From: Perna viridis
Taxonomy: Eukaryota
Assembly (NCBI GenBank): GCA_037379345.1
Contig: CM074522.1
Location: 4,402,001 to 4,466,000, forward strand
Length of the DNA stretch: 64,000 nucleotides
Reading direction: 5' to 3'
Shown: in pieces, positions 1 to 64,000 of the stretch
Layout: every line of letters starts with the position of its first letter
Numbering within the stretch: position 1 is the stretch's first letter
Program-made: the position numbers and the translations under genes
Notes under the pieces: model-generated
Databases searched by the model: none
Told to the model about the DNA's origin: nothing
What the model saw: only the letters and a program-made list of their open reading frames with translations

Positions 1-266
1 GATTCCTCATGAAACAGGGATCTTATTTTATTGTTTTGTTTTCAATTTGTGATTGTTGATTAGTTTAAAAATAATAACCATAAACAAATGTACTTGTTTA
101 ATTTTAGTTTTTACACACACTGGTAACATTGAATTTGAATCCATATCTCATTCCTATGAAAAAGTAATTAGATAAAGATTCCAACATAGTCTTGATCTCT
201 AAAGTTTCATCAACATTAAGAAAGATCATCATTGACATAATATGTAGGTTTATGTCACTCTGGATC

Positions 267-1286
267 CTAGTTTTCAGTCTGTTTTGGATTCGTCGATCTC
301 TGCTGCACCCTTATGACGTTTTGCTGAATATCAACTTCAGAAGGCAATATTGAGTTTTTGCATGGTTTGAAATATTTCACGTTTTCATATAATAATGATC
401 GAAAAGACTTGATTCTAAGAAGATAGATAAAAGGGTTAAGTACGGAACTTAAACCGGCGAATAAAAAAGTCGCGTTCCGAAGATACCTCGATGACGTAAT
501 TTTCGATACATACCCGTCTTTTAAGTACACTACAGCCAGCGGAGTATTACATACTAAATATAAAATTGCTATTAGTCCAGTTGTTACACAAAGTTTCACA
601 TCTGATATTTTAATCTGTCTGGTTGCATTTTCTCTAAGTCGTAAATTGTATCGCAAAAGAAATTGAAGAAGAATTCCCATAGAAATAAAAACTCCGACAT
701 GAGCTAGAGCAAAAATCAATCCGAACAAACCGTAAGCTTGTCTTTTATTATCTCCAAACATTTCATCAAATGAACATTGAACATGTGTCTTATAGCTAGT
801 TACATGCGTACATCCCATAATTATTGAAATAAGTACCGCTAAAGTCCAAGACACGACAATAATTGATACTGAAACTTTATTCCGTTTCATCCTTATATTT
901 GTAGCGTTAAAGCACACTACCAACACCCTGTCCAGGCAAATTGCAAGAACTTGAAACATAGAGGCCATAAATGTTATCGCTAAAATAAAACAACGCGTAT
1001 AACAATTTGCAAAACCCATTTCCGTTCCGCTTAATGTGTCAGTAACAAGTAACCATGATATCCCAAGAAATGCGTCTGTAAAACTTAGGCTAAGAACATG
1101 CATATATCCTAATTTTGTTTTCCTCCAAAATGAAGCAATGACAATAAAAATTGAAGGAAGATTTACACAAATGGTTGCTGTCCCAAAACAGTAAAGTACT
1201 ACTTGAAATATAACTGGAACCTTTTTGGTCGATGTCAGTATTATTTCCTTGTCAGTACTGTTTGTAGTATTTAAAATATTTTCCAT
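267..1286 (-). CDS. Class A (rhodopsin-like) orphan GPCR, single coding exon, ~339 aa
   Basis: Seven hydrophobic segments with TM1 N (ICVNL), TM2 LSFTD, TM3 Cys and DRV (DRY-like), ECL2 Cys (QCSF), TM6 CNTP and TM7 NPFIY, plus N-terminal N-glycosylation sites (NTT, NST). Likely start is MENILN at 1286. The track's extension to 1412 runs through an (AT)n repeat that lies in a probable 5' UTR intron (donor GTAAGT ~1499, acceptor CACAG ~1334). Confidence 0.88.
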   Translation of the reverse strand: MENILNTTNSTDKEIILTSTKKVPVIFQVVLYCFGTATICVNLPSIFIVIASFWRKTKLGYMHVLSLSFTDAFLGISWLLVTDTLSGTEMGFANCYTRCFILAITFMASMFQVLAICLDRVLVVCFNATNIRMKRNKVSVSIIVVSWTLAVLISIIMGCTHVTSYKTHVQCSFDEMFGDNKRQAYGLFGLIFALAHVGVFISMGILLQFLLRYNLRLRENATRQIKISDVKLCVTTGLIAILYLVCNTPLAVVYLKDGYVSKITSSRYLRNATFLFAGLSSVLNPFIYLLRIKSFRSLLYENVKYFKPCKNSILPSEVDIQQNVIRVQQRSTNPKQTEN

Positions 1287-1360
1287 ATCCAGCTTGGTGG
1301 AATTATGACAAAGCGCTAATCCGCTAACGGTAGCTGTGGTATATATTTTATGTATGAAGT

Positions 1361-1362
<2 letters not shown>

Positions 1363-1402
<40 letters not shown>
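1363..1402. repeat. (AT)n microsatellite
   Basis: About 19-20 uninterrupted AT units. Confidence 0.95.
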
Positions 1403-1405
<3 letters not shown>

Positions 1406-1689
1406 GAAACATTCACTAACAGTTCGATAATTAATCAAAGTGTTCCTAGATATTTAACTGCCCTATACGTTCGACTGTTTCAGTTAACCAAACACTTACT
1501 CTAAGAATGATGTTGTTGTAGGTGAATGAGTTACTTGATGTTCAGGTATATATTTCAGATTTTTATAACGATAATCGATTTCACACCTCTTCATAGAGAT
1601 GCCAACTATTTAGTAGACTGAGTTTGTATGAAATTATCACAATTATCAGCATTCCATACAAAGTAGTGCAATTACATAAAAAGAGTATT

Positions 1690-2937
1690 TGCCAACACAT
1701 ATTAACAGAGCAGCCGCCAACTCAGATTAAAAGAGCAGCCGCCAACACATTAACAGGGCAGCCGCCAACACATATCAACAGACCAGCCGCCAACACATAT
1801 TAACAGAGCAGCCGCCAACACTTATTAACAGAGCAGCCACCGACGCGTATTAACAGACCAGCCGCCATCACGTATTAACAGACCAGCCACCAACACATAT
1901 TAACAGACCAGCTGCCAACACATATTAACAGACCACCCGCCAACACATATTAACAAACCAGCCGTCAACACATACTAACAGAGCAGCCGCCAACACATAT
2001 TAACAGAGCAGCCGCCATCACGTATTAACAGAGTAGCCGCCAACACATATTAACAGACCAGCCGCCAACACATATTAACAGACCAGTCGCCATGACAGAT
2101 TAACAGACCAGCCGCCAACACAAATTAACAGTGCAGCCGCCAACACATATTAACAGACCAGCCGCGGACACATATTAACAGACCAGTCGCCCACACATAT
2201 TAACAGTCCAGCCGCCAACACATATTAACAGACCAGTCGCCCACACATATTAACAGTCCAGCCGCCAACACATTAATTGAGCAGCCGCCAACACATATTA
2301 GCAGACCAGCCACCAACACATTAACAGAGCAGCCACCAACACATATTAACAGACCAGCCGCCAACACATACTAACAGAGCAACCGCCAACACATATTAAC
2401 AGACCAGCCGCCATCACGTATTAACAAAGCAGCCGCCAACACATATTAAAAGAGCAGCCGCCAACACATATTAACAGACCAGCCGCCAACACATATTAAC
2501 AGAGCAGCCGCCAAAACATTAACAGAGCAGCCGCCAACACATATTAACAGACCAGCCGCCAACAAATTAACAGAGCAGCCGCCAATACATATTAACAGAC
2601 CAGCCGCCGACACATATTAACAGACCAGCCGCCAACAAATTAACAGAGCAGCCGCCAACACATATTAACAGAGCAGCCGCCGACACATATCAACAGACCA
2701 GCCGCCAACATATTAACAGAGCATCCGCCAATACATATTAACAGAGCAGTCGCCAACACATATTAACGGACCAGCCGCCAACAAATTAACAGAGCAGCCG
2801 CCAACACATTAACAGAGCATCCGCCGACACATACTAACAGAGCAGCCGCCAACACATACTAACAGAGCAGCCGCCAACACATATTAAAAGAGCAGCAGCC
2901 AACACGTATTAACAGACCAGCCGCTAACACATATTAA
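1690..2937. repeat. 25-bp minisatellite, about 50 copies
   Basis: Consensus CAACACATATTAACAGA(C/G)CAGCCGC in contiguous tandem copies, with recurrent 23-bp variants and no spacers. Confidence 0.95.
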
Positions 2938-5146
2938 TTAGTGTTGAAAACTTTGACTTCACTTTTACTGTTAGAAGTGTGACATTGTTTACAATTATCT
3001 TTAATAATTGTCTCGTTCATTTCTCTTAGTTTAACTTCCAATTAACTTCAGCAGTGAATATCGGATTAAAACCAATTTTAACTGATACTTTCATTTGCAA
3101 ACATGTTTCTATTAGTTATCATTAATGTTTTTTTTTTACTTGACTTGATTATGGATTGGATTAGTGTTTGGTGGTTTTGTTGTTACCCTTTTTTTGTATA
3201 AATACAATGTCGGAATAATTGTTTAAATCTATTACATATTTAAGACGTTTTCTTGTAGGAAAGGAGCTATTTTTAATCGGATAATGATATAATAAACGAA
3301 GGATCGCCATGTTTTGTGACTGATATTCGGTCGAAGGGGTAAAGCGATAAAGCAAGACTTGATTGGACTTCGCTTTACGCCTGCTAAAAATATCATTACT
3401 GAAGTACGTCTGTCATTAATTACCGACATGACAATATTAAGCTTTTATGTTCTTCCTAGATTTTATTTCGAGTCTCATTGTTTTTTTTTCCATTTTCATT
3501 AATAGAAAATATTCAATATTGCACTTTCTTTTTGGTACAAATACTTGAATAAAATATATAAATAATAAAAGCGTCGTCAGAATCTGTCATTTTCATATGT
3601 ACTGGCATGCTAATATCATACTGATGATCATATATACACAATGATGCAGTGGCAAATAACATGTCCTACAAAGCAAGGATTATTTGCATCTGAAATCAGT
3701 GTTCTATATTTCAGAATGAACAAATAGCTTTTCGAACGATAATCCTGTCTCAAATGTCAAATAATAAAATTGATTTACTGCTCTTGCCTGTTGATAGTGC
3801 AAGTATTTAACTATTTAACAAATCAGATTGATTACCAATTATTGAACTCTTAATGTACAACAATCCTGGGTTTATGTCGGTCATACAGCATTTAAGGCCA
3901 CTTTCTGTCAGATAGATATGGCGCTCTCAGTTATGCAAAGGTCATTAGTACCATTCATAAAGATTACCGTGAAAAGGACTTTGTCCTCTATAATAACCTG
4001 ACCGTGTGTACCTACAAACTTTGTACTCATCTATTTTGTATGGTGCTTCAGGCTCCTGCGTGTCCGTATTCCATCTAAGCTCACGCCCTTCACATCATTT
4101 TAGGTCACTGACACATATGATTGTAATTAAGGTGAAACTAATTCGGCTATGTTTGATAGTTAATAGCCGGTTGTACATACAATATGCTATTTTCTTGCAC
4201 CCTTGACATAATATGACATTTTGCAAATGAACAACAATGGTCATGATACCGCAAGAATTTAAGTTCGTACGCAACAGTCACGTTTAAAATACAAATTAAG
4301 ACAGATTAACTGGGTCTTACTTGAAGGTTAACACATTAATTATTATCTTTTGACCAAGTTAGCCTCTTTCTCGTGCGTTTTTCCAACATTGATGTATACA
4401 CTCAATCATTTTGTGCTTCAGGCGAATAAAATGATGAAGAGTAGTGGCACAGTGGTGTTTGGTTGTATGTTATATCATATATGTACATTATAAATTCTAA
4501 GAATACAATAGTCCCACCTATTTGGTCGTGTAAAGTTGGTAGATACGGTAGGAGTTAATAACACTTTCATGTTTTTATGTTCACGATATTGCAAAAATAT
4601 ATTAACTATTTCCTGGGGTTTTATTATCGTGCATTAATTTAAATAGTAATATTATGCTAGGTTTATAAAAGATAAATAAAACTTCTGCTATAAACTTGTT
4701 TAAAGGATATTACCATTGGACTACGACACCAAAGTGTAAGTTTTAGAACATTTGATTGTAAGCATCTTAAGAACTGTTCTATAGTACTTAACAATAGTTT
4801 ATAATTTTGCTTATTTTTCTAATACGTATACAATATGATATTTCTTTTTTTGTAAAAAGAGTTATTTCATTTGAAATCAGTTCATTACACGAAAGTTATA
4901 ACCATAAGTACTGCCGTTTTATATACACAACACAAGAAACGCACTATGTTCGTTCATTTATATTTTTTTTTGGGGGGGGATATGAAATTCAGAGAAATTT
5001 ATCTTTCAAATTAATGAAATCGAATTCTTTTTTTTTTACTTTTTGGCAGTGGAATGTGTGAATTTTTGCACTTTTCAAAATTGGATTGGACTTACTTAAA
5101 TAAAATGCTCTGTTGCCACAACAGAAGCGCAAACTCTATATGCACT

Positions 5147-5335
5147 TGTTAAGCAGACTAACTGGGTGTATGTACGTGTTAAGCAGACTATCTGGGAATT
5201 TGTACGTGTTAATGTTAAGCAGACTATCTGGGAATTTGTACGCGTTAATGTTAAGCAGACTATCTGGGTATTTGTACGTGTTAAGCAGACTATCTGGGTA
5301 TATGTACGTGTTAAGCAGACTATCTGGGTATTTAA
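5147..5335. repeat. 30/36-bp tandem repeat, about 6 copies
   Basis: Repeated unit GTTAAGCAGACTATCTGGG(A/T)ATTTGTACGT(GTTAAT). It accounts for the repetitive ORFs 5113..5343 and 5166..5483. Confidence 0.9.
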
Positions 5336-5344
5336 GTACTTAAA

Positions 5345-5560
5345 GAATTACTGTTATATCCTTCTGGTCTATGAGGAAATAACCTCAATCACGTGGTGCA
5401 CCCTAAATAACCTGCATGACAGTTTTTTTCTAGTTTGCACCACGGGTATTGGGAATATTTTAAATAGACCAAAAAGAATATAAGAGTCATTCCTTACAAT
5501 GTAATTTAAGTATCAAAATTTAAGGAGTAAATCAGCAAAAAAAGTTAGGTGACGTCACAG
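5345..5560. repeat. Dispersed repeat with an inverted copy at ~22965-23190
   Basis: TATGAGGAAATAACCTCAATCACGTGGTGCAC... matches the reverse complement of 23080-23150, and the similarity continues through the flanks. Confidence 0.65.
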
Positions 5561-7283
5561 TCAAATCACGAAATTTAGTCTATAAGATAAAGGACATTTT
5601 TTTATCCAGAGAGCGTGCTACATCTGAAATTGAATTATTTCAAATAATTTGACAAATTATTCAAACTTAACATAGCACAACTAGTAAGAAGTGATGTGTT
5701 TCTTTTGTATCTCAGTATGCGTTGGTGTGTTGTTTTAAATCAAATAATTTACAATTGAGCTCTGCTCTTAAAAAAGTAGATCTTAGTAACATGTTAATAA
5801 TAACATTTTATTGAAAATAAAATGATTTATGTGGCTACATTTCCCCCTTTTTGACCCTCACTATGTTATCTAATGTAGCCAATATCACCAGCTGCATTTA
5901 ATTCATGCATACCAATGCAGATCATCCAATCAAATTAGCGCGATTGATCACATGTTCACTTTTTAATCTTGATCAAGAAGGCCTGTTGTGATTTTTTGTT
6001 TAGTTGATTACCCACCTCCTCCCCTTACTACCTCCGATATCTTTTTTCAATATTGGCTATGGCCGGTTTTTTTTTTTAGGCCATACCTTTTTTGTTGTAA
6101 GGAATTTCGTATACGTTTTAGGGAGTGTCAACTGAATTATCAATTTTATATTATTTGTCTCATCTCTGACAGTGACACCACATTTTAATGTACATATGTT
6201 ACTTATTTTTACTGTTTGATTATCGTCATTTAATAAATGACATTTATGGGTTATTTTGTTTTATTTATGTCCTTACCAAAAAACTTATTGGAGTAGCTTG
6301 CACAGTTGCTCTCCTCCTTTTCTCTAAAGGAATAACTTAAGAATTGGTGCAATATAAATATGTTTTTCCGACGCAGTCGTCATAGTTTCGCTTTTTACCC
6401 TTTGACCTTAAGGTTGCTCTTCTATGGAAACGCAAGTCACCTGATAGCAATTCTGTTTCCCGATTGGCCAAATACCGATAATTTAGTGGCGTTCCTAAAA
6501 ACTGTATAGAAAATTTGAATTTGCTTTCGAAAGAACTGTATCGAAAATTTTAAATTGCGTGTCGTGTTATTTTCTTGAAAGAAATCAATGATTTATAAAT
6601 ATTTTCTGTAACTCCTTGAAGAAATGTAGAAACGTAGGAGTAAAATTTTAATGCGTCGACTATGTTTTGGTAAAGACAGTACTTGTTTAATGTGTCTTTT
6701 GATTTACTTTTTTTGTCACGGAAAAAATAATGAACCTAAAATGAAATGACTTCTACCTTTTATTTGTAAGCACTATTTATATTGTTAAGGTATTAAGTGT
6801 TTATTTACAATGATGAAGGGAAAAATACCGTATATTTCCATTATTCTTATATTTCTATTTAATCATTGCAAGCACCTCTCAGTCTATACTGTTGTGTTAA
6901 AGAGTGATTGACTGATTATAGTTTAACGCCCTATTGCTGATTGTATGCATATTAACACGCTTTAATCATTCGAATGCACCTTTCTTTGCACTAGAGCAAC
7001 ACGCTAAGTTGGATATTTTATTAGCTTACAAACAAACAAACTGCGAACGACGTTCCATGAATACAGAATTTATACTAAATTCACCTGTAATTGGTGCAAA
7101 TAAAATAGTTTATTTTTAGCGCAAACCAAATATGGTTTGTTGCGCAAATGAAATATTAAATGGCCCAGAAGCAATGTGTCGTATAAATGACTGTTGGTAA
7201 AAATAACACGATAAGCACCCATATTGTTGGTCAGCTTAATGTTCCATTGTTTTGTTCGTCACGAGCCAATCTGTGGTTCAACT

Positions 7284-8560
7284 GAAATGGAACGCATTAC
7301 ACAAATCACCTCAAACATATTTATTAATATCCTAACGCGACCTCATTTTAATCACATGACCACGTTCTATCCAAACCTTCTTGTTGTAGAAACGTTACCT
7401 AATCAATTAGCTCCAGCACAGAATAGATTTTGCCTATCACAATTAAGTAGCACCCCAGCTAAGAATCATGCAAAATGTGATACATGGATGGAAAGCCTAC
7501 ATATTTTTTTATTTTTAATATTTTGCTTAAAATGCTTTAGTACACAGAAATTAACATTTGTTTTTCTTATAACCCGTGCTCGTATGAGATAAAAATTATA
7601 TAGAATGCACTGTAGATTTAAAAATTAAGGGAGATTACTCTGTAAATGGCATTCAAATACAATAGAATCTACTGTATTTTCAATGTTGTTTATCTCCTAA
7701 GAGCAGACAGATTGGAATGAATAATTACACATTCATAATTCATAATACACCCATAAAACAACTTAATTACAAAAATAAAAATATGTAGCCTTTTTTTGGT
7801 GTGTATCACATTTTTCAGACTTTTCATGATTCTTACAAAGACAGCTACTTAATAGCTGAGTTTTAATAACAGGTTGATGGTTTATATGTATTTCCTTTTT
7901 GATTGTTCAACCGATGATATGCCAGGATTTATCAGGGGAAAGAGTTCAGATTTGATTGTTGGGGTTTAACGTCCGAGCAGCAATATTTCAGCTATATTCA
8001 GACGATGAACATGAAATAGATGATAAAATGAACATGAAATGATGATGAAATGAAAAAGGGATGGGACACAAGGACAATGGGGTCGACAAATTTTGATTGC
8101 CACTGGAAATAGGGAGAGGTGGGTAGGGTCGGGCAATTTAGCCTCCTGTGGCGGAGCCCTATGGTTTCTACTCCGGGAGAATACCACAGTAGGGTTCTCT
8201 AACGTGCGAGGAACGTGGCATCTTTCCCAACACGATGCACCACTATGGTTTGCAGTCAGGTTTTCCGTATTATAGCCTGAAAACCCCAGCATTTAACACG
8301 CCAGGGGTACCCCATTCCACCGCCTGGGGCACACATCCCAGTTGCTCTGTGGGCAGAGCGCCCTAGCCCCCGGCTAGGGTTCTGAGCACTATTTAGTCGC
8401 ATTTTACGACAAGCTTAGCGCTGCTGCAGGCCTATTCTTGTAACACCCGGACCTGCACGGGGGAAAGGTAGGGTCCGGCAATTTATCCTCCTAAAATTGG
8501 GTCGCGTTAGGATATTAATAAACATTATTGAGGTGATTTGTATAATGCGTTTCATTTCAT
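7284..8560. mobile_element. Foldback/MITE-like element with nested inverted repeats, interrupted by a retroelement
   Basis: 7284-7343 is the imperfect reverse complement of 8500-8560. An inner inverted pair lies at ~7444-7520 and ~7770-7852. Confidence 0.6.
7951..8462 (-). mobile_element. Non-autonomous RTE-like/SINE-like retroelement, long copy
   Basis: Near-identical ends to 35251-35506. On the minus strand it has a 5' GCTTGTCGTAAAATGCGACTAAAT hairpin and a 3' end GGACGTTAAACCCCAACAA with a short CAA-rich tail. Confidence 0.65.
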
Positions 8561-11452
8561 TGCGGAGCGCAAATGTTCCTATTCTTAATGAATACCTTAC
8601 CACTGCAGGGTTCTTTAACATTTGAGGAACGTGGCATCACGTTGCACCACTATGGTTTACAGTCAGGTTTTCCGTGTTACGGCCTGACGACCCCAGCTTC
8701 AGAAGCTGTAGAGGAAAATTCAGATTAAAGGAACCGGATAAAAAACAAAATAGTTAATAATCTTTCACGAGAATAAAATTGTAAGACAGTAAGAGTATAA
8801 ATGGGTTTGGGAGAAATATTTTTGGTTACTTGAACTGACCTGATGGTTCCTTTTTTGAAAAAAATTGTTCACTGATTGTAAAATTTGGACACAAATGAGA
8901 AATAATGGCCTAGGTACAATCTCTTCTATTTTGTCCCGGAACCCTCAGAATCTCCAAATCAACCCCAGTATCTGAACCCCAGTGAAAGAAAGGCTATGTC
9001 ATTCAAATTGTTCTTTTTTTTTCACCAAAACTTTTCTCTTTTCATTTTTGAAGTACCGCCTACATTTCAAACGATTGTGGTTTTTCTATTAATTAAAAAT
9101 GTAAAACAAAACAGAAATTAAAAATATTGCTCCTTGCTCCGTTGTTGTTTGATAAAGTTACTGTCATTATGAATCAAAATTAGATCTAGATAAAAATGTC
9201 ACTTTTCTATACACATGTTCATTCTAAATAAATAATTCATAACATTAAGGTTTTTCATCCATTTGTATTTCGACCATTAGGGCCATTAACAGATCAGTAT
9301 TGTATCTCGTCAATAATGTTTGTGTAATAACTAACCATAATGTAAGCGAAAGGCTGAACGATCTATAAACCAGTGTTAACCCAGCATTTCTATCAAATAT
9401 ACTTGTATCAAGTCAGGACCAATACGGTGGGTTCCAACCATACGGCTTTTCACTTGATCACGCCACTTGTTATGCGGGCTCTACGTTTTGATTATTACTT
9501 TTGACTATTGCCTTGAGTTTATCAGTTATCACCCTCCATAACACTAAATGTTATAATGAAACTGAAGAATTGTCCTTGAAACACTAGACTTTAGTTTGAC
9601 CTTTCAGAAGTAAGAATACTTAGAGTGTAATTCTAAATTGGTATCTACTTTAATGTTGAACTTGGTGACATTAAATTATCGTTATTCACTTATATACTGT
9701 ATAATCAAACGGTGTGGCTTTATGAATTAAAAATGTCATATGGGAATCATTGAGATATTACATGTAACCTTTAATGATAATGTTGCGCTTATATTTGTTC
9801 AATCTGAAAAATTCATTGTATACAGGTATCTAGTATGATATAAGCAAGTGGCCGTTGGTATTGTTATACCATCATTGAAACCCCATTGCCAATACAGGTT
9901 GAATCTCTATACCTTACCTCTGAGTAAAACGATAGTAATGTATTAACGGCTATATATTCGTGTTATTCAAATCAAAGTTATTACAAACCTGATAGTGTGT
10001 GTTGCCAAATGAATATAATGGTTTCGTTGTTGATTTCATTTCGGTTTTCAACTGAAAAATGTAGAAGAACAGATAATAATAATAAAAAAAGAATTCATAC
10101 AGGGAAACGCAACACTATCTTGCATCTCCGTATCACTTTAATCCAAAACAGTTAATACCTTCAGATGTCACCATAACGTCTTCAACAATTGTACACAAAC
10201 ACATTTAAGTAAGCTCTAAAAGGCCCTTATAACAATGACAAAACAAATCACAATAACAGGACGATGACAATTCCTCAAAATCAAACTAAAAAGTAATATA
10301 ACGACACAAAGAAACATTAATGACCAACATATCCTTACTCAGGACAGACACATGACACCGGCGGTGGTGTTTAACTAGTTATATAAGTCTTTAACTTTCC
10401 CCTTTAATGTAAATTAAAAACAAGAAGTAAAAGAACAAACAAACAAACACAAATCCCTTCTCTGTTTCAAATTCCAAACTTCAAATTAGAGTTTTAGGTT
10501 TGATCGACATACAAAGTAACATATTTTCGTATGCATATTGTACAATACTCACACATTAATATCTTTAAATAGGCTTATTCGTTAGGGATATAGTTCTGAT
10601 GTTGTTAAAGATGGCATGTTTTATATTATCTATTCGCTCATAGGATCTTTAAATGGAAACTAACACACTATATTTAAAAGCAATTTTCGGCATGACACGG
10701 ATATGACTTACTACATCACGGCGGCGTTATTATCTCTGATAAAATCTATTTACCTCATCCATTCTCGTTATATTTAGCCGTTGATAGGAAGGTGTAGACA
10801 TTTATATATGGAAAAAAATAATTTTAGACTTTTTTGGAAAAATACATATGTTAGAATGAGGTTTCAAAATAAATATTGATATTACGAGAACGGATACGAT
10901 GAGTATGTACAACCCCACCGGAAGACCAAGGCTACCCATCGGTCTTCGAGGAACGACGATGAATCCGTCATACCACTTATGTACATTAGTATTTGATGTA
11001 ATTTGTCTGTTTCATTGGGAAAAAAACTGTACGATGTATATGAAAAACAAAGAACATTCTATGAACACTGTGTGTATATATATCAAATGGTCGTCATTAA
11101 GTGGTATTAAATTTCAACATCCGAAACAGTGGCACATTTTGAAATACGCATATGCTTTAACGGGAACATTGGAAGTATCTAAACATACATGTTAAACTTT
11201 TCGCGTCTCAGTTAAAGATCAACATATTGTATTTAAAAATAAGTCATATTGCAACAAAATGTGATATTATTCATTCAGTTTCGAAATAAGTTCTTGACGT
11301 TCTTGAAATAGAACTGTAATCAAAGTTGCATCTTAAAATTGAAATTAAAATGATAGTTACTCGAACGTATGATGACCTGAGTGTTACTGTTTTATTATTG
11401 ACGTTCATTTATTTTTGTTGAGTAAATGACATCCGTTTCAATTTGTGCGATA

Positions 11453-12157
11453 CAGTCAAATCTGGATAAGCCTAAGTCAAAGAGACAATGGTAAATTATT
11501 CGAGTTATCCGAATTTCTAGTTATCAGATGTCGTATATAAATCGGACAAATATTGGTTGGTGATAGTTTCTGCTTTTTTTTTACAAATGATTTGTTGTGC
11601 TTGTCTTTGTACGATCTGATAATAAGAAAAAAAATTGTCCGTGATATATATCAGATATATTGTACATGCTGTACTACATCGATTGTTTTTGTGGTAAATC
11701 GAATTAATTTCTTTCTATATCGATAATGTCAATGGAGCATATTCTATGTTGTCGTGAATACATAAATCATGAGGAATAACGTCAAACTAAGTGCATTTAA
11801 ATTAAAGATTCACTAGTGGAACGAACGTAATTGTAATATTTTAAGTTACGGTGTGTAGATAAATAAGGGGACACCATTTTAACGAATAAAAGTTGAGTAT
11901 AATGTTTATACTTATCAAACTATCGAATATCATTGCTGGTGTAATAAAAATTCGTTTCTTTTTAGTACCCGAGCTATTTTGTAATAATCAAATACGCAAT
12001 CTTAAGCTACATAGGGGTCAATAAATAATTACATTGGTTACTATGTAAAAAAAATTAATCATCGTTAACAATTAAAACATTCACATTTCCCACTATTAAA
12101 GCCGACCTCTAGACATCAGGATATTTACATCGAACACCTATCGAGGGGATTGACTGA
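11453..12157. mobile_element. Degenerate Tc1/mariner-type MITE
   Basis: Left end TA-CAGTCAAATCTGGATAAG and right end ...CGAGGGGATTGACTG, with repeated TTCGAG(T/C)TA subterminal motifs. Confidence 0.4.
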
Positions 12158-12516
12158 AAACCTCGAGTTATCCCAGATTTCGATTATTTCAAGTTCAAGT
12201 CATTCGAGCTGAAATTGTTTCGGGACTGTCAAAATAGTTCGAGTAATACGAGATTTCGTCTTTTCCGAGCTGTTCAACATACCGAGGTTAATTCATTTCT
12301 TTACATACTGATATTTGCAACAAAAACACGTTGACAGTTTGATTGTTAAAGGGACAATCCTTTATTATAGGAAATAAAAATCAATTACTTATTTTTATAT
12401 TTTATTATATGTGACGATGCGTGATGAGTGACTTTCTCTTTGTCAGTTCTGTAAAAAAAATTATGCATACATCTTTAATTCCGTCTGATTACTATATTCA
12501 CACTTTTAGATTCAAA

Positions 12517-14476
12517 ATGAACAGCAAGGTTGTAACTACCATATTAGTGATTACCGTCACTGTTAGTGGAATATTCGGACAAGAGGCTTCATCTGCAGTA
12601 TCTAGTAGTAGCAGCCTGTCATCTAATGCAGCACCAGTGGCTCCTAAAATGAGTCCTGCTCAGCTGGCCATGATGCGTAGCGCAATGACACGACGTAAGT
12701 TCACACTACAGCTATGATCGATGAAATCGAAATCTAGATTAAACAATGAATAACAAGACTGATATTCAAAACTCGAAAATAAAATTGACAAAGACGAATT
12801 AGCCAGAAAATCTAGAAAATTGCAAGCAAAGGTCACTTGATGCTCCCCTCCCCAGAAATCATATGAGAAACCCAATTAGTCTTTTAGATGGAAAGCAAAA
12901 TGGTAGGTGCCAAAGGCATCAGAAAATGAAGAACCTGAAAAAAAGTCTCATTAAATTCCATCAGCTGTTGTAGAAAAAAAACTGCTGAAACTGGGGACAG
13001 ATGGGCAGCATAATAACTATATACCTCCTGCTTTTCGGCTGATACAATGAAGTATACAACTACAATGATATCCATGTAGACAAAAAAGTAGGAAAATATT
13101 CTAAATTCGGAATACAAATTAAATTCTATAGCACGAACAAATGCACCAGTTGAATAGCTAGGCATTCTCCGTTTATAGAAAGACCCCAGGGGTTGCGTTT
13201 GTAAAGCCCAGTAAGTATGATTGTAGCAGAAAATGCTGATAAAATGAATAAATCTATTTCATCTCCCTGAATAAATCTATATTTTTAAAATCTAACTGAA
13301 AGAATCAATGTAGCAGACATTTGATAATTGGCCAATAGTCACAAGGAAAGGCGGTGCTTGAATATATCAACGCATATTTAAAGAACTAAAACCACGATGT
13401 GCATATACATGTATTCATTAAATAAAATGAACCTATTGGAAATGTAAGAATGAAAACTTATTTGACTTGAAGCTTTGTTTTTTGTTTTTGTTTTTGTTTT
13501 TTTAATCCAGATGGTTTTAAAGCTGTACACCCTCAATTCAGTTCATTTTAGGATAAATTATTTCTATAAAAACTCTGAAATGTGAAATGGTGATTTAAAC
13601 CCACTTACTTCTATTAATTAGCTTAAAGTGCAAATCGGATATTTGTTATGGTCACATGTCTAGTAAATATATATTAATAAATATTTGTTTTTTCTTTTTG
13701 TTTTCGTTTTTATTTTATTGTAAGCTAAAACAAAATTTATTTATCAAATGAGGGCACTTTCCTTTCAAAGAGCTACAAATGTACATTTTAAATAAAATGA
13801 AAGCATTTATTCAACTTGTCATATTAAGGCAACATCATTGTAGTAGTATCATGATTCATTTGACATAGACTATTAAGTGTAAGTATTTGTAAGAATCAGA
13901 CACCATGGGAAATATCAGAAATATGTATGTCAAAAACCACCGATCTGACAATATGATTTCACTCATGAATGTTTTCTCTATTTGAAAAAAAAATTATTTG
14001 ATTTCTGTATCACTGGATTTGCTCAGAAATTGTTCAATAGTATGTTAGAAAAATGAGGTTTTTGACAGTCTTAGAGTTATCTTCCCTTGAAATATTCATT
14101 TTCAGTGCAGATCAATGAAATTATAACTCATTACACCAACATGATATGGAATATTTTGTCCTTTTCCTTGATTCTCATGGTGCAAATAGTCAAATCAAAC
14201 TTTCAAAATGGTGGGTTTTTCATGCCGTGTTTCACCCACTGCCTGAATCATACAAAGACTGACACTGAAAATCAATAAACTCAAAGGTATATATATTGTG
14301 TATGACTTGTAACGTAATACAGAGATTTCCCTTTTTCAGGAGCGCAATCCGCACAGCAGCGTCCCCGTCAAAATCCCTTCATAAAAATGATGTTGATGAG
14401 ACAACTCTTGTCAGGAGAAATGGAAGGAGGACCCCTTATGACAATGATGCTTATGAGAGGACTGGGATTGTTTTAA
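12517..14476 (+). CDS. Small secreted Met-rich protein A (104 aa); coding exons 12517-12694 and 14340-14476
   Basis: Acceptor TTTTAG just before the ATG, donor C|GTAAGT at 12695 and acceptor CTTTTTCAG|G at 14339 give a phase-1 in-frame join: MNSKVVTTILVITVTVSGIFG-QEASSAVSSSSSLSSNAAPVAPKMSPAQLAMMRSAMTRRAQSAQQRPRQNPFIKMMLMRQLLSGEMEGGPLMTMMLMRGLGLF*. Signal-peptide-like N-terminus, AATAAA at ~14730, and similarity to genes B-D. Confidence 0.85.
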
Positions 14477-17309
14477 ATAGAACTTAAAAACTAAAACCGA
14501 CTATAAAACTGCCGATTTTTAGTCAAACTGAAATTGCCAGAAATAACCTAGATAATGAGATAATTGAACGTTTTAAACATATATCCAGGTTTCTTACTAA
14601 AGCTTTTTGTTGATGTCAACATGTAGAACGATAATTGTTTCAATTTTAACGCATATCGTGGTATGCTAGATTTATTCCATCATAATCCAAAGTATTTATA
14701 GAAAAAAATATTGTTGTACAATATTTCGAAATAAATTATAATAAATTTCAATTTAGTGACTTAAGTATTCCGATTGTTTATTTTTGTTGAAATATATGTT
14801 CTGTTTTTATGCTAGCATAATCCTAAAGTTTTGCATTCTTTATTGATACTTTTTTTTTAAAAAAATCTTATTGTGTTATTCTAACGGCAAAAATGTGAAC
14901 GTAATTGATTTTGAAACAACTTCACATAAAGTTTTTTTTTCGTTTCTTTTGTAGTCGTGCCTGAAACTCAAAAGTAACATTAAAATATATTCGTCTAAAT
15001 GGTCCTGTCAAACTCGCAAGAAAACTTGGCCTGTCAAGATTACATTCTTAAGATTTGTTAATGTTTCTTAAATTTGATTTTGGACAAACGGCCGAACAGA
15101 TAGAATCAATAAAATATCATCTGATCTTTTGTAATGTGTTGGGGACGTAATGGTGTTGTCGTACCTGATTTTCGGAGTACTTTTTACTTTGTAGGTTTAT
15201 AATTCTTTTTAGTTCAATTTTTTAGTTAATTTCAATTCCATAGTGTTTCGCATCTTATTTTCGTCTGTGTCATTTTGATGTTCATAGTTTTGTTTCGTTT
15301 CCATAGCATTATCATTGTGTCTTGGTATTTGCCGAGGTTTCATTTCTTCCAAAAACATAGCCTAAACGTGAACACGTGACACAAAGACTATCAGCATACA
15401 CATGGTTGAGAACCGCATAAAACAGATTACGAATTAAAAAAAAATGAAGACCAATGAAACAAGACGTTACATAAAAACTAAACCACTAGCCATATAAACT
15501 GCCAAAAACTATCGGGATTGACATAGGGTGCTCCGGAGAATAAGCATGTCCTACCCCGCCAGCAGCGACCGTAACATTGCGAAAAAGTATAATCCGGTAA
15601 TAGTCCAGCAGCAATAATGCAGCTCCCTGACACGAGTCATAATAAAGTCCCGTCTAAACAATTCACAACAGCTCGATTTCATTCAATTTAAGGAGGAATC
15701 ATGATGTAAACCAAGTAAAAAATGCGGAAATGGTCAAATAAAATTAAGAGGAGATCACTGAAAAATAAAAAAAAATAAAAAGCAGACTTGTTTTTTTTTA
15801 AGAATATTTCGGATAAGTTTTAGTAACTTCTGCGTTTTGTTTTGTTTTGTTCTTTATTGGTTTTGTTTTTGTTTTTCTTTGTTTCTTTTGTTTTGTTTTG
15901 TTTTTTTTTTTTGGAGGGAGGGGGACCACCAAGAGCATTTATTTATCTTTGTTTCATTAACTTCAAACATGACCTTTTAATGTTATTTACCCTACCAATG
16001 CACCTGGTAAATGATAAATACTAACAGCTGTTCTTTTAGTTTTAGTTATCCAATTTATTTGATATATAATTTTTTAATTTAATATTTATATCTTTTAAAA
16101 ATTGTTATATTCATCTTTTTCTCATACAGCCCATGTCCATTGCGAGTTTTAGGTGTTTTTATTTTATTTTCAAGCCTCGGTGATAATTGCTGTATACATG
16201 AAAATCAGTACGAAGGTGTAAATTATCTTTCGATAGATATCTTTTTTTTTAGTCTGACACCCATAAAACAAACAGCAAATTTTATGTCATGTTTTTCATG
16301 CGCCTAGTTTTCAGTAGAGTTCATTACTCATCAGTACTCTCGCCTGACAGGAGGTAGTTTGTTGATTCATATAGATATGTTAATCATTATTAATTATTTT
16401 CACATTTGTACCTCATTTGTGCCATTCATTTGACTACGACTCGATTACAAAAAACTGTCTAATTCATATTTTCCTATTTGAAAAATTTCGTGCGCGTCCT
16501 GTGATATTACAGGAAATCTTTCAGCAGATATTCCATTACTATTTTATCATATTGAGAACAAAAAGACGTGTTCAGATTTTCCTCATAAAGTTCTTTAATT
16601 AACTTACTGCTATAATAAGAGATGTAAACATTTGAATACTTTTTTTTCTTTTATCATTTGAGGTAATCTATAAAACATAAATTGCAATCTTTAGGCAAGA
16701 AATCAATAGATATGTCATTTCAGAAACGCGAGTACATTATGTTCATAAGATGAACACTATATGAAATTATGAATGTCATTTAGGGAATTTGTCCAGTAAT
16801 ACAAATAAAACGAGAATGGATATGGTGAGTATATCAAAGCAACAACAACCCCATTGGGATGAAAGGATTGAGCTCAAGGCCTACCACGTGTCTTCAATGA
16901 ACGACAAAGAAACCTTCACACCACAGGGCAGGCTTCAGCTTGTCCCAAAACAACAAGTAGATCGAAATTGTTGCCCTTAAGGCTGTTTTTGCAGTGGAAA
17001 AAAACAGAATATTAAATACGTTTTTATTGTTTTAATGTGCTATATTATTTGTATTTACATAAAAGGGCATTTGTCAGAGCTTTTAACAGCAAAAATATAT
17101 ACATGTACTACTAACGTAAGTAAGCCCTACGACATGTACTGTATGAATATAATAGAAGTTTTAGACATCAATTAAATACTGTTATTTCTAATTAATAATA
17201 TACAGTTACGCAATGCAAGATAGTTTGTACCTTTAGAATGTGGATGCTAGTCTGTACATGAAATGCGCTACCTCTGAACAAATATACACCGTATACACAT
17301 ACAGGCAAA

Positions 17310-18791
17310 TTATCCTTGCATTAAACTTCTCATGACGAAGAATAAAGCAGGACCCTCTAGCTCCGCCTCTTGTATAAGATACATCATCATCATAGCTTTC
17401 ATCATGTTGTTTGAATTTTTACCTGTAAAATACTATAAGCATTCAGTAATTCACTAGGATTAAAATATTGCTTCTAGCCTATACCTAACAAACCCATAAG
17501 ATCACAAAAAGTATGGGCTCCTAAAACTGTCATACTGGTAATCTGGAAATGTTCAGTTGTTAATCGGGTGGCGTAGACAGTTTTGACCATTTACTGCAGT
17601 TACTTGTTACCCTTTTATAATAAAATCTTGCTTTCACTTTTTTCTTATATTCCTCTCATCTGTGGCAACATCCCGTCGGCACCTGCGTATGGAGTTTTCA
17701 TAGCACAAGTCATACGTTATGTCAGAACTTGCCGTGACTAAGCAGACGTTTTGTATCGCGCTAGACTTCTTACGTTTTAGTGAAGTCTGAGTTACTCATT
17801 TACTTTGTTACTTTGTATGTATGAGTTTTGTTATTTTATGTTATTTGTTGCGTGAGTCTGTTTCCCATGTCTGGTCTTTGTCCTTGGATTAAATTCTTTT
17901 GATTTCCGCTAAAACATTTGTTTTACTTGATTACTTGATTACTCTTTCAAACTGCAATTCTTTATCGGAATATTTAAAAATTATATAATAAACTCAACAG
18001 CAAAGCTGAAAAGGAAGAATAACACTTTAATCAGAGAAAAAGAAATAAATTAAATGTGGAAGGAAATTAAATAGAAGGGCGTTGTCTTGTTACCCACACC
18101 ACTTTGTCTTCACTCCTCTTACATCTGTTGTTAAAAATGGTATTTTTGCTGGTTTGTTGTTAATATTAAGCACACTCAACTTTACGTTATGAATGAAAGT
18201 ATTCAGTGACTTTCCAGAACAAATCAGTTTAATTACTTTAATTACAGATTGAAATAGAATCGTGGCTCTCGTGATTACCCTTAGATATAGGTTACCCATC
18301 GATTATATACTATTTCGAAAGCAGTATGATTCACAAACAGGTCTTCTGAATAATAAGTCTACTTTATAAATTAATCCATATGCCAAATTATTGAAGATTT
18401 GATGCAGAGTCTTAAGAGAGGATAGCTTAAATCACCGGTGAACCTGGTCTATGTTCCAAGTTTAAGTGGTGTACGGGTTGCTCATTTACTCTTGTTACCA
18501 TATGCGCGTTGTTTTTGTAATTTTATGTTGTTGCCACGGAATCCCGGTTCTCTTGATTTTTATTGCATAGATTTTACCTTGATTGAGACCTCTTTGGATT
18601 GTTTTGACTATTGCCCGTTTCTGAGCTGCTGTTGGCCCTTTTCTTGGAGGTGGATTAGGTCGTGCTTGTGTCTGGTTTGTCGAGGACGCAGTAGCCGCAG
18701 TCTGACCCCCAGGTGCTGCTGTTTTTTGGCACAAAGCACACTGCAGAATCGCCACAACTAACCCAAGTATTATCAATGTTTTCTTCCCCAT
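17310..18791 (-). CDS. Small secreted Met-rich protein B (108 aa); coding exons 18791-18578 and 17422-17310
   Basis: Acceptor TTTGCAG just upstream of the ATG, donor AG|GTAAAA at 18577 and acceptor TTTTACAG|G give a phase-1 join: MGKKTLIILGLVVAILQCALC-QKTAAPGGQTAATASSTNQTQARPNPPPRKGPTAAQKRAIVKTIQRGLNQGKNSNNMMKAMMMMYLIQEAELEGPALFFVMRSLMQG*. The last exon aligns with that of gene A. Confidence 0.85.
17650..17945 (+). mobile_element. Internally deleted Penelope-like fragment in the intron of gene B
   Basis: CATCTGTGGCAACATCCCGTCGGCACCTGCGTATGGAG...GATTACTCT matches the 21173-21886 and 59195-60163 copies. A further short 3' fragment lies at ~18420-18560. Confidence 0.8.
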
Positions 18792-18837
18792 GTTTAACTA
18801 CAACTGCAAATTAGTCAGAACATATTAGTGATATATC

Positions 18838-18973
18838 TGGGCCCGATTTCATGAAAAATCTCAAACTGATATTTTCCTAAAATCCTCAACTTAAATGTTG
18901 ACCAATCAAACCGCTTGAAATTGAAGATATGAGAGAAATCTCAGTTTGAGATTCTTTTATGAACCCAGGCCTG
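18838..18973. mobile_element. Small MITE (~135 bp)
   Basis: About 33-bp imperfect terminal inverted repeats: CTGGGCCCGATTTCATGAAAAATCTCAAACTGA and TCAGTTTGAGATTCTTTTATGAACCCAGGCCTG. Confidence 0.7.
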
Positions 18974-19920
18974 ATTCATGTATTACCTATGATGTCAACG
19001 CTTTTTATACCCTATCTATGGTATTGAGTCTAACGTGTCAAAAGTTATCAAATATTGTGTGATACAAAGTTTTAACAGTGAACTTTAAAATAGTTTATGC
19101 CTTGGAAATTTTCAGGGTTCCTTCGAAAATATGATTGCATTCCAATTTTTTCCTTGGGAATTTATTCATAATCATATATAGGCAAAAAGACGCAATTTCC
19201 CTATTTTAAAACCTATTTTTGTACTTCCTATAGAATTTTGAAATGTTCTTCGTTTTGTGATTTAATGAAATGGTGTATATGACACATTCATTTTAGCATT
19301 AATCGTTTATATTACTCGTACACGTTTATATAAATAATTGACAAACCCTCATAAGGAGCGTTAAAGATGGAATTATTTATTCCAAAACTCAATGTTTGAA
19401 TTGAAATTTTACGTTTGATTTTTCTTTTGCATTTGTTTTTGTTTTGGCCTTTGCTTTTTTATGGTCGTGTTTTGTTGTTGTTATTATTGTTGTTGTTGTT
19501 TTGAGCTGAACTTTACATGTATTTAATGTAACGTCGTTATGACATATTGCACAGATAAATAAGTTTGTTTATATAAACCTTTTAAATCAGTATAAGATTT
19601 AAAAATCGTACTCTAAAAACGTTATAAATTGTTTATTTTACTAATAGCAGATGATATATTTATTCGTACTAACCCCATTCAGATAAAACTCTCGTTATCA
19701 GATGGGGATTTGGTGGACTCCAATTCAGATATTTCCCATTGTTTGATTTACATATATACCATATGTTTTGTCCCAATTTTTTAGGGTGGAATATCGTGCA
19801 ATATATCATTACATATAAGGCATGATATATAACATTTAACAACGTAATAACATGTACATGCTAGTGAACAATGTTATGCAAATAAGATTTTTAAATAAAG
19901 CTAGAAGCTGTTAAGAATCC

Positions 19921-20042
19921 TAGGCGCGTAGCTGCCGTTAGGCAAAAAAGCTTTTGCCTGCACTTAATGTTGCCTTAAGTGGCCCCCAGACCCCCTGCCG
20001 TAATTTTGCCTACACTTCAATTTGGCCTCAGCTACGCGTCTG
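19921..20042. mobile_element. Small hAT-like MITE
   Basis: TIRs TAGGCGCGTAGCTG and CAGCTACGCGTCTG. No clear TSD. Confidence 0.55.
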
Positions 20043-20607
20043 AACCCAGATAAAATGGAGTAGATATAACCCTGTCCTTAAAAACTAAAGAATAAACTCA
20101 AATTGAATTATTTAGAATTAAATAAAGATGCAATATTGTAAATGTATTCTCTTATTACTTTCAAACACTTTAGCGCGCCACTTTTTTGCAACTTGGTGGC
20201 TATCTTAATTTCCGTCTAACAGTATCTAAATAATGTACTCTTTCATATAGAAACTAATTCACGGAGATTCGCAAAATTAGCGAAAATTAAGTTGGTTTGT
20301 AATAGTAATTTCAGAGGTTAACATTACACATTTTTTCTTTCATTTTTTTGGAAAAACATTCCTACCTTTCTTTCCCTTATTTGTTACTCCGACAAATAAT
20401 CAAAATTAATACCATAAAACAATGATATATTTTTTCTGGGACAACTTGTAACAATGTTTGTTTCTGTATTAAGATCACAGCTGTAATATATCTTAAAATG
20501 ACCACTGGACATTGCAGTTAATTCCAGATTATGTGTTATGTGTGGGTGATATATATGTCAACGTTACGGAAATATTTGATGTGTTATTTTTTTGTCAGTC
20601 ATTATAC

Positions 20608-20703
20608 CGGTTGTCCTTGTGAATTAAAGAACAGTACACGAATATCAGAATTCTGGATTTTATCAAATGATCGAGTTGTTGTTATTTTAGACAACTATTT
20701 ATA
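20608..20703 (-). promoter_or_regulatory. Candidate promoter and non-coding first exon of gene B
   Basis: On the minus strand: TATAAATA (20703-20696), TCATT initiator at ~20668 and donor CCG|GTATAA at 20607. The 35-bp spacing is slightly long. Confidence 0.35.
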
Positions 20704-20909
20704 AATCATATGTTATGTCTATTTCTATGGTTTCTTCCCATCTTGCTATCTTTTAATGTTGACAATACCCCTGAGGAAAAAAGCAGTTATTTCACGACAG
20801 AAATTATGAATTTCCAGAGAAAAACAGAACAAACTGAAGACCTATAAGTAAATATCATTTATTCAAAGTATTTCTTTCATACAAGAATGTAAAATGCCAA
20901 TCTTCTTGG

Positions 20910-21023
20910 CAAACTTGACAGTTCTAACATCGTTGGGAATTTTTCAGACCTTTCTATACGTTTACGTTATCTTCCCTGTATCAATTTGATCCAATAGAGC
21001 AGTGTAGCGAATAGAGTCGTCAT
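20910..21023 (+). mobile_element. Partial copy of the tRNA-containing element at 61599-61973
   Basis: Reverse complement of ~61599-61712 (TTGACAGTTCTAACATCGTTGGGAATTTTTCAGACC...GAATAGAGTCGTCA). Confidence 0.8.
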
Positions 21024-21172
21024 ATATCATTATAATAATTTACCATAATACTGCAACAAAGCAAGTAATGGTAAAAAAATCGATGTGCATATAGGATTTG
21101 TCTGGTTTCTAAATGGTAATTCTCTTCATATAGAAACTAATTCACGGAGTACATTATTTAGATATAGTTAGA

Positions 21173-21886
21173 CGGGGATTTGATACAACGCGTCTACCCA
21201 AAGGAACTTGAGATAAAGGATACTACAGGGGCTGTGAAGTCGGCCTCATATCTTGACCTACACTTGGAGATCGATGGTAAAGGAAAACTATTGACCAAAC
21301 CTTACGACAGACGTGATGACTTTTCATTCGGAATTGTCAACTTTCCTTTCATCTGTGGCAGCATTCCTTCGGCTCCTGCGTATGGAGTGTTCATATCACA
21401 ACTCATACGTTATGCCAGAGCTTGCCGAAACTACGCAGACTTTTTGTATCGCGCTAGAACTCTAACAAATAGTCTTCTGGAACAAGGTTATGTTGCTACA
21501 AGATTGAAGTCATCACTACAGAAGTTTTATGGTCGTCATCATGAACTCGTGGATCGTTATGGTGTATCCATCAGCACCATGAGAACTGATTTATTCAACG
21601 GGTCATAGTTTTCCTTTCCTCGTTTGTCTACCCCGGACTAGACTTTTTATGAGCAACTCGGCGGGTGTTTCTGGAAAAGCAGAGGACGCTTACCCTACCG
21701 GTGCACCTGGTCCATGCTCCCAGTTTTAGTGGAGTCCGAGTTGCTCATTTACTTTTGTTACTTTGTATGTATGATTTTAGTTGCTTTATGTTATTTGTTT
21801 TGTATGTCTGTTTTCCATGTCTGGTCTTTGTCCTTGGATTACATTCTTTTGATTACCGCTATAACCTTGGTTCCCTTGATTACTCT
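21173..21886 (+). mobile_element. 5'-truncated Penelope-like retroelement (RT C-terminus plus 3' end)
   Basis: ORF 21180..21608 (YPKELEIKDT, SYLDL, PAYGVFISQLIRYAR) is near-identical to 59456..59884, which is joined to GIPMGTNCAP and YIDD RT motifs. Confidence 0.9.
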
Positions 21887-22624
21887 TAACAGTCAATGAC
21901 ACACATATCATTTGTATTGCTGTACATTGTAGTGTCCATGCTAAGAAAAGAAAACCAAAGGATTGTTTGTTTCAAAGGGTGACTGCTTTACCACCTTGCA
22001 CAAAGAATTTAAGGAGATAGACCAAGCGTAAGAGACATAACTCTTTAAATCAGTGATATGTTTATATCATATTCAATTTCACCAAAGTCTTTCAAGCTTT
22101 TCTTTGACACAGAATGAAATCAGTCCAAGTTACTTTGATGCTTACATAAGATTGATACAAAATAGTAAATACAAACGTTCCAATAATATTTAAGAGTTGT
22201 GTCCCTTACTCTAGGTCTACCTCCTTAAGGGGATAGAGTTATGACAAATGAATAAAAATAAAAATGGTGAATACAACCATTCCAATGATTTGTTAGAGTT
22301 GTGTTCCTTACCCTAGGTCTACCTCCTTAAAGATGATGATAAAGTCTTGCCAATTGAGTCATTGTATTCGATTAAGGTAAACACAACACGTTTTCACAGA
22401 AAACAGCAAATATAAATAATCGTGCTACATTTGCTTTTATGTTGCATGTCATTGTATAAACTCGTATATTCAGCGAATCAATTTTAAAATTGACCCATTG
22501 GCATTTTAAGTTTTGTTCACAAAGATTCTCAACAGTTGTTTTTGAATGAGCATCACAAAAAATATTTTTAATAAGTAACTTGTAAACGACAAGAACATAA
22601 CATAAATGTGCATCTTGTAAATAA

Positions 22625-22836
22625 CTAGAAAAGCAGAGGACGCTTACCCTACCGGTTCACCTGGTCCATGCTCCCAGTTTTTAGTCCGAGTTGCTCATTT
22701 GCTTTTGTTACTTTGTATGTATGATTTTAGTTACTTTATGTTCTTTGTTGTGTATGTCTGTTTTCCATGTTTGGTCTTTGTCCCTGGATTACATTCTTTT
22801 GATTAGCACTATAACCTTGGTTCCCTTGGTTACTCT
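22625..22836 (+). mobile_element. Penelope-like 3' end fragment
   Basis: Matches 21671-21886. Confidence 0.85.
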
Positions 22837-25800
22837 TCCAACAAAATATGTCAGCCAATCAGTGCATCCAATGTCGCATTGCAACAGTGAGAATGGTATA
22901 ATTTAGTTTAAAATAACTAGATGTTTGATTTGATAACGTATTTTGTCCATCATCTGATAGACTTAGTTTTGTAATGTGACTGTAATGTCAATAACTCTTA
23001 TGATGATGTACTCGTAAAATTTTGATATTTGAATAAAATTATATGGAATTACTGTTTTATATTTTTTTCTGTCTCTTTGAGGCACACTTGAAAATAACCT
23101 GCATAGATTATATTGTGTGTACCACGTGATTGAGATTATTTCTTCATATACCGAAAAAATACATCGGTCATTCCTTATCGATTGTAAAACTGTTACTGAC
23201 ACATTTACAATTTTCTATAAAGGAACAGCTGACAGTTTCTACGGTTTTATGACGGTTATATAATCCAGGTATATCAAATTCAAATTTCCTCTGACATGAA
23301 ACATATATTTAGCTTCCATGTGCACATGGCAATTTAAATGATAAATTGATGCTGAACTCATTCATCAAAGTTCAAGGTCACCGTTACCAAAGATAGAGTT
23401 AAGTATTACAAGGGAACTAGAGCACTTCTTTTATATTAGTAACTTATTTCTGGTCGTTTCCAGTCAACTATATCCTCTATTTTTTTTTATTTTTGCTTAT
23501 TTGACCATTACTTGGAAAATACTACGAGTTTTCTTACAAATTTGTCAGTGCATCATAAGCCTCAGTGGCGAGCCGTAAAATTTGTGTGTTGTCGCAAAAT
23601 TATACATGCATAGGTTGCATTTTGATAAAACATTCATTAAGGAAACCCAGAGTTTCAACTAAGTAAAGCATTGGAACATGGATGTAAATGTACTATTTAT
23701 GATTTATCAAAAAGATTTAATACCAAAATGAATTATGTGTATGGATATACATTGCTGTTTCAAACTTTACTATACTAACACAAATTTCATTTTCGAAAGA
23801 TATTTTCAACTTTTATTATTTTTCTTAAATGATATAATCGTTGTGTTTTCGTCAAGGTTTCTCATTATGTATAATGATACCTTGTTAAGCAGATTATTTT
23901 TAGCTTTGCGTCACTTAAAGTTTGTAAATGTCCATATAAAAAGATGTTACCAATACTTTCTGCTAAATAGAAACAATAATCATTCAATTTGTTACGGCTT
24001 TTCTATTTTACAAAGTGAGTACTACCGATATCTAACACGACAAACTGTGAGCCATGCTTATTCAATGATTTAACTGGCGCCATGTTGTAAATGATGTGGT
24101 CAAATTCAATTTACAATTATGATTTTAAAGTTGCTCTGTTCTGACATCGCATCCAACGATAAACTAAAATAAATCTTCTCTCGAAATATCTGGTACCTGT
24201 ACTTAATAGTTAAAGACAAAACTGTCAGAAAATATTGTGCTTCAATCATATGTTCAAATGTCTTCAAACAGGAATTGCTCGAGACTGACATCGTATCCCA
24301 CGATTTGGCATTCACATATAAAGCTTCTCTCAAAATATAAAGTGGTTGTAATAAATAGTTGCAAAGAAATCAGTACCGAAAATATTACAGACTTACGAAA
24401 GGACTGACAAAACCCAGGATCACTACATCCCGTCCATTTTAAAAGCGGGGTAAATAAGAAGTTATTTGACAATTGTTAAACATACATATTTATAGACTTT
24501 GAAATACAATTTTGCCGTGTAAAAGGATTTTCAATTTTAACAATTTTGTACTTATATATTCAAACTTTTTGTCAATTCGGTTTTTTTTTTCAAACCTCTT
24601 GAGATCGTGGAAAAAACAAATAATATAAAAACACGAAATTTAAAGGAAAAAGATAATTTAAGAAAACAGTACATACATATTGACCGGCTGCATGATGCTG
24701 TCATTTCAAACAGTAAACTAATTAATGTTCACGAACGATTTATGTTCGCTTATGTTGCGAGTAAGATTAAATCGTCGCGAAAAAGTGTTTTATAGTATAA
24801 ATCATCTTTGAAAAATGTTAATTGCGAAATCAGATAACTGCGTTAATGAATTGACATCCCTAATCGCGAAAATAAGTATCCACGAAAAAAAATGGTATAA
24901 AGCAACTAGATCTCACTCAAAGACTGAAGTAATCTTGAAAAGCCTATATGGAACAAGGATAGGGATCAAATAATATATACATGTACCACGACTATATTGT
25001 ACAAAGCGAAATCCGAACGACTTAATATAAGTCTGATATATGGCGCATATTATTTCAATTGATGAAGAATTAAAGAAACTCACATTGATCAATTGAATAT
25101 TGAATACGTTTACTGGATATAGCAATGTATTATCAGATTAACCCAAATAATCTTGGAGAATAAAAACATTAATGGCGCATTATTCACGCCAAAACAAAAA
25201 CAAAGCTCTTGACATATTATTTCAGGTATTTGACTAAACATTCCTGATGAACAGCTTTTTCAACATACATGCACTTTCTATGTATGAGAACGAAATAAAA
25301 CAAAACAAATATAGTCATAATTTAATACCATTACACAGTGACCATAACCATTTTGACAAATTTTGTGAGGTGACAAATTTTTTTTATCATTGTTATGTCC
25401 AGTAGGTGACATTGTCTTAATTGTCATGCTTTGTAATGTCACTCCACTGCAAAAACTAATATCTTATGTCTTACCTCTTCAAATGATTAAATCCTGAGAG
25501 TCATACGAAAGTCAAGTCGAGGTTACATATTTATATATATCATTTACTATGATGCTTTTAATCAAAATGTCGTGTTATAAGGTAAAAAGGGAGTAAAAGT
25601 CATTTTTCTTCCCTTCGATGTCTGTAATGCTAGAGAGGTGAGACGCATTTGACTTCAGATGCAAATAAATCATAACCTTTCGTGTAGGGGTTGATTCAGG
25701 TCATGAATTCGTTGCTGTAGATGTCGTGAACGATTTTGTTATGCATAATACAGAAATGTTTTAATTTTTGTTACTTACATTCATATTGTCTATGAAAATA

Positions 25801-26429
25801 TTTTATGTGACGTGCAAAGAATTAGAATAAATTTGAATTATTTCTGCGTGTGATTTGCCCATTAAAATATATTTGGAGTAAAATTGTAAAATGTATATAT
25901 AAAGTGTTCTTAAGATGCAATTGTTCAGCATATATCACTTTTATAGACACTATATTTAGTAAACCCCGTCTATTGGTAACTTGACGTTTTTTTCGGTTAA
26001 CGGTAACAAAAGAATGCTTGGCGGGGATATTATATCTTTCTTTGTAAAATCATGATGAAATGACTCTCTTATTTTCCATCAGTCCATCTTCTTAAATACG
26101 CTTCATGTGGATTAAAGGATCACCACGAGCATAGAATAGCCGATGATAGCATTGGTGATTTAACTGTTGGTTGTAATATCGACTAGCATATATTACTAGC
26201 ATATATATATGGGTTTCAGCATATATTGTTTATGGTGGAAGTGCTAACTGGAATAACCATTTGAGATCTTCAAATGTATTTTGATTTCTGGGTGGTTGTG
26301 TATGCTTCGGGTAAATTATCATTATCATTTTAAGAACCACAGCCATTAAGTATACTCTGAATCCAACGCGCGGAGTAACATTTCAATCAAAACATATGTT
26401 TTATTTTCAAGTCGTTATTAAAGAACACT

Positions 26430-26515
26430 AGAATAAGTAATCAAGGTTATAGCGGTAATCAAAAGAATGTAATCCAGGTGCACCGGTAGGGTAAGCGTCC
26501 TCTGCTTTTCTAGAA
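26430..26515 (-). mobile_element. Internally deleted Penelope-like 3' fragment
   Basis: Reverse complement joins ...GGTGCACCTGG directly to ATTACATTCTTTTGATTACCGC..., consistent with a deletion between CCTGG microhomologies. Confidence 0.8.
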
Positions 26516-27832
26516 GTTATCCGATGGTTTTGTGTGAAACATTGGAAGACCATCACACACATCTGGAAAACTATTTAGTTAATTTTGTGGGAAATCGGAA
26601 TGCCGTTTCTAAAAGCAAATTATTTATGTTCAAAGATTAACAGGTTATTACATAAATGACCTGTATAAAGTCGGGATATCTTTCACGAGTTGGAGAATTT
26701 GAAGTCTTTTTAATCAGTGCAGCCTAGGGAAAGAGAGAAGACCAAGAGCTTCTCTAACGACCTAAAACTGATATTCGATCTTCAACGAGAATAAGTACCT
26801 ATTTCTTCATCGAAAACATATATTCTCCTAGAGAGCGCCACCATTTCTGGAAGCATAGTATACAGCCACAAATTTTATCTTTCCTTTGTTTTGAAAATGT
26901 CTATGAGCTGCTACTTTTAATACGTTTCATTGAGTAAGTGAATGAGTTAAGACGTACTTGCGTGACCTCTTACGTGGGACGTCTCAACTCGAAAAGGGGT
27001 CATTTCCTGAAGAAACTAGCAAGTCTTCAAATCGTTCTCTAGTTAAGGTTTGGGGGCAAGTGAAGTAAGATAAAATAGACAGACCGGTGATTTGACAGTG
27101 AAATTTAGAATATTTTTAACAACTCCACTATGTATATGGTGTTGTCATCACTACAGAACTTTTATGGCCGTCATCTCATGGATCGTTCCGGTGTATCCAT
27201 CTGCACCATGAAAACTTTTTTGTTCAACGTGTCATAGTTGTAATTTTTCCCCATGTTTTTTGTTGAATAAACTAGGATTGTGTTGTTATCCGCATACAAA
27301 TTTTGAGATATTTACTGTTTGTATATACAATTGTTAGGAGTGACGAATCAAGAGGAGGGTAAGGTCCATATTTTTACTGGAAAACTTCGGTTGATTAAAT
27401 AAAAAAATTACTAATCGTGACCGATATGCGCCCTGCTTATCAAAATGTCTGGATCCTCCCTAGGCCAATGCCAAGAATTGGATTTATCAAGTCGAGTCTT
27501 TTTTCGCTAATCATTAATCGGCGAAGGAACTACATTTAGTTATTTAATAAGGAATACCACTCATTTATTTGTCCAAAACAAATGATGAAGTAATGGTCTT
27601 TTTCTATAAATTACTTTGCTACGGAAAGTAAGCATTCAATCTACACATATACATATATCATTTATTTTCTAAACAAAAATAAACAACATTATATTTTCAC
27701 AATACTATTTGTTAAGTTGTAGCGTTTGTAAGTTTTTAAGATTTTGATTTCAAATTGACAGAACTTGTCCCTTTCTTTGTTGTGATATATTCTCGAACAA
27801 AAGAATCATCAAGGGAAAAATTCATTTAAGTC

Positions 27833-28898
27833 TTACACAAACATCCACCAGAGGGCGTCCATATCTCCTCTCAATAACATGTATAGTGACACTGGATCCA
27901 ATGTTGGTACTGAAACAGGGACAATATATGTAGTTGGACTGATTTGACTACAATCAATATGTTGTTGTCTTTAGTTTATCTTTTGTGTCTTACTAATAAG
28001 CTTTTTGTATTTTTATCTGTACTATTTAGAAAATCATGCATTTATCTCCCACTAAAACCGACCAAATCAAAGCAAATCAAGAACGATAACAACTCTTGCA
28101 AAGTGCTTATTTCATGTAAATCTATATAATTTTTTTCTCAAAAGAGCAACACCCAAATGAAAAACTAAGGTTATTTATGTGGTCTGTAACTGATTCTGAA
28201 CAAGAAATACAACTTAATTTGTTGGGTGTTTGACATGCATGAATCACCTCCTGTCTGAGTTTTGTAAATGATACTCATCTGATTCTTTCAACTTTTCGGT
28301 GTTGAAGTTAGCTACCTGTTTTTATAAAATTTTGGTTTTGAGTACTTCTTATAAACTATCTACTTAAAGATTTAGATTTCCCTTTATATTTGGTTCTAAT
28401 TCTACTCATGAGAAGTTGATCCGTAAAACATGTGTACAGCATATCGATATTTGCAATTTTAGTATGATCGAAAATTTCTGTATCTGTATTTTGTATTTAC
28501 CAAACAAGAGATGAAACTTTTGTTTTAAATTTCAAGTTAGAAAAGTGCTCCTTTGAAACGGCTTTTTACAGGGTTTGTAAATCTACTGTTGAATCATACA
28601 AAACCGATTACTGGTTTGTATTTAGTTTGCTATTCCCGGGTACATTAACATAGAGCACATTCATCAGTGACAATGTTCTCATTTAAATGTGGGAAACTCT
28701 AAATTCCGAGAAAAATGGCCGAATAAAGCATTTACCTGGTTCTGGAGTTGGTTGTGGTGTAACGGTAAGACCACGTCTTTCACTTAAAATTCTTCGAAGT
28801 TCGGCAACTTGGTCGGGTGCTATTCTTGCTGAAGAACATCCAAATAGACAGAATGTGATCAACAGTATTTTCAGGGTGGTAATTTTTCTTGTTTCCAT
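27833..28898 (-). CDS. Small secreted protein C (79 aa, contains RGD); coding exons 28898-28736 and 27909-27833
   Basis: Acceptor TGCTTTAG upstream of the ATG, donor CAG|GTAAAT and acceptor CCCTGTTTCAG| give a phase-1 join: METRKITTLKILLITFCLFGCSSA-RIAPDQVAELRRILSERRGLTVTPQPTPEPVPTLDPVSLYMLLRGDMDALWWMFV*. AATAAA at ~27666-27661. Clear paralog of gene D. Confidence 0.9.
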
Positions 28899-29294
28899 TG
28901 TAATGCCAACTTATGCTATTGTTCAATTTCCTTCTTTGTTTATCTAAAGCATAAAAAAACATAGTACTCCAAGAATACATCCGAAATAGATAGTTTTGCT
29001 ATGACGACGAGAAATTTTGATGCATGTAGATAATAGACATTAATGTGACCGAACGAAAAATATCTGTATAGAATATTGCATGGAGATGATAATTTTAATA
29101 TATGTTTTTCGTAAAGGTCGACTTTCTTTCAAAATAAAATATTCTTTTTAAGTAAAAAAAAATAATTTACTGTAGAATATACAATGTAGTTATAATATGT
29201 AAATCCTACATTATCTACAGCCTGTATATTTAAAGTTATGTGAAAGTTAAAAGTAAAAAATATTTATATATATATATTTAAAACTATTACTTAC

Positions 29295-29371
29295 TATAAA
29301 TATTCAAAGATCTGCTTCGTTTGTCGCCAATAAATGATGTGCAAAATTGTAACAAAAATTTAAATATCAAA
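29295..29371 (-). promoter_or_regulatory. Core promoter and 41-nt non-coding exon 1 of gene C
   Basis: TTTGATATTTAAA (29371-29359), with TATTTAAA starting 31 bp upstream of the A in a TCATT initiator (29335). Donor GTAAGT at 29294. Confidence 0.65.
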
Positions 29372-30516
29372 TTACACGGTTAGTTTTCCTGAAGCTAATA
29401 TTGAAACTGTCAAAACATAATAATTGATAATAATTTATAGATATCAATTGTCTTTTTATCTGACAACTCCTCTTTATTGTTTTCAAAATAAAAAAAGTAT
29501 ATACATGTATATCATATCAGAGCAATAGCTTTAAGCCATTAATACATGTACAATCAATCTACCTATAATGAATTATTAATAATATGTTAGTATTGTCTGT
29601 GTATACGGTTTGTTTTCTATATGTTTTACTTGAGTTACCCCGGCGTTTTGTACAAAGAATTCCTAATGTTTGAATCTAAATTATTTTAGTATTGTTAGAC
29701 CATTATACAATTATGGCAATATTGTCAAAGATAATGAAGTAACACTTGAATAGGAGTAAGACATATTTTCAGAAATATTCTAATACTCATAATGTTTTGA
29801 ATTGTCCGAACCCTATCACATATCTCCACTTCCAATCACCAATGCAACATAATATTCTTGGAAATAACTTGGAAAAATACAGAGAAGGGTCAAATAAAAG
29901 TAAGAATAAAAATGTCTGATTATACAAGATTCTAAATGTTTCGCATAGACTAATTGTGTGTAAACTTGGAATAAAAGTAGACGCACGCGTTATGTCCGTG
30001 ATGTGATGATGGTTTCCTCGAGATACACTGAAGACCCACAGGTGGTCTTTAGCTGACTTTTTTTTCATCCCGGTGGAATAATTACCTCTTTAACACATTC
30101 ACCATACCCATTCTCGTTATATTGTTGTGTTATGTAGAGATTACTACCCTGTTACTTGCTATCACTTCCAATTTTCTTGACCCCTCAAGTGGTTAACGTG
30201 ACTAGACCTTTTATGTTGTTTTTTATAGTTTATTTTATTTTTTTCATGTCTGAATTAATTTGAACGAACTGTTTATAATAAATATTTATTAGAACAGAAT
30301 ACAATTCATAACGCATGCATCACTATAAATATAAGTAAATATAAAAATTAACAGAAAATTAATTCTAGTGTTGCATTTAAAAAATAGTCTACATCTTAAG
30401 ACGATTTTTTTTTTCTTATATAAATGAATATAGAATGGCATATATATATTATACAAACAAAATATATACAATTTCTACAGTATTCGTAGTAAATAATGTT
30501 CCCTTTAACATCCTTT

Positions 30517-31297
30517 TTATAACAGCAGCCACCACCACTGATTGTCTATATCTCCTCTCATTAACATATATAGAGCCATTGGATTCATTGACGGTTCTAC
30601 AAGGATATAATTATAGCAAAATTAAACAAGTAGGATAAAATATGATTTTTTATTATGTTACATGCATATAAGATTTGCTGTTGACCGATTTGTTTGTGAA
30701 TCGGGGGTATCCATTACTGAGCTTTACTCTTTTTTTCTAGTTTTATGATATTTATTAGTCAGCTAAACATAATATTAAACCTGTTAAGTTCTTACATGTT
30801 TTTCCTCATATTTACAATTTCATGATCTACTCTTACATTAAACACTTAAAATAATAGTTCTTTTGCGTTTGTTTCTTTGTTTGTTTTATTCATATGTTTT
30901 TGTCTTGTTTTGATAAGGCTTTTTTCCTGTTTGTTTTTTTTACTCTTGATAACACTGCAATGTAATGTTCAGACAGAGCAAGATTTAAAGCATTTGGTAA
31001 ATGCGTGTTGTTGGTCGGTTCGAAGTTATGACGTATATTGACAAGTGGAAGGGTTCATCAAAATTATATATTGAAAACATTTAAAGAGCATCCGGGCAGA
31101 AAACGCTTTTAAACTTAGATGACTGTTGTAATACTAGTACCTGGTTTTGGAGTCGTCGTGGGTATTCCGGATATACCAAACCTTTCCCTCAATATATCTC
31201 TCAGTTTAGTAACCTGGTCTGCCGAAAGTTGAGCCGATGTTCTTCCAACCATAGTGATTAGTAATAAAACCAGTAGTGATGATCTGAAGCTTTCCAT
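30517..31297 (-). CDS. Small secreted protein D (78 aa, contains RGD); coding exons 31297-31141 and 30596-30517
   Basis: Acceptor CAATTTAG upstream of the ATG, donor CAG|GTACTA and acceptor TCCTTGTAG| give a phase-1 join: MESFRSSLLVLLLITMVGRTSA-QLSADQVTKLRDILRERFGISGIPTTTPKPEPSMNPMALYMLMRGDIDNQWWWLLL*. Paralog of gene C. Confidence 0.9.
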
Positions 31298-31604
31298 TTC
31301 TATATCCGTTTGTTACCTAAATTGTTAGAAATCATTGTTTATATTCAAATGTATGTTGCTTTATTGTTTTTTCCTTATATTTGTTTCTGTATTTATTTTG
31401 TAACAGTGAGACCAGTTTAAACCGACCATTTATCGGGAGGCATTCAGTTTTGGCAAGTGTTTGTTTTACTCAAATGGTCTTTAAAACTGATATACAGCGC
31501 GATTTCTCATCATGATTGCGCAAAGAAAATATTAGGTTAATGCCTGTCTGAATTAAATAAGTTCGAGTCAGCTGATAAACTCAGTGGTTAGACTAGTAGT
31601 ACGG

Positions 31605-31606
<2 letters not shown>

Positions 31607-31639
<33 letters not shown>
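31607..31639. repeat. (CT)n microsatellite
   Basis: Near-perfect CT run. Confidence 0.9.
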
Positions 31640-31964
31640 GTGGTTTTTTCATATCATATGATAATCAGAGGTAAACAAGTCAATATTTACTTAATCTTAT
31701 CAAAATCATACGTTAATAATGATTATCATATGAATTGAACAACATATGATTTTCATTGGCACTTTTGGCTTTCTGGAAGTTGTCTTTTCTGTCTAGATTA
31801 TTTTTTAAAAATCTTATTGTACTCTTTTTGCAGTTTACTCATCTTAAATCTAATTCTGTAAATGTCCCCCTCATCCATCTATTCCTTATGACAGCGTATA
31901 GAAATATCAATGATATTCAAATTCAAATATAAGAAAATAATGTATTTCAATTGCTTCTGTACTT

Positions 31965-32003
31965 ACTGATCCTTTCTAGATAGCAGTTATTTTAAATATC
32001 AAA
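31965..32003 (-). promoter_or_regulatory. Core promoter of gene D
   Basis: The same 13-mer TTTGATATTTAAA (32003-31991), with TATTTAAA starting 31 bp upstream of the A in a TCAGT initiator (31967). Confidence 0.6.
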
Positions 32004-35000
32004 CAGACAGGGGGTGATACATAAATGTAAAAAACACTACATATAGTCACTAATATTTGTAATCCAGAAACAGTTACACACCACATAACCAGTCTTAGTT
32101 TGACATTCGGTTGTTGCACTTAAGAAAAAAATTATTTACACGTAACATTTAAATTGTACATGATATTGGCACTAGCAAGAGGTATTATTATTATTATTAT
32201 TATTATTATTGTTGAGTTAAATAGAGATGGGAGATGTATTTATGCTTTTCTCCAAAATAAAGATCGGTAGGTAGAAACGGCTATAACTACTAGGTATGCA
32301 AAATATGGTGTACATTATATAAAGATTGAAAAATAAAAGAACATTTCAGTGTGGGTTTTTGCACCGTTGAACACCTCTACTATTGACAATATCTTAATTT
32401 TATGTAGTTATGGTGGTGTCCAAATTCCATGAGGAATTTAGTTTGATTTACATGTATTATCAATTTAACAGATATTCCTTCTATGCATTAAATACTGTTT
32501 AAATTTCTGTTCTGGACAATAAAATATGTAAAGGTATTAGAATGAAGAAATTATGAAATTAAAAAAAAACAATTTTTGACTTAAGGCAAAACTTCTCCTG
32601 AAACCTATACGGGTCTCCAGAGAAGTGTTATAAAATATATTAGCAGTAGTAGTTATGATGGTATGTTTTGGCCCAAGCAAGTTTCTTTGTTAACAAGGTC
32701 ATGGACTAAACAGAAAACTATATTAGTTCTATTAATGTGACAGGGAGTTTGACAAGATAGATTTTTATCTGACCTTAGCAAAGCTTATGGTGACACTAAT
32801 ACGTACAATTTAGTAACCTGGACATTAATAAGTGTCAAAGTGACAATAAAGTAACTACTAAGCATTAATCTACACACTTTTTTTCCTAATTAGGTTTTAA
32901 TGTTGGGAAGAAAAGTGTGCTATGTGACACCACTTTAATCATTAAGAAGAAATAGTGTAATATTAAATTCATCAACGTTCGGTGCATTTACGTATTTTCT
33001 TCCATTCATTCATATGCATGCACGTGACTTTTTTTTATCTTTGTAAATACAATGTATAAAGATAATGAACCAATAAAATAATTGTTTTATCCAAACCCAC
33101 CCCACACCATTTTTTCGTCAGAAAGGGAATAAAACGATAAAACGTTAGAGCTATTCCCCCATAATAGAACCAAGCTTGACTTCCGTGGTATTATGTCGAC
33201 ATCCTTCACTAAAGTAATTGTTCTTTTTTCTGCGTTTTGATCGCTTGAGTTTTAACCCAGTTTCTTTCTATGGTTAATTCACATAGATACATACACTTAT
33301 ACTAAATCAGGGACCTAATACACGTAAACTATACCCTGACTGTAAGTAAATCACGAGGGTGGGTAACTAAACAGGTAAAAGGGTACGGGTGTGCGGCCCC
33401 AAAAATTTCTACCCACCCCATTTACATATTCTGAAAATGAAAAACTGATACCCATTCATATATATATATATATATATATGTGTGTAATGACGTTGCGTAC
33501 GTTGTTGGTGTCACTTTCGATTGAACCGGGGCTGGTTACGAAAACCGAATTATTGCTATTAGAATGTGGAGTTATCAAAGGCAATATAGATATTAAAATG
33601 TTCGAAAATGGTTGCTGTTTCAGGATTACAATCCTAAATCTTAAAAAAAAAATCCCGTTAATTGTGGAGGGAAAGCATTATTCGATCACAAGAATGTCCA
33701 TGTTCACATGTGGACGGATAACATTAAGAAATGCTTGCTTCCCATTTCACCAATATATCTAAGTTGTTTCTTGGCGTATTTTGATAAAACCAATTTTTTT
33801 AAGAACAGTTTGTGCTGCAGACGATGTCATATTTTTCATGACGTAATGATAAGATCAAAGTGTATTACAATATCACAAATATCTCCCCTTTGGTGTGGAC
33901 ATTGTAAAAATGGAAAGAAACCGATTTGAAGACAAAATTTTCGACATGTTTTTTTAAAGTTATGCGGGCAGCTTTTTTTAATCGGGACTTTGATTAACTA
34001 TATTGACAATTTATTACATAACCCAATGAAAATTTATATAAAATGTTCAATCAGTCTTTTTTAAGCCTATTTGTCCATATTTCAATTATGTCACAAATCT
34101 TAATTTTTTCGACGTTGGCCGATGGCTATTTTCTTGCTTACGGCTGTAAAATATAGCAACGAATAGTATTTTTACCAAAGTTTATTCACGCTTACAGGAC
34201 TGTATAAATATTCAGAATACCATGCTTATTCTAAAAAATAACTAGTTTTATTGTCTAACGGTAGATAAATACGCACGTATGTTGTGATGTCACGTTGTCT
34301 TTTTCCCGACGTTTTCTACACGTTGCGTGCTACCCAGTCTCTATCAAAAGCTTTTTTCGTTATCTTTGAGTGAACTAATGAGTATGAAATTTTGAATGTT
34401 ACATATATATATGTTGAATATAGTATATTAAAAAAATGGTACTTGGTTGAACATGTATCTAAGCGCAGCATTTTGTCTGTGTCTCACCAAAATGTCACAA
34501 CATCTAGAATTTGTATATTTTATTTATTCACGCGTACACCATGCGAAATTCGAACGAACTATTCAAAAAGGCAAATGGTGTTGATTCTATTTCTTCATAT
34601 ACTTAAAAATGTATTCATCCTCCTCTATGGTTTTATCATTCCATTTTTTCTTTGGCTTAACAAATGGGTTATATATATATGTAAAATCGTGTCCAACGAA
34701 AATGTCACAAAGCGCAGTTTTGACGTTTCCAAAGTAAAGTTCTGTTTTGCCACGTCAAAACTCGTTTAACGCCAATTTTAAAAACAATAAAAAGTATTGA
34801 AAAGTTACGATACATGTACTAAATTATATTATTACGACTGTGGACGTAATGAATAAAAAAGTTACGATTTTAGCGAATCAGATAAAATAATGCAAGAAAT
34901 ATTGAAAAGACAGCAGGAAAAAGAAAGCCCCCCCCCCTCCCCACCTTGTGCGCACTCATGCCTGTTCATATGCAATGATGTCCCGGTGAAATCGGGATCA

Positions 35001-35232
35001 GCATGCCTGCATCAAAGTATTTTGAAATGTGCTGACACGCGTTTGCACATTCGCTAGTGAAATAATGTAAAATCAACTAATTTCATGATCGTCTAATTAC
35101 CTCTTATTTTAGCTATAAGATATAATAAGCTGTACAAATCTGGCAAAAATATTTTTTTTATTTTTTTCAAATCGAATCAAAAACAAAACAAAAAAAATGA
35201 TTTATTCTGGTGTGTTTTTTTTTTACCCCATA

Positions 35233-36025
35233 TAACTAGAAACCCGTAAGTTTGTTTGTTTGTTTGTTGGGGTTTAACGTCCGAGCAGCAATATTTCAGC
35301 TATATTCAGACGATGAACATGAAATTGATGATAAAATGAACATGAAATCATGATGAAATGAAAAAGGGATGGGACACAAGGACAATGGGGTCGACAAATT
35401 TTGATTGCCACTGGAAATAGGGAGAGGTGGGTAGGGTTCTGAGCACTATTTAGTCGCCTTTTACGACAAGCTTAGCGCTGCTGCACACCCGGACCTGCAC
35501 GGGGCCGAAACCCGTAAGAGATATCCAAAATCTGATTGAAAAATGCAAGCAGGATTAATAATGAGGAATCCAATGGAGAATCCAATGAAATAAAAAATTT
35601 CGAAATCGGACCAAAATAAAAAAAAAAGTTCTGAAAATGCTTTCAGGCGTTGCTCAACTTTGACCCCTATAACTTGAAAACCGTCCAAAGCACATACAAT
35701 CTGCTGGACATTTGTTTAGCCGAATTAGATAAAGAACACATTAAAAATAGAATATCTAAAGTAGAAAAAAAACAATCTCCATGGGTTTTAATAAAATATG
35801 TATTATTTTTACCTTTTTTGGTCCCTTTCCTAAAGCGGCAGGGGCAACAAAGTCCAAATTGAATAGGAAATCTTCTTAGTTGTTCGTAAAATCATTTCAT
35901 AACAATTCGTCAACAACTAAAGTTATTGCACGGAAACGAAGTGTCCTCAGACCAAGACGGCGACGACGCGGACGACGACTACGCCATAGCATTATACGAC
36001 CGCAAGTTTTTTTCGTCGTATAATA
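35233..36025. mobile_element. Helentron/HINE-like non-autonomous element hosting a retroelement insertion
   Basis: Starts TAACTAGA and ends with a GACGAC microsatellite-like tract and a terminal hairpin TATACGAC...GTCGTATA before an A-rich site. Family assignment is from recalled architecture only. Confidence 0.4.
35251..35506 (-). mobile_element. Non-autonomous RTE-like/SINE-like retroelement, short copy with 12-bp TSD
   Basis: Flanked by a perfect GAAACCCGTAAG duplication (35239-35250 and 35507-35518), has a (CAAA)n tail, and matches both ends of 7951-8462. Confidence 0.85.
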
Positions 36026-37342
36026 AAAGCGGGGATTTCGATCTCAAATTTTCTCAAAGAAGGGATATTTGCAAAGGTTTTGTTTTCTCTAAATGTTTAG
36101 CAATGTTTTATGTTTAACAACAGAACTTACAAATTTCCTAAACGAGTACATGTATTCGGAAATATCAACATACATATACATTAGAGATATAAAACCAAAT
36201 AGGAAAGATTCTCTTCATACGCTTTCACAATATGATTTCTGGGGGGTGCTACTGACTTTTTTGCTTGTAGGTTTGTTGGCTTTCTGTTTTAGTGAGAGTG
36301 TTTTACTTTTTTTAGCGCATCATGAAATTTGTTGTTATTATTCCTAACATTTTTCTCATTTCCTTCAAATCATTTTTAAATGGTTGATGCCAAACTATTT
36401 ACCATATCGGGATGTAACCTGATCATTTCAATAGACCAAAACGTACGAAAAATTAATATCGAATCGAATGATTAAATAATAAAACATGTCGTGTTGTTTT
36501 ATGTAAAAAAGCACACTTCTTTTTACATGTAACAATTATAGAACGATGTACATTGCAATACAAAAAAGACGTAAAATTTTGCAGATTTCGACGTTACCAA
36601 AAATGACACTAACACCGTACGCTAGTCCAATGCATTTAATATGCAATCCATTCATATTTATATGCATGGCATTCATCAGTATCTACATATCACAGCAGGA
36701 TGCTGATCAGAACATTTAACATTTTATCATTTTATTTGACACCATTATCATGTCAGAGCTAATTGGATCCCTTCCTGCTTATCATTCACAATTCAATTCA
36801 AGTGATGATCTTTATTTACTATGATAATTTTAAGGATGACTTAACTGATGTCAAATCACTAACAATGTGTAAATAAGTAGCTTATTTTTAAATGGTAACC
36901 CCAATCACATATACTGCAACTAAAATGCCCATCATTTTCATATATCACTTATCATAAAAAGTAAACCGATAGGGGCCGCACATCCGTACCTACCCATTGA
37001 ACTTATTACCCCCTCCCCCACCCATTGTAAAGTAATTGTGAATGAACGGACTGTCTACAACCGACGGCGACAACGGCGTAACACAAAACACAATATGACT
37101 GCTTTTTTCACGCAGTCGTTAAACATGAGACAGCAGCACAATGAACTTACCACACTGTCCGGTATACTATAATCTCCTTCGGTTGATTAAAGACGTCAGT
37201 TAGGTTCTTGGATCATCAATTTTTCATGAATAAACTCAAAATTCAATTCTTTCACAAAGCGATACAAAGCTCTTCAATAATTCGTGAACATGTATGGTCC
37301 TTGAATAAAATAGTATGTTAGTGTAAGAACATAAGACTCTGG

Positions 37343-37378
<36 letters not shown>

Positions 37379-38589
37379 TTTGTATTTAAAAGAACATGTC
37401 TGTATATATATTTTTTTTTGCTTGCGTAAATAACTTCCGTGGGGCACCGAAAGAAGTCGTGCCAATTACTTATGTCGGAAACCGTGTTGGTTTTGTATTT
37501 TATAATATTTATTGATACCTCTGGATTTTTTCTCTAAACAAATAAAGAAAAAATAAAGATACATATTTCGTTTTTAATCAACTGGATTAATAGATACCCT
37601 TTAATCAAATAATGTGAATCCCCATCGTTTTGCGCTCCCCCTCAACTTAACACAAAATGCATGACCTGGGTGTATTTCAGGTTTTTAAACAACAAACTAC
37701 AAAAAATCCGAGACAACAACGTCATTATTTCCGCCAATATGTCAGATTCATCCTGCTCATTCGTTTGACAAAAATTGAAAAAGATTGTTTTGTTCGTCCT
37801 TACATTACGACAAACATCATGTACAATTGTTTAACTATCAAATAACACATTGTTGATTTAAAAACTTTATACAAATTTCTAACATTTTTGTAATGACGAT
37901 TGTAAACAATCCTTTTACTTTACATTAACTTTAATTTATCATGAACATTTCTGAAAATTGTAACATTATATTGTGCTCTTCATATTCTGGTAATACCCCT
38001 TTATTTTCTTTAGTTTCCTTCAATAAATAAAAAGTTTTATTTAAAGCCGTTGAGAAAAATTGGCGTGAGAATGCTTACAAAACAAACTGTGAAGAAATTT
38101 AGTTTTCGCGAGAGGTTACTTTCACAGTATTAGTTAGTTATCGTTAATTTCCAAACTTGTCTGGGAGATTATTAGGAGCAATTATTAGAATAAACTGTAT
38201 CCTAGTATATGCACGAGATCGCTTATGAAGTGTGACGGACGGACGGAGGTACATTAGCACGAACACATAGTATTATGTCGAATGTGCTGCTGTGGGGACA
38301 TCAACATAAGAGAAAAATAACTGATTAAATTATTGTCCACCTTTAAAAATATGTTGGGGTCAGCGACGTAAAAAAAAGTCAACCTAAAACTAAGACTGTC
38401 TTGTGTCATGTTTTTTTTTCAGTTTGGTAGAACCATAAGTGGACATTTCTCCTTTGTGTAGTTGCCAATTCATACAGAAGCAAAATATTTAAAAACTATG
38501 GGCGAGGAGACATAGCATACCTCTTCATGACGTTCTCAAATAACAATACACCTTGTAAGATAAAGGAAAACACACACACTTGATAATAT

Positions 38590-41500
38590 AACTTTATTGA
38601 TCTTTGTTTCAAGAAATGTACATGACTTATTTACAGTTCAAAATGAAAGAGCAATAAAAATTAAACACAGACAATAGTATTACTGCTAATTGGCTTGACA
38701 TTTATAATAGAAACTAGAATCCAGGGATGAATAGAACTGGTGCTTAAAAATTGAGCAATAACATGTCATTATAATAAAAATGCGGACAATATAGTAAAGC
38801 AGAATGTAAAATAGAAAAAAAAGAACGAAAACTTTAATCCCAGCCTATAAAGTCACAACTGATCAAAAGTGCCATTGACAAAAGACATTATGGTTAAAAA
38901 AGAATAGAAATAATTCACAGTATCAAAATAGATATGTTTTAAAGAAAGACACAAAAAAAAGCATTTCTTTAAATGTCTTGAATACTAGCACTGGTTGTAA
39001 TTCAATATTAAGTATTTTCATTTATGCATTTTACATTTAGACTGCTTAACAAAATTGTTTGAGTATTGGAATTGGAACACATCCTTCCCTCTTTTTGTTT
39101 AAAAATTTTGTAATAAAATATTTCCTGGAACACATCCCCCCTTTTTCTGGAACCCAAATTTCTAAAATACGGTAGACATGACATAGTTCAAGTAGTTTGT
39201 TTATAAAATAAATGACAAGCCCTAGTCATATCGTGACATTATATCAGAATTTGGTATGATTACCAAATAAATCACAGAAACTCCATTTGACCATTTTTAC
39301 CATGAACTGGCCACTTACGTCATTCATAAGGATATAAATGGCCAGCCCGTGGTAAAACAATGATAAAATAGAGTTTCCATGATCTATTTCGATTCTAATA
39401 GGACTAGTTTCTTCGTATTTTTGAATAGACGCAGCCTATGTGTTGCACGAAATGTTAGTCATGTGTTTATCACTTTTTTATCATGGCTGTTGTCTTAGAG
39501 CTTTGGATCATGTAATATTAGAATTATAAATACACCAGGATAATTTAACATGTATCAATGACTCAAATGAAATTAAACATGTACAAAAAACACACAATAC
39601 AAAAAATAGTCACAGTCACTGCCATTATACACACATAGAGAAACTTAATATAAATTATAATTTTTTGGGCATGTTAAAATAATAATGTTATAAGCATGGC
39701 CTCACAATTTTATGAATATTAGGACTATACAAGTAAAATTTCACTGAGGGCAGTCAAATGCTACATCAGAAGAATTCCAACCCCTTTAGGAAAATTTTAT
39801 TGATTCAGCTAATCATATAACAAGCAAACAGATAGAATTAAGGAGCAACTTATTATAAAAATAATTCTGTAACCAGAATGGCTCCCTATACTTATATAAT
39901 GAAATCCTTGTATTCCACTTATCGTCATTAAAAAAAAAGGATTTTCACATACGTATGTACCTAAGTGACACTTAGCATTAACAGAATTAAAGCTTATAAC
40001 AGCCTCATCACAAAAATGTCATCGTGATTGGTCCATTAAAATATACTAATGAATCAGGAAGTTTAATTAATCAAAAACATAAAGATGTAAGAATCATCAT
40101 TTAAAGACTAGAATTAAAAGCAGGCAAAAACTTACAGAGAACAATCTTCTTATAAAATTTTATTGTATAGCAACATATCAGTATAACTTTATTTATACTC
40201 AAGGGAGTTAACAAGACCTTAAAAGTATTTTATTGACTCAAAATGAAACAGGATAAGAAGCGTAAAGATACATAATCAGGAATAGATACGAATGATTATT
40301 ATAGGTATGCATTCTTAGGAGGTTGACCCAGCATACCAACCTTCTAAATTGGAAAAAAAATTGCATAAAATCTTGAATTTTCACAAATTATATCCCCAAA
40401 AATGTTCTTACCTTGCTTCGCTTGGCCTTTAGTTGTATCATACCCCCTTATCAGAAATCCTGAATACACCCATGTGTTTTCTCTTACCCCATAATTTCTG
40501 ACATACTTTTGAAGCTTTAGTGAATCTTACACTTTCCAAGCAGAACAATTGTGCTGACAACCAAAATGACTATAAAATGATAACTGAACATTACATCATA
40601 TTACAAACACTCCTTACATAACTAAACCAAACTCACATTATCTTCTGCCTATGTTTACTGGATTTCTATAATTCATGTCTACTGTGCATAGCTATAAAAA
40701 TCCCACTTGTTCAATCTTTGATACAGAATATTTTATCTAATGGGCCCTCAAAAAAATACTTGATTCTAAGGCCCTCTCTCACCCAGGGCTCTTCACCTCT
40801 GTTTATGCCTTAAAGGTGCTACAATACCTAGACCAACAAAAACCTTTCGCTCTTTAATTTTACTTTCACTATGAACAGTGTAAAAAAACCCACATCACTT
40901 AATGGAGACAACAAAAAGAAAATAATATAATATATCCTTCTCTCAAAGATTTGAATGAACCAAGATATTAACTCCAAATGGCCTAAAACAAAATTAAAAT
41001 TACTATTACAATAGATGTTCTGTCAAACTACATGTACACACAATTTTTTTAACACACAAACCTAAAGACTAAAACCTAGAAAAAAAACAAGGCTGAATAT
41101 TGGAATAAATAAAATAAGCAGATACAAGTACATCTGAAATTTCTATTAGCTTAGAATGAAAACTGTCATATATCTACATGTATTTCTAATGTACCTAATC
41201 CCAAGAAATCTCATGTTTATATATTTTAACCACACAACCTTTGATCAGTCAAAACACCACCAGGGTACCTATAATGCAGGGATCGAAAATAAACATTTTC
41301 CCCATTGGCCCAATTGGCAACCTAATTTTGGATGTTGTTTCCTGTTTAGTATATATAAGGGCAAGTAACCTTCACTCTCCATGTTCAGTTAAGGCATATC
41401 TTGTCTGCTTGATTTGTTGACAAGTTTTCTTATTTCCACCCCGTAATATAGTATAATGACAGAGAAAATTTTTTCTCATTTTATTAGAGCTTCAGGTGTG

Positions 41501-41951
41501 AAAACCTATTAAAAAGCATATAGTAGATTTGGGCAAAATGTCCTGGGGATTATCCTTGGTGCAATAAATTTGCAAAATATTTTAAAATTGAGCCTCTTTA
41601 ATTGGGTAAAGGTTCAGTGAATAGCATAACACTAACATCATCTAACCAGTGCCAATAATTTATAAACAGAATACAGAACTAGTAAATATTATAGATCCTT
41701 TTATAACAGTTTTTTGTACAGGCTCAGTTGATACTTCAATTAGAAACATGCTACACATTTTAAACTCTTAACAGTTCAACCCAATTTTTACGGGGAAGTG
41801 TAGCACTTACGATGCAGAAGTGCCAAATGAGCCTTGATGGGAATATCTCTCTGTCAATGACTGATATTCCAAGTTGAGGAGATCACAGCCATATAAATAC
41901 TATGATTTATGGAATTTATACAATGAAGTACTATCTAGAGTGTCACATTCA
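38590..41951 (-). other. Putative long 3' UTR of RER1
   Basis: U-rich minus strand downstream of the stop, ending at AATAAA (38598-38593). Earlier AATAAA sites exist, so the length is uncertain. Confidence 0.35.
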
Positions 41952-44900
41952 TCATTTGGCATTCACAACTTTTCCTGAATCTTCTTTACCTAGGTACTTC
42001 CTTTTCCCATGAGAAAATGGTAAATATTTGTACTTTATCATGTGCTGAAAACAGAAAATTTTATTCAAATTTCTTTTGTAAAATACATGTATATAAAATA
42101 CTTATTCTTTTCATACTTAAAATGACCATAAATTTTGTGTATATAACCTGATCAAACTGAAATTTAAACTTGATCTTTATTTTATGATACTCAGTAACTA
42201 TAAAAAGTTTGAAAAAGATCCTTTCATATCTTCTGAAGTTGTCATCTGGAAACCGTTGGGGAAGGACAGATGGACATATAACTTTTCGGAGAGTATCACT
42301 TAATACAAATACTGCAAAAAAGTCTCTTTATGTTATTACATCTTTGAGACAGTGTTAGATGTGAAACTGTTGTGAAATGAGATTGACTTGTAAATCCAGG
42401 AACAAAGTATCCATGAAAATAATTGGTTTATGGTGGTTTATGAAGAAATTAACAGATAAGACGATGGTAGTAATACTCTTTTCAAATCAGCTGGTCACTA
42501 TTGCTTACAGACTTAAATCTTACCTTAATTTGTCTTTTCATTGTTATAACAAACAGTAAGATGAAATACATGACTAAGATAGGCCAGAATACTGGTATAT
42601 TTAATGCATCAAAGCAGGTACAAATCATAGCTATAGTTATAGCCTTTACAGCACTGTACCTGAAAATAAAATATATAAATAATAAACAGGTACAAATCAC
42701 AAATCATAGCTACAGTTATGGCCTTTACAGCACTGCACCTGAAAATAAAATATATAAATAATAAACAGGTACATAACATAGCTATAGTTATGGCCTTTAC
42801 AGCACTGCACCTGAAAATAAAATATATAAATAATAAACAGGTACATAACATAGCTATAGTTATGGCCTTTACAGCACTATACCTGAAAATAAAATATATA
42901 AATAATAAACAGGTACATATCATAGCTATAGTTATGGCCTTTACAGCACTATACCTGAAAATAAAATATATAAATAATAAACAGGTACAAACCACAAATC
43001 ATAGCTATAACTATAGCTATGATTTGCACCGGTTTATTATTTATATATTTATTTTCAGGTACAGTGCTGTAAAGGCTATAACTATAGCTATGATTTGTAC
43101 CTGTTACATGTACAAATCATAGCTATAGTTATGGCCTTTACAGTACTTTACTTGAAAATAAAACGTATTCAAGTTAGTTTTTTTTTGCCTTCAAAAACTG
43201 TTCTTAAAGTCAAAGGGGTATAACTCCAAAATTCTATTGATCATAAATTCCAGGTAATATGCACAACCACACTTTATGTCCTAACTACCTACAAGTTTCA
43301 TAAATTTTGTGCAGTAGTTTCCAGTGAGTTATACATACAAAAGTGTGAGGGCCACAGAGACATGGACACAGACAGAAGGACCGTGCAACAATAATATGTC
43401 TTCCTAAGAGATATATTTCGTAATGTATAAAAAAAAAACATCTGTTTATTTGCAATTTTGATGAGAATGATGTAAACGTAAAATGAACAAAAGAGAATAG
43501 CAGAAAAGGCAATTTTTTCCATAAATGAACTTTACATATATCAAATTGCTCAACTTCAACTGGGCAAAATTGAAATTAATTATACAATAAATCTGGATTT
43601 GACAAAGAGAAGCAGAGGAAAATCATCTGTAAAATTAAACATATCAATGAAACAACTTATTAATTTAACTTCATGGGAGAAAAAAATACATGACACTGTT
43701 CATTGTTGTGGTCAAAGGTAACTCATCAGTCATGTACATTTCAAGTCTCAACTACAGTGACTTATACACAATTTCTACACCAGATTACTGATTAATGCTG
43801 TAAATATTAAGTCTAATAAAGTCTAAAGTCTAAATAATAGTGTTTTCCCCAGGAATTTGTAAAGGGATGGTTATTTAAGAATTTTAAGGGCACTCATCCA
43901 TCACGGAAAGTTACATTTGGGGCACCCCACCGTGACATCAGGGCAATTCATTTACTGAAATCTCAATAAACATCCTTCACCCAAGCATGGTATTGTAAAA
44001 GTATCATAAATAGGGAGTTAACACAACAGGAGTACATGTTAACATGCTAATTAGTTAAAAATAATTAAATTAATTTTCTAACTTGAATGTTTGGTTTGGC
44101 CATCTGGGGCACAAGTAAAATTCATGATGAAGGCAGCATGGTGCTAGAAGATGAAGGCATGGTGCAGTGCCATGCTAAATTGGTGTGGGGAAACCTCTAA
44201 ATATCTTAAGAAACATGTACACTCAAGTTTTCATATGTGAATATGGTTTCTAAAGCCACTTATACTGAACTGTAATCAGTATTTCATTTTCATATTTCAT
44301 TTGAATAAAGTAACTTAAATGTAGTGAAACAAAGCCATTCTAATTTTAGCCTGAATTCTGCTGGTACATTTCTGTATTAAATTCATAACCAAGTTACATT
44401 TTTATATATATATATAAAATAATAAAACTCACTACTATTACGCTGTTCTAGTTTAAAAATTTAAGGTTTCCACAACAAAACTTGAATAAAAGAATATTTC
44501 ATCACTGAATGTCTGTTTTTTAACTTAACAGAAGATTTTTTAATTGTCAAAGGAAACGTTCAACATTATAAACAATTTCCTCCCACCAAACTTTCTCTTG
44601 TCTTCATTTAAAAGAAATGGGAATCCCAGAAACCTGAATAATAATTTCAGATGTAACATGCTTTCTGATTGGATAAAAGTTATTGTCCATCATCTCATAG
44701 ACCAAATTTTGTTGTGTGAATGTGATGTCATCATCTTTCTTTGATGAATTACTCCTTAAATTTTGATACTAAAATAAAATTATAAGGAATGACTGCTATA
44801 TTTTTACACAGGTTATTTTGTGTGCACCCATGTGTTTGTGGTTATTTCTTCATAGCCCAAAATATAACAGTCAGTCCTTAAAAACACAATAATTGAAAAA

Positions 44901-47887
44901 GGAAGAGTGAATAACCGTAATAGGATCACATGTGCCAAAGAAGGCCTTGACTAAGCAAGTAGACGGAACCTTTTTTGCACAAAGTTAAATCTTCGAGCTT
45001 TCTTAGAAAGAGATATCATATTTTGGTTCATCACAATTACCAAATATTATCCGTTTTACTTTATAGATTTTTCACTTTAACCAAATGATTCTCTTTTCAT
45101 TAATTCTATATATAGAATTTCTCATATAATTTATCACTTTTAATCAACATGAATTTTAAATTCTGCGACTGGCAAATTAATATCCATGTTGCAACATTTT
45201 CGTCTGGAGAAAGTTCAAAAGTGAAATTGCTTAATTTATTTAACAGTATGAATTATAGAAATGTATTACAAAGGGAACATTCAATAAATCACTGCTATCT
45301 TTATAATAGTTTCTGCTTAAAAGACTTACCAAAATTTAAACTCAGGTAACCTCCTCATGAAAGGTTTAAATTCTTCATTTGCTTTTGTAGGTAATGAGGG
45401 ACCATCCTCTATAACAATAAATAAAAAGTTCATAATTATGTACATGTAATAATATAAAACAAGATGAATTGTTTGTCAACTGAAGATCCCTGTATACGGC
45501 CAGTTCCATAATTTGAAAATACTAATCCTGGATTCTTATCCTATATATTTTCCATTGGGGGAGAATATCTTATTTCCTTTAGAATAATTTATACATGCAT
45601 TTTCAATTACTGATTAGTAAATTCCATTTAAGGCATCTTACAGAACTTTCATACAAAACTGAAGGCATTGTACACAAATTACACATAAGGGCTATTCTAG
45701 TAAAATTTCCCTAAAGGGAGTTGACAACATTTAAACCTTGGTTTGGGATATTTCTGATATTTTACAAATTTAATGCATTGCAAGTATGATATTAATTCTC
45801 TTGGTAGTACCCCTTATGAATTGTGGTGTTCCACCCTCTTCAGGAAAATTTTACTGGAATAGCCTTGAGCATAAGTATAGTAATTTTCAAAAATAAGGAA
45901 CTGGTAACAAAACATCTGATATATTATATTTGAGAAACAGTATCTGTCTTTGCTAGTAGTTGACTATCCTATTTCTAGAATAGGCAAACAATTATCACTC
46001 ATATTGTATTGCCAAATACTTTGGACAGAAGTGGTGATGACCAATTTTAGTGTCTTTTCTTTGACTGCCATTTGAATATCATTATGTCTGATTATAAAAT
46101 GATTATAGATGAGTAATAAATGGTCATTTTTTAAAACTTTTTAAAAATAAAAACACCTACCCTCATCATCAATAATAGCAGGATCTACTTGAGGTGTTAA
46201 AAAGGCTATAAATAGATTCAGTAAATATATTCCTAGAGCATAAGTAATTATATACCATCCCTAAAAAAAATAAAAAAAGAATAAATTATTGATATCAAAA
46301 TCAATTGAATAAAAGAACATATATTATAAAATGTTCAACTGCTATGATTCATTATGGTTTTCAATAGAAGTTATTAGAAGAAATTATCAATTTCACTCAA
46401 ACTTCTTGTTTATGTAAAGAACATTCATAATTCTATTTAAAGCTGCATTAGCTGCCAAATTTGTTTAGTTCTGATTCTACTGAATTTTGCAGATTCAATG
46501 AAATTATAGTAATGCAATTGAAGCAATAAATGTTGGTAATTCCTACAGAATATTGTGAAAGGAACGTCTTTTTAATCAAAGATGATCAATAGCTCTGATC
46601 TAATCATTTTTCGCCATTACTTCCGAAGATTGCCGACAGGACATTCACCTGGGTTAAAAATACTTTCACCTTGGTAAAAAAGGTAACAATTACCAATACA
46701 TAGGTAAGCATATGTCTTGTTTACATTTCATTTCATCTATTTCTTGATTAGTTTCAAAATAAATAATGACAATTACTGGCCATATTTGTGCCACATAATA
46801 TCACAAACCATAACTTTCATAAGGATCCTTGCGTTATACTCAAACTGTCCTTTTACGGTTTGAGTTCGTTGGTCTACCCTGCTGTTGAATAACCACTTTC
46901 ACTTTGCAATCAGATTTTTTTAAAGAATTGACCCTTACAGCACATACACGGATTAAGGTCACCAGAAGTTACATGCATACAGATTTATCTAGATTGATTT
47001 TTTTGTCTTGCAAGACAATAAATGTATTGACACCTATTTCATGTTTTGTATGGATTTTATTTGTGGATATCAAATGAAATAATACAGGAAAAGTACAATT
47101 TAGTAGAAATAATTCAAAGTTAAGGCATGCTTCAACAGAAACAAACATTTACGAAAATGACAGCTAATGCAACAATAAAATTAACATGATCAACTTCATA
47201 ATAAGTCATTAACTGAAAAACTAGCCAATATGCTAAGGAACTATCCTTTTGTCATAATAAACAAATTTTACTTGACAAGGCCAGTAGCCAAAGGCAATCA
47301 AGGTATAGTGAATAGTGATATACATGTACATCAATAACATCATCATTCTCAGGCTACAATTTTGCAGTCTTCAAGATACATGTATACCTATATTTAACAT
47401 ATGCACTACATTTTACTAACCTGTAATATATATACACGAATACCATACAATATGAACCATAACACTAAGAATGCCCATCTAGCTGCCAAATGAGGGGTAG
47501 CTTTATCAAGCATTCCCTGATGAACCTAAAAAAAAGGATAACTCAAATTGAAAGAAGCCATACTGCATTGTGTAATTTTGGCGGTATTAATTGTAATATG
47601 TGAGCATTTTAAACCTGTAGCATGTCAAAATATCATTTTTATACATTTGTAAATGACCTTTTAAGCTGGATTGAGATAAATGAAGCATGATCCTCGGAGG
47701 CTCTCTAATCCCAATCACTGTATTATTTCAACTTATTGCACATATATATTATGCATGTTTTGTTTTGATATGTTTAATAATTGATAATTATGTAGGTTCA
47801 TTTATAAATTGTTATTACCTCTCCTATTCTTTTGAAAAACATTGTAACAGCTCCTGGCTGAGATGCTGGTTGGTCAATGGCATCCAT
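41952..47887 (-). CDS. RER1: Protein RER1 (Golgi-to-ER retrieval receptor), 193 aa; exons 47887-47819, 47525-47421, 46260-46161, 45408-45330, 42659-42524, 42044-41952
   Basis: All introns are GT-AG and phase-consistent (582 nt CDS). Translation [40 protein letters not shown]...[34 protein letters not shown]...[26 protein letters not shown]...[41 protein letters not shown] carries the hallmark Rer1 motifs. Confidence 0.97.
42615..43162. repeat. Tandem (72-79 bp) and inverted duplications of the acceptor and 5' end of RER1 coding exon 5
   Basis: TTTTCAG|G acceptor copies at 42660, 42739, 42811, 42883 and 42955, an inverted copy at ~43003-43103 and a degenerate direct copy at ~43110-43162. Confidence 0.93.
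45688..45866. mobile_element. MITE in RER1 intron
   Basis: About 30-bp imperfect TIRs AGGGCTATTCTAGTAAAATTTCCCTAAAG and CTTCAGGAAAATTTTACTGGAATAGCCTT. Confidence 0.7.
46441..47175. mobile_element. Kolobok-like non-autonomous DNA transposon in RER1 intron
   Basis: Left end TTAA|AGCTGCATTAGCTGCCA and right end TGACAGCTAATGCAAC form imperfect TIRs. The right-hand TTAA is not intact. Confidence 0.55.
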
Positions 47888-48489
47888 TTTCGATCAAGTT
47901 ACCTAGAACTAAATATATCATAAATAATGATATACATTGTACACACATAGAGTATACACTGGACATATCTTATAAATATTATGATGATATAACTATCCTT
48001 CATGTGGTAGCAATGACCCTATGTCCAAGAATATATGACTTTTTAAGTTGGGGATTCTGCAGTATGACAAGAGTACCGTCCTTTAAACGATTCTTATGAC
48101 TTCCAAGTTTAAATCATTCATGTCGCACCTACCTTTTACTTCTGGAATCATTTTCCGGTAAGCTGATACCATAATTGCTTCAAAATATTACATTTTTTAT
48201 TGAAGTATTTATCATTTTTCAAGAGAGACCCAGTTTTGTTGACATTTTGAATCGTAATACATGAGAAGTGGTGCAAGACAAAAGTAGGTGCAGTTTGTCA
48301 CTTTTCATTCAGAATGGAGCAGACAAGACTTTGAAAACCTGAATCTAACAGATTTTATAATTTAGGCGAATAATTACATGTCTGCTACTGTTCCATTCCA
48401 AAGGGCAGTACTCCTCCATACTGCTGAATGTCCAACTTTTTGTATGGCATGTTGTTTTGAACCCAACACGACATATCAATATCAAAATA

Positions 48490-50015
48490 AACAAGAGGCT
48501 CCCAGAAGCATGTATCACTCACCTGGTTGAATTTTGCCTTTCAAGGACAATATATTAAACAAGAAGTTGTTTCAAGACATTGGCTGAAAACTATTAAAAA
48601 AAAAATTCTGTCATTTACCCTTTCAAGGGCAATAACTCTTATAAGAAAGTGTCTGACAAATTTTATGCCTGAAGACTTTTGTAGTCCTAAAAATAAGAAT
48701 CATTTCAGCTATTGAAAGAATTTGGCTAAAATAGATATATGTGAAAAACTACTGTCTGACCCCTCTGTTCTATTTTTAGTAACAGTGGCCGTGTTTTTCG
48801 ATGGATCAAAAACCCCCACTTCAATTCTATGCAGGATACCCCAAGGAACACTTATACCGAGTTTTGTTTCAATTGGTAAAATAGTGTCAGAGGCAGACCC
48901 ATCGAAACCTGCCGGACCGTCGGACCTGTCCGGTAAAATTGTCCCGGGTCCGGTAAATACACGTGGCTTGTCGGCCCGGGTGTCCGATGTTTTTTTCTTA
49001 CGTTAAAGATTTTCTCAAAACTGAAGTGGTTTTTGTGAATAATAAAACTAGAACGTTTTAATAATTACATGAATAAGTCTACAGTCTAGCGAGATAAACA
49101 ATCAATTTGACTGTAAACAATAATATGTAATTTCCGGTTCATTCGCTACACGTCATTTCGTCCTTTGATATATCGTCCCTTCCGTTGTCTCGCTACTCGT
49201 TTACATGTGAAACATTGTGGAGAGCCTTTGTGACAAAGACAATGATGATGATTATGAAGACAGTGAATGTTTTGACTATCAAGATGAAATGTTAAATTTT
49301 GAAATGATTATGTTTTATGCCAGAGATTGAGAATAGATTTTATAATTTAATAACAATAGTTTATTTCAAATTTAAAAAATCAACAATATATAATACAAAG
49401 AACTCAAAACAAAGTTCACATGTTTTGTTTATGAAGACTCATCAGATACACTCTAGCCAAAATGAATAATGGTGACAAATTAACAAATTCAAGAGCCCAT
49501 ACCCAGTAGTTTTAAAATCAGCTTGATAATAAAATGTACTTGGAGATTCCCAACCCCCATCAAAAATGTTAGCGTGTCGATAAATTGTTCAGAGTTTTTT
49601 CGGTCAGACAAATTGTCGTTCGGTCAGACAAGTCATCACCTTGTGTCTGACCGAATGTCAGATGTGCTTAAAAAAATTTCGATGGGTCTGGTCAGAGGAG
49701 AAGATTTTTGAAAGAATTAATATTAAAAATAGCAAAAAACATTGAAAAAGGGCAATAACTCCAACATGGCATAATAGATTAAAATGAAAATTTGGCCACA
49801 GATAGATATCATCATGCTGGACACTTTTACCCCTTTCAGAATGGGCTAAACCTAACCGTCTTGGAGATAAATGCAAAAAACTATTGCCTGACCCCTATGT
49901 TTTATTTTTAGTAATGGCGGCCATGTTTTTCAACGGATCAAAAATCCCCATATCAGTATGCAGGATACCCCAAGGAACATTCATACATAGTCTACGGCCA
50001 GGTGAGCTAAAAAAA
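48490..50015. mobile_element. Helentron/HINE-like element with internal repeat units, split by a hAT insertion
   Basis: Ends ACAAGAGGCTC...CTCACCTGG and CCAGGTGAGCTAAAA are inverted. An internal unit (AAGGGCAATAACTC...GGATACCCCAAGGAACA) occurs on both sides of the insertion. Confidence 0.6.
48894..49690. mobile_element. Non-autonomous hAT transposon (797 bp)
   Basis: Perfect 14-bp TIRs CAGACCCATCGAAA/TTTCGATGGGTCTG and a perfect 8-bp TSD GTCAGAGG (48886-48893 and 49691-49698). Confidence 0.93.
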
Positions 50016-50510
50016 GGACAGTTGCAGGGTCAGAGGAAATTAGGACTACCCTGCTCAATGCCACCACCCTTATATTGTTTAATCACTTACACAGTGGTTG
50101 CGAAGTAAATTTTGAGACAGGGTCATATGCAGGATTCTCAATGATATTCACAGTGACCATTTGTTTGAAAACCATACACTTTTCTTTTGCATGTAAATTG
50201 TATATAAATTTCTACTTGATCTGTTATATAATGGCTAAAGCTAGCACAGTAGCAGATAATAGACCTTTTATTAAACTAATAAAAGTGGAATATTGTATTC
50301 TACTTTTAAGATGTAAAGTAGTTGCTTGTATTAATTGAAAAAAACATTCTGGTGAAGGAAAAAGCTGAAGATCTTGTCCTGAAAGTGTACAAATATATAA
50401 CAGTTTTGAGGTGGTTGACAAGTTATTTGCGAAGGATGCCTGTATACTCCAATTGGGCCAAATGAAAACACACGAGATTTCAAGAGTGCTCAACCTTTGC
50501 CAGATTTTAC

Positions 50511-50672
50511 CTAGATTTGTAAGTAGACTCTTTTTCGTAAATAATGAGAATTTTGGTTGATTATGTTTGTAAATGTTGATTAAGGACTGTTTTCGGCATT
50601 TTTGTACACGTTGCAGTCGGTTTCTTTCCAGACCGATGGTGTACACTTCACTTCCGGTTCATTGCGCAGGTG
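50511..50672 (-). promoter_or_regulatory. Probable RER1 promoter and non-coding exon 1
   Basis: ETS-type ACCGGAAGTG and TGCGCA motifs at ~50649-50668 in a locally CpG-richer patch. Donor TAG|GTAAAA at 50510 could join the acceptor at 47903, just before the ATG. Confidence 0.5.
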
Positions 50673-51499
50673 CAAGAATTAGTCTATTCGTCCCAATAAT
50701 TTTTCGCTCCATACAGTATCGAGTCTTGAACCCGGGTTTTGTCTAAACCATACAACCGGCTTTATAATTAGAACGAATTGTTGAAACAAAATGATAAGGG
50801 AATCATTGCTGGACGCAAAAAGTAGGAGGGGTAGGTGAGGTGACCAAAATTTTTCTATGTTCCAAGAGGTGGAGGAAATGTTGATTTTCCTGTTTTTTTG
50901 TTTTTTTTTTATTGACAAGATGATTCCATGAACCATTTTCGGCAGAATTTTCAGACATTTGAATACTTTTTAAAGAAAGAAATGGTACATGTAATATTTT
51001 CCTGAAACGAAATGTCACACTTTTTTCTGTTTAATTAATTTTATGCTCCACGTTTTCATTTTCCGAAACTTAATTGTTTGTGAACCGAGTCGACCAATGA
51101 GTCATTTTTGTTCAATAACGCTTGGCACCAATGACGGATGCTAGGATATAGCAAGGCTACGTATTATTAAAACAAGAATCTATGCATGTAATACACAATA
51201 CCATGACCATAAAGTGAATAAAAAACACATCATGTATAAAAACAAAAAAATAAAAAAATACATTGTCTTATTTGAACACACAATTTAACACGGTTTTAAA
51301 TAATGCTTCCATTTATAATCAGGTATACCCTTTTCTCAAGAAACACGTGTATCAAATGGGTACGCAAGTGTAAATAAACCAGATTGGTAGAACACCTTAT
51401 TTTATGGTTTATAGTCAGTAATTACTGCTATTTACAACCTGTACAAAGTTTACAAAGCGTTCAATACTTTTGATACCCGAATTGTAAAACATTCCGACA

Positions 51500-54400
51500 C
51501 TGTAAGTTATAAGATACTTCTTTTAAGCATAGTAATTTTTATAATGAGCTAAATCGGGAACTAAAGACAAAAGCAAGTACCAAGATAAAGAGGAAAAACA
51601 CATCAAGGTACACTCAGTCCAGACTTCCCAATAAAAACTGAAATTTTCTACTACATGATTGCTTGCATTTATTGATAATTGCTGGCGTTGAACCTAATCC
51701 CCGTCTACATCCAGTTGTAGCACAGAACCATTAAATACAAGCTCCGCCCCTTCCTCCAGCTTAAACCTAAATTATTCCCAAATCCTGAAGAATTCTGTAT
51801 CTTTTCTTCACTTAAATGTACAAAGCATTAAACCATAACTTGAGCAAATATCAGTTGAATATAATGACTTCGATATCCTCTTATTTACGGAAAGCTGGTT
51901 AAAACAGACTGTATCTGACAATAAAATATCGATACCTGGATGCCAACTATTCCGCAAAGATAGACTAGTTCGTTTGGGTGAGGGTGTTGTTGTGTATGTA
52001 AGATCCAACATCGACTGTATCTGGCGTCCCGACTTTTGCGTTGGTCATTTAGAATGCTTACGGTTAGAAATAATACTTAAAAAGAAATCGTGTTTTCGGT
52101 ACATTTTATGTTCCACCAAATAGTAACGATAATATATGGGAAGAATTCTCGGAGTCTTTTGAATTAGCCCTGAATACTGATAAAGACATTATTGTAACAG
52201 GTGATTTTAAAATTAATCAAATATCTAATTCTCCAAACAATAAAATGGAAGATCTTCTAATGTTTAGCCTTCAGCAGTTAATCAGTGAACCTACCCATTT
52301 AACTGAACATTCATCATCCCATATTGACCTTATCATGGTAAATAATCCAATCAACCTGTTGATCACTGATGTAGGTCCGCCTCTTAGATCAAGTTCGCTT
52401 CCATTTACCCATTCTTGGAATATTAAATCTCCAAAAATCTAACCCACAAAAACCCTTTCAAAGAAAAATCTTTCTGTAAGAATAAGCAGATTATAACCTA
52501 CTGAGAGATCGTTTCGCTAGAGTAGATAGGGACTCCCTATTTGTAAATGAACAAATAGATTCGTCTACTACAAATATTACGGATAAAATTATTTCTGTCT
52601 GTGACGAGGTTATACCTAACCGCATCATTAGTATAAACAAGAAAGACCCACCTTGGATTAACTTTAGCTTAAAAAAATAATTAGGAAGAAAAACAGCTGT
52701 CATAACAAGGCAAAAAAGCATGATAGTCCGGGTAGTTGGGGGGAAATCAGAAAAATAACACCAAAAAATATAATCTAGCCATTAAAATGCGAAATCGGAC
52801 TATTATAGCAACATAGCAAACAAAATAATAAATGATAAGATTGAAGCAAAAAACTGGTGGAAATTAGTAAAATCGCTCTTTGGAAATTTTAATAAACATA
52901 AAATACCTCCTTTAAAGATTGGTGACGATCTTATCGACGATGACAAAGAAAAGACGTTGATTTTTAATGAATATTTCAGTGATCAATGTAGGGTAGACGA
53001 CTCGAATTAAGACCCTACCAGAACAAATAGACCAAGGAACTATATATTCCCTGTCCTCTATTAGTATCACTGACGGAGAAGTTGAAGATATATTTAAATG
53101 CTTAGACACAACTGAAGCTGTTGGTCCTGACAATATAAGTCCAAGAATTCCAAAAGAATAATCTTCTGTTTTGAAATGCCTCCTTAGCAAATTATTTAAT
53201 ATGTCCTAGCGTTTACGTAGATTCCCTTCAAGTTGGAGACTGGTAAATGTAACCCCTGTATGCAAATCGGGTTCTTAAAACGAAATAAACAATTACCTAC
53301 CTATATCTTTAATAAGTATAGTTGGGAAAGTCATGGAAAAGTGTCTTTAAACATCTATATAACTATCTTCGGTCTAATAAAATAATAACTTGTAACCAGT
53401 TTAGATTTACACCAGGATATTCACCCGTCAACCAATTAATAAGTATAATTAATGAATTTGGAAAAAAAACACTTGATCAAGGAAAGGAAGTAAGAGTTAT
53501 CTCCTGTGATATCAGTAAAGCATTTGATAAGGTTTGGCATCGAGGACTGATTTGTAAACTAAAGACTATTGGAATTGGCAATGATTTGTTAGAATGGTTT
53601 ACTAACTATTTACAGGAGAGGAAACAGCGTGTTGTTATCAACGATTCAATTGTTTTTCTGAATGGTTGTTGATAAGAGCAGGTGTTCCTCAGGGATCAAT
53701 ATTTGGTTCTTTATTGTTTCCTATCTTCATAAATGATATCGTTACCGAAATCAAGTCTACCACTAAATTATTTGCTGATGATACTAGCATATATCTTATT
53801 GTTGACAAACCCTGAATCAGCTGCTCTTACTCGGAACGATGACTTAAACAAAATCCATTTGTGGTCTGAGCGATGGTTTGTCACTGTTCCCGTAAAACAG
53901 ATCGAAGCATGACAGTCTCTAGAAAGACCAACAAACCTTATCACCCAGATTTGTACCTTAATAATAATATCATAGCCCAAGTTAATTACCATAAATATTT
54001 AGGTCTTACAATATCTGATGATGGTGGGTGGAATAGTCATATTGATATGATTACAACCAAAGCATACAATCGTTTAAATATATTACGAAAATTTAAAGTA
54101 ATTTTGGATAGACAGACCCTTGAAAAAATATACATAACTTTTATTAGACCGATTCTTGATGCCGATGTAATATGGGATACCAACACTGCTATTCTATAAC
54201 TCAAAGTTGAAAACATTCAAATTGATGCACCAAGAATAGTTACAGGGGGTACTAGATTAACATCAATTAACAATTTTTATATAGAAACTGAATGGCAGAA
54301 ATTATGTGTTCGGCGAGAAAATCACAAATTAACACTAATGTACAAGATTTTTAACAATATGACACCGCCTTATCTTCAAACTCTAATTCCTAACAGAGTA

Positions 54401-55140
54401 AACCAAACCCATAACTACCCAACTCGTAATTCTGACCGAATCCAATCATTTTATTGTAGAACATACCAATATTCTAATTATTTTCTACCTTCCACTATTC
54501 GATTATGGAACACATTACCAAGTGGTATTAAGACCACGCCATCAGTAAAAAAATTTCAAAACTCATCTCGAAAATGAGGTAGGCAAAAAACCAATATATT
54601 ACTATTGCGGATCACACAAAGGTCAACTCCTACATGCCAGACTTCGTCTTCAGTGTAGCGAGCTAAATAAAGATCTATACGAAAAAAACATTATTCCATC
54701 CCCATTATGCCAATGCAGCGAAATCTGCGAGTCATTTTTTACTGTTTTGTCCATTATATCAGCACTTCAATTTCCTGATCAACTGACTTCAAATATTCTC
54801 CTTATATTTGGATCAGATGAGATGTCTGATGAGTATAACGTTGAAATGTTTACCTAAGTTCAAAACTTTTTGATACAGAGCAAACGCTTCAAATTATAAT
54901 TATAACAACCTAAATCACAGAGTTACTTCTTTTGAATAATTTTGAAAATTCCTTATGACTTGAGTACATACATAGAGCATTAAATATCAACCTCTTCACT
55001 TTGCACCAAACTCACCAAATGCACGTTATGAGCACTAAAGCACTACTTCCTTGAACTATGCTATATATCAAGGATATAATTATTATTCACGATTTCAGGA
55101 GACGGATCGACACAAGACTTTAAGTCTTGTTTCTGAATCC
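51500..55140 (+). mobile_element. Decayed CR1/L2-clade LINE (APE endonuclease plus reverse transcriptase)
   Basis: Fragmented motifs HLNVQS, FTESWL, TGDF, SHIDL, DISKAFDKVWHRGL, GVPQGS, LFADD and HKYLGL, with many stops and frameshifts. 3' stem-loop ACAAGACTT/AAGTCTTGT at ~55111-55130. Confidence 0.9.
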
Positions 55141-58100
55141 TATGATTAATTTGCTATTGTTCGTTTCATTCTTCCTTCCAACAGATCCACTGCCTCAATA
55201 ATCATAAATGGTTACGGGAGCTTATAACATTTTTGTAGGAATTTGCTTATCTACATTATGGGGAAATTAATCTTTGTATCGAACTATATTTCTTCGAAGT
55301 TATTTTGAAAATAATTCAGTGGTTACTAGGTATAATCTAGTTTTGTCCACGTCAAATATACACCGGACGGTTGCGTGATGGAACTTTTCATGTCAAATTG
55401 TTTAAAACATCGGCCTCAGTATCATTCTGCAACTATTGTTATAATTGGTGGATGGATTTTCCTTTTATGGTCATTTGCCTATTTCATTCATTTTTTTTTT
55501 TTTCATCAATGGAGGATGGATTTTTCTTAATTTGTATATTGCTGCTTCGGTTATTTGGACGAACGGTTTCATCCGATCAACTCAGTTGAGACGCAATTTA
55601 TAAGGTTTTTAACTTGTTTGGTTTAAGATTGAATTTGGCTCCAAGTTTGATTACTGTAAAGTATATGTCCTAGCTCGACTTGTAGATTTTTTGACTTGGT
55701 ATGAAATCATCCATGTTTATTTTGTGGATCCCAACATGGTTTCAATACAACTATTTTTTTTCGAACAATTCAAAGTACTACTAATTATTCACTAAGAAAT
55801 GGTTCAGATATAATATTACCCTGCTGTAGCCTTTCTATAACAGCAGAATCATTTATTCACCCTACGGTAAGACATTGGGATAAACTAGATCAATCAACAA
55901 GAGATTTGGATTTGTTATCAAAATTCAAAAGCGAATTAAAACGTTAAGTAAAAACCAATATCTCCAAACACTATGTTTTTGGCCCCAGATGACTTATTAT
56001 TGTTCTAACACAAATGAAAGGCGGGGCACCATTTCATTATTATGACCTTCATAGAGTAAAAATTGTTGGTAATCCACTTGTAGATGTGGATTCAAAGTAG
56101 AAACTCAATACTGTGGCAGTGTGGAATTTAACCAGGAATTGACGGTGGATATAATGTTTATTGTATTTTACTTTTTCTATATATTTATGTATTGTATTTT
56201 ATTTATTATATGATATATGATTTGAGATTAATAAATGAACGGTTTATTTGTTTATTAAAACTTACTCACATATATATTAAAATGTATACACGTTGTTACT
56301 TGTATCAATAAAATTGATAGTCAGTTACTTTGACCGATGGATTTACCTATCAGCTGATGAGCTATTTATAGAACCCTGTTTCTGTTTTATTTATTGGTCT
56401 ATTCAGGTAACAAGTACATTAAAATTCTCTTTGGGTTTCCTTTGGAATGTGAGTACTATTCTCTATGAGTTTGCTGAGCTGGATGGCAGACATATTGATT
56501 TCTTTGAGAATTTTATAACTTAGTCTGTAGTTTCTGCCTTGTATTTCAACATAAATCTACTTTGGAAGTTTAGTTGTATTGCTGAGTTTCTGGAACTTGT
56601 ATTTGAGGTTTGCTTCTATATTTCTAGCACTTTATCCCTCTAAAATAACTTCGTCTTAACTGAGCAGCTAGTATGAGGTTGAAAGTTTAGTTTGAATCTG
56701 AGAATGAATTTGCAGTATGAAAAAAACATTTAAAAGAAACTAAATGATATAAAAGATTCTAAATATTTAAAATTGTTAAAAATTGAACTATTAAAACAAA
56801 AGTTTCAAAAGAGGCAACTCTTGAATGAATGTGATTTCTTATAGACAAATAGGAAATTTTAATGTTAAATGATGTTTATATCTAAGGATGTACTCAAAAT
56901 GTTTGGTGTTTGTAATGAATGTTATTATTGTTCCATTGACACATCAGTTATGAGACATATTTTTGCTTCAGGTTTTATATGATGTAGTATACTTTATTCT
57001 GTATTACACCAGACAGTTAACCTGACCTTTTCATCTATTTGAGAGGTAAGCATAAAGTTGTGTTTTTATTATAATAGTTTATGTTAACATTCCATTTGTG
57101 GCAATTTTTGGCAAACTTATGTTTTGCTGATATTTTAAATCTTACATGTTGCATACAATTTATAGAGTATAAGAGATCTGTACAGAATATCATTATCCCG
57201 TGTCCAATAATATTACGTTCCCATTCGGCATTACAATCTAATGCAATGAAATGCTCCTTTTTCAAAACAAATGAAGTTGTTCTAAAATGCACGAAACTGA
57301 CGAATACACCAGGATGATTTCGGTGGTTATTTCACCCTTTGTTTATAAGTTTGAGCAGAAATTTGTCAAAAATGATTAATACATGTATGTAATAGCCTGA
57401 TTCCATTCTTTATCGGAATCAATGATCTCCTTCAGTTTTTTGTAAATATTTGAATCCGCGCCACATGATGTACAGGCAACTTTTTCGATTGGTACTCATA
57501 TCTCCTTTCTTTATATATTTTTCCTGTCTAGGATTTTAGACTATTTATAATCTCATAGGGTTTTCTTTCTTAGCTAAATATCAAATGGCTTATTATGTGT
57601 CGTTTATACTTGAATATTGAAAGTGAACGACTGGTTTATTCAGGTAAATGCATTGAAATATATCAAAGCATAAGGCACTAATAAGAGGTGTTAGATGCCA
57701 ATTATTTTAATTGGATCGACATGTAGTTAATTAAGTTCGGAGTGAAAGTTGTTAATTGGTTTTGTTATTTAGCGTAAACAACATGGAATTCAACGTAATA
57801 TCTTAGAAATAACTGTAAAGTGGATATAAGCGTTTGCATTTGACCCCTAATAGGGTATGTATGCAGTGGAACTATATTCCTGCGGCGGTGTAATAGGAGA
57901 GTTCTTTGTGATTTCTTGGTTGGAGTAGCATGGGGCATCAACTTCAAATCACTTTAAGAGAAATTATTCAGGATTTTAGTTATACAAGCGTTAAAATTAA
58001 CAAACTGATTATAACAAAGTTATGATGAAAATACTGAGGAAGAGTGTGTTTTCAAAATACTAAAATATAATTAAAATGTCAAAATTTACCTGTAAAAATA

Positions 58101-58408
58101 AATATACTAATAAGTTATCAGTAACGGAAAGAATTTGGTCGACTTCTCACTGTTAATAAAAGTATTTCGTACTCATTATTATGCAATAAAAATTATAACA
58201 TTTTAAAGAGGTTTCCGTAATTTTTTAATATACGCATGCGCCAGGAGAAATGGCAGTGAATTTGAAAACGTGAAAAAAAATAGCTAAAAATGTGTTTTTA
58301 AGTTGAATAAAAGTAAATTCATGATAAAAGGATGGATTCATTTAGCACTATAAACTTTTATTGGTGATGACTTTCTGCTAACTGTAGACTACTCGATTAG
58401 CATGCGCA

Positions 58409-58494
58409 GAGCATGCTCAATACACACTTCCGCGAGGAAAATTGTTTTGTTGTACCCAAGCCTTACCTCGCGGAAGTGCATACTGAGCATGCTC
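58409..58494. repeat. 29-bp inverted repeat (26/29 match) with 28-bp loop
   Basis: GAGCATGCTCAATACACACTTCCGCGAGG ... CCTCGCGGAAGTGCATACTGAGCATGCTC. Confidence 0.85.
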
Positions 58495-59194
58495 AACTTC
58501 TCACAAAAGGGTCTAGGCACAAGTCCACTCACTAGTTCGCCAAACATTGGTTATCAGCATTTTCAACAATTTCAACCATTCATGCAGCCTCCTCTTACAC
58601 ATTTAAACATCCCCCCAATTCGTCAGGAATAGAGAGCTGTTTGAAAGAACTATGTCAACGGATGTCAAGCGTTGAAACTAGATTAAAATTAAATCTCGAC
58701 TAGACAAAATGGATTCAAAACTCCACAAATTGGATGGTGAAATTTCTAGTTGTAAGGATATAATATGTCATATTGAGCAAAGTGCACAATTTCTTTCGGA
58801 TATATATGATGAACATAAACAGCTGAAAGTTGAAATGGATTCAATCGCAAACATGATAGAATCCGAGAGGTCTGAAAACAAATATATGCTGTAAAAACTT
58901 ACTGACATTGAAGCACATAATCTACGACAAAACTTGCTTCTCTAGATAGAAGAAAAACTACCGAAACCGGTATAGAGGGGAGTGAAACGGGAAACGTAGA
59001 TGAAGCGGGGCAAAAGAAGGAAAGCAAAAATTGTGTACAAACTATATTAGACTTTTGTTAAAAAGTTTTGAAGATTGATGACGCTAGAACAACTATAAAA
59101 ATCGAGCGTGCATATCGATTTGGAAAAGAAGAAAAAAATAGACGCGCCGAAGCCGAGACCGATAACAGCAACATTTTGCGTTTTTTTTCTTTTT

Positions 59195-60163
59195 CACAGA
59201 GGAAGATGTTTACAAAATGCTGGAATCGACAACATATTTGTCCAGTGTGGTGGACGTGTTTTTCAACAAACGGTCGGCATTCCAATGGGAACAAATTGTG
59301 CTCCTTTACTTGCTGACCTATTCCTTCACTCTCATGAGGCTGACTTTGTAGCTGGTCTGATCAGAAAAAAAGAATATCGTTTGGCTAGATCCTTTAATCT
59401 CAGTTTCCGCTATATAGATGACGTATTATCTTAAAACAATCCTAATTTCGGGGATTTGATACATCGCATCTACCCAAAAGAACTTGAGATAAAGGATACT
59501 ACAGACACTGTGAAGTCAGCCTCATATCTTGACCTACACTCAGAAATCGATGGTAAAGGAAAACTATTGACCAAACTTTACGACAAATGTGATGACTTTT
59601 CATTCAGAATTGTCAACTATCCTTTCATCTGTGGCAACATCCCTTCGGCTTCTGCGTATGGAGTGTTCATATCACAACTCATACGTTATGCCAGAGCTTG
59701 CCGAAACTACGCAGACTTTCTGTATCGCGCCAGAACTCTAACAAATAGGCTTCTGGGACAGGGTTATGTTGCTACAAGATTGAAGTCATCACTACAGAAG
59801 TTTTATGGTCGTCATCATGAACTCGTGGATCGTTATGGTGTATCCATCAGCACCATGAAAACTGATTTATTCAATGGGTCATAGTTTTCCTTTCCTCGTT
59901 TGTCTACCCCGGACTTGACTTTTTATGAGCAACTCGGCGGGTGTTTCTAGAAAAGCAGAGGACGCTTACCCTACCGGTGCACCTGGTCCATGCTCCCAGT
60001 TTTCAGTGGAGTCCGAGTTGCTCATTTACTTTTGTTATTTTGTATGTATGATTTTAGTTACTTTATGATCTTTGTTGTGTATGTCTGTTTTCCGTGTCTG
60101 GTCTTTGTTCCTGGAATACATTCTTTTGATTACCGCTATAACCTTGGTTCTCTTGATTACTCT
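59195..60163 (+). mobile_element. 5'-truncated Penelope-like retroelement inserted in LINE ORF1
   Basis: RT motifs VFQQTVGIPMGTNCAPLLADLFL and FRYIDD. The ORF ends after the RT thumb with no C-terminal GIY-YIG domain. LINE ORF1 resumes at 60164 (DREKV). Confidence 0.92.
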
Positions 60164-61598
60164 TTTTGATAGGGAAAAGGTGCAAAGTGTATCAAATACA
60201 CTCAAGTGCAGGAAATTCGGAATTAGTCCACACTATTCACAAAATGTTTTGGAAAACGTAAAAAGTTAATTCCAATTATGATTATAGCATGGAAGTAAGA
60301 TTAACGTGTACTTAGTGGGAGACAAATAATATGTTAACGGGCAGCTGTGGAAGCCATAGGAATTAGCGGAGTGTGATAAGGATATCCCAACACATAGTTT
60401 TAATACCTTAAAATTATGTTCATGGAATATATCCAAAGGTTTAATGCGGAAATTATGAGATAGTAAATTCCTTGAGTTCGTTAACGATTATGATATTTTG
60501 TGTTTGAATGAGTGTTGGGTAAAATGCCCAGAAGATTTTGGATTGACCGGTTATGATAGGAAGTTTCTAGCCAGGGAAAGTATAACGGAGCAGGGGTTGT
60601 TGTGTTTTATAGAAAATGGCTTAATGCAAAATTTATAGAAATCATAAAATGCTGTGATGATTGTATGATATGGTTTAAAATAGATAAGAGTATTTTGTTG
60701 GACGGAAAAGATTTATATGTTTGCTCCATATATATGCCTCCTGATAAAAACATTTTTACAGGTAATATGACTTTGATGTTTTTGATATCCTACAACAAGA
60801 AATAGAAGAATTTAGTAATTTGGGAACTGTTTCAGTCATAGGGGACATTTGGGAACTGGTTCAGTCATAGGGGACTTAAACGGCTGTGTTGGACTTGAGC
60901 CAGACTTTATTGTTGGTAATGATTTAAATAAACAATTATTAGAAAATATATCATTTTTTAGATTATGTAAATGATACTGTAAGACTATCAGAAGATGATG
61001 TAGTGATTAATACTTTTGGTTGACGTATTTGACAGTTACATGTATGTAGATCAACTGGGTTAAGAATATGTAATGGTCGATTTGGAGAGGACAGTGCAAA
61101 ATAACATTTAATAAAAAAAATGGTTGTAGTATTATTGACTATATGTTAATCTCACATAATGATATGTACAAAAATAGCTTAGAAATTTTATGTTGGATTG
61201 TTTACTAGTTTTTCATGCCACGCCCCTATAGCGGTAGAATTTTACCTCAATTGTAATAATGTGATTAAAGATCAATATACATGTACATGTAATGATACCT
61301 ATAGAAAGGTTTATAACTGGAAAGAAGGGTTTGAAGATGGCATCAAAAATAAAATAATGTCAAGTACACTAAAGTTTGAAGAACTACCAATAAGTATTGG
61401 TTGTGATAGTGATATTGATAACTGTGTCAGTAATCTGAATAATATATTTATATGATATTTTTGAAGAATATACAAAATCGGAAATAAAAATTGCTAAATT
61501 TTGCGATAAATGTGTTGGTCAAAGTAAAGCATGAAGATTGATAAACCTTGGTTTTCTGAAGAATGCAAAGACATATATATATAAACAACGTCTCAGAA

Positions 61599-61973
61599 TG
61601 TGACGACTCTATTCGCTTCACTGCTCCATCGGATCAAATTGATACAGGGAAGATAACGTAAACTTATAGAAGGGTCTGAAAAATTCCCAACGATGTTAGA
61701 ACTGTCAAATTTGCGAAGCAAATTTTTGGTCGTTCCCTCCGCGGGACTCGAACTGCTGTGACATCTATGGCAACACCGCCTGCACTAAGTCCAGCGCCCT
61801 AGACCACTCGGCCAGCTAGGCTATATAAAAATAAAGATTTCGCTGGCCGGGTCATTCCTCCTCGTAGGATTAATCTAGGGCTGTAACTTAGTACACGATG
61901 TATGGTAGTACGGGACAGTTCATCTAGGTGTTATTATGTAGGATAGAGGATCATATTAATGATGCATGTCACA
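61599..61973 (-). mobile_element. 375-bp LTR-like element (TGTGAC...GTCACA) containing a tRNA-derived segment
   Basis: Inverted 6-bp termini. Internal 61821-61733 reads GCCTAGCTGGCCGAGTGGTCTAGGGCGCTGGAC...GTTCGAGTCCC (Pol III A and B boxes). It interrupts LINE ORF2, and a partial second copy lies at 20910-21023. Confidence 0.65.
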
Positions 61974-62471
61974 ACAAATCAATATTATACATACAGTATC
62001 AAAAGGCGTTGAATAAATTTAATAATTCAAGTTCGAATGAGAATATGCTTACTTTAAACCTAGCGAAGCAGCGTTATAAGTATTTAGAAAACAATTGAAG
62101 AGACAGTATAAGAGACAACGGGGATATATGCTAATAGTATCTTCTTTAAGGAGACCAATCCTAAACGTTTTTACAGAAAGTTTAAAAATAGAAAAATTGT
62201 TGTCAGAAGTGACATCGCACTCGAACAATTCAAAGAACGTTTTAAAAACTTAAAGAGAAATAAAGGAACACAAGGAGAAGACCATGTGACTGACGAAGCA
62301 ATGTTTCATGAATTGGATTTTACCATTTACATAGGATGAAATAGAGTCATGTATAAAAACTTTAAGACGGGATAAAGCAACGGGTTATGACCATGTTATG
62401 AAGGAATATATTTTGATGACTAACTATTTGATAAAGCCGGTACTTCACAAATTGTTTAATTTAATCTTAAA

Positions 62472-63352
62472 GGCTAGAAACCACTAATTCCACTTCCCAT
62501 AGGCTTCTATGCAAATTTCACAATATTCAATGGCTTCTCTGGACTTTACCTTAACTTTAACCTGCAGAGGACTATATATCAGCATGATTCTACATATGTC
62601 AGCTCACAATCCTCAGAATGGCAAGTGGGGTTAGCAGATTTGTAGTGCAGTACTGGTCACCGGAAGTGAAGTGTCTATTAAGGCTAAAAACCACTAATTC
62701 CACTTTCCATAGGCTTCTATGCTAATTTCACAATATTCAATGGCTTCTCTGGACTTTACCTTAACCTGCAGAGGACTATACATCAGCATGATTCTACATA
62801 TGTCAGCTCACAATCCTCAGAATGGCAAGTGGGGTTAGCAGATTTGTAGTGCAGTACTGGTCACCGGAAGTGAAGTGTCTATTAAGGCTAAAAACCACTA
62901 ATTCCACTTTCCATAGGCTTCTATGCTAATTTCACAATATTCAATGGCTTCTCTGGACTTTACCTTAACTTTAACCTGCAGAGGACTATATATCAGCATG
63001 ATTCTACATATGTCAGCTCACAATCCTCAGAATGGCATGTGGGGTTAGCAGACTTGCAGTGCAGTACTGGTCACCGGAAGTGAAGGGTCTATAAATAGCA
63101 TGGGAAGTCCCAGTGTTTTCACAAGATAGGGGTATATTTAAAAATCATTATGGAGATTAGGCTTCACATCACAAGAAGCAAAATGCACCTATAAAATGTA
63201 CAGAAATGTTTTTCCTTTCAGAAACTGTTTAAATTTTTTAAATAAGATGAGAACTTTTTTCACAGCACTATGAGGAACAGGGGTAATTTCTGCGTAGGAC
63301 TATTTTTGCGTACGTTCCAAATGCTCATTGGTTGAATTGGTGGTCTGTAACC
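62472..63352. mobile_element. Kolobok-like non-autonomous transposon with a triplicated left end
   Basis: 4-bp TSD TAAA (62468-62471 and 63353-63356), GG...CC termini and imperfect TIR GGCTAGAAACCACTAATTC / GAATTGGTGGTCTGTAACC. Removing it restores LINE LFNLILNSGDFPEIW. Three 204-210-bp tandem units start at ~62470, 62680 and 62884. Confidence 0.85.
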
Positions 63353-64000
63353 TAAACTCTGGTGACTTTCCGGAAATTTGGATGCAGAGCATAATAATTC
63401 CAGTATTTAAGAAAGGAAACATGAACGATGCAGAAATCTACAGAGGCATTTCGTTGGTGTCACAGGGTGGTAAAGTTTTCAACGCAATTTTGAATAAAAG
63501 ACTAACAAAATGGAGTGATAACCATAATATATTGACTGATGCACAATTTGGATTCAGACCGGGATATGGTACTACTGATTCCATCTTCGCCCTTCATTTT
63601 TTAATTTCAAGGTCCTTAAAAAGGGGTCAAAGACTATTTTGCTGCTTTATAGATTATAGTGGAGCATTTGACATTGTTTCTCATTTCAAACTTTAACTGA
63701 GAATATCAAGGTGTGTTATGACCGGTAAACATTTATATATCATAAAATAAATGTATTTTAAGTTGAAATATATTAAACTGAATAGTGAATTTTCAGATTT
63801 TTTTAGTCAAATATTGGTTTAATGCAAGGTGAAACATTATCTTCCCTTCTTTATTCTTGATACGTCAGTGACTTTGAAATTGAACTTGTCAATCAGTGTT
63901 GTAATTCATATGAATTAAAAATGTTAAACTTGTATTTATTAATGTATGCAGATGATACATTCATTCATTCATAACTTTATTTCCTCTTACAAGAGATATG

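What the first reader, a model, noticed from the sequence alone, without database searches (positions are those of the whole stretch)
12517..31297. Cluster of four homologous small secreted-protein genes of a family I do not recognise
Seen in sequence: four genes of 78-108 aa within 19 kb, missed as whole proteins by the ORF track because each last exon is under 50 codons. All have an acceptor just before the ATG, a signal peptide, an S/T/P/A-rich linker and one phase-1 intron before a hydrophobic last exon. Two motifs align across all four. The first is a helix-like motif: SPAQLAMMRSAMTRR (A), TAAQKRAIVKTIQRG (B), APDQVAELRRILSER (C), SADQVTKLRDILRER (D). The second is a tail motif: GPLMTMMLMRG (A), GPALFFVMRS (B), DPVSLYMLLRG (C), NPMALYMLMRG (D). 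The mature chains have no Cys, and A, B and D start with Gln (possible pyroglutamate). Inference: an old tandem-duplicated, lineage-restricted family of secreted structural or adhesive proteins. Low-complexity, Met-rich secreted proteins are known from molluscan shell matrices, so mantle, periostracum or foot/byssus expression is the leading guess. Novelty is unverified.
Basis: partly seen in the sequence, partly recalled or inferred. Interest (0 to 1): 0.88.

Follow-up and report, generated by a model that had tools for sequence, protein, structure and literature searches.

The report
Orphan secreted micro-protein gene cluster, mussel
A mussel chromosome carries a tandem cluster of four (probably five) tiny genes for secreted, cysteine-free, methionine-rich proteins with no detectable relatives; two are shown to be spliced and transcribed, and their function is unknown.

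Summary
The four gene models are in the sequence as described: A 104 aa, B 108 aa, C 79 aa and D 78 aa. Each has a signal-peptide exon, one phase-1 intron with canonical splice sites, and a short hydrophobic last exon.

RNA-like contigs from four studies carry the exact D junction, and one run carries the exact C junction.

C and D are certain paralogs. Their similarity is confined to the exons, with dN/dS about 0.3 and dS above 1. A is significantly similar to B, C and D in shuffle tests. B is not directly similar to C or D, and a C+D profile does not recover A or B. The single-family claim is therefore probable, not proven.

A fifth member lies 20-28 kb upstream of the window.

Pfam, PDB, two very large protein libraries, metagenome contigs and the rest of this genome gave no relatives.

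The gene layout matches that of the mussel myticalin/modiocalin antimicrobial-peptide genes, but the protein features that define myticalins are absent.

A structural or adhesive role is unsupported. I favour secreted bioactive or membrane-binding peptides, with low confidence.

The scan has not noted this family on other DNA.

The parts
12517..12694 (+). Gene A, first coding exon: signal peptide, Ser/Ala-rich stretch, helix motif ending in Arg-Arg; donor C|GTAAGT, phase 1. A possible acceptor (TTTTAG) ends at 12509, 8 nt before the ATG.
   Evidence: Sequence and translation. No RNA test. Genomic Logan contigs L026/L027 are collinear and unspliced.
14340..14476 (+). Gene A, last coding exon (acceptor TTTTTCAG|): basic stretch, then two Met-rich hydrophobic segments around a GEMEGG turn, then the stop codon.
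   Evidence: AlphaFold2 on this exon with the 5-sequence alignment gives two helices (residues 12-24 and 31-41) at mean pLDDT 70. 54-57% identical to the exon of the fifth copy.
18578..18791 (-). Gene B, first coding exon: signal peptide, Thr/Ala/Pro/Gln-rich stretch, basic helix motif; donor CAAG|GTAAAA, phase 1. An alternative phase-1 donor lies 12 nt upstream.
   Evidence: An allelic variant (P0002, two amino-acid changes in the exon) sits on genomic Logan contigs. No RNA test.
17310..17422 (-). Gene B, last coding exon (acceptor TTTTACAG|): Met-rich segment, QEAELEG turn, second hydrophobic segment, then the stop codon.
   Evidence: Reciprocal best weak match with A's last exon within 204 kb.
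28736..28898 (-). Gene C, first coding exon: signal peptide, helix motif ending in Arg-Arg, Thr/Pro linker; donor CCAG|GTAAAT, phase 1.
   Evidence: A contig of run X6 joins 28736 to 27909 exactly (table 8, record 16).
27833..27909 (-). Gene C, last coding exon: PTLDPVSLYMLLRGDMDALWWMFV, then the stop codon.
   Evidence: 80% DNA identity to D's last exon, starting at the acceptor.
31141..31317 (-). Gene D, exon with the ATG (31297): short 5'UTR part, signal peptide, helix motif, Thr/Pro linker; donor CCAG|GTACTA, phase 1. The exon begins at an acceptor at 31317, and a further 5' exon exists but was not placed.
   Evidence: RNA-like contigs of X1, X5, X6 and X7 all end or begin pieces at 31317 and 31141, with 44-145 further letters upstream (tables 5 and 8).
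30312..30596 (-). Gene D, last exon: coding part 30517-30596 (EPSMNPMALYMLMRGDIDNQWWWLLL and stop) plus at least 205 nt of 3'UTR. AATAAA at 30285-30290.
   Evidence: Junction 30596|31141 in four runs of four studies; contigs reach 30312. Poly(A) signal scan.

Best explanation
This is a tandem cluster of a taxonomically restricted family of very small secretory-pathway proteins in a mytilid mussel. All genes share one layout: untranslated 5' exon(s); an acceptor a few bases before the ATG; one exon with a cleavable signal peptide, a variable low-complexity stretch and a short basic helix motif (often ending in a dibasic site); a phase-1 intron; and a short last exon. The last exon encodes the best-conserved part: two short Met/Leu/Trp-rich hydrophobic helices separated by a Gly-acidic turn. 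Shown: the gene structure, splicing and transcription of C and D, purifying selection, and the absence of detectable relatives. Inferred: the proteins are secreted (and O-glycosylated on the Thr/Pro linker in C and D), and the conserved C-terminal hydrophobic hairpin is the working part, binding membranes or hydrophobic surfaces. A, B and the fifth copy are strongly cationic, so they would be host-defence-like, membrane-active peptides. C and D are neutral and present an RGD at the hairpin turn. I put about 0.8 on 'real, coding, secreted orphan family' and about 0.3 on the membrane- or surface-binding bioactive-peptide mechanism.
For: Gene models and motifs. Exact C and D junctions and D's 5' acceptor in RNA-like contigs of four studies. 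C/D similarity is limited to the coding exons, with dN/dS about 0.30 and dS about 1.35. A versus the fifth copy: 54% amino-acid identity but only 51% nucleotide identity, with saturated synonymous sites. Shuffle tests link A to B, C and D. The exon-2 alignment shows a shared N-P-x-x-x-(M/Y)-M-L-M-R ... G-(D/E)-x-(D/E) pattern. AlphaFold2 gives a two-helix model of A's last exon. Net charge is +6 (A), +8 (B), -1 (C) and 0 (D); Met is 5-15%; there is no Cys. The same three-exon layout, with a UTR-only first exon, an intron just before the ATG, a phase-1 second intron and tandem clustering, is described for the mussel myticalin/modiocalin antimicrobial peptide genes (PMC5577615 section 2.2; PMC12294457 section 3.2).
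Against: There is no functional or tissue data. Transcription and splicing of A and B are untested. Helix amphipathicity is not above shuffled controls except in B. C and D are not cationic. The dibasic site is present at the aligned position only in A and C. The homo-dimer prediction gave no verdict. Four-way homology rests on A as a bridge, and the C+D profile does not find A or B. Signal peptides were judged by eye, not by SignalP.
Confidence: 0.5

Rival explanations
1. These are secreted structural or adhesive matrix proteins of shell, periostracum or byssus. The hydrophobic tails would drive assembly and the low-complexity parts would form the material.
For: The proteins are small, secreted, Cys-free and low-complexity, come from a tandem family, and Met-rich shell proteins exist in molluscs (papers listed). 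RGD is conserved in C and D.
Against: The composition is unlike known mussel foot or shell-matrix proteins: few Tyr, Gly or Lys, and no acidic or repetitive blocks. The proteins are only 55-87 residues when mature, with no repeats. The contigs carrying C and D have low depth in all four runs (a weak measure, tissues unknown). dN/dS of 0.3 on short specific motifs suggests a specific interaction rather than bulk material.
Confidence: 0.12
2. These are peptide-hormone or neuropeptide-like signalling precursors. After signal-peptide removal (pyroglutamate N-terminus) and cleavage at the dibasic site, a short helix peptide and/or the C-terminal peptide would act on a receptor.
For: The precursors are small, with a predicted N-terminal Gln in A, B and D. 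RR follows the helix motif directly in A and C, and KR is present in B. Conserved short motifs are separated by variable linkers. Apparent expression is low. B ends in Gly, a possible amidation signal. A rhodopsin-family receptor gene lies 11 kb from A, which is only proximity.
Against: D has no dibasic site. There are no repeated peptide copies and no conserved Gly-basic amidation signal. There is no match to any known neuropeptide family in Pfam or the protein libraries. The hydrophobic Trp/Met-rich C-termini are atypical for neuropeptides.
Confidence: 0.2
3. There are two unrelated (or only convergently similar) families side by side: A/B/fifth copy (cationic, Met-rich) and C/D (neutral, RGD, Trp-rich). 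The shared motifs would be chance plus shared composition.
For: A C+D HMM scores A and B no better than shuffles. B versus C or D is not significant. The order of linker and helix motif differs between the pairs. tblastn of D's last exon ranks A's exon only fifth in 204 kb.
Against: A-C (p=0.0005) and A-D (p=0.0045) local alignments are collinear over both motifs. The A-only HMM recovers C and D (2 and 5 of 1000 shuffles). Exon layout and intron phase are identical, and the genes are adjacent.
Confidence: 0.25
4. A and B are not real genes. They would be chance ORFs with chance splice sites, or decayed copies, and only C and D are functional.
For: There is no RNA evidence for A or B. The only database entries are unspliced ORFs called on genomic contigs.
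Against: Donors and acceptors are perfect or near-perfect and the phase is compatible. A's last exon is conserved at the protein level with a second copy, although the DNA is saturated. A-B similarity has z=6.1 over the full length. Reading frames are intact and AATAAA lies 250-280 nt after the stops.
Confidence: 0.12

Closest known systems
Myticalins (Mytilus) and modiocalins (Modiolus): linear, Cys-free antimicrobial prepropeptides of mytilid mussels (PMC5577615, PMC12294457)
   Same: Both are mytilid-restricted and Cys-free, with small secreted precursors and tandem clusters within a few kb. The gene layout is identical: the first exon is UTR only, an intron lies just before the ATG, the second exon carries the signal peptide, a variable central part and (in A, C and B) a dibasic site, the second intron is phase 1, and the last exon encodes a conserved C-terminal part. 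Apparent expression is low.
   Different: There is no Pro/Arg-rich, pI>11 central peptide. The C-terminal part is hydrophobic and Met/Trp-rich rather than a D/E-rich anionic extension. D lacks the dibasic site. No sequence similarity was detected in the word-index search. Myticalins were reported absent from Perna viridis transcriptomes (PMC5577615 section 2.3). A direct sequence or profile comparison could not be run here.
Mussel foot / byssal adhesive proteins and molluscan shell-matrix proteins (for example Met-rich nacre proteins)
   Same: Both are secreted, low-complexity and lineage-restricted, and often occur in tandem families. Some shell proteins are Met-rich.
   Different: These proteins are much smaller. 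They have no Tyr/DOPA-, Gly-, Lys- or Asp-rich blocks and no repeats. Conservation is concentrated in two short motifs. There is no evidence of gland-level expression.
Classical neuropeptide / prohormone precursors
   Same: Shared features are a signal peptide, a possible pyroglutamate N-terminus, dibasic sites in some members and small size.
   Different: There are no repeated peptide units, no conserved amidation signal and no match to any known peptide family. The C-termini are very hydrophobic.

Membership tests
Myticalin/modiocalin | Three exons; exon 1 is 5'UTR only; the first intron ends just before the ATG | tested here: met
   For D, RNA-like contigs start the ATG exon at 31317, 20 nt before the ATG, and continue into an upstream exon. 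A, B and C have polypyrimidine-AG acceptors 8-47 nt before the ATG, seen in sequence only. The feature is as described in PMC5577615 section 2.2.
Myticalin/modiocalin | The second intron is phase 1, shortly after the dibasic site, and the last exon encodes the rest of the C-terminal region | tested here: met
   The intron is phase 1 in all four models and in the fifth copy. The C and D junctions are confirmed. In A the intron directly follows RR.
Myticalin/modiocalin | A central mature peptide that is highly cationic (pI>11, >10% Arg, usually Pro/Arg-rich) | tested here: not met
   The regions between the signal peptide and the dibasic site are Ser/Ala/Thr-rich (A, B) or a neutral 16-residue helix (C). 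Whole mature chains have charge +6, +8, -1 and 0.
Myticalin/modiocalin | An anionic, Asp/Glu-rich C-terminal extension of 35-75 aa | tested here: not met
   The last exons are hydrophobic and Met/Leu/Trp-rich, with only 2-3 acidic residues at a turn.
Myticalin/modiocalin | Detectable sequence similarity in the signal peptide and C-terminal region | tested here: inconclusive
   The word-index searches with all four first exons returned only this species' own ORFs. The exon-2 profile found nothing real in 1.84 billion representatives. No myticalin sequence was available by reference for a direct or profile comparison. The published signal-peptide consensus resembles B's by eye only.
Myticalin/modiocalin | Tandem cluster within a few kb | tested here: met
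   Four genes lie within 19 kb and a fifth lies 20-28 kb upstream. There is none elsewhere in the genome.
Mussel adhesive / shell-matrix proteins | Biased Tyr(DOPA)/Gly/Lys or acidic repetitive composition, and presence in byssus or shell proteomes | tested here: not met
   The composition test is not met. Proteome presence is not testable with these tools.
Neuropeptide precursors | Conserved peptide(s) flanked by dibasic sites, often with a Gly amidation signal, and expression in the nervous system | tested here: inconclusive
   RR is at the aligned position in A and C only, KR is elsewhere in B and D has none. There is no Gly-basic signal. Tissue is not testable.
Any Pfam / PDB family | A significant profile match | tested here: not met
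   No Pfam hit reached its cut-off for any of the eight exon peptides. The best PDB E-values were 0.15-0.9.

The most novel reading that the evidence does not exclude
The cluster is the 'missing' Perna counterpart of the myticalin/modiocalin locus. It would be an ancient mytilid secreted-peptide gene scaffold (UTR exon, intron before the ATG, phase-1 intron after a dibasic site, tandem array) whose cargo has been replaced. In place of a cationic Pro/Arg peptide plus anionic propiece, it would carry a Met/Trp-rich helical hairpin, with an RGD at the hairpin tip in two members. That would be a new class of Cys-free mussel effector peptides and a case of one scaffold evolving entirely different products.
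Probability: 0.15. Interest if true: 0.65.

Novelty: new variant of a known kind. Interest (0 to 1): 0.42.

Why it matters
Bivalve genomes are full of lineage-restricted small secreted peptide families, and very few have been described. The only known Cys-free one in mussels (the myticalins) was reported absent from Perna. This cluster gives a verified, transcribed example with the same gene scaffold but a completely different product. The product is short enough to synthesise and test for membrane, antimicrobial or RGD-dependent cell-adhesion activity. If it proves to be linked to the myticalin locus, it would show how such effector genes change their cargo. If not, it remains an ordinary orphan family that annotation pipelines miss because the last exon is under 50 codons.

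Tried and rejected
- Pfam on all eight exon peptides found nothing above cut-off. The weak DUF3446 and DUF1180 hits are low-complexity noise.
- Word-index searches of 5.8 billion proteins with D exon 1 and with the four-exon-1 alignment returned only unspliced ORFs of this species from genomic Logan contigs (P0001-P0003).
- The exon-2 profile against 1.84 billion representatives gave one hit, P0004. It is the translation of a 19-bp tandem repeat in a metagenome contig, so it is spurious.
- The ESM Atlas gave no usable hit for A exon 2, and only bacterial lipoprotein-like signal peptides (scores below 0.9) for C exon 1.
- PDB profile searches found nothing.
- In the metagenome contig scan with the C2/D2 alignment, 127 pattern matches were found and none was confirmed. 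The five-sequence alignment was too diverse to scan.
- Synteny by way of the neighbouring GPCR: orthologs at 65-69% identity exist, but only on 1.3-2.6 kb Logan contigs, which are useless for synteny. RER1 could not be used as an anchor because no exon is long enough for the length window.
- The homo-dimer prediction of A's last exon gave no verdict (score 0.00, controls not run). It is neither support nor evidence against.
- The amphipathic-helix claim: the hydrophobic moment is not above shuffles except in B, so I do not call the motifs amphipathic.
- Upstream regions of the four genes share no conserved block.
- An ad hoc scan for further 'acceptor-ATG-signal peptide-phase-1 donor' exons was badly calibrated, missing A, B and D, and was dropped.
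- Joined models were used only inside local scripts for alignment, shuffle tests and composition.
- Also left out: a full-text paper search for the motif strings, because these are typed letters without a reference.
- Read laying could cover only C and D (one call, 6 kb).


Full report
**What is there**

Reading the DNA around them gives four two-coding-exon models.
- A (+): 12517-12694 and 14340-14476, 104 aa.
- B (-): 18791-18578 and 17422-17310, 108 aa.
- C (-): 28898-28736 and 27909-27833, 79 aa.
- D (-): 31297-31141 and 30596-30517, 78 aa.

All four introns are GT..AG with good donors (GTAAGT, GTAAAA, GTAAAT, GTACTA) and polypyrimidine acceptors. All are in phase 1, and the joined frames are open to a single stop. 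The last exons hold only 25-45 codons, which explains why an ORF list shows only the first exons read through into the intron.

Each N-terminus looks like a cleavable signal peptide, judged by my own heuristic and not by SignalP. After the predicted cleavage the chains have no Cys, and A, B and D start with Gln. Met makes up 14.5, 9.2, 5.5 and 7.1% of the mature chains, and the net charges are +6, +8, -1 and 0.

**Transcription**

They hold 6-23% of the words, as expected for exons only. I laid four of them, from four studies, on 27500-31500.
- The junction 30596|31141 (skipping 544 bases, CT..AC on the + strand, which is GT..AG on the - strand) is in a contig of every run.
- The junction 27909|28736 is in one contig of X6.
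- D's ATG exon begins at 31317, directly after an acceptor 20 nt upstream of the ATG. The contigs carry 44-145 more letters that lie outside the stretch, so there is at least one untranslated 5' exon.
- One X1 contig is unspliced, from either pre-mRNA or DNA.

C and D are therefore real, spliced exactly as predicted. The only database records for them are unspliced ORFs on genomic contigs.

**Are the four genes related?**

C and D are certain paralogs, with 44% identity in exon 1 and 57% in exon 2. Their DNA similarity is confined to the two coding exons and stops at the splice sites. dN/dS is about 0.30 with dS about 1.35. This is an old duplication under purifying selection.

I ran local-alignment scores of the mature joined chains against 2000 composition-preserving shuffles, in a local script only.

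| Pair | z | p |
|---|---|---|
| A-B | 6.1 | 0 of 2000 |
| A-C | 5.8 | 0.0005 |
| A-D | 3.6 | 0.0045 |
| B-C, B-D | not significant | about 0.06 |

The A-C and A-D alignments are collinear over both motifs. In an HMM version of the test, a C+D profile does not recover A or B (253 and 184 of 1000 shuffles score as well). An A-only profile recovers B, C and D (1, 2 and 5 of 1000). Given the identical exon layout, intron phase and adjacency, I put about 0.75 on a single family.

The exon-2 alignment shows the shared pattern: N-P-x-x-x-(M/Y)-M-L-M-R, then a Gly-acidic-x-acidic turn, then a second hydrophobic segment. The RGD of C and D aligns with the SGE of A. It therefore arises from the conserved Arg of the first segment plus the conserved Gly-acidic turn, and it is not a family-wide feature.

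AlphaFold2 on A's last exon with this small alignment gives two helices at mean pLDDT 70. This is modest support for a helical hairpin. Hydrophobic moments are not above shuffled controls except in B, so 'amphipathic' is not established.

**A fifth member**

A's last exon has a 54-57% identical counterpart at G000:C12:4381840-4381956, 20 kb upstream of the window, with the same phase-1 acceptor. Nucleotide identity there is only 51% and synonymous sites are saturated, so the exon has been kept by selection.

About 8 kb further upstream lies a unique exon (C12:4373742-4373856) with three matching features: an acceptor directly before the ATG, a strong signal peptide and a phase-1 GTAAGT donor. 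Joining the two would give a 78-aa protein without the helix motif. This model is untested.

Six-frame searches of the whole 723-Mb genome with every exon found nothing outside this locus.

**Relatives elsewhere**

None was found in:
- Pfam;
- PDB;
- the 5.8-billion word-index library;
- the 1.84-billion representative library searched with the exon-2 profile, where the single hit is a translated 19-bp tandem repeat;
- the ESM Atlas;
- metagenome contigs.

These blanks are weak evidence. The exons are 24-71 residues, an ortholog at about 50% identity would fall below the thresholds, and no other mollusc genome could be searched.

**Organism and closest known system**

The genome size (723.1 Mb) matches the published Perna viridis assembly (723.49 Mb, PMC11358141). 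This is circumstantial.

In mytilid mussels the only described Cys-free secreted peptide family is the myticalins, with the modiocalins in Modiolus. Their genes are described as follows (PMC5577615 section 2.2; PMC12294457 section 3.2):
- three exons, with exon 1 being 5'UTR only;
- a first intron ending right before the ATG;
- exon 2 encoding the signal peptide, the mature peptide, the dibasic site and the first residues of the extension;
- a phase-1 second intron;
- exon 3 encoding the conserved C-terminal part;
- genes clustered within a few kb.

That is exactly the layout found here. The protein features that define myticalins are absent, however. Those features are a pI>11 Pro/Arg-rich central peptide and a D/E-rich anionic extension. 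The same paper also reports no myticalins in Perna viridis transcriptomes. I therefore do not file the cluster as myticalins. The shared scaffold is a lead that needs synteny and profile comparisons I could not run.

**Function**

Nothing here measures function. A structural or adhesive role is not supported by composition, and tissue information was not available.

The conserved parts are short specific motifs under purifying selection, the products are tiny, and three members are strongly cationic with hydrophobic Met-rich helices. On that basis I favour secreted bioactive peptides whose C-terminal hydrophobic hairpin binds membranes or hydrophobic surfaces. These could be defence-like for A, B and the fifth copy, and possibly RGD-presenting for C and D. 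A signalling-precursor role is the main rival. The dimer prediction gave no verdict.

**Verdict**

This is a real, previously unannotated, apparently orphan family.

Noticed in passing
L004:1507-1623 (+) and L014:1742-1855 (+), i.e. G000:C12:4381840-4381956 and 4373742-4373856, 20-28 kb upstream of the window: A fifth family member. The last exon is 54-57% identical to A's, with the same phase-1 acceptor. About 8 kb upstream is a unique exon with an acceptor directly before the ATG, a signal peptide and a phase-1 GTAAGT donor. Joined, they would give 78 aa without the helix motif. This model is untested.
   Followed up: partly
window 267-1412 (-): An intronless 381-aa rhodopsin-family receptor ORF (PF00001, 65 bits) lies 11 kb from gene A and is transcribed divergently. 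Relatives at 65-69% identity exist only on short Logan contigs. No link to the peptide genes is shown.
   Followed up: partly
window 28028-28268 (inside the intron of gene C): A short interspersed repeat is present at 90-95% identity in hundreds of transcript contigs of all four runs, with summed depth in the thousands and many different flanks. It is probably a SINE- or MITE-like element embedded in many UTRs.
   Followed up: no
window 21180-21608 (+) and 59456-59884 (+): Two roughly 90% identical 142-aa ORFs with no Pfam match. Fragments of the same sequence recur in the flanking 200 kb, so they are probably part of a transposable element.
   Followed up: no
window 18578-18791 (-) versus L024/L025: Genomic Logan contigs of the same species carry an allele of B with two amino-acid changes in the first coding exon (N39S, K63E). 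Overall DNA identity is 98.4-99.5%.
   Followed up: partly
window 42521-46275 (-): RER1 exons (PF03248; three matches of 38-62 bits). The gene's 3' end faces gene D, about 10 kb away.
   Followed up: no
window 30569-31170 (-): One contig of run X1 (602 nt, five differences) covers D's intron unspliced. It is either a retained intron or pre-mRNA, or DNA carried over in that library.
   Followed up: no
L028:2101-2434: The only hit of the 1.84-billion-protein profile search is an ORF across a 19-bp tandem repeat (17.6 copies) in a metagenome contig. Because 19 is not a multiple of 3, it translates into a 19-residue periodic peptide that mimics the YLMR...SGE...WW motif.
   Followed up: yes
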